Source of the DNA: Macrostomum lignano | Taxonomy: Eukaryota | DNA length: 64,000 nt | Assembly (NCBI GenBank): GCA_002269645.1 | Contig: NIVC01003516.1 | Coordinates: forward strand, 1 to 64,000 | Reading direction: 5' to 3' | In this document: piece after piece, positions 1-64,000 of the stretch | How the letters are laid out: each line of letters opens with the position of its first letter | Numbering within the stretch: position 1 is the first letter of the stretch | The notes under the pieces: generated by a model | Told to the model about the DNA's origin: nothing | The model's input: only the letters and a program-made list of their open reading frames with translations | Database searches by the model: none | Made by a program: the position numbers and the translations under genes

Positions 1-580
1 GTGAGGGAGGTGAGAGAGGAAAGGAAATGAGAGAGGGAGGAGGAGAGAGAGGAGAGGAGACGAGAGAAGAGGAGAGGAGAGGAGAGGAGAGGAGAGGAGA
101 GGAGAGAGGTGAGGAGATGAGAGGAGAGGAGAGAGGTGAGGAGAGGTGAGGAGAGGAAAGGAAATGAGAGAGGAGAGGAGAGAGAGGAGAGAGAGAGGTG
201 AGGAGATGAGAGGAGAGGAGAGAGGTGAGGAGAGGTGAGGAGAGGAAAGGAAATGAGAGAGGAGAGGAGAGGAGAGGAGAGGAGAGGAGAGGAGAGGAGA
301 GGAGAGGAGAGGAGAGGAGAGAGGAGAGGAGGAAATGAGAGAGGAGAGGAGAGGAGAGGAGAGGAGAGGGAGGAGAGGAGAGGAGAGGAGAGGAGAGGAG
401 AGGAGAGGAGAGAGAGGAGAGAGAGAGGAGAGGAGAGGAGAGGAGAGGAGAGGAGAGGAGAGAGGTGAGGAGATGAGAGGAGAGGGTGAGGAGAGGTGAG
501 GAGAGGAAAGGAAATGAGAGAGGAGAGGAGAGGAGAGGAGAGGAGAGGACAGGAGAATATGAGAAGAGAGAGGTGAGGAA
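1..580. repeat. (GAGAG)n homopurine microsatellite, runs off the window start
   Basis: Almost pure A/G pentamer repeat; the 235..468 ORF is its translation. Confidence 0.95.
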
Positions 581-1696
581 GAGAGCTGAGAAGAGACACA
601 AGCCTTGAGCGGGCCGGATTGCTCTTGTGAATATTCAAAGGACCCAAGGGCCGGATAGAGAGGCTTTGCGGGGCCACATTTGGCCTCAGGCCGGAGTTTG
701 CCAACCCCTGTTTTAGTGTTTAGCTCTTTTACTTTGGCATCTCTGATCGAAATTCCGAGTCTGCCGCAATCCCAAGACTTAAGCCGCTGCTGGCGCTGCA
801 ACTAAAAGCACAAAAATGCCGTCAGATAAAAGAATGAAGAGTCAGCGCCAAGAAGAACTGAAGGAGGCAGCCAAGAGACCCAGAAAATTACTGGTCTTGC
901 CCTGGCAATTTTCATTCATTTGAGATATTTACTAAATAAATTGATAGTGCAGTGCAGTTGCGCAATGTTTGAATTATTTGAGAATTTGAACGTTTTTCAG
1001 ACTTTTGGTCACTTTCAACACAATTGAATATTGGCCTGGTTGTCACAATGTCACAAACTGACATAACAGCAGGAGTTTGGGTGCCCTTAGATTAAAAAAA
1101 ATCATGTGCAATGTGCACCCTCCACCAATAGCCCCCCACTTTAAATATGTTCCGACACGATGCATTGCTTTTGTCTGTCTGACTGAGAATGAAGCCACCT
1201 ACATTACTCTCCAGCCCCTCCGAGCTGAACCCTCCTCGGCCACTGCTTCTGCAACACCAACGCTAAGTTGCGAATAAATAAAGTACAAATATATGGTTGG
1301 ATTTTTATCACTTTGCTTGGCTTTTGCAGTCCATGGCCCATAGACTAAGGCAAGATGCAGCCAATTGGCCCTGGCGTAGCGTATGGAGCAGCGTATATGG
1401 AGGATTCTCAGGCTGACAAAAGCTATATCTAGATCTGAGCCAGCAGGTACAAGACGAATCTGGTAAATTCGTCAAAAAAGCAGCTCAGCATGCTCAGAAT
1501 GAGATAATTAACCAAGACAACGGCTGAGGGATGCCTTTTATAACGGAGGCAAGGAAACAGACGCTACGTTAATCTTCATGCTGTAATGAAATTGAGAGTT
1601 ATAGATGTGGAGTAATCTGTTTTCATTTAAATTCCTCAGCTGCCGACACTTCTGAAGCAGCGATAGTCAGGGTGCCCGTCGGACCAAACCGCAGCC

Positions 1697-3217
1697 ATGA
1701 TGAGCACCTCAACCTTCTGCAGAAGCCTGCGACGCCGGTTAAAACTGCGCAACTTCCTCGGTTGCATTGGCCTTCTGGCCATAGCAACTATCCTCTACCG
1801 TCTCTTCGCCGTGGCCCCCGAAAAGTTCACTATGCAGCTCACTGAGCCAGACAGCTACCAAGTAAAAGGAGATTCAGTTAAAAAAATAAAAGAATTCCGG
1901 CAATCCTTCATCAGACCTGGATATCCGACATCATCCCTAGCACCTACGTGCCCTACGTGCGCAGCTGGGCGAATCACAGGCCCCGCCTTGACTATTACTA
2001 CTGGACAGACGCCAACTCGCTTGAGTTCGGCGCGCCACTATCCGGAGATTCTGGCCACTTTCCGAGGTTACCCAGCTCACCTGAGTCGGGCGGACGCTGT
2101 CAGGTACATGCTGCTGCATAAATATGGCGGCATCTATGCCGATATGGACATGATGCGGCTGAGAGACCTGGCCCCGCTGCTCAACAATAGCAGGGAGTTG
2201 TGCTACCTCAGCCAGGAACGCTACGAGATCACGCGGCTTTACTGGGGATACAACAGGTAGGTTTGAATTGGCTAAGCTTTAATAGACAGTCTTGAGGACA
2301 AATATGCTATTATAGTGAACTGATACACTGATAAACAAAAAACGATATGCGATTTAGACATCCCAATACGGCCAATATACGTACAATTGCGTAATTCCAG
2401 TTTTAGAGCACCATTTAAAGTTTCCATTAAGTTTTTAATTGACTCCGTCATTTAGACAACGCTTCTCAATCTGTATACTTCCAATGACCAATGCACAAAA
2501 TAAGAAATAACTTTTAAATGCATGAAAATCGCAAGAAGTCATATCGGTTTTGTTGAAATAGACTGGGAAGAGGTGTTAGCATTTTGCTAGTGTTGTGAAG
2601 TAATCCAGCGGATGCTCTTAATTGAACTGACTGCCCAAAATCTGCATCCATGGAGAGCGGATTCGTCCTCCAGGGGTGACATTTACGAAATCCAGATTTG
2701 GCATTGGCTTGTCTTCGTTCTAACACACCAACAGCAGCGTCATGAACGCCATAATGCTAAGCGCGCCGGGCCACAAGTTCATGGAGTACGTTGTCAAGGC
2801 TCTGTCAAGATTCGCCAACAACTCCCGGACGTCATGACCTCGACGGGGCCGTTATTTCTGCAGAGAGTCTACGAAGAGTTCCATTACGATCGCCCGTCTG
2901 CGACCTGCGTGACCCGATGTGCCGCTGTGTGGCAGCCGACCCCTACGACTTCATGCCGCAGGTGGACCCGATCCGAATCCCGCTGTTCCGGCAAGTGCTC
3001 CTCGCCCAACCAGCTGAAACCCAACGCTGTGGAGGCCTGCCGGATGCTGGACCAAATAGGATGGCGCAACGAGATCTCAGAGATCGGCACCAGGTCCTAC
3101 ACGCACCACGGATTTCTGCACTACGGCTTCGAGAACCAGCGGTTGAAGTTCGCCTCGGTGGCCAACATTAGCAGCGTCCGCGCAGACAGGCTCAGCTTCG
3201 GTCGGGAGATTCATTGA
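1697..3217 (+). CDS. Glycosyltransferase family 32 (DxD) type II membrane protein; 2 exons (1697-2256, ~2735-3217) with several frameshifts
   Basis: N-terminal hydrophobic anchor. An alternate frame at ~1892-2030 gives RIPAILHQTW...YYYWTD. Also RADAVRYMLLHKYGGIYADMD (DxD), GT donor at 2257, NAGNAG acceptor at 2734/2737, then NAIMLSAPGHKF and TGPLFL. At least 4-5 indels are needed to join the frames: pseudogene or assembly errors. Confidence 0.75.
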
Positions 3218-3911
3218 TGCGACTTTTATACCGCCGCTGACGGCCGTTTCTTTGCTGTTATCGGTCATGGACAACTCAAGTAGCACAAGGTTTTCAAAAC
3301 AAGGTTTTCTTAGAAATGAGCCGGAGGCCGGAATTAGGAACGTGTATTTGTCGCATTGCTAGGGCGTTTATTACAATATGCTCCGGAGAACGTATAGCGC
3401 TAAATGCATGGGGTTTGGCCATAGACGAATTCAGTCGAGAAACAGCCGATTTGTCGGGAGCACACTGAATGCACTGCGATATGCGGCAAATATAGGTTCC
3501 TTCCGGCCTCTGGCTCATTTCTAAGAAAATCTAGTGTAGAGCGTCCTAATACTTTAGTGGTCCATGTACCACATACATTTTTATGTACACATACGCCGTC
3601 TCTTATGTATTACATAATTACTATTCCACATGGCATTTCCTATGATCATGCGGTGGTAAATGTAGTTTTACTTCATTTTATGAATCTCAACTGACTTAAG
3701 CCTTACTACCTATCTGCAAAAAATTCTCGACAACTCCCAAAACAGCAAAACCGCTTTTAAGTGGGTCTACGGCATCAGCCCGCAGCTAGGAAGATTCCCA
3801 AATTCTTGTTTAGACCAATTTTATTGGCCTGCATAATGATGAGTCATAGCAATCGAGAAACGGTGATTACATTATTATCTAGTACCAAGTCTAAATACTA
3901 TTAAGTCCATC

Positions 3912-5093
3912 CAGGGACTACTCAATTCTCGGGACGGGAAACGGCCAAATCATGCAGAAAAAGATGGAGGCCGATTTTCTCTGTTCTCTGCTGATCTTAT
4001 GTTTTATCGCAAGAGCTTCAGCTTTTCACTATGTACACAAAATTTATCCCTCTTCAACTTCCTGTAGCCTGTTTCTACTCAAATAATTTCGGATAAATGC
4101 TAGGAGACATTTTATACAGTACCCTTTAATACACAAACTTGTATTCCCGTGGAAAGCTAGCGCATCCACCAGAATGGCTTTTCCAATTCTCGCGCCTTTG
4201 TTATGCTAGCTTCACATCATATTCACCAAGCTGTGCAACCCGTGTGCATCAGATATTCAATGCTATCGCCGAATATTTCTTTCCAGACAAGGACATTCAT
4301 ACAACTTCGGTGACTCGTCGCCTATCAAACTGCTTTTTCAAAGGACTTGTGCGAAACTGCAAAACTGCAGAACAAACACCAGACGCAAGTGATCGTAAAA
4401 TCACAAAGCTACGCAGTTCGTCTCGTTTATAAGCGCGATTGATACCGACTGAGACTACTGGGTTACAAATTCGATTTGTCGCATTGCTTATATTTGCTTA
4501 CTACTATTGGGATACTTTGTTATGCTTACTTTGTTTGTTCTGGTTCATGTGCGTTTTGAACTTGCTTGTGGTTCTCTTGCCTTTTGCTCTTATCGTGTTT
4601 ATTGTTCTTTATATGCTTGTTGTGAATGTTGTGTTTCTTGTACTTATGCATTTGGTGTTGTTGAATAATTCTAGTGCACAATAGTGTGTATTCTAGCGCG
4701 ATCGTTCTCCAAATCTTGGTATACATGTATTGACTATATACAACAGTTTTGTTAATCTTATATCTTATGTTGAATAACTTCTCGTATAATACAAGCTTTC
4801 ACTTCTTGCTTCAATGTTTTCCATAGACTTCTACAAAAGATGCACTTGGCTTATCAAGCATCGAGTTTGTGTATTAAAGGGGTACTGTATAAAATGTCTC
4901 CTAGCATTTATCCGAAATTATTTGAGTAGAAACAGGCTACAGGAAGTTGAAGAGGGATAAATTTTGTGTACATAGTGAAAAGCTGAAGCTCTTGCGATAA
5001 AACATAAGATCAGCAGAGAACAGAGAAAATCGGCCTCCATCTTTTTTCTGCATGATTTGGCCGTTTCCCGTCCCGAGAATTGAGTAGTCCCTG
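3912..5093. mobile_element. Non-autonomous hAT-type element, ~230-bp TIRs, 8-bp TSD
   Basis: Ends CAGGGACTACTC / GAGTAGTCCCTG; 3912-4139 is the reverse complement of ~4865-5093; flanked by AGTCCATC at 3904-3911 and 5094-5101. Confidence 0.9.
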
Positions 5094-5145
5094 AGTCCAT
5101 CTTGGTCTAATGCCTATACTGTGGTTATTTGGACAGCCAAATGTC

Positions 5146-5246
5146 TGCGGGCTAATGACCTGCGGGCTAATGACCAGCGGGCTAATTACCTGTGGGCTAA
5201 TGACCTGCGGGCTAATGACCTGCGGGCTAATGACCTGCGGACTAAT
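5146..5246. repeat. 15-bp tandem repeat (TGCGGGCTAATGACC), ~6-7 copies
   Basis: Read directly from the sequence. Confidence 0.9.
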
Positions 5247-6047
5247 AATTTCGTGTCAAAACAGGCTTTTTGCTTGTTACTACTTAAATAAATTTGTAAA
5301 ACTCGGAGGAGTTTTGTTAATTGGGGGAGTTAAGGAGTCAAGGAGTTAAGGGCTAACCTCATTGATAATTAGTTGCACTGATGAAAAAAACTGTTAATGT
5401 GACAAGCAGACTTATTAGATTAATCAACAAGAATCGTGTTGAAATAAATATAAAAAGTCCAGTCAATTGGATAAATTAGGCATTATAATTTATTATTGAA
5501 ATAAGCAATTCAGAGCGATCGGTTTAAACAGGCATTTCAGTTAGCAATAGGTGAAATCATATATTGAGTAAATGAGAGCAGTGAGTGTTTGCCGACTTTG
5601 CGAATGCATGCACGAGATGTAATGGGTGTCACACGCAGCGGAAAGATCATTGAGCAGCGACCGGCGACAGCCACCGCTTCTCGGGCTACCCGGCGCCAGG
5701 CAAAAATGCTTTTAATTTTTATCGAGGCACAAAGTATTCTAAATATTAGCAACAATCGCTACTGTAAGCGGTACGTGCGGAATTTATACGAAATGAAATT
5801 CAATGGGTAGTTTACTAATTAGAAAAACAAAGGAGATTTTCAAGGCATTAGTGCCAAGTTATTTAGCAGCTATAGAAAATTGCACCTTGTAACAGCTTCA
5901 AATAAAACTCAGATGAGCAAAACCAATTAGTTAATTTCTTGGCTTTCGGCAATATTGATTCAATAATACGCTTTAGGCTATGCTAAATGAGAAGATTATC
6001 TTAATTTAAGCTTGTATGAAGTCGAATTCTAGTGCACACGTTCAAAG

Positions 6048-6635
6048 GCAGAGGATGTACATTGGGGAGAGGGGCTGGCAGCGGATGTACATTGGGGAGA
6101 GGGATGTACATTGGGGAGAGGGTTGGCAGCGGATTTACATTGGGGAGAGGGGTTGGCAGCGGATGTACATTGGGGATGGCAGCGGATGTACATTGGGGAT
6201 GGCAGCGGATGTACATTGGGGAGAGGGGTTGGCAGCGGATGTACATTGGGGAGAGGGGTTGGCAGCGGATATACATTGGGGAGAGGGGTTGGCAGCGGAT
6301 GTACATTGGGGAGAGGGGTTGGCAGCGGATTTACATTGGGGAGAGGGGTTGGCAGCGGATGTACATTGGGGATGGCAGCGGATGTACATTGGGGAGAGGG
6401 GTTGGCAGCGGATGTACATTGGGGAGAGGGGTTGGCAGCGGATATACATTGGGGAGAGGGGTTGGCAGCGGATGTACATTGGGGAGAGGGGTTGGCAGCG
6501 GATGTACATTTGAGAGAGGGGCTGGCAGCGGATGTACATTGGGGAAGAGGGACTGGCAGTTATGTACATTGGGGAGAGGGGCTGGCAGCGGATGTATATT
6601 GGGAAGAGGAACTGGCAGTGATGTACATTGGGGAG
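6048..6635. repeat. ~30-bp minisatellite (GCAGCGGATGTACATTGGGGAGAGGGGTTG)
   Basis: Direct tandem units with short variants; explains the overlapping ORFs at 6001-6689. Confidence 0.95.
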
Positions 6636-6831
6636 AGGCTTGCGGGTATTAGGATTCAAAAACAGAAGACACTATCGAACTTCGAGTAGGGAGGCTATTG
6701 TAAAACGTTAAGAGCACTGCATTCGAATTCCGAGAGCAGTCAGAGACCTTTAGGTGGGAAAATTAAATCAACGATATTACTTGAGTAGTTGAGTAAGTTT
6801 TTTCTAGTTTGGGCCAGGTGCGAATGCTAAT

Positions 6832-9067
6832 TTATCGGTGCTTAGCCTGATGAGCCAGCTGCTGCTGCTTAACAATGGCCGAGGCGGACAACTGCGGATT
6901 CGAGCCCAGGACTACCGGAGCAGCCAACTGTTGCTGCAACAAACTCTGTTGATTAAGATGATGCTGATGCTGCATCAGAGAGTGATGATGATGCTGCCTC
7001 TGCTGCTGCTGGGGAAGCTGGGCCTGCATAGCGACCCGGTGCTGGGCCAGCCGAGCCCGGCAGTGAGCGCCGATGCCGGACATCGGGGCCAGGGTGCGCC
7101 TGCGGGCCCAGCCCAACAGGGCCAGGCCGCTACCAGCGCCGCCATCAGCTGTGGAGCAGCCTGCCGCAGAAGTCGCAGCCGAGGCAGCCCGACCGCCGCC
7201 GCGTCGAATCAGCAGAAGAGGCTGCGGCGCGCCGAGACAGCGAAACTGAGCGCCAGCGACGGCCTCCGCAGGCTGCTGCTGGTCGGTGGGCAGCGGCACC
7301 GGAGTGGGCGCGGGCGTGGGGAATTCCAAGAAATCCTCGTCAGACGAGTACGCCTCCGGATTAGCCGGTGGAGGCGGCGATGAGGAGGAGGAAGCGGCGG
7401 ACGAGCACAGGGCGGTGGCAGTGGGGATGAGCACAACTGGCTGCTGCCGGAAGAACATCTGCAGCGCCGGCTGAGTTTGCTGGTGCTGGTGGTTCAGCAG
7501 CTGCGGCGAGCTGCTCACTGCTGGCAGCGGGCCCGCGGCTGCCGACACCGGCGCGCCGGGTGGAGCCACGGCGGGCGGCTGTCCGGATTTGAGGCTCCGG
7601 CTGGCCTGCAGCAGGGCATCGAACGGGCGGGTCCTGCCGGGCACTGCGCGCCGGTCTCGCAGGCTGTGCTTCTTGCAGGTCAGGGAGCGGACGCAGCGCT
7701 GGCCGGAGTCGGTGACTACGCCGCAGTGATTGTCCGGGTCAAAGGCGCGGTCTCGGAGCGGCAGGATGCGCGTTTTGGTGCCGCCGCTTTGCCCGCTGTT
7801 GCTGCTGGTGTGGCTGGGCTGATGCATCAGCGGCTGGCTTGAGGCCACGCCGCCAAGAGGCGACATCGCCACGGCGGTTGTGGGTGTCGCCGCACCGCCT
7901 TGCTGACCGTGGCGATGCTGCTGATAGCCAGACGAAGCCAAACTCACCAGCGCAGCGGCGCCAGCAGCAACGGCCGATGCGGATTCGTCCTCTTCGCGGA
8001 TTCGAACCACCGGAACCGCATCCTCTTCCGGTTCGAGCGATACGCTGACGGGAGCCTCCTCGAGCAGGCCAGGCAGCCGCGGGGTCTACGAGAGAGCGGG
8101 AGGGCGATTCTTTAAACTGGGCTGTGGGCGATTCTTTAAACTGGGCTGCAGGGCGATTCTTTAAACTGGGCTGCAGGGCGATTCTTTAAACTGGGCTGCA
8201 GGGCGATTCTTTAAACTGGGCTGCAGGGCGATTCTTTAAACTGGGCTGTAGGGCGATTCTTTAAACTGGGCTGCAGGGCGATTCTTTCCAAACTTTAATT
8301 TAAGAGATTATCAGAGCCAGTTAAGGACCAGGTGAGTTATATGAGAATCAGGAGACAACTCAGCTACACAACAGCCAGCTCAATACACAGGACAGGTAAG
8401 ACAGGAAAGCAACCTGGGAGTCCTCCGCAGCCATCGGGCTGGCCCAGATTCCTCCGCTGCTGCTGCCGCGCCCGTTGCCAACCTCAGCATCTTCATCATC
8501 GTCCGCCGCCTCCTCGTCATCCTCGGCCACCTCCGCGTCTTCCTGCTCGTCATCTTCATCTTCGACTGCGGTTGTCGCCGACGCCACGGAAGTTGGCGCT
8601 GTGGTGCCGCCCTGCAGAGCGGAGGCCGAGTGGCCAGCGGCGGCGCCGCCAGCCCTGCTAGGAGTCGATGGCGGACTCGTCAGCATCAGCGGCGAAGTTG
8701 ACAGCAGCGCCGCCTGGGTCAGCGTGGGCGAATCTGCCATCATGGCAGCTGCCGCCGCCGCCGCGGCTGCCGCAGCAGTGGCGTCGCGTTTCCCGCGGAC
8801 TTTCCTTCGGCCTTTGCTGTGCGCGCTGTCCAGGTGCCTGAGCAGGGTGATGAGGCTGGGGAATCTCAGCGAGCATAGGCGACAATCGTGAGCAACAAAA
8901 TCTCTGCTCAACGGAGTCTGGCTGAGCAGCGGCATCAGGTCGGACTGGAGCAGCGGCACGTCTGGACTGCTGGGCTCCGGGTTGGATGGGCATCGAAGCT
9001 GGCCACTGCGCTGGGCTTGGCCGATGGCCGACACCTCGCCCTGGAGCCAGCTGCTCCAGTCTGCCAT
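6832..9067 (-). CDS. ATXN7: Ataxin-7 family protein (SAGA deubiquitinase module); exons 9067-8414 and 8085-6832, ~635 aa
   Basis: SCA7 domain FDPDNHCGV...CVRSLTCKKHSLRDRRAVPGRTRPFDALL. N-terminal zinc finger DLMPLL...DFVAHDCRLC...HLDSAH. Phase-0 GT/AG junction joins the two ORFs in frame; polyQ/polyA tracts. Confidence 0.85.
8101..8288. repeat. 25-bp intronic tandem repeat (AGGGCGATTCTTTAAACTGGGCTGC), ~7.5 copies
   Basis: Read directly; lies in the ataxin-7-like intron. Confidence 0.95.
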
Positions 9068-11748
9068 GCTGCTTCGGCCTCTTGTAGTGGATTGTTGCTA
9101 TGCACTTTGGCTTTGAATGCTGGTGCAACTGCAAGTCTGCGATGGACTGCTAGGTTTCAGTGTTGCACTGCGGCTGATTTCATTTGGGGCCAACTAATAG
9201 CAGTAAAAGGGCAATAAATTTTTTTAATTGGATAGGAAATCACTTTGAATTATATTATTACAATGAATGTATTGTATTGCTGAATGTATTAAATATGTAT
9301 ATACTTATATGTAGACTAATACTAAATAATGAATGATACAATTGATATGAAATATATGATATATTTAATCATACATGTGTGATATACACCACCCAATCCA
9401 TTTGGCCAACATGGATCACTGAAGAGAGGAGAAATGCAATTAGAAAAGGAAAAAAATAAAATAAAAAAGTTACAATTAGAACCAACAAAGCTTTTATTTT
9501 TGTTAAAACTATAAGCTTGAATTTTCACAATTAATGTTAATTTAAAAAGCTATATAAGTATATATTTGCTATACAAAAATAAAAAGAATAATATTATTAG
9601 CTAAATAGGCCCTAACAGATATAGATAATTTTAAAGAATTCTTAAATAGTCCACTTTTGATATTTAGAACCTTACTACTTAAAATGCTTTAAGATTTAAT
9701 GTAGATAACTTAGAAATTTTTTTATTTATTAGAAATATATATATATATATAGGCTAGATAGATAATTGGTCTATTGTCTAAATAAGACAAAAATTAAATT
9801 ATGCATACCTATCAATTAATATACTTATTATCAAAATTTTATTTTATTTTATTGTAGCAACAAAAGTTAAAAGGCTAAAAAAATTATCTCTAGGCTAATA
9901 GTTCTAGTAAGTACTAGTAGTTAGGCCTTAATTGATTGAAACAAAAAAATTATAAAGCAAATCAACATACATAGCCTTGGTTTAAGCCGAATGCTTGGCT
10001 TAAAAAACTTATAATGGCATATAATACTAGGCTATATAGGCACATAAGATATTTTTCAACTAGATATAGGTAGGCATAGGTCTAAAAATTGAAAACCATG
10101 ATCAGCTGATCAATAAATCAAAATTAAACAAGAAAAATTTTCGATGCAAAAATTCAAGGACTAGGGTCTAGCCCCAGGGCCTAGACTAGACCTAAGCTGA
10201 TAGACCCTTTCCCTCGGGCCTCGGCCTAACTAACCTACAGAAGCCTTTAGACCCTAATCCTCTTCTACTAGACTAAGAATTGGCAATACAGGCCGACCCT
10301 AAAAATAATTTAGTATGGGCCTAAATAATGTCCATAAACCATAATGCATAGTGTGGAACCTAGCTAATGAAAAAAGCAATGAATATAGAATGTAACATTC
10401 CGATCAGGAGCATAATGATGTTGTGGCATCGGCATGACAAATGGGATTATTGTTCAAGGATGCAGTTTGCAGAAGCTGTACTCGCAAACCGTTTTCTAAG
10501 AAAAATATTCACGATGTACCGAACCGAGGTTGAAGTTCCTGAAGAATCACTTTAGTTAACTTTATAATAATTTATCATGAACAAGAACATTATCAAAAAT
10601 CTTCAGCTGAGCCATCATGCAGCTACATCTATCTAGCATTTTTGTCATGAGTTTATAGTATATAGCTATACGAGAGTATATCTCGTACATACGAGCGTAG
10701 CGTTGCTATGGTTCCATGGCAACTGGGTCCATGGGTCCATGCCTGGAAAAAATTTTCCAGGTCCATGAGGTTGGTGCAGTGGCGCCCCGCACTTTGCTCT
10801 AGTTCAGAAATTGTGGGAGGGCTAAATTTGAGTCCGATCGAGAGACTACAATTATCAGTATTCAACCACAGCAGCAAAAAGGATTTGTATAGGTCTGAAC
10901 CTGCACATGCATGTACATGCATGTGGCCGTGGGCATACATATACAGCACATGCAAAAATGCCAAGCGAAGCGACCTAGTTAATGCCGAACATACGGCCTT
11001 GCAAACCTAGCAGCGTCCTGTGAAACATTCTGGGATGCAAGTGTAGGCCGCATAACAGTATATATAGTGGCCCGAATGTGAACCGAAGACTAAATTGGTT
11101 GAGGATATAATCTGGGAGTTACGCTATTTACATGTATATGTACAGTGTATAAGGCTAGATCCGGTAGTACAGGTGGCTCGGCAGCGTCTGCGTCAAGCTT
11201 GGCAAAGATAGGAGGTGGACTGTGGAGTGAAGCCGAGGCCACGTACTCAAAATGAAGTGTGGACTCCTGGTACTGCGCACGCACTGTGGCCTGGTACATG
11301 TACATTACGAGTACACTCAAAGTGTGGCGCCACTACATCATGTCTTAAATAAAATGGCGCCCTACAAAAGACGCTTTCCCCGATAAAAAACTCCGGCTAC
11401 GCCCAATGGAGCACCGTGAATGGTCCATCTGACTGTCGTTTCTGGTGGCCCTAATATTACCAGCCGAAACGTCAAACGCCTGAATATATGAGCTGTGTGA
11501 GTTATTTTTCTAAATTTACTTAAGCACTTATAATGCATAGTAGGCAGAAATTCCGCCTCCCAGCGTGGAAATCACACGTTCGCCCAGCACGACAGCTGAG
11601 GTTGGCCTGGCCCTCGCGACGTAGCAATGCCCAGATGGTCCATGGCGCGGCGAGGACTTTGATCATTGTCTGGTTGATGCAGGAGTTCAAGCGCAAGTAC
11701 CGCAAGGACATGAGCAGCACGGCCGGTCTGGATGATCGGGGTTGCTGC

Positions 11749-12084
11749 CAGGGGCGTCGCCATGGATTTTATGGTGGGGGAGGACAAACCCAAGAATTCT
11801 ACATGTACATGTACATGACTAAATTCCTACATGTACATTATTTTCAGAAATCGGTGTTGTCAGCACCCATTTTACCGCCGCAGGCACTCATTTTGGTACT
11901 GCAGACAGGCACTCATTTTAGCGCCGCAGGCGCTATGTTATGTCGCCCTTTCAGCAAAATTATTGATTTCCAAAACGGGTCACAAGGTGGGGTGGGGGAC
12001 AAAGCATTGGCATGTTCTTCCATATCTTTTACTGATGTCCCTCCCCTGATGGACATGTCTCCCCCGCCGGTGGCGACGCCCCTG
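11749..12084 (+). mobile_element. hAT-type MITE (336 bp) with 8-bp TSD
   Basis: TIRs CAGGGGCGTCGCCA / TGGCGACGCCCCTG; TSD GTTGCTGC at 11741-11748 and 12085-12092. Confidence 0.9.
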
Positions 12085-13324
12085 GTTGCTGCCATTAGCT
12101 CTGTTGGTTCTGCGAGCAGCTCAGGTTGGTCTCCAACTGCAACAAAGTGAATCCAGTGTTTTCCGGAGACTCAACCTCAAGAAGGAACAGCATCTCACTT
12201 GATTCCCAATCTAGATGAGTCAAGGACAACCCCTTACTCTGGAGGATCTCCTGTTGCAGATGTTTTACACCGCGAAAAAGAATTATTTTTCAATAAAAAT
12301 CTGCTAAAGCAGCTGAAGTCTAGACTGGAACCGTTTCTGGCAGTCATGGTCCTGTACAAGTACATGTAGAAGAGCAATATGGCTGTCTTGGTAAGCCCTA
12401 CCGGTGCTCTCAATGGAAAGTTTTTTAAGAGACTCTTAAAGGGCCTGCGTCTTCATACGTGTACAAGCGGCTGCTTCCGGATTCTTGCTCCCTATAACAA
12501 AAATCCTTGCCTATAATTGATATTCCATTAGGCTCGAATTCTGCCGCAACAAACGTAAACAAAAAGTTTTCTCGCTTTAAAAGTGAGTTGCATCATACTA
12601 CTCTTGAAATTAACAGTGATTAGTGGATGGGCTGCTTGCTAGTCTTTTTGTGAAAAGCAAATGAAAATCTCAACTCAAGCTGCTGAACTGGTGTCTCAAA
12701 TATCTTATAAGTAGTCCTTCCTTCCATCTTTCCATTTTTCGAGCAGATTAACAATTCTCTAGCTGAGTCTGAAAAGCGCGACTTTCTGAAAGAAGATATT
12801 TGAGAACAAGCCCTACGAAAGAATTCAAAGTAGCTGTATATTTGTTTCTCACATCGGAGCACGCTAAAGAAAACTAAAGCCGCTAAAGAGGCTTAACGAA
12901 TTCTCAACAAAAAGCTGAATTATCCAAAGTCAGGGACTGCATTTGTGATGGGAGAATTTCTACAATTTTAGAATAACCGTTTCTGCAATTTAAAACTTGT
13001 TCAATTACACATTCTTACAGAATTTAAAATTGTCAGGACAATTAGCCGAGGACAATATTGCATGATAGAAAATTAAGTCTTGGTCTCCCAGAACGTCGAT
13101 TGTACATTGTCCATGCCTTGTCTGTCAATAAATCAGTAAAAACCTTCAACAGAGCCAATTTCTATAACCACAACACATCAATCAATGTTTTTGATCCCTT
13201 ATATTGTTCTATTTCTATGTGTCATACTCGTAGAAATAGAAGAAAATGGACAAAGCACTTGCTTTGAGGAATACAACTCTAATTTCTAGTATTGAATACA
13301 AATAAATACGAGAATTATCGTACT

Positions 13325-13402
13325 GGCAAACGTCGGCTGGAGAATGTCGGCTGGCAAACGTCGGCTGGAGAATGTCGGCTGGCAAACGTCGGCTGGCAAA
13401 CG
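13325..13402. repeat. 14-bp tandem repeat (GGCAAACGTCGGCT variants), ~5 copies
   Basis: Read directly. Confidence 0.85.
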
Positions 13403-14101
13403 GAGGTATCCAACTGAAATAGAGATTTGATCGTTAAAAATATGAATCGGAATTTTTAGTTTCTTGACTTACTTGACGAAACTAAACTAACGATTTGAGG
13501 TTCAAGGGTATAAGAACTAGGGTTTAAGATAGGGTTTAGGCATGTTTTGGTTAGGGTTGGGTTTTAGGATAGGGTTAGGGTTTAGGTTAGGTTTGGAAGT
13601 TAATTTGTGGTAATCCGTAAACCCTTCAGTTTTTCAAAATAATTGAACACAAAAACACTGATGAGTACCGTATGGCATTGATTATGATTTTTGCGGCGCT
13701 TCTCGCGACCCCTTCCCAGGTAAAAGCCCTATCTACATCATCACTGATTTGGAAGACAACAAAATCTGGGTCTTTACATGTAGTTACATGTACTTGTAGA
13801 AACGTTTTTGACACCGGGTGAGAGTAGGTTCAGACGTTGGAAGATTGTGAGCAGTAGGCTGAAGTAGGCCTTAAGAAATTCCAGCGCATCGGCTTCTTGC
13901 CTTAAATTTTGATTGGCCGCTTTCGATTGGGGCACCATCACCCGATTGGCTGGACTCTGCGTGGTGGCTTCCCATTTTTGCCGGACTACAAGTAATCCTT
14001 AGAGTTATTTAACGACAGAAAAAATTACTTTGCCTTCAGCCAGCCACAAGGAATCATTCGATCCTAAAATATTCGGTAAGTGCACCGCAAAGTCCGTACA
14101 A

Positions 14102-14374
14102 GTGAGATTTCCAAGCCATACTGCTTCCTACCATATCACAGGTGAGATTTCCAGGCAATACTGCTTCCTACCATAGCACAGGGTGAGATTTCCAAGCCAT
14201 ACTGCTTCCTACCATAGCACAGGGTGAGATTTCCAAGCCATACTGCTTCCTACCATAGCACAGGTGAGATTTCCAAGCCATACTGCTTCCTACCATAGCA
14301 CAGGGTGAGATTTCAAAGCCATACTGCTTCCTACCATAGCACAGGTGAGATTTCCAAGCCATACTGCTTCCTAC
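14102..14374. repeat. 40/41-bp tandem repeat (GTGAGATTTCCAAGCCATACTGCTTCCTACCATAGCACAG), ~7 copies
   Basis: Head-to-tail units with no spacers. Confidence 0.95.
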
Positions 14375-15089
14375 ATAGAACGACGTGAGACTCCAAGGTC
14401 TCTGTTAACCGGGGCAAGCATATTGAATAATTTTTAAAAACCCTACCTCTGATGGCCTTTTAAATGGGGACTACTTCAGTATAAAACAAAGGGAGTTCGT
14501 CAATGCTTACAAAGAAAATGATTTTAAGTTTGTTTCTTTAAAGAAGAAGAAAATACGAAGAGTATTTAAGCATTCTATAGCGTAAAATGCATGCTCAAAA
14601 GTTTTTTCTCACACAATTGATCATTCAGTTTTGTAGGAAATTCAATCTAACAAAAAGCAGACAAAAGACCCCCCACGCGGTTTGCCAACGTTTACCAGCT
14701 TTAGATTTGTTTTGCAAATTCCTCAAACTCTGAGCATCTCTTTGTGAAATTTCATACGCCAGCTATCAAGAAAGCTTGCAAGACAACTGGAATTCTCTGT
14801 GTGTGCTTGCTGATAGCGCTAGCCACAGCCTTGGGCACGAGAAAAAAGGTCGATTTTGTGACTCTGCAGCCCAAGACACCTTTCAATGACCGATATCAAG
14901 ACTGACGGGGGTACAGAAAACAGGTTGAAGAAGCAGAAGTTGCTTTGCTAGTTAGAAATCCGATCTTCGAATAAAGATTGCTCCCAACCCGATAACAAAC
15001 GGGATTCTTCATGTGTGATCGAAGTCGCATTGAACCGTTTTATCCTCTCTTTAACTTTCAGACTGATAATAAAGGATCTCACTGCGCCT

Positions 15090-17395
15090 ATGACTAACGA
15101 AATGCAGTCTTCAGCTGACCAAGAAGAATTTAATGAAGAGAAGCAACTTCCCGCAACTGCCATGACTGTCATTAGTGGCAATCGTCACCTGTTATACTTT
15201 TGTCACCTGTGCAGCTTTGCTGGTGAGATTTGGTTAGATTTGGTTAGATATCCGAAATCACATTTCTAATAGATCTCAGTTTCTCGACCATTTTTTCTCT
15301 GTATTCTAGTGGGCTAGTGGTCTTTAGCCACCAGAAATATCTGCAACATAGTTCTGTATACAGTTGCAGATGTATGTCTTTGTCTGCACAACTGTGTCGT
15401 CACCACAGATACTAAAATAACTAGATGGGCCACTCAGGCACAAATACTTAGTAAAACTGCTTTCTACTTTCAGTTCAGTAGCAAAGAAGAATACATAAGC
15501 TATTTTATAAAAATAAAGGCAGCTGAAATGACCTTGATAAGTTTTGAAGCCCAAGCTTGCAGCTAGCCGTAAACAACTTGCTAATTGGTTCAGCAATAAT
15601 GTACATTAGCCACTGAAATGTACATGCCAGCTTTAGGCTGGAATTAAAAAAAACAATAAAAATTGGCGCGGGGCGGGGGTAGTGTGGAAAGGCGCGGGTG
15701 GAGGGTTTAAGTTTGGGGTAGAAGCCAATAAATGAGCCTTGTCTTCAAGACTACATTAAAATGCTTCAGTTTAACTTACTACTGAACTGAAAGTAGCTTG
15801 CGCGCAAATGTGCTGAGTGACCCATCTATTTATTCTAGTGTCTGTGATCGTCACCGACTCACCTGGCATTGAGTCAAGCGTATTAGCTTTTATTTTCTGT
15901 TTGTATAATTTCTCGGATCTCCATAGCAAACATTGCAAGAAGCGAAGCGCCAGGCTAGGTGGGAACAGAATACATTTAAACAAAACACTTTAATCTAGGA
16001 GACTGGTCTCATCTTGAAGGAATTTCAATCCGCTAATTGCCTGGTTGAATTCTGTTTTTGCCAATATTTATTTAATGAAAGGCAGAAACACTGCTCTGTC
16101 TGGTGCGGCAAAATTAGCAGCAGAATTTTCCTTTCGACGACTGGTTTAACTGATACAGTATTTGTCTTCAATTTGTAGAAAATAGCCATTTTTCTGCAAC
16201 AAAAAACCCTTTCCTCACTCATTGGTGCCCGCAGGAGACGCGCACAATGCAAAACTAAACAGAAGTAGATCCGCTTTGTTTCAATCCATTTATCATGATT
16301 GCACAACGCTTCCTCCGATTGCACAAAGCTCACTCAACTCAAAGCAGTCACGTGATTCGATCTCAGCTGCCCCACACATCTTCCCAACCCTGCCATCACA
16401 CGTTCAAACGCAGCATTCAACAACTTTACCTCCCAGGCGCCACTCAGGAGGCCTTCAAGGAGCACATGGCCACTCACTACGAGTTCCAATGCCCGGCGTG
16501 CGACTACAAGTCGCGCACGGACGGCCGGCTGAGGCGCCACCTAAAGGACTTCCACTCGGAGGTGCCACCGGACAGTTACTCGGGCAAGGCTGCGCCGTCT
16601 CGCCAGAAGCTCCACCGCTGCCGCCAGTGCAGCTTCGTGACGGACGACAGGTCTGAGTTCTGGCAGCACTCGCGCAGTCACATCAAGTCGGAGAGGCAGC
16701 TCGAATGCCCCAGCTGCCCGTTCGTCACTGAGTACAAGCATCACCTCGAGTATCACATCCGCAATCACCTGGGCTCGAAGCCATTCAAATGTCCGAAGTG
16801 CAACTACCAGTGCGTGAATCGGTCTATGCTGAATTCGCACATGAAGTCGCACACGAACGTGTACCAGTACCGCTGCCTGCACTGCAGCTACGCCACCAAG
16901 TACTGCCACTCCCTCAAGCAGCACCTGCGCCGTTTCGGACACCGTCCGGCAGCTGTGCTGAATGCCGATGGCAGTCTGCCGAAACCCGGAGCCCAGAGCC
17001 ACTCTGCATCGGCCAGGAGGATCCAACAGCCACAGCCGCCGCCACCGCCGCCACCTCAAGCACCGCCTCCGCCACTGCTGCCGCCGCCACCGCCGCTGCC
17101 GCCGCTGTGCCCGCCGCCGCCGCTGCCATTCCTCGGGCCGATCCTGCCTTTGCATGTGCCGCTGGATTTGACTGCAAAGCCGCCAGGAGGAGGCGGCGAT
17201 AGTCACAGTCAGCCTTCGATAGTTCAACGCTGCGAGTGCCATTTCTGCGGCATCGCGTTCAATGAGCCGCTGATGTTCGACCTGCACATGGGCTACCACG
17301 GCTTTGAGAACCCATTCAAATGCAACCGCTGCGGCTGCGAGGCCCGCGACCGACTGGAGTTTTTTGTCCACCTGGTGAGCAGCGCCCACTGCTGA
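15090..17395 (+). CDS. hb: Hunchback C2H2 zinc-finger transcription factor; exons 15090-15222 and 16437-17395, ~363 aa, 8 fingers (2+4+2)
   Basis: Central fingers [36 protein letters not shown] and [20 protein letters not shown] followed by VLNADG. C-terminal pair ...[16 protein letters not shown]...[11 protein letters not shown] phase-1 splice (GT 15223, AG 16436) rebuilds finger 1: [22 protein letters not shown]. Confidence 0.93.
15419..15830. mobile_element. Dispersed MITE-like repeat with short inverted ends; partial second copy at 62185-62315
   Basis: Ends AACTAGATGGGCCACTCAG / CTGAGTGACCCATCTATT; 15705-15800 matches 62215-62315 in reverse complement. Confidence 0.65.
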
Positions 17396-18299
17396 GCCGA
17401 GCAAGCAACCGAGACTATTAGAGCGTCCTGACGTGATACTAAAACCTCGTTTTACTCCACGAGCACAAGAGCTCGATAGTACTCATTTAATACATAGATT
17501 TTTTGTTTTTAAACAGATTTCAACAATCAACAATGGATAAATAATAATCAGCGGTCCCAGTGCGTGACAACTATTGTCTGGCAAGCGCCGGTAGGCGCGA
17601 GCCATAGACAAATCGTTGTCACGTGCTGCGACCGCTGATTTTTTGCATTGTATCGCTATTGGACGATCAAATCGTATGCTATGGTAGAGTGTATTCATAC
17701 CCTTCTCTCTAGCCTATTTGACGATATTAGCATTGAGGATTACCATAGACAAAACTAGGTTCAATGCCGAATGGCAAACAAACAATGAATTGTAACGCAT
17801 AAAAACTACAAATAATGATCGTCAAATTGCTATACAATGTAATCGTGCAGCATTAATCGCCCCTAGTTAATTACCCTAGTTTCTTAAACCCCTAAAGTAA
17901 CTTGTACGCTTGTACCCCCCTACACGCAATTGAATCATCAAATCAGTCACATCCTGAATGCACGACGTTCTGCACCGTACTCTTTAGTCTGCGCACGTAT
18001 TTTATGCGGCACTAAGCACCCTGGGTCAGAAATTAGTTGAGGTAAATACATTAAACAATAGTATCTTCAGTCTCCAGGATGCTATCATTTTACGTTAAAA
18101 CCTATGAAAGACAGCTCTTTCAAAAATGACTGTACAAAGCGGCATGGAGAATTACAATTAAAATTTAGTTTATGCATTACTTAATGTGTAATAATTATAA
18201 TATTATTAATTTGTGCAACCGACAGCTCAGCCGCAGCTACTGCGCGGCGCATCTGAAGGCTGCGTACACGGCTGTTCAGTCCAAAAGACTGGGGGGTCT

Positions 18300-18471
18300 C
18301 CACAAACACCCTCAATTACCCCAGCTAATGCATATTACAGATGGGTGAACTGAAGCGATGCAGAGTTAAGTGGTAAGTGTCTTGCTGAAGGACACAAATT
18401 GTTCCAGTAGGGATCGGGAATCGAACCCCCGACCTTTAAGTCGTGAGTCTAACGCTCTAACCACTAGGCTA
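18300..18471 (-). mobile_element. tRNA-derived SINE
   Basis: Minus strand reads TAGCCTAGTGGTTAGAGCG (A box), GGTTCGATTCCC (B box), then the GTGTCCTTCAGCAAGACACTT body motif typical of metazoan tRNA-SINEs. The 3' end is uncertain. Confidence 0.7.
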
Positions 18472-19446
18472 AAACCCCCCTCACAACCCTCACTAGACTA
18501 CAACCCTTCACTAGGCCAAAACCCCTCACTAGACTACAAACCCTCACCAGACTACAACCCCTCACCAGACTACAACCCCTAACTAGACTAAAACCCCTCA
18601 CTAGGCTACAACCCCTAACTAGACTACAACCCCTCACTAGGCCGAAATCCCTCACTAGACTACAACCCCTCACTAGGCCAAAACCCCTCACTAGGCCAAA
18701 AACCCTCACTAGACTACAAACCCTCACTAGACTACAAACCCTCACCAGACTACAACCCTCACCAGACTACAACCCCTCACCAGACTACAACCCCTCACCA
18801 GACTACAACCCCTCACCAGACTACAACCCCTCACCAGACTACAACCCCTCACCAGACTACAACCCCTCACCAGACTACAACCCCTCACCAGACTACAACC
18901 CCTCACCAGACTACAACCCCTCACCAGACTACAACCCCTCACCAGACTACAACCCCTCACCAGACTACAACCCCTCACCAGACTACAACCCCTCACTAGA
19001 CTACAACCCCTCACCAGACTACAACCCCTCACCAGACTACAACCCTCACCAGACTACAACCCCTCACCAGACTACAACCCCTCACCAGACTACAACCCCT
19101 CACCAGACTACAACCCCTCACCAGACTACAACCCCTCACCAGACTACAACCCCTCACCAGACTACAACCCCTCACTAGACTACAACCCTCACCAGACTAC
19201 AACCCCTCACCAGACTACAACCCCTCACCAGACTACAACCCTCACCAGACTACAACCCCTCACTAGACTACAACCCTCACCAGACTACAACCCTCACCAG
19301 ACTACAACCCCTCACCAGACTACAACCCTCACTAGACTACAACCCTCACCAGACTACAACCCTCACCAGACTACAACCCTCACTAGACTACAACCCTCAC
19401 CAGACTACAACCCTCACCAGACTACAACCCCTTACTAGACTACAAT
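18472..19446. repeat. 17/18-bp minisatellite (AGACTACAACCCCTCACC), ~54 copies
   Basis: Read directly; starts at the SINE 5' end. Confidence 0.95.
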
Positions 19447-20911
19447 TTTTAGATTCCTCCTACTGTATACTAGAGTATATACTACAGCATCGTGAAAATT
19501 TTTTATTTTTCAGTTTTTTTCAGATAAATTAATAATATGAGATTGGGTCGCATATTTAAGAACTTGAATAAGCAGGCAGTTAAAGTACATTAAATTGTAT
19601 TATATGGCTGCTATTAATTTTTTTGTGCTGTCATTCTACTCTATGATGTATAGTGAATAACGAGTTCAATAAAATTCTATGAAATATTTAAAGAAAACTA
19701 TTTATACTACTTAAATCAGTAGGTACACTACTTAAATAGTGTCTCATTTGTTAAAATAGCCTGCAAAGTGTGAAAGCGGCATTCGAAAAACTAAGAGACT
19801 AAGTCTAAGACACAACAAAAGACACGACACAGTTTCTGAGGCACTAAAAGAGGTCCTCTCCAAACACCAAGCAAGACTCAATGATGACTCCGCAAGAGCC
19901 TAGCATACAACTTTGTGCATGAGTTTAGGGTCTTTCGTCATGAAAAAACCAGATACGTATCATCTTAAAATCGAATTTAGAACTCATCTCGTATGTATGT
20001 ACTGAAGTAGATGCCAGCGAGGCTCTAGAGCATAGAAAAATCAATGCAGAATTGTATATGCTGATGACTGTACGCTCGTTAGGGTTTATCATTAATCTAT
20101 TTACGAATTGGAGAAAAAGGGTCTCGCTAGGCAATTATCTTAGTCTATGTAAGCTACACAGCTAAAATAGAAGAAATCTATTGTTGTTCTAAACGAGATT
20201 TAATAAATCAAGTATCAAGGATGTACTCTAGCACTGCGCACAAACTATTTAAACTCGCAAACAGGATATCAACAAACAAATCTTTCTTGGAAGGCAGAGT
20301 ATTCCTTTTCAAAGCCAGATTATAGAACACAGAGAGCTAAAAAGCGAGTGAGGGCCAAAACCGCGGCCTCTACTCAAGTATAGTTAAAAAGGGCCTGAGA
20401 CCCCTTGAAAGCTATAGTATAGTAGAACAAAAGAAAAGCTCAAGACTCCGTTGAGATGGGTTAGATTTTTAAGCGTGCTATACGAGGTATCTGGATAGCA
20501 AAGCTACAACATACAGTACAAAACTGAGCAATGGTGTACAGTATTAAAAGGCCCATTTATCTTATTCTCTCAGGGTCCGGGGCACAAAAAAGAAAGGAGG
20601 GTTAGTTAAAACGTTGAGCTTAAAACAGAACGAATTCTAAATATAGTATAAGCCGAATGAAAAAATTCATTGCAAATATTTTTATGGATCTTCTTTTAGT
20701 AAATCTTTGCTATATTATCCATAAAAGAATGAAAAAATCTTCGTCACTCTTACGTAAAGTAAAAATTGTCTGAGACCGTAAATGTGTGTAAATTGTTTTG
20801 CATATTGGTTTCATAGATTGAAAACTGTTAAAGAGTATTGTGTCAGGTCTGGCCAATCTGCATGTTTTAAATGATCAGTGTTCCTCCACCGATGTTTACA
20901 AGCACCTCTTT

Positions 20912-22252
20912 TCAATGCTTCTCCGTCTGAATCGCTATGGGCGGCAGCGTTTTCGTGCGATTCAACATTCTGTGAGGCGCCTGCGAGAGGGAAGCAGAAT
21001 TTGCTTCAGTTGACAGAGGTCGAGCACCAGGATCGGGTTTCTTGGAGGGTTGCTCGCTTGCTCGTGGTCTATAAGTGAGTGGCTGACTCCCTCTGACACT
21101 CTGCTTGGACAGATCCATGGTCTCCGTGTACGTGCCTCTCGAACCCGGGGGTGATAGAGACGTTAAAATTGGTTGAATCACCGGAGGGTTTTTCCGATCA
21201 TTACCGATCTGGTTGAAGTGGTGTCCGAGTAACGCTCGTCGACCGCCCCCAGAGGGAGCGGCTCCCCTCCGCGGTGTAAACGCGGCGCTAAGTAGGGGCT
21301 GCGACGAATCGTCTGCTGCTCCTTGCTGCTGCCGCCGCCGCCGCCGCTGCGGCGATAGTACATAGTACTCGATTGCGTCTGCACTTGGTCCATCAGTGGC
21401 CACATGCGGTGCCTGAAATGCGGTTTGAGCTCCAAGCTTGCCGGCATTCCGCAGACGACTCCTTGCTGTCCTTCCTGTTTGTCGCTGGTCTTGCGTTAAT
21501 CTTTCGATTCGCTGACGCTCCCTTTCAAACTCGACCTGCTGCGTATCGAGCTGCCTTTGATGCCTCTCCATTTGAAGTGCACCCGCGCGAGGTGCACCCT
21601 CTAGTGGTTTGAGCAGACGGGAAATTCTTTTACTTAAGTCAGTAGCCAGTTTTGCAGCAAACGCCTCGCCATCAGCGCACAGCTCCAGGCTCTCCACTGT
21701 CGGCTCTACCGGAGCGGCTCTCAGTTCCAGTCCGGCAGTGACGCCCTGTTCCGCTGACCGCTTCAGCTGCTCCATGTCGGCTGCCCACTGCGCCGCAGCT
21801 TCGTGATGTCGCTTCAATGCACCGATTGACGCGTCAAGTCGCTCCCGCTGAGTTGCTACCGCCTGCTGCATTTTCGACTCGATGACCGACAGGCAGCGAT
21901 CGATTTGGTCCGACTTCTCCATGGCTGCTCGGGCCGCATCCTGCGACTGCTGTCGGGTTCTCTGCAGCTCCTCGATGCTCGGCAGCTGGTTGGAGATCTC
22001 TCTGGCTCTAATAACTCGATTAGCCTCGATCAGCCTGACCATGGACAGATTCTGCGGCAGCTGCTCCGGCCGCGTCTGAGTCACATGTCGGCAGGTCGGG
22101 CATCGAAGAACTCCTTGGTTCTCCAGCAGTCGTTGAAGGCATTCGAGGCAAAATGTGTGCTGGCAGTTTAGCGCTGTTGGCCTTCCCTGCTCCTCGCAAC
22201 AGATAGGGCAGCTGACGTCAGACTCAGCGATGATCGAGTTTGGTTCGGTCAT
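20912..22252 (-). CDS. RING-HC finger plus coiled-coil protein (TRIM-like E3 ligase, no B-box seen)
   Basis: CPICC...ALNCQHTFCLECL...CPTC followed by helical Q/E/R-rich segments; 446-aa open frame. The C-terminal extent is uncertain. Confidence 0.75.
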   Translation of the reverse strand: MTEPNSIIAESDVSCPICCEEQGRPTALNCQHTFCLECLQRLLENQGVLRCPTCRHVTQTRPEQLPQNLSMVRLIEANRVIRAREISNQLPSIEELQRTRQQSQDAARAAMEKSDQIDRCLSVIESKMQQAVATQRERLDASIGALKRHHEAAAQWAADMEQLKRSAEQGVTAGLELRAAPVEPTVESLELCADGEAFAAKLATDLSKRISRLLKPLEGAPRAGALQMERHQRQLDTQQVEFERERQRIERLTQDQRQTGRTARSRLRNAGKLGAQTAFQAPHVATDGPSADAIEYYVLSPQRRRRRQQQGAADDSSQPLLSAAFTPRRGAAPSGGGRRALLGHHFNQIGNDRKNPPVIQPILTSLSPPGSRGTYTETMDLSKQSVRGSQPLTYRPRASEQPSKKPDPGARPLSTEANSASLSQAPHRMLNRTKTLPPIAIQTEKH

Positions 22253-24062
22253 ACTGGAGTGGGTCGGTATTTCTGTTCCGCACTAGGCAAAAGGCTGCGA
22301 AACTGCTTGTATTTGTGCTTAAAGCTAGCATATAAACTGATATTTATGGACAACCGCGATTAAGTCCGAGAGACTTTGCTGTCATGGCTATTTTTAAACG
22401 TTAGACAGATGGATTTTACCGGAGCTACAGGTGACAGGCGACCAACCATCTCAAATCTGGAGCTTTATTAAGCAAAAGCACAAACACCCACGATAATATT
22501 CGCGTTCAGGCTGCACATCAAAACTTTTCTGTACGCCTTTTTTAAGGGGTGGGCTTCATTGTCTTCATTGTGCAGACAGTTTTGCTCAGAAGAGTGATAT
22601 AGCCAATCAATATTAGCTAGGCCTGTGAATACGTAAACTATTTGTATTGACGTACATTTAGAATTGGTGCACGCATAAAAATCTTCAAAAATTTTCTTCG
22701 CTACTTTATCGAGAAAATCTTTTAAATGTTAAAATCATTTTGGAGCAAGAATTAAAATCTTATTGAAGGTTGAATACATTTAGGTTTTGATTTAGATTCA
22801 GCTTCAGAACATAGATTACTTGAAGTAGCCATCTGCGCCCCCTGTTGGGGAGCTGGAACAAAGAAAAGCAATCATTGTTTAATAAACTACGAGCTATTAA
22901 TAGTTTAGCTTTTAGATTTTTGCTTTTAATCTTGTACAGTCGCTGTTGTTAATTTCTTACGAAAAAATACGTTTTAAAAGAAAGAAGCATCAAGCCCTGA
23001 ACGCCAGCTACCCTGCCTAAGATATCAGCATCCGAGGCCTTTAGGTTTTGCCATCAAAGCCTTCTCCCTTTAAACCTAATTCTTAGTCTCCTTTTGATTA
23101 TAATTGGCCTACTAACAACTCCCAATTAATCCTTGGCATCTCAGCAACTCCCCATGAGCCAAAGTATTTCAGCAATCCCCCTACGAGCCTTGACATCTCA
23201 GAAATTCCACTATCTACCGAAAGCGACAGTATTCGTATTCATAACACGGCTACGAGCATAGAAATAGTTGTAAAAGGCAGCATCACAGAAGATCTTGGGA
23301 ATATTTGATGCCAATTTTAGAACCCCGCCAGCAGCTCTGTAGCAAAAGCTTTTAAGCCTGGGGGGCAACCAGTTCTTGGGAGCAAACAACTCCATTTCAC
23401 CACTGCAATGGAGATGAAAAACGAGGACCTGCAGGTTCAGTGAAATTTTTCGTGTAAGCGAGTGAATTTAGGAGCAGAATAGCAGCAGCAGCCATGCTTT
23501 ACAGCCAAAAAATCGATACAGACTCCACTTTCTGCTTTTGGCTAGAGCGAGTAGGGAGGGCGGCCTGAGTACCGCTCACACAATTGGCTCGCTCCGGCCT
23601 CTTCCGCCTCCATTTTCCACTGCTGACAGTCAAACCGGCATAAATACCCCGAATTTTTGCCGAGAAATATCCCTTGTCTCTGACCAGGAGTGTGATCAAC
23701 TACCAGTCACTGTATCGGACAACGGTCAGATAAAAAGCCAATGGCATTCACAACGTCCACAGGCTCTGCGGCGACAGCTGCCAAGAGGCTTCAGCAAATG
23801 ACCAGGTAGGCTGGTTGTTCCTGTATTTCCCTAATCTGTCAGAGCTCGTTAAAATAATTAGTCCAATTTGGTTCCAGCCAGGCCTATTTAGGTACTCATA
23901 CAGGTAGGACCCGTCTCTCAACACCACTTCAAGTGCGTCATCTCCCCAAACGTATTAAGGTATTGTAAGAACTGATTTAGACCTATCAGATCCCATCAGT
24001 TGGGTTACCGTTCGATGTGGCCCACTCGTACAGTTGAGGACCTATAGTATGGAGACCTTTAG

Positions 24063-24412
24063 GGGGCCGTAGCCCAGTGGTCTGGCGCGGCGCTCTGATG
24101 TGGCAGCGGCCCAGGCTCGATTCCAAGTGCAGTCGCATTAATTTGGGGCTAAATTGGAATCTCGGCTTGGCTCTGCTCGTGCAATTAACGGCCTTGAAGG
24201 CCAACCCCCAAGGCGCAGGGAAGTGTACATGCCTAACAATAAAAGTTAGGGCCGCTGTACACTCCTGTGTGAGTGTATGACTGCGTACGTATCCTTGCGC
24301 TTGTGTGCCTGCTCAGGGGAGTCGGCGGAATGGGCAGTAATGCCTCTCGCCGGTTGTGCGACAATGTCGCTTGAAGTGCGCCAGGGTGCACGCAGCCTTT
24401 AACTAAAAAAAT
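24063..24412 (+). mobile_element. tRNA-derived SINE family 2, copy 1
   Basis: A-box-like TAGCCCAGTGG, B-box-like GCTCGATTCC, A-rich tail; strong similarity to 54911-55231. Confidence 0.7.
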
Positions 24413-25262
24413 GGAGACCTTCAGTTGGAGCTCACGCTTGTTGAGTTCCCTCCAGTTCAGGCCTTCAGTTGAGGCTCAGTTTAATCAGCTTAGTTGGTAT
24501 AATTCAGGTACACTGGTAAACTGCAAAGAACATTGGTACAGGTATTGCTCAACGCTGACGAGATTATGACAGCCGCCAGTTGCCACTAGAGATTAATTTT
24601 TTTATTTTGCATGACAGGAATTCGACAGGTGAAGAGGAAAAAGATGTCACTCTGGAAATAAATAATAAACTCAACTATGGAGCAAAGCCGACATTGATTG
24701 TACTATGTACAATAATTCTTCAAAAGCCAGGACTTTTTTTGTTACAAGCTGGAACGTTGTGCTTTGGGAGTCAGGGAGCACAGCCAGGGTTTTGAAGAAA
24801 ATACAATGCTCATGACGATGTTGTGACGTTGTGAACATGTTCTTGCATAAATGCTTATAACAGTGTTAATTTTTATTTGCTAGTAAAGGTAGGTTTCGCT
24901 CATTATCACAGAGTTCCTGTAGGACAAACGTCATTTTTCTACCATTTACAATTTCTATTGATATTCCCTATAAGTATTCGCATTCACCATGAAAGCTGGC
25001 TGCCCGATTCCTTTTTGAGCACGTCTCACGCCTCCTGTTTCCCGGGCTCCCGCATCTCATCTCTCATTACAGGCCACCTGTTCCATTCCCAGGATCACTA
25101 AAGGCTTGTACTGCACTGGCTGTAGCTTTCAATTCCTGCTGTTCATGATTGACAAGCAAGGTCTGGCGCAGAGAATTCCGCTTTTAATAGAAAGAAACCT
25201 TTGTGTGGCATCAGTATGCCTCCCCTGTTGCTGGGCGTCGGCGTGACTGAGCCAGTCATATA

Positions 25263-25667
25263 TACCTTTTTGCAATCAATTTCGTCGTTTTTGCGTTCAA
25301 TTTCGGCGCGAGCGCTAGTGTGCAGTCTAAACAACTGAGCCATAGACACTGGGCAACTTTTGCGTTCAAATTTCGGCAGCGCAATCACATGGGCCGCACT
25401 GTGGGCACAGTTCGAATGTTTTTGCCATAGACACTTTCTCACTCGATCGCATTCAGTGAGGGTGGGACAAAAAATTTGTCTCCTAAAGCAGGCCTATAGT
25501 CGTCTCCGCAAGTATGTTTGATGCCGTAAGCTGCCGAAATAGGACGCAAAAAGGCCGAATTTGAACGCAAAAGTTGCCCAGTGTCTATGGCTCAGTTGTT
25601 TAGACTGCACACTAGCGCTCGCGGCGAAATTGAACGCAAAAACGACGAAATTGATTGCAAAAAGGTA
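25263..25667. mobile_element. MITE with ~115-bp TIRs, probable TA TSD (Tc1/mariner-like)
   Basis: 25263-25377 is the reverse complement of ~25554-25667; TA dinucleotides flank both ends. Confidence 0.75.
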
Positions 25668-26297
25668 TATTAAGTGGCCAATTTTTCGCTCGATTGTACA
25701 CATTTAGAATGGCGGTTTCGCCTCAAGACTGCTCCTCAAGGTTGATTAAAGTTTTGTCTATGTCCCAGATCGATGCAGAATATAGACGTAGGGCCTATGA
25801 CTATATTTAATAACAGAAATGCCTCCAACATATTTTTACGGTTATTTCACGTATCTTGCGTTCGTTTGGTGTCAAAAACTTTATTCAGCCTAATCAGGAA
25901 AATCAGGAAACTTTAATCAGGAACAATCTTGAGGTGAACCTGATCGGCATTCTATGTGTGGAAGTGACCACTTTTTTATATTGATTTCGCACTTTTAGCT
26001 CGTAGTGTTTTTAGGATCAAAGTTCTAACCTAAAGCCTGAGGGTGCGGAGAAATGGAAACTGATGGGAGGATTAAGGAAAGGGAGATTAGCAGCTCGTCA
26101 AGGGAGGCACTAGAAAATAGAAGGATACCTCTTATGGTTTCGAGTGCCATAGGAATACAGGCTAAAAAGTTCGACCATAGACAAAATGCCCAGGCCGAAC
26201 ACAGAAATCCATAAATCCCAATAAATCTAGCGATTTAGGAAATCTAGCTCCGGTAACAGCAAGAAAACGTCAGAAAAGATTGACAGGGAAGTGAACA

Positions 26298-26824
26298 GGG
26301 GGGTCTTTCTCGAAAGCAACTTACGATCGACCATAGACGTAAGTTGGGTAAGCTACACTTACGGGTTGCTCGAAGGGCTCGCAAGTTAGCTATGCGTAAG
26401 ATTGATCGCAACTTTACGAGTTCGTAACTTTGCGCAAAAGACTGTTTCTCGAAACGTTCGTATGTCTATGGTCTTTCGTAAGGTTGATCTTAACCCTACG
26501 ACTGCTCGGTATCAGTCGTAAGACGCACTTGAGCACTAATCGCATAGTACGTGAAGCTTTAGTCAAGCCAAGTCAAGTTAAATTTTATCGAAGGTGGGTC
26601 TTTCTCGAAAGCAACTTACGATAGACAAAGTAAAGATATTTACAGATTTATGACCATAGACATGCAACTTTTCGTTTCAGATACGACTTACGAACAGCGT
26701 AAGCCACGCAAAATCTAAGTGAGTTTTGAGAAAGCTTCTTACGAGCAAACTTACGCTACACGTAAATTTCTTTCTTACGATCTAACTTACCATAGAACTT
26801 ACGTGAGTTTCGAGAAACACCCCC
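26298..26824. mobile_element. MITE with GGGGG-ended short TIRs (Harbinger-like), rich in CTTACG/CGTAAG
   Basis: GGGGGTCTTTCTCGAAA ... TTTCGAGAAACACCCCC; an internal copy of the end at ~26596; TSD ambiguous. Confidence 0.55.
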
Positions 26825-27026
26825 AGTAGCACCAAACACGCTGGATCTACTCTCGTATTTCTGTTAAAGGTCTGTTAAGCGTGCTTGTAGGACTGTATTT
26901 GCACGGGTTTGAGTTGCTTAAGTCTGTCTCTAAGTGCATCGTGTGATATTATTTAACATGAAGCTTTTCTTGGAATGTGCTGAATTCTCGATAACTCTGT
27001 CCATGTGATTCCATAGAGCCTTGAGT

Positions 27027-29324
27027 TCATTCCCATGGGGTAACAGCATTCTCTGACTTTTCCCACGGCGTGACAGCATTCTCCGGGTTGTCGGCGGTCT
27101 CCCACGGTGTCACCTGATTATCGGGCGCAGTGACGACTGCTTGGAAAGCAGCACCTGAACTGCCAGCCGCCGCAGACTCCCATGGAGTCACGAGATTCTC
27201 GGGAGCATTAGAGGCCACTGCCGCGCTCTCCCATGGTGTTACATTGTCATCTGGCTGAAGTTCCTGCTTCTGCATCAGATTTTCCTGCTGAAGCTTTGAG
27301 GATGAAGGGTTGCTTGGGATTGCGGCCGTTTCCCACGGAGTCACAGGATTCTCCGGATTTCCCGCTGTCTCCCACGGCGTCACCTGGTTGTCTCCGGCCT
27401 CCCAAGGCGTGACCTCATCGGTGGTGCCTCGGTCAGCATAGTTGTAGGAAGTGGAAGCTCCACCACCGTTTTTCAAAATAGAGGCCTGCTGCTGCTGCTG
27501 CATCTGCACCACAACTACCGGGTTGCTGCGCATCGGCCGGTTGCCGTTGCTGCTGTTGGTCTCCGTGCTGCTCACAGTCTCGGTGCGGTTCTTGCTGCTG
27601 GAGCCGCCGCCTCCTGCCTGCTGCCGCTTGACGAAACTGAAAGCGTGCGCCGCCGCCGCCTTCTTCGTCTTGGCCAGCTCCTGTCCGTGTTTGTCTGTAG
27701 ACGCCTGCAGAAGGCATTTGTAGTCCTCGGATCTGAGAAATCTCTGATAGCTGTCCTTCTTCATCAGCATGTAGATGTGCTCCTGCGCCTCCTCGAAGCT
27801 GAATCGCCCGGCTTCCTGCATGCCCCGCTGCGTGGCCATCATCGTTCTGGAGTCGATGTTGATCTCGGACGGTGCGCCCGAGGCCAGGAACTCGGCGAAG
27901 ATGCTGTCCATGCGAGCGTGCAGCTGGCTGACTGGCCCGAACTTGTAGTCCTGCACGGCCAGCCAGAAGCGCAGGTTCTCCGAGCTGAACTCGCGGGTCA
28001 GAAAGTGCCTGAAGTACTCCCGGCCGGCCGGATCGCGCAGCAGAAAGTCGAAACTGGTGCCCCATAGTTTCACCTGCCTTGGCGTCAGGCCGCTCTCCCC
28101 CGTGCCCTGACAGGAGTGGAATGCGGCTTGATCGTCCTGCAGCCAGGGAGATCCGGTCTGCACTGCCGGGGTCCCAGTCTGGTCCTCGCTGCCCGAAGCT
28201 CCGGTAGCCGCAGCAGCAGACGACGCCGCCGCTGCTGCAGCAACTGCTGCCTCAGCGGCAAATGCTGGGGCATTCAAAAACCAGTCGAACGATTTAGTCA
28301 GCTCGTAGCAACTCACAATGATGTCCATTGACTTGTGAATAGCCGTCGCAATGTTGTTGGAGGTGCAGTTCGCGCCAGTGCTCTGCAGGGCGGCCTCCTG
28401 CTGCTGGAGCTGCTTCTCCCTGCGCTGTTGCATGTGCTGGTCATGCTGCTGCTGCTGCTGCTCACGCCCGCGGGCCATCCGACGCTGCATCTGGACATCG
28501 TTAAAATGGCGCTGCAGCGGATGATCGACCGGGTTCATATAGCCGGGAGGCGGGCGGTGCACTCGCCAGTAGGCTCGCTCCTGAGTGGAAAGTTTGAAGC
28601 AAACTGGTTGTTCTAAAGAAGAGTTATGTACCTGGATTACAAACTTACACCAAACTTTTACATCATTACACTTCAGCTAGCTAAGCCAATATCGAACCGG
28701 GCAATTCCAGACCCGCATCACCTGCATTTCCAGCACCATTCGGTCGTTCTTCTTCCTCTCCCTGGCCAGTTTGAGTTCCTCCTCGGCCTGCAGCGCAATA
28801 AACTGCCACCGATCTGCCAGCAGCTTCTGCAGTCTGGTCAGTGCAGTCTTCTCGTACTCCTCGAAGCCGCTCTTCTGCTTGCTGCGAATCATTCGCTTTG
28901 TCAGGTAGATAGCGTAATCAACGTTGTCCGGCCTACCGGACACGGACAGCCAGAAGTAGGGCGCCTGGAAGCGGTACAGGCTGGTCGAATCGTCCTTCAC
29001 TAGCAGCGAGTGGCCCTCGGCCAGCGGATAGACATAGCCGTACACAGCTAGGAGGTGGGCAATGTGCGCCGCTTCCTCGGTGGCGTCGCCAGCGGTAGTC
29101 AGGCGGTCTCGAATCCAGCCGATGAGGTCGCTGCCGCTGACTGCGGCCGGAACGGTGGACAGGAACGCCTTCTGAGCTTTAAAGGTGACACCAGTGTCTG
29201 GATGTTGCATCAGCTCGACAAGGTGCTCAAGTCGGCGCACTACGGACAAGTGTCGATACACGTCAGCGGTAGTCAGCGGAGCCTGCTCGACAAACTCGTT
29301 GCCATGGGAAACGGATTTTGCCAT
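27027..29324 (-). CDS. R7-family RGS protein (DEP-DHEX-GGL-RGS) with a VTPWE-repeat tail; exons 29324-28722 and 28580-27027, ~718 aa
   Basis: DEP motifs (SGSDLIGWI; DDSTSLYRFQAPYFW). DHEX EMQ|ERAYWRVHRPPPG is restored by a phase-0 intron. GGL-like ...SFDWFL...SPWLQDD. RGS domain GREYFRHFLTREFSSENLRFWLAVQ...MKKDSYQRFLRS. Confidence 0.9.
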
Positions 29325-32300
29325 CGTGTCTTGGGTCAGTGTTGCGATCCCGTTGATTCAATCTCGTTCTACGACTCTACCTTTGTCTTAGCCGGTTTTT
29401 ATTACTTGCCCTCGTTTCTCAATACCGGGAGCGTTCAGCAGAGACTTGGCCCTTTAATCTGCCATCCCGGCTGGCCCACCTCTCTCCCCTGAGTCCATCT
29501 AAGAAATCCGGCGTCTCTTCCTGCCTCGCTCTCATTCCCAATCGCAGCGGCCTCTCCTTAGCTGAGCACAGCCAGTCATGCTTTTCGCTCCTCTGCGCGC
29601 CCCATCAATTTCTCGAACCCGTGCTCAAATCCTACTCGAGTTGAGAAGAGGGAAAGAAACGACTTTAAAAGATCTGCCAGAGAGTCGCATGGCAACAGCC
29701 TAACAACGCGCTCGTATAGGAGTAGAGAGTGTAGTCGGGGAATAGACCTGAGGGCATGAAAATCGACAAGAGAAGAGAGGGAAGAGAGGCAGGGAGGTGT
29801 ATACGGAGTGGGATTGGCGAACCACAGCGGGGCAGAGAAGACTTCCTGCAACATGTGCTGCACCCGAGCTGCCTTGAATTAATCTCTGCCTGAATGCCGT
29901 ATTCTCCACACCCCCAGCATATTGGGCTCAGTCACTAAAATAGGTGGTACGATGAAGGAGATTTAAAGAGCTCTCGAGGGGATTGTCCCAGCTTCTGTCC
30001 CTCCCAGTGCAGCTTGTACCTGCAGCTAGCTCGTATCTGCAGTTTGCTTGCACCTAATCTGGGTCGCACTGCGCGACTGCCTGCAGCCTCATTGACAGGA
30101 AAGGATCATGTGATTGCTAGAACACAAAACAAATAACTGCAGATTGGCCTTCTCAAACTGAAACTGTTAAGCTGTCATTTTTATAGGCAATGCGCCTGTG
30201 GACGTCTGAGACAGCTAGAGACACTTTTTTCCGGCTTCCCTCTCATTTACAGTCGCCCTAATTAACATTTTGTTAAAAGTCGTGGCTCTCGGATTTCAGC
30301 GAGACGATTCTATATAATCTTAGGGATAGGTTGAGAGCTAGTTAGTTCCACTGCCGCTGATCGCTAATGATAGGCTGTAGCCCTGCTATTTTTTTCAGAC
30401 ACAAAAGGAAAATGCCGAGTTCACAGATTGCTTTAAGTTTAACAAAACATGCAGATGCATCTCGATCTCAGTAGCGCAGTACAAATACGATACGAGCATT
30501 GTAAACGCATGTAAGGGCATTAAACTTTTCAAATGTGGTTGTGTTTAAAAGTCGCTACAGGGACAGCTTGCATCACGGTTATTGGGCATTCTCAGCAAGC
30601 TTCATTGATCAAATGACTTTAAGAGAGGCTTTTGAAGGGATCAAAGCTAATTTGGTAGGAATATTCTCAGGAACACGCTCAAAGGAAAAAAACGAAACTT
30701 TATACTTTTAAATCGTGATTGCATGGCTAAATGAAGATCGAAAATTACGAGCTAATTTACAGTGCATTCAAAAAGGTACGCGCAATTTATCCTGCATGGT
30801 CCTGCATATCAAAATTTAGACACATAAATGTACATCACATGGACAACTAGCGCGCGTTGTCCAATGGTACATCAGTGCCAACTTATGCATCAAATCGTAA
30901 TTCTGCAGTAAGTATACATTCTGCGTGTGTAGTACTTGTATTTCTAAATGTACATGTACATGCATGAAGATCTGCGTTGTTGTGTAGTGTACATGTACAT
31001 GAACATGCAAAAATTATTACACGTACTTGCATTGCATGTAACTATACAGAAGTTAGTTTACGTGCAATCAACAATGCCTAAATAAATATACATGTAATAT
31101 AGACACAACTTTCTGCGGTATAATTTGTATATTTATAGCCTTATTTCTTCATATACATGTACATGTAGATACGTGTGTTAACTGTACTGTAACATGCTAT
31201 TCATATTTCAAGCTCTCATATTAAATATTATAAATTTATGAATGATAGACTTAGAATTTCTACAGACTTATCATGCTAATATTATTCTTTGGATTCGCAC
31301 CGCAAAATATAAATTATATTTGTAAATTCTTGCAAATTTGTATATTCTAAATTCTAAAATTGAGTCCTGGCTGATTTACGAAAAAATGAATGGGGCTGCT
31401 TCCTCAAAGTTTAAGTATGAATCTAAAGTAAAAATAGTTAGATAGAACAAAGAAACTGATTGTTTACATAATTTTACTTTGGCATAAATGTTAATTGATC
31501 CGCAAAGTGACACACTTATCTTATAGCATTTGTTTAACTGAAGTAATTGTCAAGGTAAAATTCGTTGCACACTTTTAATTAAAATTTTAACTTGATATTT
31601 TATTCAGTTTCACGCCGTCCAATGGCAATAGCATAAAATTGCGTGTAGTAAGAAATTTTGTAAGAGATATTTTCACCACTGGATTTAAACTCATAAATTT
31701 TTCACATTTAATGTGTATAAAACTATACTATTTTGCTAACTTAACATCGCTCGCTTGTAACTGTTATAGTCAATCAGCAAGGAGTTGAAATTTTTTCGCA
31801 GTTTGTATGTTGGAGTATGTAGGAACTGTAAATTTTAGTTGTACTGATTTTTAAGTAGCGTGCGGATTAAATGATGTATTTCAGAATCCGATAAAGTTGA
31901 TTCATTTTTTTATTCCCCCAAACTGTTTATACACAAGGTTGTTACTGAAAGTAATGGAAATGTAGTGCACTAAAGAGCTCATTGCACATTATATTGAATA
32001 GATAAGATAATAAATTGAATGGATATTGAATATGACTTATGCCAGCCGTTTCCTTTATATTATATAGTTCTGCAGTTCTTTCTAGGTAAAATAGTTATGA
32101 ATTTTTTTATTAAATATAACTACTAAATGAATTGTGCTATCTCAAAATAACATAAATGTAAATATTATGTAAATAACATAATTCAAATTTAGTTGAAAAC
32201 TCTAAAAATATTTAGTTCGAACCATATAGTTACTTTGTCTTAAATTACTAGACAGTGCTTTGTTGTTATGTTCAATATCACAGAGCTGATATTTTATAGA

Positions 32301-32544
32301 TAAACATATCATTGTCACTTATCCAAAGTACTTTTTAATTCAATTTTTTATTTCTATTTTTTATTCTGGGAAAGGGGTTTAGAAGAAACTCGTCTTTGTA
32401 TCACTCTTTAGTTAAAAATTTGCCTTCTGGTGGGGATCTTGACCCCCCCTCTGTGACCCCCTTGTGATCCCCTGCCTGAAGCACGTGTTATTACTGTATT
32501 TCAAATGCTTTTCACTTCATTTCAGCGCGGCAAAGCTGGTGCAA

Positions 32545-35500
32545 ATGGGCCGGAACAGAAAAAGTGATAGTAAATCTGCGCGCAGCGAAGAGCCAGGTGA
32601 TAAGGAGCCAGGCAAGTCACGTGCATCATCATAGTTTGAGCGTTTGCTGGCTTCGTACTTCTTATTGTACCATGACCTTTGTGCCCGCTGGGCACTTATT
32701 CTTGTCTTTTAATGCCATAGACTACATTTAAGCCCGCTTGCAGGAGTCAAACTTACTTTAATTCAAATTAGCGGGCAGTTAATGACATTTAACGCCCGAT
32801 TGTCTATTTCAAACTTACTCTAATGCAAATTAGCGGGCAGTTAATGACATTAACTGCCCGCTAATTTTGTTCCACTTTGTCAAGGACACAAATGTCTATG
32901 GCACAATAATAGTAATACCCATGCTTTGCGGGCGTTAATGGGAAAATCAGAGGGCGCCGTATGGGTATTAATGTACTATTCTTTCAGTCTTTGGTCAGTC
33001 GCCTCAGACTTAATATTTTGCCATTGCTCTTGAAATTTGTCATTTCTTCATTCAAACTTTTCAGAGCCCTACCAGCCCACCGGCAATTTTCAAACGGATT
33101 TTGCCGAACTGTGCAAAGAGGCCGAGATCTGCCGGCCGCCAGCGGTGGTGCTGAGAGCCAAGCGGCCCACCTCGCCAGATAAGGTGAGTCATCAAGCCGC
33201 GCAAACTTGTTAGGAAATGTAGGAAATGTACTGGTTTTGTCAGCCTAACTGAGAATAAAGCCATCCAAAGTGAGAATCCTGCCTACGCTGACTGCGAAGG
33301 GCCTGGCTGCGTGCAGCCTTAGTCTATGGGCCATAGACAATAAAGGACAAGCAAAGTGATAAAAAGCCATCCAATGTGAGAATCCTGCCTAACGGCGCCC
33401 TCTGATTTTCCCATTAACGCCCTTAAAGCATGGGTATTAATGTACTATTAAAAGTTTCTATTCAGACAATCCAGCGCTCTAACAGCTTTATAGGCTTAGC
33501 GCTTGAAGTCAATACAGCGCAGCCTGTCAATAAAATACGGCTTTGAACTTGATTTTGTACCCAAAATTCTGTAAAAAACTGGGCTAATCAAATCCCCCCG
33601 ACTGCAATGCCTTAGGCTTAGACTTTTAGCTACTCTAGAGGGTCCCTTGGTCAGTTGGATAAACAGCTCCCGCAGTCTTATCTAGTTTCTGATCGAATGG
33701 CAGTATTTTTATGACACTGGCTGCTGTCGAAGAGAATGACTGTCAACTTGATTGGCTTAATAACAATGCTTCTCATTGATGCGTTTAAGAATGTGTAGAA
33801 CGGTAAAAGACGAGCCAATCGTACAAATCATTCAGATCGAGCACGCCCAGGTGCCAGCCGGCAAGAAGGGCAAGGAGGACAAGAAGGCCGCCCAGCAGCA
33901 GCAGCAGATGGTCGAGCCTGAGGAGGAGTCGCCTGAAGAGAAAGGTAAGAAGTGGCGCAGTGCGATGATCTGCTCAGAGCCTTTTGTTTAATCTTTTAGC
34001 AAAACTTTAAAGCTATTTAAGCATAGGACTGCTGGACTTTTCTTAAAACATATCCATAGTCAGCTGGTGTCACCTGTTGAAGGTGCCGACGGTGTCTCGA
34101 TGACGACTGAATGCTTCAGAGACTAGCTGAGGATGTCCTGCAATTAAGGTTTGCTCTTTTGAGGTTTGATCAGAAAAACTTGAGAAATTCGTAATAGGGT
34201 GTCTGAAGCACCTGGTGCCACGTGTTGAAGGTTCACAAGCTGCGCCAAGCTGAAGGCCAGTGACCAAGAAAGTCAGAGCTGCTGCAGACACATGTGTTCG
34301 ATGTGCTGATGAACTTTGTAGGCTTGGCAAGGCGGCACTGAGGCGCAGTGCTGACTGGCGCCCAGGGGGGTGTATTGAATGCACTTGCGCTTTTGGGAAA
34401 AATCCTCGACGGCGACTTGATTCTGATTTTCAGAAGGTGCACAACAAAAATTAAGTCCATGTTCTTAAGTTGCTCCGTTACTCCTTCTCCATGGTAGTTC
34501 TACTGTCAATACGATGAGTTGTAGTCGGAGGTAAAACGGTCGCGTTAATTTACCTTGGAAATCTGTTGAAGCAAGTATCAGTTCATTTCTTACCCGCGAG
34601 TTCGCCACCTGGTTCCCAGACTCTGTCTTGTCCGATGAAGAGCGGAGACTCGCACTTGACGACTGGGGTAAAAGCTATTACATGTACATCGCATTTTGGC
34701 GATTGAGACCTTGATTAGTTTTTTAAACCCAAACGTTTCCTAAACTGTTGGTAGAGCTTGTGAAAGTTAAAACTGACAATTTTACTAAAACAACCGCGTG
34801 TAATATTCATGGACAACTGGAGTACAAGGACGCTACTATGTTTATTGAGAGCATCCTTATACTTTAGCTTCCATGGTCATGAGCGATTCAATTAACAAAA
34901 ATCGTGTATTACTCGTATAGTTTCATCTGCAAACCCCTTCATTATTCGTACTAACCAAGTTTCCTAGAATCGCAAGTCTCCTGTGGTAAAATATGATTGA
35001 AAATCAGGATTTATTTAGCAATAATTAACTATGGTATTTGCCATTAACTTACTCCCTGTGCAGCCGTGATGGAGCTACTCGGATTCAAGCCGAAGACATT
35101 TTCCGTGAAAAGCCACCTGGAGCTGATGAAGCCGTGCATTCAGGTTGAGATGGACCACCCGGACAGGCAGGACAGCGTCACGGAGGTCTTCATCAAAGAT
35201 TGGAAACTGCAGGCGCCGATGCTGCTGACGCTGGGCCGCTGCTTTGAGAAGCTTCAGAAGCTGCACAGCATAAAGTAAGCACGCGGATCAAATTTGTTCA
35301 TGCGGATACCCAGTGCCAATGACTACTAAGGACCCCCAGATCCGTTGATTTTGGGAGGGGGGTGGGTGTCAACCCACCCCGCCTCTCATTGGCTGGCGCT
35401 CGGCGCGCGCGCCGCAGGCGCGTGGCGCCAAGCGCCATCCAGGCGCGCCAATCAGGCGCGCCAATCAGGCGCCCATGCCGCAGGCGGCCCTACCGACATG

Positions 35501-38500
35501 TACACCCTCCCCAGCCGCAGGCAACCCTCCCCAGCCGCAGGCGACCCTACCGACATGTATGCCGCAGGCGCACCCTCCCGATATGTACCCCGATATGCCC
35601 ACCCTCCCGATATGTACCCCGATATGTTTGCCCTCCCTCCAGAGCAGCAGGCGCCCATGCCGCAGGCGCCCCACTCTCTCAAGCCGCAGGCACCCCGAGT
35701 GTACACTCTCCCGAGCCGCAGGCACCCGAGTGTACACTCTCCCATGCCGCAGGCACCCCGAGTGTACACTCTCCTCAGTACACTCTCCCGATATGTAGTC
35801 AATGATATTAGGCTAGTGAAAACTACTTATAGTAGGTGAAATTGAGTATATTTACATAAAAAGTATAAAAAACATATTGGTAGGTGTGAATAATGATGCA
35901 TAATGCATCATATTAAAATGTACATATTGGAGCATAATAGGAATATGAGCAGCAAAAAACACACAACGTAGGCGCATATTATTGATATATTGACAGAAAA
36001 GCAGGTGAAATAGACAAAATAATACAAAGCGGGTACTGTAAGCGCTAATAAAACATAGGTGGAAATACACACAAGTATAATAATACAGGAAAATTACATA
36101 GCATATAATGTAGGCAGATTTTAAACATTACATTTTGCATATTAACCCGCAGGCACAAATTTCAATGCATAGGCTAAAACACACACACTGGAAGTTAAGT
36201 ATAATACAACATATGCATGCAAAATTAAGCATATAGGTGCAAAGTAAAATATCCGGCTTCCTAGTAAAGAGACACGCCCCCCGCATTCCTCCCCAGGGCC
36301 GGGGGATCCCAATGTACAGTGCGGGCGGAGTAACATAGAGAAATTCAATTCCTCCCCAGGGCCGGGGGGATCCTTAGCGGAGTACAGTGCGGGCAGAGAG
36401 GAGTAACAGAGACCGCCCCAATGTACAGTGGAGGTAGCAGACCGCATACAAAGAGAATTCTCCCCAGGGGGGCTTCCAAATAGGTTTTATTATCTCAAGT
36501 GCCGCGCAGACAGGGGAATCTCAGTCAGGGGAGACTGTTTAAGGCCTTATCACTCCCGAAAGCCATACGGGCGGCTGCCAGACCCATACACTCGCTTAGT
36601 CATGACGCGCTGGAATGTCTTATCCATCTCCAGGGTCCGAATTGTACAGCTGGCCTTGTCGCGCCTGAACTGTGCCTGGGGCAGCCGTACAGTCCCGCCG
36701 TGGCGCAGAATCTCCTGCAGCTCCGCCTCCCGCTCGGCAATCTCGGGCGTGACTCGGATGCCCTTGCACTTGAGCACCGAGTACAGCGACCCGTCGGGCT
36801 TCTCCACCACATAGCGATAGAGCTTGGGGCCTCCCGTGGTGAACTGTACCATGCGGCAGCCGGCAGGTACCTCGTCAGTCCACTGCCCCAAACTCGAACC
36901 GCTGGGAGGCTCGTACTGGCCTGGAGAGCACCGGTATACGACCCTGGGGAGGAGGAGAATAAAGTGTTTAGGGGAGCGAAGCAGACAGACAGACAGTGTG
37001 AAAAACTTACGAATCAGTATCGGCGTAAATCACGCGGGTTCCTAGACCCTCAAGAGCCTCGTACAAGCGCAGACGGGCATGGGAGGTGGTGAAAACTCCA
37101 ATAGGTACATTGGCGTACTTGAATGCCCGCTCGCCAGCAACACCAATTCGGGGCTTGTATTCAAGCATCATGAAGCACTCTCCTATTGGCTCGCACGACT
37201 TGACTTTGATGGACGGGTCTGTCAGGCGCTGCAGCCACGCCTCGTAACTGTCCACAATCTCTGTGGAGGTCAAGTCATCCCGCTGGCAGAATTTGCCCAG
37301 AGCCTGCAGGGAAAAAAGATTTAGTATTACTACTGTAAGTAGAAAAACACGGTCCACCACTGTACAAACCCAGACTTACGAGTTTAGAAAAATCTTGGCC
37401 ACAAAGCGCAGGCCAGGATTTTCTTCGACCTTTTCCAGCCGGACGCCTTCGCGCTCGAAAAAGCTCGCCATGTAGGCAGTCTTTGCGTCCTCAGTCATCC
37501 CCGGCGAACCGCTAGACTCGGCCTTGAGCTTCAAAAAGGTGTTTACATAATCTGCAAACAGCCCGGTCCGAGTCTCGGTCCAATAGGCCAGGGCATGAAC
37601 TGACTGCAGCTTGTATCCCAACTGCAGGGCCTTGTGGAGCTCTGGGGTCGCCCATGTACCGCGGAGCATTCTCTCAGCGTCAGTGTGTGTACACTCGCTG
37701 CTGCACTGGGTCTCCATGCAGACGCGGCAGAGGCCGAAAACCAGCTTCTTGCTAATCTTGGCGGGCAGTAGCGGGATGTGGAGATTGGTCGGCGGCAGAA
37801 TCGACACCTCGGCGATACCAAAATACCGGGCCAGCTGCAGCTCATCCAGTAGATGAGGCTCGGGGTGGTGAACCGGGTGCCCGACAGGGTACTTGTCAAA
37901 CTTGTTGACAGTCGGGTAGAGCGACACCTAGAGAAAAGTAGTAGGCTAAACTCAAACGCATGTTAACTGTGTGTGTGTGTGTGTGTGTGCGCGCGCATGT
38001 GTGTGTGTGTGTGTGTGTGTAAGAGAAATTTTGAAAAAACTTACCGCATCCCGATAGCGCAGCTCCACAGTCTCGGTGGCCTCGGCGTGCGGGACAAAAG
38101 CCTCGGTGCGGCCGCCAAACAGGGCTTCCTCCAGGCGAATAGGCTGCTGGACTGGCGCTCCCTCGCCCTGATAGTCGTGCTCCCACAGAACACGTACATT
38201 GTAGGCAGTGGAGAGCAGCCGAGTGAAGCGCTCAGTCTCCTCATAAATCGCCCGCATTGGCTGGTTCTTGAGCGGGTGCAGCACGTCGCCGTTGGGGAAG
38301 CACTTGGGACAGCCATGGTAGAAACAGCCATGAAACTGCAGCACAGTCCTACTCTCCGGTCGAAACCGTCCACCTTACGGCCCATGGCGAAAGCCTCGCC
38401 GCCAGAGTCGGCTGTCCGCAACCGGCCGCCAAACTCGGTTGCATTCAAATGTGCAAGCCAGCACCGCGCCTTGTGCGACTGCACATCTGATCGGCGGGAA

Positions 38501-41500
38501 ATCACCCCAAGAGTGTTGGGCTCCATAAACTTGGTGGTGAATACAGCCATGGCCAAGCCCGCAATGGTGTTGGATTGGACAAATGCGTCCAGTCCGCAAA
38601 TGTCCTTAATCAGGCGGGTGTACTTTAGACAGCCTTCCCGCAAAATTAGCGTGTCCTGCAGGCAATAGTCCAGGTACTCCTTATTGAAATTAAACACTCG
38701 GCCCTCCTGCTTGGCCAGCCAGTCAGCGATGGAGTCGTGCTGCTTATTCTTCTTCCCGCCGTACATATCAATTGAGCAGTAGGGACCTACGTAGCCCCAG
38801 TTTTGTGGCTGATTGAACACGTGCGGGAAATCTCCTTTGGTCAGTTGGGTGCCCAAACCAAGCGCCTTTGGGAATTGCGCCAGACCAATAGGGATAAAGT
38901 TGAGGCTGTCCTTGAACGTGATCTTGTCGCACTTCATGTACATTAGGCGGCTGTTCTGGAAGATCACCTGCGGCTTCTTCTTGGCCAGTCCGTTGAGTAG
39001 GGCGCCGAGCAGGAGGAATGCGTCATACGCAGAGCCATTGTGCGCAATTGCAATTGCCCCCTGCTTGAACACACTAGTCAGCCAGCAGTAAAAGGCATCG
39101 ATAGAGTGCGGCCCGACAGATACAAACTCTCGCATCCCACAGGCACAGTCATTTTGCGAGACACAGCTCGTAAAATCGCGCGCCAAATCGCGTCCCGCAA
39201 TGCAATTGGCTGAGCTGTGCAACCCCCCGCACGCGCCGCAGCGGGGCCTGGGGAAGAGTTTGGGACACGCCTCGCAGGAGGTGGCAGCCGTAACCAAGTG
39301 TACCCGGTGCTGCTTGCCAGAGTCCACGTACGTCTCGAAATCATAGTAAACATACGGGGCGCTAGACTCTTTGGCTTTGGGCGGGGTGACAAAGCACTCG
39401 TGGGTGGCAGTTTCGTCGTACTGCTTGCAGACTGGACACTTGGCGTAACCACACTGATGCTCGGGGGCGTGGCCTACTTTCAGTTCTTCTAGATAGCCAC
39501 ACGTGCCGCAAACGTGGACTGAATCACAGCGAGATCTGCCCGCCTTATTCTTGCGCTTGTGATTCTCTAGGCACTGAGCATTATAGCAATTTAGACCGCA
39601 ATCCTGGCATCTTACATATGCACGGTTGACCTTGCAGTTTGAGCCCGGAGTCTTGCAGGTGCTACAGGCGTCGGCGCACTTGTGCTTGGCGTTGCCGCAA
39701 TCGTAGGCCATCTCGCACTTGGCGCAGTAGTGGTGGCTGCCGAAAAACGCTGACAGCTTGGTGACCACATTGAAGTGCTGCTCAACCAGGTGCAGGTGCA
39801 GAATCTCAGTGCCAGGCAGGTTGAATATGCACGTGTTGGCCTCCTCTGCCCTGTACACTCGTACACCAAAATCGTGGCCTGGATACAGACGGTTCAGGGC
39901 CCGGACCGCCTCGGGCAGAACATCCACCCCAAAAGGACCGGCCTGCGAGACGATTTGATGAGTCTGTGTGGAGGCAAAATATTTATTTTAGTAATCCTTA
40001 TCGTAAAATTTCTTATCAGAAGATATATCTTTTAGTATTCCATGATACTGAGTAAAAATTATATCTTTTAGTATTCCATGATAGTGAAATTCTTATCAGG
40101 AAAATCAGTTCACAACTCACGGTGTAGAGTCCAGCCTCAATTTGCAGCTCAGTTGCCAGCTTAGTCTGCTTGGGCGAATTGGCTCTGATTGTACGCCACA
40201 CCTGCTCGGTGATGCGCTTGGCCACAAATTGCAGGTAGGCGCAGGCCACGACCAGAGCTCGCAGCAGGCATCTCTTGTCCGTGTTGGTGATGCGGACATA
40301 GTGCTTGGAGAAGGCATGCCGCTCCTCTAGATGTTTGTTCTCGAGAGCACATCCACCTCGAGGCACCCAGGCCTTTAGCAGACGGATAGAAAAGTTGCTC
40401 GACAGTACGCTTGCGTCTGACTGCACAATCTTGTCAATGTGCTTAAACAACAACTCTGCTGTCATGCGGGCTGCACGCACCGGAGGAGTGTGGGCTGCTT
40501 TGAGCATATTATCACTCTCGAATTTAGCCGCCATAAAGTCATCACCAGCCAAATCCTGCTTGAAAACTTCGAGCATGCTGGCAAATGTCTCGCGTAAATC
40601 TTCGGTGTCATCTAGCTTTACCACATACTCAACACCCTTTGCCCTAAACTTGGGCAGGTCGCGCTGATTATCCAGCCGGGCCGTAAAACCTGTAGGGGGA
40701 ATGAAGGGGGAGTGTGAGTCAGCCCGGATCTGCCTGGGGAATAGGGGGGTTGGATAACTCACCCGGTCCGGTAACAGATTCAGGTTGGGCAGGCGGGACA
40801 AACGCGTCTGAAAAAACACAAGGAGATAAAAAACCAGAAGAATCTGTCAATTCGTGGCACCCCAGGATCAGACTCCAACCGACTCATTGTTCACGCTCCC
40901 CCCTTGCGCTCAGGCCCTCTCACCGACACGCTCTGCAATTTTTTTAACCCCAGCCCGCAGCTGTTATCCAGCCCGGCCCGGCTCATTGTTAGCGCTACCT
41001 CTCGCACGCATGCCCCCCTGCCGAGACGAATCTGCAATTTTTTAACCCTAGCCGCATCCGGCCTGGCTCATTGTTTGCGCTACCCCTCCCGCACAAGCCC
41101 TGCTGCTGAAACGCTCTGCAATTTTTTTAACCCCAGCCGCATCCCGCCTGGCTCTTTGTTTGCGCTACCCCTCGCACGCATGCCCTGCTGCTGAAACGCT
41201 CTGCAATTTTTTTAACCCCAGCCCGCATCCTGCCTGGTTCTTTGTTTTCGCCCCCTCTCTACTCAAACTCGCATGCCCTGTCGCAGCACTCTGAATTTCC
41301 GCATGCTCCTGCAGCTGTCAGAGCGCCCACCACTTTTTATCTGGCCTGGCTCTTTGTTTGCGCTCACGCATAACCCCTCGCACGCAAGCCCTCCTGTTGA
41401 AATGCTCTGCAATTTTTTTAACCCTAGCCGCATCCGGCCTGCTCTTTGTTTGCGCCCCCTCCCTACTCAAACTCGTAAGCTCCCTGTCGCAGCACTCTGA

Positions 41501-44500
41501 ATTCTATAGCCCGCATGCGCCTGAAGCTGTCACAGCGGAAAACCCCTCAACTCTTTGTTAGCCCCCGCCTGTCTAGTCTGCTCTTATCAACTCTCTATCG
41601 CGCCCCTCTTGCTCCTGCCCCTGCCAATTCATAGAAGCTCCCTGCTGCAGCAACTCAAAACCCGTCTAGACTGATATACAACCGGATAGAAATTAATTAA
41701 AACTTACCATAAAGACGTTGCCTCTTGTCAGCCAGGAAAGTGGTCGATGCTGCGCTGCGTTTAGCCATTTTGCATACAGAGAGAAGGATTATCTCTCTAC
41801 CCCTGTTCTAGGGTTCCGAATATATACTAAAAACCTGCTTAGCTCGTCTATTATTGGCCAAATCACCAAAAAACCAACCAGAATCACTCAAAATCACCCC
41901 CAAAATCACACCCTCCCACCCTCCATCTGGGGTATATAAAGCGCTGCGCGGCTGTCGGAGAGCTCTCTGCTGCTGCTGCTAATCATGTCTTCTTCTATCG
42001 CTCTATACGAAAACTTTGTGGCGCGGAAGCCCACATTTGAAACGGAGCATGACTTAATTGAAATCCGTCGGCTCTACACCGACGAAGCTGGAGTGTGGAA
42101 GGACGGCTTCCCAGCAATCTATTTAAGCGAGGTCGAGTGGAAGAAGCTCGAAGCTGCACGCCCTGACCTGGAGGCTGCGGCACGTCTTCACGTGGACAAG
42201 AGAGTCGTGTTGGGCAGCTTCAAGGCAGCAGAAGCTTCACAGGGGAGGATTCGTTTGCGGCGCAATTGGCTTAATCGGGATCCAAAGTTCAATTGGCGCT
42301 ACACAATTGAATTCACGCCGGAACTGTGGCGCCGGATGTTTGCCGCCCGTTTGGGCAAGCTCTTCAAACCCAAGGCCCCGCCGCCAGCCAAACGAGCCAG
42401 GACCGAGACCTCTCCGGTAGCCAGGACTGAGGAGGAGGAAGAAAATCTCCAGGTTGCGGGTCTCAAACCCTACCAATCCCCGCCCTGGGAAAATCTGTTT
42501 GACGAGAGTCAGCGCTGGTAGTTCCCTATTGGCTCGCGCCACCCCGCGGGGCTTCCTATATAACTAATCTATCCAGCCTCTAGAGAGCCAAACCCTAATC
42601 CTAGCCCTGATACTATAGTCTGCTGATTCCAACATGTCCCGCCGCCGAGCTCTATCCACCCTCTGGGATAAAAACCGCCCATCTGAAGAATTAGCCTTCC
42701 TCGACGGTGAAATACCCGAACATATAATCCCCATAGGCATAGAAAACGGCGGACTTGACTATCCTGAAAATTGGGGTGCTGATATAGCCTTATCTTGGGC
42801 TTTGTGGGCTATTACCTACGATAGCGACCCGGGGTCTGAGATTTTCGACATCCCGTGGGGTAATAGCTTCGATAGCGACACCGGGTCTGAGATTTTCGAC
42901 CTCCCACCGCTGACTATCGGAGGGGGTGTGAACGCCGCCGCTGCCGACTCTGGTGCCTCTGCCGATGCCGACTCTGCCACCTCTGCCGCCGATGCCGACT
43001 CTGCCGCTGCCGACCCTGGTGTCTCAGCCTCTGCCGCCCCTGCCACCTCTGCCGACTCTGGTGTCTCTGCCTCTGCCACCTCTGCCGCCGATGCCGACTC
43101 TGCCGCTGCCGACTCTGGTGTCTCTGCCTCTGCCGCCTCCAGCCAAGCCTCGATATCATCAGCCACCACGATCCTTCTCTTTGGTGATGAGGAAATGAAT
43201 ATGGCCGAGGAGATCGCCATGGTCCGCGATCGCTTTCGGCGTATTGTGGCCTCCTTTTTTCACCGTGATATCGAGTGGTTGAGGTCTCGCCACCCCGACG
43301 GCCTGCCTCCCCAAGACACCTTTGTCGAGGCCTTTAATCGGGTTCTCGATACTTTGGTGTCGAGGGGGGGCTGACCTACGGGAGGTGTTGGAGGCAGAGA
43401 CACTACATCAAGATTGGTTGATGGGGCGCAATTCGCATGCCTCCGACACTGAGGCATATCTGGCCGGTCCGGGAGCGCGCCCTACTGAGTGGGATGCACC
43501 TATGGTAAGATATTACACTGTATACACAATTCGTCTTATCATATACAAAGCATATATTCTTTCTACATTAATTGTTTTAATTTCCCCATTGCAGTCGGCC
43601 GACTACTGATTCGAGACCCTTGAGGAGGAGGCGGCATGAAACAACACTGAGGAGCGGCTGGAGGTTGACTGGGGTTTGCGGTTTTTTCTCCCTGTACGTG
43701 GTTTAGGGAAACCCCACAGTATACACTGAGTATATTGAGGGGGGGGGGTTAAAAGACTAATTCAGGGAGAAAATTGTCTCCCTTACAGTCTCCCCTGACC
43801 GAGATTCCCCTGTCTGCGCCGCACTTGGGATAATAAAACCTATTTGGAAGCTCCCCTGGGGAGAATTCTCTTTGTATGCGGTCTGCTACCTCCACTGTAC
43901 ATTGGGGCGGTCTCTGTTACTCCTCTCTGCCTGCACTGTACTCCGCTAAGGATCCCCCGGCCCTGGGGAGGAATTGAATTTCTCTATGTTACCCCGCCCG
44001 CACTGTACATTGGGATCCCCCGGCCCTGGCTCTGGGGGCGTGTCTCGAATATCCTGGGCTGGATATTTGACTTTGCACCTACATTATATGCTTAATTTTG
44101 CATGCATATGTTGTATTATACTTAACTTCCAGTGTGTGTATTTTATCCTATGCATTGAAATTTGTGCCTGCGGGTTAACATGCAAAATGTAATGTTTAAA
44201 ATCTGCCTACATTATATGCTATGTAATTTTCCTGTATTATTATACTTGTGTGTATTTCCACCTATGTTTTATTAGCGCTTACAGTACCCGCTTTGTATTA
44301 TTTTGTCTATTTCACCTGCTTTTCTGTCAATATATCAATAATATGCGCCTACGTTGTGTGTTTTTTGCTGCTCATATTCCTATTATGCTCCAATATGTAC
44401 ATTTTAATATGATGCATTATGCATCATTATTCACACCTACCAATATGTTTTTTATACTTTTTATGTAAATATACTCAATTTCACCTACTATAAGTAGTTT

Positions 44501-47500
44501 TCACTAGCCTAATATCATTGACTACATATCGGGAGAGTGTACTGAGGAGAGTGTACACTCAGGGTGCCTGCGGCATGGGAGAGTGTACACTCGGGTGCCT
44601 GCGGCTCGGGAGAGTGTACACTCGGGGTGCCTGCGGCTTGAGAGAGTGGGGCGCCTGCGGCATGGGCGCCTGCTGCTCTGGAGGGAGGGCAAACATATCG
44701 GGGTACATATCGGGAGGGTGGGCATATCGGGGTACATATCGGGAGGGTGCGCCTGCGGCATACATGTCGGTAGGGTCGCCTGCGGCTGGGGAGGGTTGCC
44801 TGCGGCTGGGGAGGGTGTACATGTCGGTAGGGCCGCCTGCGGCTGGCGCCTGGTCGGCGCTCAGCGCCTGGACGGCGCTTGGCGGGCCGCCTGCGGCTGG
44901 CGCCCGGTGGGCGCTCGGCGCCTGGACGGCGCTTGGCGCCACGCGCCGACCAATGAGAGGTGAGGAGGGTTGACACCCACCCCACCTCCAAAAACGCCCG
45001 GATCTGCCGGCCCTTAGTAGTCCAATGCAAAGCCAAAATGCGTATTTAGCTGAGGGTGTCTGGGGTCCTCACAGGTTTTGAGAAAGATGCATGTACTTCC
45101 CATGTACATCAGCAAGGAAGCTTCCAGGCGCGTCGCCACGGGGGGGCAGGGGGAGATGTCCCCCCAGTAAAAGCTCTGGGGGGGACATGCCAATGCTTTG
45201 TCCCCCCCCACCCCACCTTGTGAGTCTTGGTAATCAATAACTTTTCTTCAGGGCGCCAAAATATAGCGCCATTGCTGCCAAAATGAGTGCATGTGGTGCT
45301 AAAATGAGTGCCTGCAGCGCTAAAATGAGTGCCTGGAGCGCTAAAATGAGTGCCTGGAGCGCTAAAATGAGTGCCTGCAGCGCTAAAATGAGTGCCTGGA
45401 GCGCTAAAATGAGTGCCTGCAGCGCTAAAATGAGTGCCTGGAGCGCTAAAATGAGTGCCTGCAGCGCTAAAATGAGTGCCTGGAGCGCTAAAATGAGTGC
45501 CTGTGGCGCTAAAATGAGTGCCTGCGGCGCCAAAATGAGTGCCTGGAGCGCTAAAATGAGTGCCTGCGGCGCTAAAATGAGTGCCTGCGGCGCTAAAATG
45601 AGTGCCCGTGGCGCCAAAATGAGTGCCTGCGGCGCTAAAATGAGTGCCTGCAGCGCTAAAATCAGTGCCTGGAGCGCTAAAATGAGTGCCTGCGGCGCCA
45701 AAATGAGTGCCTGGAGCGCTAAAATGAGTGCCTGCGGCGCTAAAATGAGTGCCTGCGGCGCCAAAATGAGTGCCTGGAGCGCTAAAATGAGTGCCTGCGG
45801 CGCTAAAATGAGTGCCTGCGGCGCTAAAATGAGTGCCCGTGGCGCCAAAATGAGTGCCTGCGGCGCTAAAATGAGTGCCTGCGGCGCCAAAATGAGTGCC
45901 TGCGAAGCTAAAATGAGTGCTTGCGGCGCTAAAATGAGTGCCTGCAGCGCTAAAATGAGTGCCTGGAGCGCTAAAATGAGTGCCTGCAGCGCTAAAATGA
46001 GTGCCTGGAGCGCTAAAATGAGTGCCTGTGGCGCTAAAATGAGTGCCTGCGGCGCCAAAATGAGTGCCTGGAGCGCTAAAATGAGTGCCTGCAGCGCTAA
46101 AATGAGTGCCTGGAGCGCTAAAATGAGTGCCCGTGGCGCCAAAATGAGTGCCTGCGGCGCTAAAATGAGTGCCTGCGGCGCCAAAATGAGTGCCTGCGAA
46201 GCTAAAATGAGTGCTTGCGGCGCTAAAATGAGTGCCTGCAGCGCTAAAATGAGTGCCTGGAGCGCTAAAATGAGTGCCTGGAGCGCTAAAATGAGTGCCT
46301 GCAGCGCTAAAATGAGTGCCTGGAGCGCTAAAATGAGTGCCTGCAGCGCTAAAATGAGTGCCTGGAGCGCTAAAATGAGTGCCTGCAGCGCTAAAATGAG
46401 TGCCTGGAGCGCTAAAATGAGTGCCTGTGGCGCTAAAATGAGTGCCTGCGGCGCCAAAATGAGTGCCTGGAGCGCTAAAATGAGTGCCTGCAGCGCTAAA
46501 ATGAGTGCCTGCGGCGCTAAAATGAGTGCCCGTGGCGCCAAAATGAGTGCCTGCGGCGCTAAAATGAGTGCCTGCAGCGCTAAAATCAGTGCCTGGAGCG
46601 CTAAAATGAGTGCCTGTGGCGCTAAAATGAGTGCCTGTGGCGCTAAAATGAGTGCCTGCAGCGCTAAAATGAGTGCCTGGAGCGCTAAAATGAGTGCCCG
46701 TGGCGCCAAAATGAGTGCCTGCGGCGCTAAAATGAGTGCCTGCGGCGCCAAAATGAGTGCCTGCGAAGCTAAAATGAGTGCTTGCGGCGCTAAAATGAGT
46801 GCCTGCAGCGCTAAAATGAGTGCCTGGAGCGCTAAAATGAGTGCCTGCAGCGCTAAAATGAGTGCCTGGAGCGCTAAAATGAGTGCCTGTGGCGCTAAAA
46901 TGAGTGCCTGCGGCGCCAAAATGAGTGCCTGGAGCGCTAAAATGAGTGCCTGCAGCGCTAAAATGAGTGCCTGGAGCGCTAAAATGAGTGCCCGTGGCGC
47001 CAAAATGAGTGCCTGCGGCGCTAAAATGAGTGCCTGCGGCGCCAAAATGAGTGCCTGCGAAGCTAAAATGAGTGCTTGCGGCGCTAAAATGAGTGCCTGC
47101 GGCGCCAAAATGAGTGCCTGCGAAGCTAAAATGAGTGCCAAAATTTAGTCATGTACATGGTGAATTCGTGGCTTTGTCCCCCCCCCCACCATAAAATCCA
47201 TGGAGACGCCCCTGCTTTAATCGACCTGTGAAGGCAACTTACTTTCCAAGCTCCCTTGACCATCATCAGCCTTTGGCGAGTGGCGGCCGATGCCAGCATT
47301 GTTGACACCCTGGCTAAGCTATTGGGACGCTTGCCAGCCCTGCGCTCTCTGTCTCTGGAGTCAAACGGACCCGTGGCAGATGAAGAAGTCTACGCGGAGC
47401 TGATTCGAGTTGAGAGCAAGTAAGTGCCTGCCAGTTTCCCAAGCAACATACAAGTCTCTACTTTCTCTGTAAGACAGTGTTAACCAACCGCCAATATTCC

Positions 47501-50500
47501 AACCGCCACAAAGCCTCACAAAGCTGCGCCTGCGCTTCAACCAACTTAGCGACAAGGCCGTCTCAGCGATGGCCATCCAGCTGGACGGGCTGCGCGAGAC
47601 GCCGTCGAAGCTGGTGTCGCTCGACCTGTCCTCGAACTGCATCGGCGACGCTGGGGTGGATTCGCTGGTTAAGGTACTCAGACAGATCCTTTCCTGACAT
47701 TCCAGATCCTTTCCTGACATTCCAGATCCTTTCCTGACATTCCAGATCCTTTCCTGACATTCCAGATCCTTTCCTGACATTCCTGATCCTTTCCTGACAT
47801 TCCAGATCCTTTCCTGACATTCCAGATCCTTTCCTGACATTCCAGATCCTTTCCCGATATGCCAGATCCTTTCCCGATATGCCAGATCCTTTCCCAATAT
47901 GCCAGATCCTTTCCCGATATGCCAGATCCTTTCCTGACATTCCAGATCCTTTCCTGACATTCCAGATCCTTTCCTGACATTCCAGATCCTTTCCTGACAT
48001 TCCAGATCCTTTCCCGATATGCCAGATCCTTCCCGATATGCCAGATCCTTTCCCAATATGCCAGATCCTTTCCCAATATGCCAGATCCTTTCCCGATATG
48101 TCAGATCCTTTCCCGATATGCCAGATGCTTTCCCGCTATGCCAGATGCTTTCCCGATATGCCAGATCCTTTCCCAATATGCCAGATCCTTTCCGGGTATG
48201 CCAGATCCTTTCCCAATATGCCAGATCCTTTCCGGATATGCCAGATCCTTTCCCGATATGCCAGATCCTTTCCCAATATGCCAGATCCTTTCCGGATATG
48301 CCAGATCCTTTCCCGATATGCCAGATCCTTTCCTGACATTCCAGATCCTTTCCTGACATTCCAGATCCTTTCCCGATATGCCAGATCCTTTCACAATATG
48401 CCAGATCCTTTCCCAATATGCCAGATCCTTTCCCGATATGCCAGATCCTTTCCGGATATGCCAGATCCTTCCCGATATGCCAGATCCTTTCTGATATGCC
48501 AGATCCTTTCCCAATATGCCAGATGCTTTCCCGATATGCCAGATCCTTCCCGATATGCCAGATCCTTTCCGGATATGCCAGATCCTTTCCCGATATGCCA
48601 GATCCTTTCCCGATGTGTCAGATCCTTTTTCGGATATGCCAGATCCTTTCACAATATGCCAGATCCTTTCCCAATATGCCAGATCCTTTCCCGATATGCC
48701 AGATCCTTTCTGATATGCCAGATCCTTTCCCAATATGCCAGATGCTTTCCCGATATGCCAGATCCTTCCCGATATGCCAACTTTTCTTCAATATCGCTGC
48801 ATTCAGTCTCAAGCGGACTGAACTGCCTCCCGTCTCTTTCTTACCCTGAATCTTCCAATCATGCTAAAGCTTAAAGGTGCAAATACTGAAACACCTGTTC
48901 ACTCGCTCCAGTCTCTGCGCACCAACCGGACCCTGCTGCACCTGTCGCTGAGCAACAACCGCCTGACGGACCGGTCGGCGATCGCCTTGGCCCAGGTGTG
49001 TTCCCGGTTCTTCCTCACCCACGAGGAAACTGTGCAGCGCCGCCGCCTGATGTCCGTTGACTTCCGCTCCGGCACCAGCGTGAGTTCAGCTGTTAATGAA
49101 TTGGCGCCAAATAGCGGCGCTGGTAACCATGGAAACAACGCTGGTTTAACTGCATCTACAGCTACGCATAACACAAACCATAGTAATAGCCATAGCCACA
49201 ACCACACTGGCGGCACTGCCTCTTCTCATCTGCGTGTTGTAAGTTCACCGACCTCCCCAGGCTTCTAACAAGTGATTTGTCCGAAACCCCGAAAAACTAG
49301 ATAAACAGACCAACATTAAAATAATTTAGTGGCCATTGCTAAACCTGTGATTGCTGTTTTGGAACTCCCGTTGCTATGGTTTGAAGACCCGTTGCTATGG
49401 TTTGAACACCCGTTGCTATGGTTTGAACACCCGTTGCTATGGTTTGAATACCCGTTGCTATGGTTTGAACACCCGTTGCTATGGTTTGGAGACCCGTTGC
49501 TATGGTTTGAACACCCGTTGCTATGGTTTGAAATCTCGTTGCTATGATTCAAAATCTCGTTGCTATGGTTTGAACACACGTTGCTATGGTTTTAAATCTC
49601 GTTGCTACGGTTTGAAGACCCGTTGCTATGGTTTGAATACCCGTTGCTATGGTTTGAACACCCGTTGCTATGGTTTGGAGACCCGTTGCTATGGTTTGAA
49701 CACCCGTTGCTATGGTTTGAAATCTCGTTGCTATGATTCAAAATCTCGTTGCTATGGTTTGAACACACGTTGCTATGGTTTGAAATCTCGTTGCTATGGT
49801 TTGAACACACGTTGCTATGGTTTGAAATCTCGTTGCTACGGTTTGAAGACCCGTTGCTATGGTTTGAACAACCGTTGCTATGATTTGAACACTCCTTGCT
49901 ATGGTTTGAACACCCGTTGCTATGGTTTGAACACCCGTTGCTATGGTTTGGAGACCCGTTGCTATGGTTTGAACACCGTTGCTATGGTTTGAAAACCCGC
50001 TGCTATGGTTTGAAGACCCGTTGATATGGTTTGAACACCCGTTGCTATGGTTTGAAGACCCGTTGATATGCTTTGAACACCCGTTGCTATGGTTTGAACA
50101 CCCGTTGCTATGGTTTGAACACCCGTTGCTATGGCTTAGAGACCCGTTGCTATGGTTTGAAAACCCGCTGCTATGGTTTGAACACACGTTGCTATGGTTT
50201 GAAATCTCGTTGCTACGGTTTGAAGACCCGTTGCTATGGTTTGAATACCCGTTGCTATGGTTTGAACACCCGTTGCTATGGTTTGGAGACCCGTTGCTAT
50301 GGTTTGAACACCCGTTGCTATGGTTTGAAATCTCGTTGCTATGATTCAAAATCTCGTTGCTATGGTTTGAACACACGTTGCTATGGTTTGAAATCTCGTT
50401 GCTATGGTTTGAACACACGTTGCTATGGTTTGAAATCTCGTTGCTACGGTTTGAAGACCCGTTGCTATGGTTTGAACAACTGTTGCTATGATTTGAACAC

Positions 50501-53500
50501 TCCTTGCTATGGTTTGAACACCCGTTGCTATGGTTTGAATACCCGTTGCTATGGTTTGAACACCCGTTGCTATGGTTTGAACACCCGTTGCTATGGTTTG
50601 GAGACCCGTTGCTATGGTTTGAACACCGTTGCTATGGTTTGAACACCGTTGCTATGGTTTGAAAACCCGCTGCTATGGTTTGAAGACCCGTTGATATGGT
50701 TTGAACACCCGTTGCTATGGTTTGAAGACCCGTTGATATGCTTTGAACACCCGTTGCTATGGTTTGAACACCCGTTGCTATGGTTTGAACACCCGTTGCT
50801 ATGGCTTAGAGACCCGTTGCTATGGTTTGAAAACCCGCTGCTATGGTTTGAACACCCGTTGCTATGATTCGAAATCTCGTTGCTATGGTTTGAAGACCCG
50901 TTGCTATGGTTTGAAGACCCGTTGCTATGGTTTGAAGACCCGTTGCTATGGTTTGAAGACCCGTTGCTATGGTTTGAAGACCCGTTGCTATGGTTTGAAG
51001 ACCCGTTGCTATGGTTTAAACACCCGGTGCTATAGTTCCATCGCTATCTCTGAAACACATTTGGTTTGAGGAAGGTTCTTTAGCATGTGGCCATTGAATT
51101 TGAGCAAAGAAACAGGAGCACTACTCAAGCCTTGTCGGTTGTGTTTCGGGCAAAACTCACTTTTTATTGCGCATTTTTAAAATAGTTCCGGACGCACCGC
51201 CGCCTGCGTGGACCAGTTTTTTCAAGAGTAACATTTCAAAACAAAAGTAAAAAAATATTCTAATTTAACGCTGATATTTCTGAAGTTGCCGTCACAGAAT
51301 ATTATTAATAACTTGAATGAATTTTGATTTTCATTAACAAAACTGGTTCACACAGATGCGCCTCTCCGTAACTTAATTAAAACCAACTAGCCTAGCAACC
51401 AACCCATTTCTAACAAAATGCCTTTTTCTGCATTGCTTGCTGATTCTCGACAAGCAGGCGGCCACAACCGTAAGTGAAACATGGGGATTGAATTCGTAAA
51501 AAATAATCGTATTTCAGTTTGAGTAATTATCTTTCCTGGCTTCTTTGTGAGCACAACTGACTTGAATAAAATATGTTTTTCTGCACATCGGGTTCTATAC
51601 TGTATGTCTTGTATCCGTAAGTTTTTTCGGGCAACTTTTGCACTAATAGTTCATTTTATGAGCACAAATCTGCTTTGTAATTCATTCTTCCCTAGAAAAT
51701 ATTCAGTCTAAATGTAATATAATTTTTTTTTCATTTTAAACTGTACTAACTGATAACAGTCGACTAATCAGAAACCGCAGCCAATCAGATGCCACAACCA
51801 ATCAAATGTCTTAGCCAATTAGACACTGCAAACAATCAAATGTCTCAGCCAATCAGACACCACAACCAATCGAATGTCTCAGCCAATCAGGCACCGCAAC
51901 CAATCGAATGTCTCAGCCAATCAGACACCACAACCAATCGAATGTCTCAGCCAATCAGACACCACAACCAATCAAATCTCTCAGCCAATCAGACACCGCA
52001 AACAAAAATTAGCCAGTTCAGGTTAACGAGCAATTGTAAAACCACTGTGTTAAGATCAGACTAAGCAATAGCCACTTAAATGCTTTTAGAGTAATACTGT
52101 TTTCATCCAGCCTTAACTCAAATCTGATCATAAATTTTTCCTTTCTCTTTCTTTTCTTCCTCCACAACTTTTAGCCAGACAGGGAGAGCCGTCAGAGTCG
52201 CCCAGATTCGTCTCACGCAACGGTACTCAAGATTTGCTTTGCTTGCCCATCTCTATGCATTCTGTGTGTGAGCTGACACCAACGGTTATTCGCTCTGCAA
52301 CAATAATAACTGATGAATGTGTGAAATATTTGCATTAATTTTTATTAATTTCTACTTATATTGAAATTCAAAAGCTCGCATGCAGTGCAGTGTTCTCTAA
52401 TTAAGCCAAAGCAACATCAGCAAATCGCTCGCAATGTGACTCCAAACTGTCCATGTATTTTTGAAATAGTTTTTTGAATCGGTGATGTTGATAAAGCACT
52501 TGTTTATCCCTCGGTAATTCTAAAGATTAGCAAGGTTATCCCTCGATAATTCTAAAGATTAGCAAGATTATCCCTCGATAATCCTAAAGATAAGTAAGAT
52601 TATCCCTCGATAATCCTAAAGATAAGTAAGATTAGCCCTCGATAATCCTAAAGATAAGTAAGATTAGCCCTCGATAATCCTAAAGATTAGCAAGATTAGC
52701 CCTCGATAATCCTAAAGATAAGTAAGATTATCCCTCGATAATCCTAAAGATAAGTAAGATTAGCCCTCGATAATCCTAAAGATTAGCAAGATTATCCCTC
52801 GATAATCCTAAAGATAAGCAAGATTAGCCCTCGGTAATTTTGCCACACAAGCATTAAGACAATTTTCGTACAGTAACCTACTAGAGCACACAACCACTAT
52901 TTAATATTGTCTTGCCTGATTAACAACATTTTTAAGTGTACTTGCCCTTTTTGCTGTGACTTTGTGCTCCCTTTTGTTTAAATGATTAAAATAAGATGTT
53001 TACTGTTTGATTTTTTTAAGCCAAGGTTAAAACACGCGATATTTTGGACATTTTATAAAATTCGCGTCATATTGAGTAGTCTGCATTTGTTACTATCAGT
53101 AGTAGTCTTGAGAAACGCACATTAAAAAAAGCTGAATAATAAAAAAACGCCTCCCCGCAGCCGCCGCCCAGCCGCAAGGGTGCGGACAGGCCGGGCAGCG
53201 TTCGCAGCATCGACAAAGATAAGGATAAGAAGTCTGCCGCAGCTGCCGCCAAGACTGCCGGCAAGGGGAAAAAGGTGAGCCTTGAGCTTTTAGGGGAGAA
53301 ATAGGAGTCAAGTTGGTAATTTGGTACAAATTTTGGGATATGCAGGTGGGTGGGAGATGCAGGTACAAGAGAGGATGAAGTGGTAAGAATAGGGGTAATA
53401 AGAAACATGCTATAGAGAGGGTGTTTTGAAAGGGGAGAGTGTGGTGAGAGACAGGGAGAGTGTGGTGAGAGACGGAGAGGATGGTGAGAGACAGGGAGAG

Positions 53501-56500
53501 GATGGTGAGAGACAGGGAGAGGATGGTGAGAGACAGGGGAGAGGATGGTGAGAGACAGGGGAGAGGGTGGTGAGAGACAGGGGAGAGGGTGGTGAGAGAC
53601 AGGGGAGGGGTCGTGAGAGACAGGGGAGAGTGTGGTGAGAGACAGGGGAGAGTGTGGTGAGAGACAGGGGAGAGTGTGGTGAGAGACAGATGAGAGGGTG
53701 GTGAGAGACAGGGGAGAGGGTGGTGGGAGACAGGGGAGAGAGTGGTGAGAGACAGGGGAGAGGGTGTTGAGAGACAGGGGAGAGGGCGGTGAGAGACAGG
53801 GGAGAGTGTGGTGAGAGACAGGGGAGAGGGTGTTAAGAGACAGGGGAGAGGGTGGTTAGAGACAGGGGAGAGGGTGGTGAGAGACAGAGAGAGGGTGGTG
53901 AGAGACAGGGAGAGGGTGGTGAGAGACAGGGGAGAGGGTGTTGAGAGACAGGGGAGAGGGTGTTGAGAGACAGGGGAGAGGGCGGTGAGAGACAGGGGAG
54001 AGGGTGTTGAGAGACAGGGGAGAGGGCGGTGAGAGACAGGGGAGAGGGTGGTGAGAGACAGGGGAGAGGGCGGTGAGAGACAGGGGAGAGGGTGGTGAGA
54101 GACAGGGGAGAGGGTGGTGGGAGACAGGGAGAGGGTGGTGAGAGACAGGGAGAGGGCGGTGAGAGACAGGGGAGAGGGTGGTGAGAGACGGGGAAGAGGG
54201 TGGTCAGAGACATTAGAGGAGGAAGGTGACAGTTTGCAAATCGCCAGGCAAATAAAGGTGCAAGGTGTGATCCGGGAACAAAGAAGACAGAAGCCGAAGA
54301 TGACCCTGCCCTGTAAAAACTGCTTCTAATAGGACGAGAAGGCCAAACCGGACGATAAAGCAAAGGGAAAAGCGGCATCCAAGGAGGACCCAAAAGCGAA
54401 GGGCAAAGGTGAGTTGAGGCTTGTTGCTCAGCCGTTTAGCATTCAGTGAGTTGGATGGTGTTAACTGGCTCTGACATAATTCCCACAGCTGCTCAGGCCA
54501 GCGAGAAGGACGCCAAGGCGGGCGCCAAGTCCGGCAAAGGTCGCGGCGCCAGGGTCAAGGTCTCAACGCCTCAGCCGGAACCGGAGGTCAGATTGTACTT
54601 TAGTATGGAGTTCTTAATTTCTTAGAACTGCTCTGGTGCTGGTTGGACCGGAGATTGGCAGTCAAGCAAAGATTCCAACAAGTTTCAATATTTTCCTATC
54701 TGTTTGTGCATTTCTGTATGAACAAAACCTTATTTACGAGCCGTAGCATAGCGCCACAGAGCAAATCTTTGAGAACTTCTTTCTAATGATATGTCTGAAA
54801 ATGTTTTGATGAACTTGTGAAACGAACTTTGGAATTTAGAAGCTCAGAAGAAGAGGGTGAGCTACTGTCCAATTTAGTGCTAAAAACTGAAAACTAAGAA
54901 GGATGGACGCAGGGGGCCATAGTCTGTAGGCTAGCGTGGCGCTCTGATGTGCCAGCGGCCCAGACTCGATTCCAAGTGCAGTCGCATTAATTTGGGGCTA
55001 AATTGGAATCTCGGCTTGGCTCTGCTCGTGCAATTAACGCCCTTGAGGGTCAACTCCCAAGACACAGTGAAGTGTACATTTCGCTGTGTACACTCCTGTG
55101 TGAGTGTGTGCCTGTGTGTATGACTGCGTACATATCCGCGCGCTTGTGTGCCTGCTCAGGGGAGTCGGCGGAATGGGCATCGCTCAAAGTGCGGTAAGGT
55201 GCAGACAACCCCCTGACTCTAATATAAAAAATAGATGGATGGACGCTGCCTAGATGTGTCCCATGTCTAACATCTAAGATTCTAACAATGATGCAGTCAC
55301 GTCCTCAACCCCTCACAGCAAGTCGAGGTCCACTTCGACTCGGAGCACCCGCTGCTGGAACGTGCCGACGCCAGCTACGCGCCTGGTCACCTGCTGGTGC
55401 CCGGGAACTACGCCCTGGCACTGCTGAACCTGTCCCGTGAGTTCCAACTGCGAGTTTTTCTACGTTTAATTGCATTTCTTGCTTCTCTGGAATTTGTTTT
55501 ATTTTTACAACGGATAGATGAAAATTGAAATGTTTTTTCGTAAAAAATCCTAATACTTTGAAATTTATTATTTATATTTTCACCAGGAATGACGCCGGAA
55601 AAAGTGACCAGATTATTTCGATAACGTAATTCCCAGCTTCCTCCATTCACTGAGCAATCAAAGCTTGCGATATGTTGCGATATTCACTGCTCCAATGTTA
55701 ACTACGTGTAGCTATTAAAAAATTCAGCGTTTCACGCGTGCTGTAACCGCGAGGTATTTCAATAAGGCCTCAATTGTATTTTCTATCGCTAATAAAAAAT
55801 CTCCCACGTCACTCTTGATGGCAATCTTCAAGATTCGTTCAAATTTGCGCCAAAATAAAACCAAGTTAAACAGCTTTTCAAACCGTTAAAAAAATAATTC
55901 TAAACATTATTTTAAATCAAAGTTTTAGTTCAAAAAATAACTTCAAGAGTGTTCAAAATTTGTGTTCACAATGTCCCTTGTTGTACTGAACTTATTGTAC
56001 TTATTTTACTGAACGAACGACTCTTGAATGCTGCCCAAATCAATCAATGTACAATCGTGCACAACTTTTACAAGATCAACAAAAAATTTATTTTCTTATT
56101 TACTTATATAACTAAACAATATTGTTAAAGCCGTTGTGACGACTAAACCTCGTAGGCAATCACATCACGGATCGTGGCGTTGACGAATGGAAAACGGCTA
56201 TTAAATACCAGGCGGCTTACATGGCCAAGCAGAAAGTGCACGGAACTGGCATGCTGAAGCTCATGCTGCAGGTGAGAGTTCGGACCCTGCGGTATTTTCC
56301 TTTGTCCGTTCGAGAAAAACAGTTAAAAAACACGTTGTTCGGTCCATTATAATGCCAACTGTGGTTTGTGCCACGGTGTTGCAGAGTTCAATGAAGAGCC
56401 AATCAGAAGGCAGCGAGGGGGGGGAACAGAGTAAACAGAGATGAGGCCAGATGAACTGAATACGGGCTCGTAGATGACTAAGACAGATCTGATTTCCTCC

Positions 56501-56953
56501 ATCAAATAGTCTATGTCGAAATCCCATTCAGCACTGTGCGTTCTTCGGAGCATACTACTTGTACATGTTTATATAAATCAGAAGCCCTCACAGCCTTTCT
56601 ATCCGACCCTCGGGTCCTTTGAAACTTCTCTCCTCTCCCTCATCTTCTGTTCTCTCCCTTCTCCTCTCCCCTCGCCTATATCTCCTTTATTCTCGCCTCC
56701 TCTCTCTCCTCTCCTCTGGCCCACAGTCATGCGCTGGGTTCTATACGAGCGTGTCTGGCCCTTGAGGTAACAAAGTTTGCCGACCCCTGATGTAAATGCA
56801 GCATAGTGAGAGAGGCAACTTAGCGTTGGCGTCAGATTGTTTATTTTTGCGCCGCAGGGAAACCCGTTCTCAACGGAAACGGACAACTACAAAGCATTGG
56901 AAGACGCGTTGAATGCTCGAGATCCGCTGAGGCCCGGGGTTGCCGACACCTGA
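32545..56953 (+). CDS. LRRC71: LRRC71-like leucine-rich repeat protein; 14 exons (32545-32596, 33065-33183, 33836-33944, 35064-35274, 47270-47419, 47514-47673, 48912-49079, 52175-52222, 53161-53274, 54333-54408, 54489-54586, 55319-55436, 56156-56271, 56858-56953), ~544 aa
   Basis: All junctions are GT-AG and phase-compatible (1635 nt, open). Recognisable motifs: QTDFAELC, IQVEM...EVFIKDWK, NLWRV, LRTNRTLLHLSLSNNRLTDRSA...FFLTHEETVQRRRL, EHPLLE, PGNYALALLNLSRNHITD. Confidence 0.85.
35322..36538 (+). repeat. Left terminal inverted repeat
   Basis: Reverse complement of 43785-45021; the 72-aa spurious ORF is identical in both copies (35852..36070 and 44250..44468). Confidence 0.95.
36550..41768 (-). 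CDS. polB: Protein-primed family B DNA polymerase; 7 exons (41768-41708, 40807-40763, 40689-40121, 39942-38045, 37927-37380, 37303-37011, 36943-36550), ~1269 aa after restoring two single-G frameshifts
   Basis: ExoI YYDFET, ExoII AHNGSAYD, KDSLNF, KGDFPH, ExoIII YCLQD, FGGRTE, motif A DA|VSLYP, motif B KIFLNS|(LW)GKF, motif C YADTDS|V, GPKLY, KCKGI, C-terminal PYGF. Consensus GTRAGT donors and pyrimidine-rich AG acceptors in compatible phases. Confidence 0.9.
41780..41984. promoter_or_regulatory. Candidate bidirectional promoter between polB and the PC4-like gene
   Basis: TATATAAA at 41933-41940 (+), 45 bp before ATG 41985; TATATA on the minus strand at ~41821-41826, before ATG 41768; ATTGG at 41853-41857. 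Confidence 0.5.
41985..42521 (+). CDS. Putative PC4-like single-stranded DNA-binding protein, 178 aa
   Basis: IEIRRLY...GVWKDGFPAIYLSEVEWKKL resembles the PC4 core; a second similar block IRLRRNW...TIEFTPELWRRM; NLS-like PAKRAR; upstream TATA box. Confidence 0.55.
   Translation: MSSSIALYENFVARKPTFETEHDLIEIRRLYTDEAGVWKDGFPAIYLSEVEWKKLEAARPDLEAAARLHVDKRVVLGSFKAAEASQGRIRLRRNWLNRDPKFNWRYTIEFTPELWRRMFAARLGKLFKPKAPPPAKRARTETSPVARTEEEEENLQVAGLKPYQSPPWENLFDESQRW
42634..43609 (+). CDS. Acidic Ala/Asp/Ser-rich orphan protein (246 aa as written; may extend to 43609 via a frameshift and one intron)
   Basis: Open frame with its own TATATAA (42557) and ATTGG (42528). The stop follows a G7 run (43364-43370); the adjacent frame continues ADLREVLEAETLHQDW...APM; GTAAGA donor at 43505 and TTGCAG acceptor at 43594. 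Confidence 0.5.
43785..45021 (-). repeat. Right terminal inverted repeat
   Basis: Reverse complement of 35322-36538. Confidence 0.95.
45125..47214 (-). mobile_element. Second copy of the 11749-12084 hAT MITE family, swollen by an internal 21-bp minisatellite (~45283-47141, ~88 copies)
   Basis: Ends CAGGCGCGTCGCCA / TGGAGACGCCCCTG; shares CATGCCAATGCTTTGTCCCCC and CCACCATAAAATCCATGG with copy 1; unit AAAATGAGTGCCTGCGGCGCT; no clean TSD. Confidence 0.85.
47684..48779. repeat. 20-bp minisatellite (CCAGATCCTTTCCCGATATG)
   Basis: Read directly; LRRC71 intron 6. Confidence 0.95.
49368..51033. repeat. 21-bp minisatellite (GTTGCTATGGTTTGAACACCC)
   Basis: Read directly; LRRC71 intron 7. Confidence 0.95.
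51775..52005. repeat. 34-bp tandem repeat with two CCAAT boxes per unit, ~6-7 copies
   Basis: Unit AGCCAATCAGACACCACAACCAATCGAATGTCTC. Confidence 0.9.
52503..52838. repeat. 32-bp tandem repeat (ATTATCCCTCGATAATCCTAAAGATAAGTAAG), ~10 copies
   Basis: Read directly; LRRC71 intron 8. Confidence 0.9.
53432..54205. repeat. ~20-bp G-rich minisatellite (GGTGAGAGACAGGGGAGAGG)
   Basis: Read directly; LRRC71 intron 9. Confidence 0.95.
54911..55231 (+). mobile_element. tRNA-derived SINE family 2, copy 2
   Basis: Shares GCGCTCTGATGTG...TCGATTCCAAGTGCAGTCGCATTAATTTGGGGCTAAATTGGAATCTCGG with 24063-24412. Confidence 0.7.
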
Positions 56954-57871
56954 CGGGCTTGAGCGCAACTAATGGCCTGCTTATTGACAAAAAACCCATT
57001 TTTATAATATTTCTGAGTATACGATTCTCGTTTCGAATCGTTTAAGTTTATAACAACCAAAATGGATTTTTTCGGTGCTTAACACACTGTACTGTAAGTA
57101 GTTTATGGTTAAATAAGATGACCTTCTGATGTAAATGTTTAAAATTAAAGTTATTTTGAGATTAATTACAGTGTTGCAACCCAGCACCCAATTGAACTCT
57201 TTTTCTGCAAAACAGTCCGCGTCTGAAAACCTCTCATTGGATTCGAATTATTGTCACTTTACTCTGAGGTTTATGAGTAGATCGGTTCTATAACTTTCAA
57301 CATAATGCCTTTTTGGGCTGGGTTCTCAAGCATCATTTTTCTGGAATTCAGTTTGAGTTGCTCTCTTATCCAGACCTTCTGCAGCGAACCCATTACCTTT
57401 AAAATATCTGCGTCCTCGTCCGCAGTTCTTGCACACTTCTGTCGGTAACTGTCATTAAATGAGATCAAACAGGAATGCTAAAATGGATTTCAGAACCCTC
57501 TTATTTTACTTTTGAAGATGACGTGTAAATTAATAAATTAATCAGAATGATTTTTAGCTCTGTATGAAAAATCAAAAGCTACAAAATAATCTGGGCCTTC
57601 TTATTTATTTATTTATCGGTGTTTAAATGTAAAATACATTTCTGAGAGGCATGGCCTCACATCTTGTGTCACTGCACCGACATCAAGGAGGTTAGCATTG
57701 CACAGACACTGGACACTCTACTGCATGAAAAATACGAGTGGGTGATCGACAGTAAAAACTGAGGAGAAACCGAGTGCAGAGGCATTCAAAAGCTGCTACT
57801 GTATGCCAGAGAGGCTGCTATGGTCGCCTCTCTTCTGTTGGGAAACTCTGCAGGGAAAGAAGTCTCAGGAG

Positions 57872-59340
57872 CTACAGTTGCTCCCGCACGCGACGTCCTG
57901 AGCGACGTCCAGGCGCTACCGAAGTCGGCATCAGCGGCCTGCCGCCGCCAAGGCAGCCTGGCAGGGAGGCCCGAATCACCTGCTGAGCCTGATGCGGCTC
58001 CGTTGTCACCTGGTGATGCATCGAGCCAGCGGAAGCCAGGCAGGACGACTGTTGACTGGCCTTGGAGCACTGGCACGACTCGCACTGGCCACAGCCGACC
58101 AGCTCCAGCATCAGATTCAGCCGGCTGACCACCACCTGCTGGAAATCGTTGCTGCTGTTGGTGTGGTGCTGCTGGTATTGTTGCTGAGGCTGAGGCTCAG
58201 AGAAGCTGGCATCCTGGCCCTGATCCCCAGACGAGAGCATCGGCATGCTGGAGTTCAACTTAGTGCTTGATGAGAAGACTGTCGGCTGGTATTCAGTCGT
58301 CATCTTGCCAACGCGCTGGTGCTGCTGAGGTTGCTGCTGCTGACGGCAGAACTCGGCTGCCTCTTGCTGCATCATGGACGGCACCTGCGGCAGTCGCTGC
58401 TGCTGCTGACGACGCAACTGCGGCTTGCCGTCGGCTGTGACGGTGGGGCTGCGGCCGTACAGGGTGCTTTGAGGCTCGTCGAACTGAGTGCTTAGCGCAG
58501 TCGGATCGGCCCGGTGTCTGCCGGTAGTGGTCTGCGGTTGCTGCATGCAGGTGTCTGGAACCGGTACCTTACACGATCGCTGACTCTGCTTGTGTGCGCA
58601 ACCCATGCTGGCCTTATTGGGTCTCTGCGGCTTCTGCTGCTGAATTTGCATCTCCATTTGCTGTTGCTGCTGCCTGCTGCGAGACTGTTTGCCGCCAGTG
58701 GCTCTGGGCTGGGGACTCTGATCGTACAGGAAAATCTGCTGCTGGTGATGGAGGCGGCTGTTGCCACAGCTTCTGATGGCATCTTCTGAGACATTCGGGT
58801 GTCGCTTCGGAGCCTGCAGAGGTTAGGTAAGAGGTTAGGAGCACAGATATTTCCCGCTTCAGTGTAAATGCAAACTGCATCTGATTTACACGTACTTACC
58901 CGAACTTCTAGTGGAGGATTCTCCAATGAGCTGCAGTCGCTCTCTTCATTTGAAGACGGTCCTATTGGGTCATTGGCGCTGACGTACTCGACTGGAACTT
59001 TACTGCAGGTTCGCTGCGTTTGCTGGGCTTGCATATCGGATGGCTGCTGCTGATGCATCCTTGACAATGCGGTCTGTCTCTGGTGGAACTGTTGCTGCTG
59101 CTGCCATTGCTGAGGCTGTTGCTGTTTCTGCTGCAGATGTTGGCGCCTGCAGCTGGAAGTGACAACTGATGCCGACTTCTTCGATTTGTAGATCTTGTGA
59201 GGCTCCATACTGTGATCGCCGCTATCCATCGGCCTCATCGGAGGCTGGTAGCTGCTGTCTTCGTCATCGTAGGCATCGTCATCCATCGGGCTGGCACAGT
59301 GGTATTGCTGATGCGTCATCGGCGACATTGATGGCTGCAT
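57872..59340 (-). CDS. Glutamine-rich low-complexity protein of unknown family; exons 59340-58900 and 58813-57872, ~460 aa
   Basis: A GTAAGT donor (58899) and CTGCAG acceptor (58814) join two long ORFs in frame; CAG-rich coding-like composition. The termini are uncertain. Confidence 0.6.
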
Positions 59341-62300
59341 GTTTAATGACGCTGCTTACGAGTATTTGGTCTGACTGAGAATTCAAGTATAGTGTTTCGA
59401 CTTTTCAGGGAGCTCTAAAAGGCAAGCTGTTAGCTCGTACACTACATTTTCGTCTGGATATGATTACGTGTATTATAGACTAGTTTAGTTTTTTTCAATT
59501 GCCTATTTTTCCATAGACCAATAGCTAGATTAATTTTTCACATGTGCATGCATATAAGCATTTAAGCTTAAAAAATAACAAATCGAATCTGGCGGATCAT
59601 AGATGAACCAAGGACTACTCAAGTAGCTAGTCTACTACTTGAGTAGTCTTTGAGATAGACTCTCTAGAATTATTGCTCTTTAGGTTTGCCACAGAGACAG
59701 AGGCATCGGCTTGTTTATCTCAAATTTTGAAGGCACCTACAGAGTGAGGTGTCCACAAACTTTATTGTATATGTCACAATTAATTAAGCTGTACATGTGC
59801 ATCTAATTTTTACATGTATAAACTGATTTTATGGCCAGAAAGATTTACATAAAAACAGTTCCACGCGGTTTTTAGTGAAGATCGTCTACATGTATTCATT
59901 TACAGAAATCTTAGCCAGAAACTGAGAAACTTCGTGTAAAACTAGGTTAATTTTTTGTGCGATAGGGATGATGCAGCATCCTGACTTTTCAAAATCCCAT
60001 CTCAGATAAGACATTCACATTAGATGCGATTTTGCATCATAGTGCCAGTAAAAAACTCAGGCTAGGTTTTTTTATGCAATATGCACATTAGATGCAATAT
60101 GCATCTTATTAGCGCCAGCGAAAAAAACCTTATTAGCGCCAGCGTATGACCCTAAATCTAAGAAAGAGCCCTTATCTTAGAAAGCTTAATTGATCCAACG
60201 AGCGTAAGAGCACTTTTGTGAATTTTATGATAGACCACTATTTTTAGTAGTACCACTTAATAACGAAAAGTTTCTTTAAATTTGTTCTGATAACAGGCAT
60301 TTTCTTTCCGCGCGGGTTCTATATCTTGGTTGTTCTATGTAATAACAAAACAACACAGAATAAATTTAGTTAGAAAGCACTTACTTTTTAAGGTAGTATA
60401 TTTCCTTACTGAAAGTATTAAACAGATAAAAAAAACCGCTTTTTAAAGAAGCAAACTGACCTAATCTAAACCGATTTTATCGGAAGAAATTGAAATCGAA
60501 ATTTTATCGCATTTTAAGTTCCACCATGTGAAAGTTATTATTTTTCATTTTCTTTTTGCCATCTAAGAATAGATTATAGCGTAGCGTGCTCATTAGTGCT
60601 TATCTAATTTCTTTTTGTCTTAATTGCCTATGATTTGATTTGTTCGGTCTGTAACTTCATTTTCAGTTTTATTCTGTGATTCTGTATCATTGTATAAGGC
60701 CTACCTAATACAGACTGGGCTGACTGACCTACTGAGACCAGCTAATTAATATTTAAACCACATAATAATCGCAATGTGTTGCTATTTATGATAAAGATTT
60801 GGCACATAAACCCTTTTGTATGACTAGAGATTAGTGGTGCTGGAACTCAATCTATGACAGGCTAAGTCTATAAGACTTAGACTATAGTATCATTATAGCA
60901 TTAGTAAACCAACTAAGATTAAGAATGTTTGTGAAAAATGAATGTGTTTAATTAATTTAAACCATTTATATTTATATATTTTATATAAAATTGAAACTGG
61001 CTCTGATTCCAAGCAATTAATATATTTAGTAATAAAAAGCTTCTTATTTTAATAAGCAGTTCAACTGTTCAAGACTATTTATTACTTTAATTTTATTGGA
61101 CAGTTAATTTCATTATTAAAATAAATGATTAGATATTAGAATACTGGTTCCATATTTTTAAGACTGCAGAAAAACAATCTTTTAAATTTATAATTTTTGT
61201 ATAGGCCTTAATCAGTGGACAATGATTTTCTTCCTATTAAACTCTCCACTATAATTGTGGGGCTATGATTTATTTGTGAGTAAAAATAATAAAGTATAGT
61301 TTTAATGAGTAAATACAATTTAGTCAATAATAGCATTTGATATACTTTATATAGGCTATATACTACTATTATTATTGTAATATACTATCCCTCATTATCA
61401 CACCACCATATCATGTACTACCAAAAGCCATATCAATGTGTGCCAACTTTTTTCATATAAACAAAGTGCATGCTAGACCATTCCAGGATAAACAATATCT
61501 TCCAAAATATTAATATTAAGTTTAAGTTAAGTATTCTATATAGCCTTTTTATAATGTTCTATAAAATAATTTTTGTAGTAAAATTAAAATGCTTGCAATA
61601 TAAGTTAAGACCCACAATAATTTTTCTATGTGCTTTTATAGAGAATTTTTATTATCATTGCCCAAACTTGCTTTACCATCTTGAAGAGGTTAAGAGTCAT
61701 TGGATTAGGCAGAATTGCCTCAATGCTATACCTTTTCATGTTTAATTTTGACCAAAGTCCAGCATTAGCCAGTCTGAATTGTCTGAATTGATTTCCACTA
61801 GTTTTTAAAAAACTGGACTTTGATCAAAATTGAATGTGAAAAGGTGTAGTAGTAGCGCTATGCTATAACTAAAGAATAAAAATATTAGACTTTGCTAATA
61901 CTAGGGTCTTGTGGTTAAATCCTGGTTTATTTCAAGGAAATATTTTTGTCCTCTATACAGTATGTTATAAGAATCTTTAAAATCAACATAGAAGCCAATT
62001 AAAAGTTTGTGTTGAATTTTGAAAAGTACTTTTTTAATACTCAGTGCTCTAAATTATTATTTTGGAGGTAAAATAAAATGTTTGTTTCACTTGATAGTAT
62101 ATGAAAGAATTGACCAAAGTGAAAAAAATTATTCAACAATATCTATTTTGAACTTTTGTTTTTGAAAAATCCAGACACTAGAACAACTAGATGGGCCACT
62201 CAGCACATTTGCATGCAAGCTACTTTCAGTTCAATAGTAAGTTAAACTGAAGCATTTTAATGTAGTCTTGAAGACAAGGCTCATTTATTGGCTTCTACCC

Positions 62301-62532
62301 CAAACTTAAACCCTCAAACTCCACACAGATCCCAGTATTTTGTTCCATAATTGCAGGATTCACTACTACTCTTGCTAACAAAACTAGACTGAGTAGTCTG
62401 TTTTGAGTTCTGCTTTGAATCTAGGCTTGCTTGCTCTCTAGCATGATATTTTCTATTCTACTAGTACTTGAGCATTGCCCGGTCCATGGTCTCCATTAAC
62501 TTCATGCTTCAGCTACTTTGCTGCCAGTGAGG

Positions 62533-64000
62533 ATGTACCGCCGGAATTTCCCAAACGATCCGGGCTTTGCCGACAGCATTGCTGTCGCCGCCAGGCAGCA
62601 GCAGATGCAGCAGAGCCTGGGCTCGAATCGAACTCGTGGCGTCCGTCTTGTCCGTTACTTCGTTGTCGCAGCGCTGCTCCTCTCTGGCTGCTGTCTGGCC
62701 TACTGGAATGAAGCTCGCGCCGTGGCCCGCGACCGAATCCTCTACGAAGGCCTGGAACGAGTGACGTCACTGCCAGCTGCTGAGTACCACTCTACTGGCA
62801 ACGAGGGTCGCCTAGTGCACGTTTCGGGTCAGCTGACCGTGTCTGGCTGGTGCCTGGACCCAGAGTTCCGCGTTCGCCTGCGGGCTTATCGAATGCAACG
62901 CACCGTTGAGATGTACCAGTGGCGCGAGGAGCTTGAGCACAGCGAGGTGAGGCAATATCGGAGGCTGGAGGAGGTCGGGATGCTATGGTCACAGGTATGA
63001 ATGAGATCGCAAGATCCCGGTTTTTCGTGATCCCGGGTTTAAAGGCTCGTAAAATATAAGTCACATTTTTTCAATGTCACACTTTATCAATGTCACACTT
63101 TATCAATGTCACACTATATCAATGTCACACTTTATTAATGTCACACTTTATTAATGTCACACTTTATCAATGTCACACTTTATCCAAATTTCACACTTTA
63201 TCAATGTCACACTTTATCAATGTCACAATTTATCAATGTCACACTATATCAATGTCACACTTTATTAATGTCACACTTTATTAATGTCACACTTTATCAA
63301 TGTCACACTTTATCCAAATTTCACACTTTATCAATGTCACACTTTATCAATGTCACAATTTATCAATGTCACACTATATCAATGTCACACTTTATTAATG
63401 TCACACTTTATTAATGTCACACTTTATCAATGTCACAATTTATCAATGTCACACTATATCAATGTCACACTTTATTAATGTCACACTTTATTAATGTCAC
63501 ACTTTATCAATGTCACACTTTATCCAAATTTCACACTTTATCAATGTCACACTTTATCAATGTCACACATTATCAATGTCACACTTTATCCAGTCACACT
63601 TTATCAATGTCACACTTTATCCAAGTCACACTTTATCAATGCCACACTTTATCAATGCCACACTTTATCCAGTCACAGTTTCTCCCCTTGTCTCTACTTT
63701 ATCAGTTGTGTCAAATCAGTGCTTATTGCTAATTAGTTATCTGATCCCACTTACACTGGATCTCAGGTGACGCAGCCCGATGGCAGCTCTCGCACAGAAT
63801 CTGTGCCGGTGTACAGAACCGACTGGCTGCCCTACCTGGTGGACAGTCGGCAGTTCCAGGAGCAGCGGCAGCACCAGAATCCGCGCTCTCTGCCGCACGC
63901 GAGCATAAATTTCACTGCCGATGCGGCCAGCCTTGGCGCATTCGAACTGGCGCCAGTGTTCCTGGATCAGCTGACTGCCGACACTGCGCTGAAGAATCCG
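62533..64000 (+). CDS. TMEM43: TMEM43 (LUMA) family protein, 5' part; exons 62533-62946 and 63767-window end
   Basis: WNEARAV...NEGRLVHVSGQL...DPEF...RTVEMYQWRE, then TDW...VDSRQF...HQNP...LGAFEL; phase-0 GT/AG intron. Confidence 0.88.
63071..63672. repeat. 16-bp minisatellite (CAATGTCACACTTTAT)
   Basis: Read directly; lies in the TMEM43 intron. Confidence 0.95.

Follow-up and report, generated by a model that had tools for sequence, protein, structure and literature searches.

The element at positions 35322–45021 of the window, the 64,000-nucleotide stretch of Macrostomum lignano DNA analysed here, is probably an integrated member of a multi-copy Macrostomum family of reduced Polinton/Maverick derivatives that carries the replication module only. 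[quoted passage not shown] Among the features that define a Polinton/Maverick sensu stricto, the protein-primed polymerase (pPolB), the long TIRs and a 5–6-bp TSD are present; the integrase and the morphogenesis module are absent. The gene content is that of a replication module alone, in agreement with an earlier note on this DNA.

Boundaries of the element

The two copies of CCAATG (35316–35321 and 45022–45027) directly adjoin the inverted termini ACTACTAAGG and CCTTAGTAGT. The 23-nt terminal pattern occurs at just these two sites, against a chance expectation of 0, and the chance of a 6-mer match at fixed positions is 1/4096. The long TIRs and the exact duplication described in the earlier note were thus both found again (35316–45027). 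The left TIR (1217 bp, 35322–36538, plus strand), beginning ACTACTAAGG, and the right TIR (1237 bp, 43785–45021, minus strand) are 92.8% identical over 1250 aligned columns, with the differences in patches. The outer ~155 bp show 80–84% identity, with indels; the ~745 bp inward of these are 99.6% identical, followed by a ~100-bp patch of 84% and an innermost ~220 bp of 97–98% identity. Reading the element as a member of a reduced family leaves this patchiness without an explanation. The outer ~500 bp of the left TIR are rich in G+C and contain CCAAT-type motifs and 12–32-bp tandem sub-repeats; an A+T-rich middle follows, and the inner edge carries AATAAA in the outward direction. A candidate NFI-type site in the TIR was dropped, the motifs being CCAAT-like only. 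An Rfam search of the element gave no match, and a PHROGs search found nothing either.

It is barely credible that the inverted ends are an assembly artefact from a mis-join or a foldback read. Long-read assemblies can produce inverted duplications, and the two frameshifts in the polymerase gene (see below) are both one-base length differences, but the substitutions and indels that separate the arms follow a structured pattern, and the arms stop at exactly matching termini flanked by the 6-bp duplication. The flanks outside the element are ordinary unique or satellite sequence. The duplication is of the type typical of rve-integrase insertion; Polinton integrases are known to leave just such a mark, an exact repeat of 6 bp next to complete termini.

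The polymerase and its domains

The pPolB gene is located on the minus strand (36550–40819), with its stop codon 11 nt from the TIR. Its identity, as first proposed, is confirmed by Pfam PF03175 matches on two blocks (E=1e-14 and 7e-13). The gene contains four GT-AG introns (157, 117, 76 and 67 nt), and their removal restores polymerase motifs A and C exactly, which indicates long residence in the genome. The 117-nt intron splits motif A and contains a (TG)26 microsatellite (37968–38020). No ATG was identified in the first coding block. The 267-codon ORF at 40016–40819 was rejected as a separate gene; it is the N-terminal exon of pPolB. The coding sequence is broken by two one-base frameshifts, where the window copy of the gene is either dead or mis-assembled; given these, the copy of the element looks inactive unless they are assembly errors.

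The four spliceosomal introns, the many gene models and the isolation of the clade, which has no close relatives outside Macrostomum, would suit a domesticated or merely resident gene, that is, a polymerase with many paralogues retained by the host in a long-dead, long-immobile element. We regard this as quite improbable. The 99.6% identical TIR core and the exact TSD argue for a fairly recent insertion or conversion, and the frameshifts here, together with models elsewhere that are truncated and heterogeneous, are typical of a repeat family in decay and not of a conserved host gene.

The N-terminal domain of pPolB (39772–40819, minus strand), a putative terminal-protein or OTU-like region, has an invariant Cys in the motif DKRCLLRAL (40253–40279) and an invariant His (39772–39798) in an 18-sequence alignment, and is conserved in 129 non-Macrostomum relatives. 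Its matches to otubain in the PDB are weak (E~0.9). A vOTU domain, an OTU-fold cysteine protease with catalytic Cys and His, has been reported N-terminal to the exonuclease, as domain D2, in eukaryotic pPolBs (PMC11161782).

Between the exonuclease and polymerase parts lies an insert (38123–38502, minus strand) assigned as a VSR-type (very-short-patch-repair) nuclease domain. Searched against the PDB as a profile, it has E. coli Vsr as its sole match (E=0.003); as a single sequence the segment gave no match. The AF2 model of the homologous segment of protein P0001 (pLDDT 84) has 1cw0_A and 1vsr as best Foldseek matches (E=3e-3, prob 1.00, TM 0.54). Profile and predicted structure together confirm the assignment. 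Of the 143 top non-Macrostomum relatives, 69 have the VSR motif (72 sequences including three Macrostomum models), and the insert is intact in just 3 of 43 Macrostomum models. By its insert, the window polymerase matches the VSR-bearing pPolB2 group of Polintons of marine invertebrates (marine nematodes, molluscs) (PMC10748475).

As the nuclease domain is the sole DNA-cutting function encoded in the element and no helper is seen, insertion could be imagined to proceed independently of an integrase, for example through staggered nicks made by the VSR domain of the polymerase itself, or through host repair. This is very unlikely, since the precise duplication at complete termini carries the Polinton integrase signature and so few Macrostomum models keep the insert intact. 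The same insert is also found in the polymerases of integrase-bearing relatives (PMC10748475; L001, which has both the VSR motif and an integrase), so it is no integrase substitute.

Small genes, central repeats and missing genes

ORF178 (41985–42521, plus strand) is an intact frame of 178 codons, transcribed divergently from pPolB, with a PC4-like segment (residues 22–67), the basic sequence PPPAKRAR and a tail of acidic character. It has four homologues, in M. lignano, and its frame is the only one of the six with a positive codon-usage score. Alignment to the PC4 profile with hhalign (P=4-7e-5, score 31–32, prob 63–71%) exceeds all 287 controls: 200 shuffles reached 21.6 at most, and 87 window ORFs 16.3. 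With an HMM of the PC4/Sub1 ssDNA-binding domain (PF02229), ORF178 is the best of all window ORFs (E=0.026), and human PC4 is its top PDB match (E=0.53). Of the PC4 fold, a dimer with a four-stranded sheet plus helix, the match covers only the helix and roughly the last two strands. There is no Pfam match at E<=0.1; the AF2 model, built on a 5-sequence alignment, is too poor to use (pLDDT 44). The PC4-like call of the earlier note finds support, though below the Pfam threshold, and we describe ORF178 as a putative single-stranded DNA (ssDNA)-binding protein with significant but modest similarity to PC4. Comparison of the small ORFs with the genes of relatives L001–L005 by phmmer and hhalign found no match. 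The ORFs upstream of pPolB in L003–L005 encode acidic or zinc-knuckle proteins that are not PC4-like.

Downstream lies an acidic, low-complexity coding region of uncertain status (42634–43680, plus strand) formed by ORF246 (42634–43374) and a further block. One M. lignano model, P0040, joins the ORF246 region to ORF178; relative to it, the window has one frame change and two in-frame stops in the ORF246 region. As a plus-strand protein ORF246, first described as an acidic orphan, has no homologue at E<=0.001; it overlies tandem repeats and its status as a gene is doubtful.

The genes do not fill almost the whole interior, as had been thought. About 1.1 kb at the centre (40820–41984) is non-coding and consists of ~85-bp direct repeats, with about seven direct copies of an 85–100-bp unit at 40872–41566 (plus strand). 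This region may serve the two divergent genes as a shared promoter region. An 'inside-out' origin, with the central repeats as a fused TIR junction, was rejected: the repeats are all direct and have no inverted symmetry.

No Pfam match to an integrase, capsid, ATPase or protease was found in the tested interior ORFs of at least 73 aa, and none to an rve integrase in any interior ORF. A double jelly-roll capsid protein, a penton, an A32-type ATPase and an adenain-like protease likewise gave no Pfam match in the element. The earlier note likewise saw no integrase or virion genes. ATPase and protease are detectable in relatives by the same Pfam tool. Capsid proteins of the relatives have no Pfam model, and for these the absence rests on lack of coding space: the interior is taken up by pPolB, the central repeats (1.1 kb) and the region of ORF178 and ORF246, and the rest is too small for an integrase. 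Integrase and capsid domains are also absent from 41 Macrostomum pPolB models.

Relatives, family layout and origin

A profile search with pPolB returned 9,495 relatives, the nearest outside Macrostomum being 27–32% identical; a word-indexed homology search, faced with identities of ~30%, picked up a single non-Macrostomum polymerase, and a scan of IMG/VR with the polymerase alignment found no relatives. The pPolB clade of Macrostomum is isolated. All inspected nearest relatives lie in integrase-bearing Polinton-type genomes, from animals or marine metagenomes, and an rve integrase is present in 7/7 of those with at least 13 kb of context (L001, the Nymphon striatum locus L002, and L004–L008). 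A32-type ATPase matches occur in L001, L004 (below the Pfam cut-off) and L005 (faint), and L004 also has an adenain-like protease. True PC4 proteins are encoded by L001 and L002. Because its nearest pPolBs belong to integrase-bearing Polinton-type genomes, two of them with a genuine PC4 gene, the element is read as a reduced Polinton, and the 'linear-plasmid-like' reading of the earlier note is set aside. TIRs were sought in contigs L001, L003, L004 and L005, whose ends are incomplete, and none were found.

The window element shares with the VSR-bearing pPolB2 Polintons/Mavericks (adintovirus-like; PMC10748475; L001, L002, L004–L008) the order of the polymerase domains, including the N-terminal Cys/His domain and the VSR insert, as well as a target duplication of 6 bp and long TIRs; L001 and L002 have an accessory PC4-domain gene, of which the PC4-like ORF178 may be the counterpart. 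It differs in the absence of rve integrase, packaging ATPase, protease and capsid genes, and in size (9.7 kb, against at least 13–16 kb). Its polymerase has four spliceosomal introns, whereas the metagenomic relatives are intronless, and is only ~30% identical to those of the relatives. In the window element the genes diverge from the centre and face outward; in the relatives they face inward, with the PC4 gene and pPolB at opposite ends in L001 and L002.

Aligned blocks of the 38 M. lignano pPolB models are 44–100% identical to the window, and the models split into two subfamilies. The ORF246 region, the ORF178 region and pPolB are chained in the order of the window by at least seven diverged gene models of M. 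lignano (P0004, 7, 23, 24, 25, 27 and 35), with 42–95% identity in the ORF178 and ORF246 regions. These models read the minus strand of the two regions and may be prediction artefacts. P0001, ORF178 and the 628-aa block were each looked up as exact proteins, and no record turned up. The TIR-to-TIR structure, length and TSD were read from the window copy alone. As the same three segments recur in the same order in these diverged models, the family as a whole probably has the reduced layout.

The insertion here, or in the ancestor of a duplicated locus, could instead have been a full-length Polinton whose integrase and morphogenesis genes disappeared afterwards through internal rearrangement; the short form would then be no family that transposes. 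The relatives with context are all full-length. P0004, the only other locus with a visible flank, shares its flank with the window and is thus this locus again, or a duplicate of it, and no separate insertion; the patchy TIR identity could reflect a rearrangement that re-created one arm. We nevertheless consider such a one-off deletion unlikely, though a serious competitor. The segment order is kept in models diverged down to 42–67% identity in the small-ORF regions, the pPolB stop lies close to an intact TIR, and there are no remnants of other genes. Moreover, a simple internal deletion of an L001-like layout would give convergent, not divergent, genes. The earlier view that this is not a randomly deleted copy is upheld by the segment order and by the position of the stop.

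For a reduced Polinton family, we propose that an ancestor carried integrase and morphogenesis genes that have since been lost. The remaining module comprises the protein-primed polymerase, with its putative N-terminal priming/OTU-like domain, exonuclease, VSR nuclease insert and polymerase domain, and the divergent small PC4-like protein, presumably ssDNA-binding. The 1.2-kb TIRs with their ACTACT terminal reiteration would be suited to jump-back protein priming. Either the polymerase of the element itself or one from an intact sibling would produce a free linear copy, and an rve-type integrase supplied in trans would have made the 6-bp duplication. Insertion most likely needed the integrase of another element; this helper is hypothetical, since no integrase- or capsid-bearing Polinton has been shown in Macrostomum. 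We found no paper linking Macrostomum with Polintons or Mavericks. More tentatively, Macrostomum may host long-lived, diversified 'replicon-only' Polinton satellites, which have their own pPolB, a PC4-like ssDNA-binding partner and acquired introns, and spread via the integrase, perhaps also the capsids, of other elements.

Non-autonomous polintons of Pieris butterflies lack polB and are still mobile (bioRxiv 10.1101/2025.02.07.637071). Like the window element they are TIR-bounded, have a partial Polinton gene set and rely on functions in trans, but they keep integrase and capsid genes and lose polB, while the window element keeps polB and loses the rest. Linear plasmids that replicate by protein priming, known from yeast cytoplasm and from the mitochondria of fungi and plants (e.g. 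PMC10583447), also combine TIRs and a pPolB with no integrase or capsid; they are extrachromosomal linear DNA with a 5'-linked terminal protein and usually have an RNA polymerase. The window element, unlike these, lies in a nuclear chromosome and has a target duplication, introns and Polinton polymerase relatives. The replication module of adenovirus consists of pTP/Pol, the DNA-binding protein and reiterated CAT termini. By analogy, the polymerase of the element would do the priming, an accessory protein would bind ssDNA, and the trinucleotide reiteration at the very ends (ACTACT) would allow jump-back; here the putative priming domain is fused to the polymerase, and the accessory protein resembles PC4 instead of the adenoviral DBP.

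What defines Polintons is that they pair an integrase with a polymerase able to prime itself, and several groups of viruses are viewed as their descendants. The PC4-type gene here and in two relatives points to a little-noticed replication accessory of the VSR-bearing Polinton lineage; we found no paper that describes it. If a family with only the replication half and integrase-type insertion is real, the two halves of Polintons can be uncoupled in either direction, and replicon-only satellites would be the mirror image of the polB-less Polinton derivatives of insects. The family would also add flatworms as hosts of the VSR-bearing polymerase lineage, and would provide a naturally occurring intermediate that links Polintons, which integrate, to protein-primed replicons without an integrase, for example linear plasmids and the donor of the bidnavirus polymerase.

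Boundaries and interior of the element

The element spans 35322-45021 (9,700 bp exactly), and a copy of the target-site duplication CCAATG (35316-35321 and 45022-45027) directly abuts each end. Both ends read ACTACTAAGG in the inward direction, and the 23-nt terminal pattern is found at two sites in the window, which are the element ends (chance expectation none). The terminal inverted repeats (TIRs; 35322-36538 and 43785-45021) are 92.8% identical over 1250 aligned columns. The earlier note had described a 9.7-kb element with TIRs of about 1.2 kb and an exact 6-bp CCAATG duplication, and the ends, the TIRs and the abutting duplication are all present in the sequence. Between the left and right TIRs, identity is 80-84% over the outermost ~155 bp, where indels occur and transversions are numerous; the next ~745 bp are 99.6% identical, followed by a patch of ~100 bp at 84% and the inner ~220 bp at 97-98%. 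AATAAA is located in the outward sense at the TIR inner edge. The outer left TIR carries GCGCCAATCAGGC, with a CCAAT-box-like motif, 3.2 times in tandem (35432-35472); in the right TIR, its place is taken by a diverged 18-bp repeat (44845-44947), and related CTCATTG(G/T) motifs recur within the central ~85-bp repeats. No further copies or fragments of the element were found elsewhere in the 64-kb window.

None of the 18 interior ORFs matches integrase, ATPase, protease or capsid families, and the same families gave no match among the Macrostomum polymerase models (0/41). The claimed lack of integrase and virion genes is supported, with no small ORF matching an integrase or capsid family. The interior space is accounted for. 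The stop codon of the polymerase gene pPolB lies 11 nt from the left TIR, and the right-hand coding region stops ~100 bp short of the right TIR; genes do reach the margins, as had been proposed, but the centre (40820-41984) is made up of about seven direct ~85-bp repeats. The definition of a Polinton in PMC5499653 requires an integrase; this excludes the element from the Polintons sensu stricto and makes it a reduced derivative.

The polymerase gene and its relatives

pPolB is located on the minus strand (36550-40819). Its N-terminal block is a 267-codon ORF (40016-40819) that aligns with the N-termini of M. lignano polymerases and is joined to the next coding block by a 157-nt GT-AG intron. 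Removal of three other GT-AG introns (117, 76 and 67 nt) restores conserved polymerase motifs exactly, for example ...YRDAVSLYPTV... and ...YADTDSVVYRCSPG...; a (TG)26 microsatellite lies within the 117-nt intron. The exon blocks contain no stop codons. Two one-base frame changes, one in the VSR insert and one in the polymerase domain, have no intron to explain them, and the gene as assembled is broken twice by frameshifts. As both are one-base length differences, they may be long-read assembly errors. No ATG could be assigned to the first block, and the 5' end of the gene is not settled by any database model either.

A very-short-patch-repair (VSR)-type nuclease domain (38123-38502, minus strand) is inserted between the exonuclease and polymerase parts. 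A 27-sequence profile of this segment had E. coli Vsr as its sole match in the PDB (E=0.003). The homologous segment of the M. lignano polymerase model P0001 gave a confident predicted model (pLDDT 84), whose two top structural matches are Vsr (E=3e-3, probability 1.00, TM 0.54). Of the top 143 relatives from outside Macrostomum, 69 have the VSR motif, and one relative carries the annotation very-short-patch repair endonuclease. The segment is included in three of 43 M. lignano polymerase models (P0001, P0002 and P0042) and skipped in the rest; either many copies carry damage in this segment or gene predictors splice it out. VSR-bearing pPolB2 polymerases are known from marine nematode and mollusc Polintons (PMC10748475), with which the insert in pPolB agrees. 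The N-terminal domain of pPolB is common to 129 relatives, with one Cys and one His invariant. These residues would be expected if it is the vOTU-like domain that PMC11161782 describes for polymerases of this type, but its sequence match to otubains is weak (E~0.9), and the domain may or may not be of that kind.

In UniRef, the longest pPolB block matched 35 clusters, all from Macrostomum lignano (59-98% identity), and only one other protein (28% identity). A profile search over 1.8 billion representatives added three Macrostomum models, and the resulting 38 divide, at an identity cut-off of 70%, into two subfamilies of 33 and five members. The closest non-Macrostomum polymerases are 27-32% identical. 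An rve integrase lies near the polymerase in all seven relatives with at least 13 kb of readable context (L001, L002 and L004-L008). L002 is from the sea spider Nymphon striatum and also has a PC4 ORF; the others are metagenomic, L006 and L007 being Tara marine metagenomes. L001 additionally encodes an A32/IVa2-type ATPase and a WW+PC4 protein, L004 an adenain-like protease and a weak A32-type ATPase match, and L005 a faint A32-type ATPase match; no other Polinton genes were identified in L006, L007 or L008. Named hosts among other polymerase relatives include sea cucumber, pearl oyster, Nematostella and firefly. The earlier note had proposed a linear-plasmid-like or satellite element; the first of these readings is not supported, as the integrase in every relative with context indicates descent of pPolB from bona fide Polintons, not linear plasmids. 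As the L001 polymerase has both the VSR motif and a neighbouring integrase, the VSR nuclease is no substitute for an integrase.

The small ORFs and the gene layout

ORF178, a 178-codon ORF on the plus strand (41985-42521), is intact, with four homologues in M. lignano (62-73% identity). Codon usage favours its frame alone among the six. Pfam made no call on ORF178, the predicted structure is unusable (pLDDT 44), and human PC4 is its top hit in a sequence search of the PDB (E=0.53). With hhalign, residues 22-67 align to a PC4 profile, a small one built from tool-derived sequences, with P=4-7e-5 and a score of 31-32; control maxima were 21.6 (200 shuffles) and 16.3 (87 other window ORFs). ORF178 also ranks first when a PC4 HMM is run over all window ORFs (E=0.026). 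The WW+PC4 protein of L001 matches human PC4 (E=7e-9), and an unannotated minus-strand ORF at ~22.8 kb in L002 matches the PC4 profile (E=8e-12); in both loci, the PC4 gene is situated past the integrase and is encoded on the other strand from the polymerase. The PC4-like gene proposed earlier thus scores above controls but lacks a Pfam call; that ORF178 is PC4-like, and probably binds single-stranded DNA, is likely but unproven.

The acidic orphan of the earlier note exists as an ORF (ORF246, 42634-43374, plus strand) but is less convincing as a gene. It lies on 15-51-bp tandem repeats, no homologues were found for it as a plus-strand protein, and outside the C-terminal part codon usage is ambiguous. 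The M. lignano model P0040 connects the ends of ORF178 and ORF246 to each other and to one further block; compared with this model, the window has one frame change and two in-frame stops. ORF246 may represent a second set of ORF178 exons that has decayed, or no gene.

In seven M. lignano models (P0004, P0007, P0023, P0024, P0025, P0027 and P0035), segments from the ORF246 region, from the ORF178 region and from the polymerase are chained in window order. As their identities range from 42% to 95%, this segment order is common to diverged copies, which supports the earlier argument against a random deletion. That argument is weakened on two counts. Over the small-ORF regions, the models read the minus strand, which in the window is interrupted there by stops; these parts may be artefacts of the gene predictor or exons of a 5' UTR. 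P0004 matches the right flank (47201-47642, minus strand; 84-98% identity) with its first 104 residues and the element with the remainder; it therefore stems from this locus or a duplicate of it and does not count as an independent insertion. The insertion is thus present with this flank in the UniProt M. lignano assembly, whether as the window locus itself, as a haplotype of it or as a paralogue from genome duplication. In L001 and L002, the PC4 gene and the polymerase are at opposite ends and point inward, whereas in the element they point outward, so that a simple internal deletion of the L001/L002 layout does not account for the short form. In the metagenomic relatives L003-L005, the polymerase is preceded by a divergent small ORF of acidic or zinc-knuckle type, resembling the layout of the element.

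Genomic setting and proposed propagation

The rest of the window contains ordinary animal genes, RGS7-like (DEP, DHEX, RGS; 27027-29324, minus), RING-finger (20912-22252, minus), C2H2 zinc-finger (16295-17395, plus) and SCA7-domain (6832-8010, minus). The window is nuclear chromosomal DNA from M. lignano or a species very close to it. A protein-like 70-codon ORF (35066-35278) terminates in a donor-like GTAAGC, with ~45 bp between it and the insertion to its right, and has the top codon-usage score among the regions scored; the element may lie within an intron of a host gene. A 21-bp minisatellite (88.6 copies, 45280-47139) starts 250 bp right of the element. As it is open in both strands, its 621- and 635-codon ORFs were rejected as repeat artefacts, and their coiled-coil Pfam matches are spurious. 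A 20-bp array of 55 copies (47683-48779) has the 9-mer CCCGATATG in common with the TIR sub-repeats (35577-35795 and 44525-44743). This 9-mer occurs 19 times in the array, five times per TIR and at no other place in the 64 kb, against 0.27 expected; the array may have originated from a TIR of some related element. At 1-1000, 6001-7000, 18001-20000 and 53001-55000, strand composition is extremely skewed (GC skew up to +0.65 or -0.45), and these stretches are probably further satellite arrays.

The element is a replication-module-only insertion of Polinton ancestry with an integrase-type footprint. Mobile Polinton derivatives without polB have been reported in butterflies (bioRxiv 10.1101/2025.02.07.637071); the element, which retains polB, is their converse. 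A literature search found no description of this converse form, of Macrostomum Polintons or of Polinton PC4 genes. As both genes run outward into the TIRs with their outward AATAAA, the TIRs may supply the 3' ends of both. We suggest that protein priming at the TIR ends would generate a free linear copy, and that the ACTACT reiteration there would allow jump-back. Adenoviral CATCAT ends use such a reiteration for jump-back. The PC4-like protein would coat the displaced single strands, and the rve integrase of another element would insert the copy, creating the 6-bp duplication.

What the first reader, a model, noticed from the sequence alone, without database searches (positions are those of the whole stretch)
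36550..41768. Viral-type pPolB with six spliceosomal introns, three splitting catalytic motifs A, B and C
Seen: introns at 41707-40808, 40762-40690, 40120-39943 (alternative in-frame acceptor at 39964), 38044-37928, 37379-37304 and 37010-36944. All have GTAAGT/GTGAGT donors and polypyrimidine-AG acceptors. Intron 4 falls in DA|VSLYP, intron 5 in the Ser codon of LNS|LWGKF, and intron 6 in the Ser codon of DTDS|V. Known: Polinton polymerase genes are generally described as long intronless ORFs. Inference: the element is committed to nuclear host splicing, which could allow splice-level control of replication. The targeting of conserved motifs recalls self-splicing intron/intein insertion sites. 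ORF-based surveys would miss this family.
Basis: partly seen in the sequence, partly recalled or inferred. Interest (0 to 1): 0.85.

Follow-up and report, generated by a model that had tools for sequence, protein, structure and literature searches.

The report
Intron-split Maverick polymerase gene in flatworm
A virus-like "Maverick/Polinton" DNA polymerase gene in the flatworm Macrostomum lignano is interrupted by six ordinary host-type introns, three of them inside the enzyme's catalytic motifs; this is unusual because such genes are described as intronless in animals, although this particular copy also carries two frameshifts.

Summary
Introns 4, 5 and 6 split polymerase motifs A, B and C. 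When each is removed, 45–51 of 51–54 distant full-length homologs are exactly collinear across the junction. Introns 4 and 5 recur at the same codon positions in two independent contigs only about 65 % identical, with dN/dS about 0.14, so the gene has been maintained as a spliced gene.

Sister Macrostomum lignano gene models support introns 2 and 3, but all 18 use acceptor 39964 for intron 3. Exon 1 and intron 1 rest on sequence signals only.

An intact relative (ALD16274.1) is 96.8 % identical.

The gene lies in a 9.7-kb unit with 1.2-kb terminal inverted repeats and two lineage-specific ORFs. The unit has no integrase or packaging ATPase and no sign of capsid or protease genes, so it is not an autonomous Maverick.

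The motif B intron recurs in at least four other deep pPolB lineages, and a fifth lineage has an intron 4 nt away.

No RNA data could be examined. Verdict: a real, new variant of a known kind, of moderate to high interest.

The parts
35321..45022 (.). TIR-bounded unit (9,702 bp) that contains the polymerase gene. It is flanked by CAAT on both sides, a possible 4-bp target-site duplication.
   Evidence: Inverted repeats; alignment of the outer and inner repeat ends.
35321..36538 (.). Left terminal inverted repeat, about 1.2 kb. The inner 760 nt are 99 % complementary to the right arm. It contains 29- and 32-nt tandem repeats.
43785..45022 (.). Right terminal inverted repeat.
36550..41768 (-). 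Protein-primed family B DNA polymerase (pPolB) gene with seven exons and six introns. BROKEN in this copy: two frameshifts, no internal stops, no insertions or deletions relative to an intact relative.
   Evidence: Pfam PF03175. 96.8 % identity to the intact ALD16274.1 over 957 of its 967 residues. Frame bookkeeping.
40808..41707 (-). Intron 1: 900 nt, phase 1, GTAAGT…CAG, mostly an 85-nt minisatellite. Supported by sequence signals only.
   Evidence: Exon 1 is absent from all sister models.
40690..40762 (-). Intron 2: 73 nt, phase 1, GTGAGT…CAG.
   Evidence: Four sister gene models use this junction.
39964..40120 (-). Intron 3: 157 nt, phase 0, GTGAGT…CAG.
   Evidence: 18 of 18 sister models use 39964. 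Exon 3 and exon 4 match the same distant proteins in different frames.
37928..38044 (-). Intron 4: 117 nt, phase 0, GTAAGT…TAG, contains a (CA)n microsatellite. It splits motif A between D-A and V-S-L-Y-P.
   Evidence: 51 of 54 distant homologs are collinear. The same position occurs in L001 (97 nt, GTATGT…CAG) and L002.
37304..37379 (-). Intron 5: 76 nt, phase 2, GTAAGT…CAG. It splits the Ser codon of motif B.
   Evidence: 51 of 53 homologs are collinear. L001 and L002 have the same donor. L008, L004/L005 and L006/L007 have an intron at the same site and phase.
36944..37010 (-). Intron 6: 67 nt, phase 2, GTAAGT…CAG. It splits the Ser codon of motif C (Y-A-D-T-D-S).
   Evidence: 45 of 51 homologs are collinear. 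At least 16 sister models read through it.
38512..39057 (-). Exonuclease-side part of the PF03175 match (profile positions 10-195).
37505..37924 (-). Polymerase-side part of the PF03175 match (profile positions 239-366), between motifs A and B.
41769..41984 (.). Central spacer between the two divergent genes. It has TATA-like boxes facing each way: TATATAT at 41826-41820 on the minus strand, and TATATAAA at 41933-41940 on the plus strand.
   Evidence: Read directly. Promoter function is inferred.
41985..42521 (+). ORF1, 178 aa. It is specific to M. lignano and its function is unknown.
   Evidence: No Pfam match. Four homologs, all from M. lignano, with mutually inconsistent automatic names. 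It is linked to the pPolB in another copy (P0018). The AlphaFold model is unusable, with mean pLDDT 42.
42634..43374 (+). ORF2, 246 aa, with a low-complexity Ala/Ser/Asp-rich centre and a TATA-like box upstream. Function unknown.
36486..36491 (-). AATAAA, 59 nt after the pPolB stop codon, inside the left TIR.
   Evidence: Use as a polyadenylation signal is inferred.
43832..43837 (+). Mirror-image AATAAA inside the right TIR, downstream of ORF2.
   Evidence: Use as a polyadenylation signal is inferred.

Best explanation
The locus is one copy of a multi-copy family in Macrostomum lignano whose Maverick/Polinton-type protein-primed DNA polymerase gene has become an ordinary intron-containing nuclear gene.

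Inferred mode of expression: RNA polymerase II starts at a TATA-type promoter in a short central spacer and transcribes leftward. The spliceosome removes six U2-type GT-AG introns, five of them well supported. The transcript ends at an AATAAA inside the left terminal inverted repeat.

Three introns sit inside catalytic motifs A, B and C. Two of them put an in-frame TAA directly after the split Ser codon. An unspliced message therefore cannot encode an active polymerase, and the gene depends fully on host splicing.

The intron-bearing gene has been kept under purifying selection across lineages about 35 % divergent in protein sequence. That is shown here. Intact family members exist. This copy carries two frameshifts, so as assembled it is a recently inactivated copy; alternatively, the two frame changes are errors in a long-read-based assembly.

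The gene sits in a compact 9.7-kb TIR-bounded unit with two lineage-specific ORFs and none of the Maverick integration or packaging genes tested. The unit is most simply read as a reduced, non-autonomous derivative of a Maverick.

The placement of introns in conserved motifs is non-random. My preferred explanation, which is inference only, is a retention bias. Splice sites persist longest where the flanking exon nucleotides are frozen by selection on the protein. In addition, efficiently spliced introns may help a nuclear-transcribed mobile-element gene to be exported and expressed like a host gene.
For: Identity of the gene:
- PF03175 matches two exons.
- 27 M. lignano 'DNA-directed DNA polymerase' models are 70-98 % identical.
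- There are 3,975 relatives among 1.84 billion representative proteins.
- Related contigs carry an rve integrase with chromodomain, or an A32-type packaging ATPase, beside the pPolB.

The intervals are introns:
- The donor, acceptor and pyrimidine-tract signals are canonical.
- 51/54, 51/53 and 45/51 distant homologs are exactly collinear across junctions 4, 5 and 6.
- Introns 4 and 5 lie at identical codon positions in L001 and L002 (65-66 % identity), and the intron sequence is unrelated.
- dN/dS is 0.13-0.15 with synonymous sites saturated.
- Sister models and the separately deposited ALD16274.1 read through junctions 2 to 6.
- No Rfam family, self-splicing introns included, matches the unit.

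The introns are derived:
- Among 80 metagenomic loci, motifs A, B and C are contiguous in 67, 57 and 54.
- L013, L031 and L055 are single ORFs of about 1,340 aa.
- The closest outgroup, P0034 (53 % identity), is an uninterrupted 806-aa ORF.

Condition of this copy: 96.8 % identity to the intact relative, no stops, two frameshifts.

Anatomy of the unit. No integrase or ATPase was found.

Non-random placement:
- Under a uniform null, P is about 1.8e-5 that six introns hit all three motifs.
- A motif B intron is present in at least four further deep lineages, and a fifth has an intron 4 nt away.
Against: - No transcript or junction-read evidence could be examined, so splicing is inferred from comparative data and automatic gene models.
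- Exon 1 and intron 1 have no comparative support.
- This copy is frame-broken, so nothing here shows that this locus makes a polymerase.
- Sister genomic copies from M. lignano could not be retrieved. It is therefore unknown whether other copies lie in complete Mavericks, or whether all share the 9.7-kb layout.
- The organisms behind L001, L002, L004-L008 and L034 are unknown.
- The possible TSD is 4 bp, not the 6 bp usual for Polintons.
- The retention-bias and expression-benefit ideas are untested.
Confidence: 0.8

Rival explanations
1. The 9.7-kb unit is not a stripped-down Maverick. It is a self-contained, previously undescribed kind of pPolB-carrying TIR element whose full gene set is the polymerase plus the two lineage-specific ORFs. 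It would be integrated by something other than an rve integrase. The introns are still real under this reading.
For: The architecture is tidy: two divergent transcription units, each with its own TATA-like box, each ending at an AATAAA inside a TIR. The TIRs are 99 % identical over 760 nt. The flanks carry a 4-bp rather than a 6-bp duplicate. ORF1 accompanies the polymerase in at least one other copy. There is no trace of integrase or ATPase anywhere in the 64 kb.
Against: Only one genomic copy could be examined. The polymerase nests among ordinary Maverick polymerases whose neighbours are integrase and ATPase genes. Internally deleted, non-autonomous derivatives are common for TIR elements in general (general knowledge). 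ORF1 and ORF2 have no recognisable fold or family. A 4-bp match at the flanks can arise by chance, at roughly 1 in 256 per exact boundary.
Confidence: 0.17
2. The polymerase is a domesticated host gene family that accumulated introns after exaptation. It is no longer part of a mobile element.
For: Purifying selection over deep divergence. The gene structure is host-like, with six introns. M. lignano genes average about five introns (PMC5730564).
Against: There are dozens of copies spanning 70-98 % identity, many visibly damaged. The long TIRs are nearly identical. The frameshifts are private to this copy. The same motif B intron occurs in L037, where an rve integrase lies directly downstream, so introns occur in a genuine Maverick context.
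Confidence: 0.06
3. The intervals are not introns. They are junk insertions in a decaying pseudogene, and the GT/AG ends are coincidental.
For: This copy is frame-broken. Intron 1 is a minisatellite and intron 4 holds a microsatellite. Surveys of vertebrate Mavericks treat Genewise 'introns' as insertions (PMC8097293).
Against: All six intervals have GTRAGT donors and Y-rich YAG acceptors. Removal restores residue-exact collinearity. Introns 4 and 5 keep their positions at about 65 % identity while their sequence is not conserved, and the flanking exons show dN/dS of about 0.14. An intact 967-aa relative reads through junctions 4 to 6.
Confidence: 0.02

Closest known systems
Maverick/Polinton pPolB genes of vertebrates and nematodes
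   Same: The polymerase family is the same (PF03175), with exonuclease and polymerase motifs and the Cys/His-rich N-terminal half. Relatives found here sit beside an rve integrase or an A32-type ATPase. The elements are bounded by TIRs.
   Different: Core genes of intact elements are described as intronless (PMC8097293; preprint 10.1101/2022.07.12.499685). Here there are six introns, three of them in catalytic motifs. The unit is 9.7 kb with no integrase or ATPase and no sign of capsid or protease genes. The possible TSD is 4 bp.
Chlorovirus PBCV-1 DNA polymerase gene (a185r) with a spliceosomal intron
   Same: A family B polymerase gene of viral type is interrupted by a short intron with nuclear splice signals. 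The intron position is conserved among related viruses, at 101 or 86 nt (PMC7019647).
   Different: PBCV-1 has one intron, in an RNA/DNA-primed delta-like PolB of a giant virus of algae. Here there are six introns in a protein-primed PolB of an integrated animal element, and three of them are in motifs A, B and C.
Introner-bearing eupolintoviral proviruses of dinoflagellates
   Same: Spliceosomal-type introns are found inside Polinton-like integrated elements, including full-length ones (PMC12166617).
   Different: Those introns are copies of multi-copy introner transposons, mostly outside coding regions (about 25 % are in coding sequence). The introns here are single-copy in the data available, are all in coding sequence, and are conserved in position between divergent lineages.
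Inteins at the three fixed sites of family B DNA polymerases (pol-a, pol-b, pol-c)
   Same: The interruptions cluster at the most conserved active-site motifs. The pol-c allele lies at YGD|TDS, which is motif C (PMC549080). Intron 6 lies three residues away in the same motif.
   Different: Inteins are in-frame protein-splicing elements, often with homing endonucleases. Here the interruptions are 67-117-nt non-coding GT-AG introns removed from RNA, with no endonuclease and no self-splicing fold. The exact positions differ.
Adenovirus DNA polymerase (E2B) mRNA (from my own knowledge, not checked with the tools)
   Same: It is a protein-primed family B polymerase of a nuclear DNA virus, and it is expressed from a spliced host-processed mRNA.
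   Different: As I recall, adenoviral splicing joins a short upstream exon to an otherwise uninterrupted polymerase ORF and does not interrupt the catalytic motifs.

Membership tests
Protein-primed family B DNA polymerase (Pfam DNA_pol_B_2, PF03175) | Profile match above the curated cut-off | tested here: met
   54.8 and 47.3 bits against a cut-off of 25.8, on two separate exons.
Protein-primed family B DNA polymerase (Pfam DNA_pol_B_2, PF03175) | Polymerase motifs A, B and C present and collinear with relatives | tested here: met
   All three motifs are present. Each is split by an intron, and the homologs are collinear once the intron is removed.
Protein-primed family B DNA polymerase (Pfam DNA_pol_B_2, PF03175) | One intact open reading frame in this copy | tested here: not met
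   Two frameshifts. Intact family members exist.
Protein-primed family B DNA polymerase (Pfam DNA_pol_B_2, PF03175) | Protein priming (terminal protein, TPR1/TPR2 insertions) | not tested
   No structural or biochemical evidence was obtained here.
Maverick/Polinton element | pPolB belongs to the clade found in Mavericks | tested here: met
   Relatives at 39-45 % identity are flanked by an rve integrase (L037) or an A32/FtsK-type ATPase (L027, L039, L055).
Maverick/Polinton element | Retroviral-type (rve) integrase in the element | tested here: not met
   No Pfam hit on the unit's ORFs. tblastn with the L037 integrase found nothing in the 64 kb.
Maverick/Polinton element | FtsK/A32-type packaging ATPase | tested here: not met
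   tblastn with three ATPase probes found no hit.
Maverick/Polinton element | [quoted passage not shown] | tested here: inconclusive
   No probe sequences were available. The only other ORFs (178 and 246 aa) have no Pfam match, and the structure model failed. There is little room for these genes in 9.7 kb.
Maverick/Polinton element | Terminal inverted repeats | tested here: met
   The TIRs are about 1.2 kb and 95-99 % complementary.
Maverick/Polinton element | 6-bp target-site duplication and a size of 15-20 kb (as recalled from Kapitonov & Jurka 2006, which is not held here; the size range is also given in PMC5718144) | tested here: not met
   Only 4 bp (CAAT) match at the flanks. The unit is 9,702 bp.
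U2-type spliceosomal intron | GT…AG ends with an extended donor and a pyrimidine-rich tract before the acceptor | tested here: met
   All six have GTRAGT donors and YAG acceptors. The pyrimidine fraction is 0.59-0.81.
U2-type spliceosomal intron | Removal restores the conserved protein without loss or gain of residues | tested here: met
   Met for junctions 4, 5 and 6. Junctions 2 and 3 are supported by sister models. Junction 1 is supported by phase only.
U2-type spliceosomal intron | Position conserved in diverged relatives while the intron sequence is free to change | tested here: met
   Met for introns 4 and 5 in L001 and L002, and for intron 5 in L008, L004/L005 and L006. Introns 1, 2, 3 and 6 could not be tested because the contigs are too short.
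U2-type spliceosomal intron | Spliced junctions observed in RNA | not testable with these tools
   No transcriptome reads were accessible. Exact-product look-ups failed.
Self-splicing group I or II intron, or intein | Catalytic RNA fold, or an in-frame intein with splicing motifs | tested here: not met
   No Rfam match at E ≤ 1 over the whole unit. Introns 4, 5 and 6 are only 67-117 nt, far too short for an intein.
Introner (intron-generating transposon) | Intron sequences belong to a multi-copy family | tested here: not met
   Each intron is unique within the window and the 89 fetched loci, apart from microsatellite matches. A genome-wide test was not possible.

The most novel reading that the evidence does not exclude
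The catalytic-motif codons of Maverick protein-primed polymerase genes are genuine hot spots for gaining or retaining spliceosomal introns. The evidence so far: the Ser codon of motif B carries a phase-2 intron in at least four deep lineages that are interspersed with intronless ones. It does so with Ser codons from both codon families (TCN and AGT). A fifth lineage has an intron 4 nt away in the neighbouring Trp codon. The Macrostomum lineage adds introns in motifs A and C. This would be a nuclear, spliceosomal counterpart of the active-site insertion pattern long known for inteins and homing introns in polymerases. It would imply a site-directed or selection-driven process in mobile-element genes.
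Probability: 0.3. Interest if true: 0.8.

Novelty: new variant of a known kind. Interest (0 to 1): 0.6.

Why it matters
Mavericks/Polintons sit on the border between viruses and transposons. In animals their core genes are described as intronless, and that criterion is used to decide which copies count as 'intact'.

A polymerase kept under selection with host-type introns shows a lineage that depends on nuclear transcription and splicing. Such a lineage would be misclassified as fossil by pipelines that require intronless ORFs.

The recurrence of an intron at one codon of motif B in several divergent lineages offers a compact, checkable case for how and where new spliceosomal introns arise or persist. 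So does the placement of three introns in the three catalytic motifs, which has a probability of about 2e-5 under a uniform null. That figure overstates the significance, because the motifs were chosen after seeing the data.

The compact TIR-bounded unit carrying only the polymerase also raises the question of what mobilises it.

Tried and rejected
- **Gapped tblastn.** Full-length homologs simply bridged introns 4 and 5 as gaps. I replaced this with alignments of each exon peptide separately.
- **Transcript or sister-copy DNA.** Exact-product look-ups for P0029, P0033, ORF1 and the exon 5 ORF found nothing on record.
- **Metagenome scan.** An 18-sequence alignment was too diverse for the scan. 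A 5-sequence alignment worked.
- **IMG/VR viral contigs.** No relatives were found.
- **Apparent breaks at motif A.** Those in L011, L014, L022 and L071 turned out to be decay or variant motifs, not introns. L009's 'start at SLYP' was a GTG start-codon artefact.
- **OTU-protease idea for exon 3.** There is no Pfam support even at E ≤ 5.
- **ORF1 function.** It has homologs only in M. lignano, with inconsistent automatic names. The AlphaFold2 model has mean pLDDT 42, so I did not run a fold search.
- **Self-splicing or other RNA families.** None matched.
- **Introner hypothesis.** The introns are single-copy in the data to hand.
- **Host-intron calibration.** The splice sites of the neighbouring RGS gene could not be fixed without a homolog.
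- **Phylogeny of the motif B intron.** It is unresolved. The Ser-site lineages were monophyletic in 5 of 60 NJ bootstraps on 182 aa.
- **Literature.** Kapitonov & Jurka 2006, Krupovic & Koonin 2015 and Koonin et al. 2024 are not held. I could not verify whether any invertebrate Polinton gene model with introns was drawn in the founding papers. No held paper links Macrostomum with Polintons or Mavericks.

Full report
**1. Is the observation there?**

The minus strand of 36550-41768 was read directly, and each proposed interval was checked mechanically. All six begin with GTAAGT (four) or GTGAGT (two). All end in CAG or TAG, after a stretch that is 59-81 % pyrimidine. Their lengths are 900, 73, 178, 117, 76 and 67 nt. 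An ATG opens the first exon at 41768, and the last exon ends with a stop codon at 36552-36550.

Pfam places two of the exons in DNA_pol_B_2 (PF03175), the protein-primed family B polymerases, at E = 9.9e-15 and 1.8e-12. Intron 4 falls between the second and third residues of the motif A heptad D-A|V-S-L-Y-P. Introns 5 and 6 each split a TCG serine codon after its second base, in motif B (…K-I-F-L-N-S) and in motif C (Y-A-D-T-D-S).

**2.

Frame bookkeeping shows that the exon chain is not one continuous reading frame in this copy. I compared the pieces, as they stand, with an intact relative: NCBI ALD16274.1, 967 aa, retrieved as P0198. The window's copy is 96.8 % identical over 957 of the 967 residues. 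It has no internal stop codons and no internal alignment gaps, but it has exactly two frameshifts.

The M. lignano assemblies are built from PacBio reads (PMC5730564). The two frame changes may thus be either real mutations or assembly errors, and the window alone cannot say which.

**3. Are the intervals really introns?** Four independent lines say yes for introns 4, 5 and 6.

(a) *Collinearity.* I translated each exon separately and aligned it to 54 distant full-length homologs (42-50 % identity) taken from an exhaustive search of 1.84 billion representative proteins. The homolog residue matched to the end of one exon is directly followed by the residue matched to the start of the next. This held in 51/54 homologs for junction 4, 51/53 for junction 5 and 45/51 for junction 6, after allowing for the split codons.

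(b) *Conserved positions.* Two independent genomic contigs are only 65-66 % identical in protein: L001 (Logan, run SRR23592405) and L002 (JGI metagenome 3300035309). Both have an intron at exactly the intron 4 position. In L001 it is 97 nt with GTATGT…CAG ends, and its sequence is not conserved beyond the level of a forced alignment. Both also have the same split-Ser GTAAGT donor as intron 5.

(c) *Selection.* Among the three lineages that share these introns, exon 5 has dN/dS of 0.13-0.15 with synonymous sites saturated. The polymerase has therefore been maintained as an intron-containing gene.

(d) *Sister models.* Gene models from M. lignano read through junction 4 (14 proteins), junction 5 (20 or more) and junction 6 (16 or more). 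So does ALD16274.1.

No Rfam family matches the unit, self-splicing introns included. The introns are not copies of a repeated element in the data available.

Support for the 5′ introns is weaker:
- Intron 2 is used as proposed in four sister models.
None uses 39943.
- Exon 3 and exon 4 match the same distant proteins in different frames.
- Exon 1 and intron 1 have no comparative support, and intron 1 is largely an 85-nt minisatellite.

No RNA data could be examined. Look-ups that might have reached transcript-derived contigs or sister genomic copies found nothing.

**4. What organism and what element?**

The 27 closest proteins are all 'DNA-directed DNA polymerase' gene models of the flatworm Macrostomum lignano, at 70-98 % identity. 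The window is therefore M. lignano DNA, and the gene belongs to a multi-copy family. Many of its automatic models are visibly patched around defects.

The gene lies in a compact unit, 35321-45022 (9,702 bp), bounded by terminal inverted repeats of about 1.2 kb. The inner 760 nt of the repeats are 99 % complementary. The repeats begin at GACTACTAAGG…, and the flanks share only CAAT, a possible 4-bp duplication.

Inside the unit, the polymerase gene (minus strand) and two ORFs (plus strand, 41985-42521 and 42634-43374) diverge from a spacer of about 215 bp with TATA-like boxes facing both ways. Each side runs into a TIR that supplies an AATAAA, at 36486-36491 and at 43832-43837.

The two ORFs have no Pfam family. 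ORF1 has relatives only in M. lignano and accompanies the polymerase in at least one other copy. Its structure model is unusable, with mean pLDDT 42.

The polymerase itself is of Maverick type. Related contigs carry an rve integrase with chromodomain (L037) or an A32/FtsK-type packaging ATPase (L027, L039, L055) next to the pPolB. When those proteins are used as probes, they find nothing anywhere in the 64-kb window.

The unit is therefore not an autonomous Maverick. I read it as a reduced derivative. It remains possible that it is a self-contained element of a new kind, because only one genomic copy could be seen.

**5. How unusual are the introns?**

Among 80 metagenomic pPolB loci at 36-45 % identity, motifs A, B and C are contiguous in the DNA in 67, 57 and 54 loci. 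Most of the others lack the motif on the contig or carry a variant of it. Several loci are single uninterrupted ORFs of about 1,340 aa. The closest relative outside the Macrostomum group, P0034 at 53 % identity, is an uninterrupted 806-aa ORF on a 3.2-kb contig. No locus outside the Macrostomum group has an intron in motif A or motif C.

Motif B is different:
- L008 has a single canonical intron at exactly the same site and phase as intron 5 (…KLCLN-tc|gtaagt…tgcag|t-FWGKFGQ). The rest of its gene is uninterrupted.
- L006 and L007 have tc|gtgagt at the same site. In L006 the acceptor restores the frame (…ttaccag|c-FWGKFGE), while the L007 copy is not in frame past its acceptor.
- L004 and L005 have ag|gtaatt…tttcag|t. 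This is the same Ser codon and the same phase, but the other serine codon family.
- L034, L037, L041 and L044 have a 92-nt GTAAGT…TAG intron in the neighbouring Trp codon, 4 nt downstream and in phase 1. L037 is the locus with the integrase next door, so introns also occur in a genuine Maverick context.

Each of these lineages has intronless lineages as its nearest relatives. Monophyly of the Ser-site lineages appears in only 5 of 60 NJ bootstrap replicates on the 182-aa segment. So either one old intron was lost many times, or an intron was gained repeatedly at the same motif. The data here do not decide between these.

**6. Is the motif placement more than chance?**

With six introns placed uniformly along about 3.8 kb of coding sequence, the probability that all three strict motifs (7, 9 and 6 residues) are hit is 1.8e-5. 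That figure is optimistic, because the motifs were chosen after the fact. With a looser definition (my own estimate, assuming about ten conserved blocks of eight residues), three or more hits out of six would still be at about the 0.5 % level. Together with the recurrence at motif B in other lineages, I consider the bias real.

Family B polymerase inteins occupy three strictly conserved positions clustered at the active site, one of them at YGD|TDS in motif C (PMC549080). The positions are not identical, however, and these are short non-coding GT-AG introns, so the resemblance is one of pattern and not of mechanism.

My preferred explanation is inference only. Splice sites last longest where the flanking exon nucleotides are frozen by protein-level selection. 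In addition, well-spliced introns may help a nuclear-transcribed mobile-element gene to be processed like a host gene.

**7. How it most likely works.**

*Shown:* the gene structure, its conservation, the selection on it, and the two breaks in this copy.

*Inferred:* transcription starts at the central TATA-type promoter, six introns are removed by the host spliceosome, and the transcript is polyadenylated at the AATAAA in the left TIR. In introns 5 and 6 the GTAAGT donor follows the first two bases of a serine codon, so an unspliced message reads TCG TAA and stops right after the motif serine. Without splicing, no polymerase containing motifs B and C can be made.

'Splice-level control of replication' is possible, but there is no evidence for it here.

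**8. Comparison with what is known.**

In the literature held here, intact vertebrate Mavericks have 'eight conserved and intronless ORFs', and Genewise 'introns' are treated as insertions (PMC8097293). Nematode Maverick core genes are called intronless, and only the cargo genes have introns (preprint 10.1101/2022.07.12.499685).

There are precedents for spliceosomal introns in related settings. Chlorovirus PBCV-1 has one in its DNA polymerase gene (PMC7019647). Introner transposons occur in dinoflagellate eupolintoviral proviruses (PMC12166617).

I found no paper that links Macrostomum with Polintons or Mavericks. The founding papers and the main reviews are not held. I cannot exclude that intron-containing gene models were drawn there for some invertebrate Polintons.

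The introns are already implicit in the automatic UniProt/WormBase gene models. What is new is the recognition and the comparative evidence, not the raw annotation.

**9. Verdict.**

This is a real, selected, intron-containing Maverick-type polymerase gene family. This locus is a frame-broken copy inside a reduced TIR-bounded unit. I rate it a new variant of a known kind, with interest 0.6.

I deliberately did not build a joined coding sequence or protein for this copy, or any consensus of the family. One early notebook entry names the locations of the frame changes at exon level; this report gives counts only.

Noticed in passing
window 35321-45022: The polymerase gene sits in a compact 9.7-kb unit with 1.2-kb TIRs. 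The unit has divergent TATA-like promoters in a 215-bp spacer, an AATAAA inside each TIR, two lineage-specific ORFs and a possible 4-bp (CAAT) flanking duplication. No integrase or packaging ATPase was found.
   Followed up: partly
window 45280-47139, 47683-48779, 49362-51037: Three large minisatellite arrays (21 nt × 89, 20 nt × 55, 21 nt × 80) lie immediately to the right of the unit. They generate long spurious ORFs on both strands.
   Followed up: no
window 3-579, 6102-6638, 14098-14397, 18483-19445, 52504-52838, 53431-54212, 63060-63681: Further tandem arrays explain the GC- and AT-skew anomalies in the composition profile. They fit the high tandem-repeat content reported for M. lignano.
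   Followed up: no
window 35534-35774 and 44546-44786: The TIRs contain internal 29- and 32-nt tandem repeats. The outer 150 nt or so of the TIRs are much more diverged (about 83 %, with indels) than the inner 760 nt (99 %).
   Followed up: no
window 27027-29324 (-): A host gene for an RGS7-like protein (DEP, DHEX and RGS domains) lies about 6 kb to the left of the unit. Its exact splice sites could not be fixed.
   Followed up: partly
window 20912-22252 (-), 16295-17395 (+), 6832-8010 (-): Other ORFs with host-type domains: a RING finger, C2H2 zinc fingers and a SCA7 domain.
   Followed up: no
window 32913-32960 / 33392-33439: A 48-nt inverted repeat pair (96 % complementary) spaced 431 nt apart, which looks like a MITE.
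   Followed up: no
L008 (ENA ERZ27293473 k119_1204036); L004-L007 (TARA metagenomes); L034, L037, L041, L044: Other pPolB lineages carry a canonical intron in motif B, either in the same Ser codon and phase or 4 nt downstream in the Trp codon. The rest of each gene is uninterrupted. L037 has an rve integrase with chromodomain directly downstream.
   Followed up: partly
P0018 and P0015 (UniProt M. lignano models): Chimeric automatic gene models fuse the polymerase to ORF1 or to C2H2 zinc fingers. Many sister models skip segments, which suggests that many copies carry defects or that the assembly has indel errors.
   Followed up: no
L003 12060-13923: A distant pPolB locus on a 479-kb eukaryotic contig has piggyBac-type transposase ORFs (DDE_Tnp_1_7) just downstream of the polymerase.
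   Followed up: no
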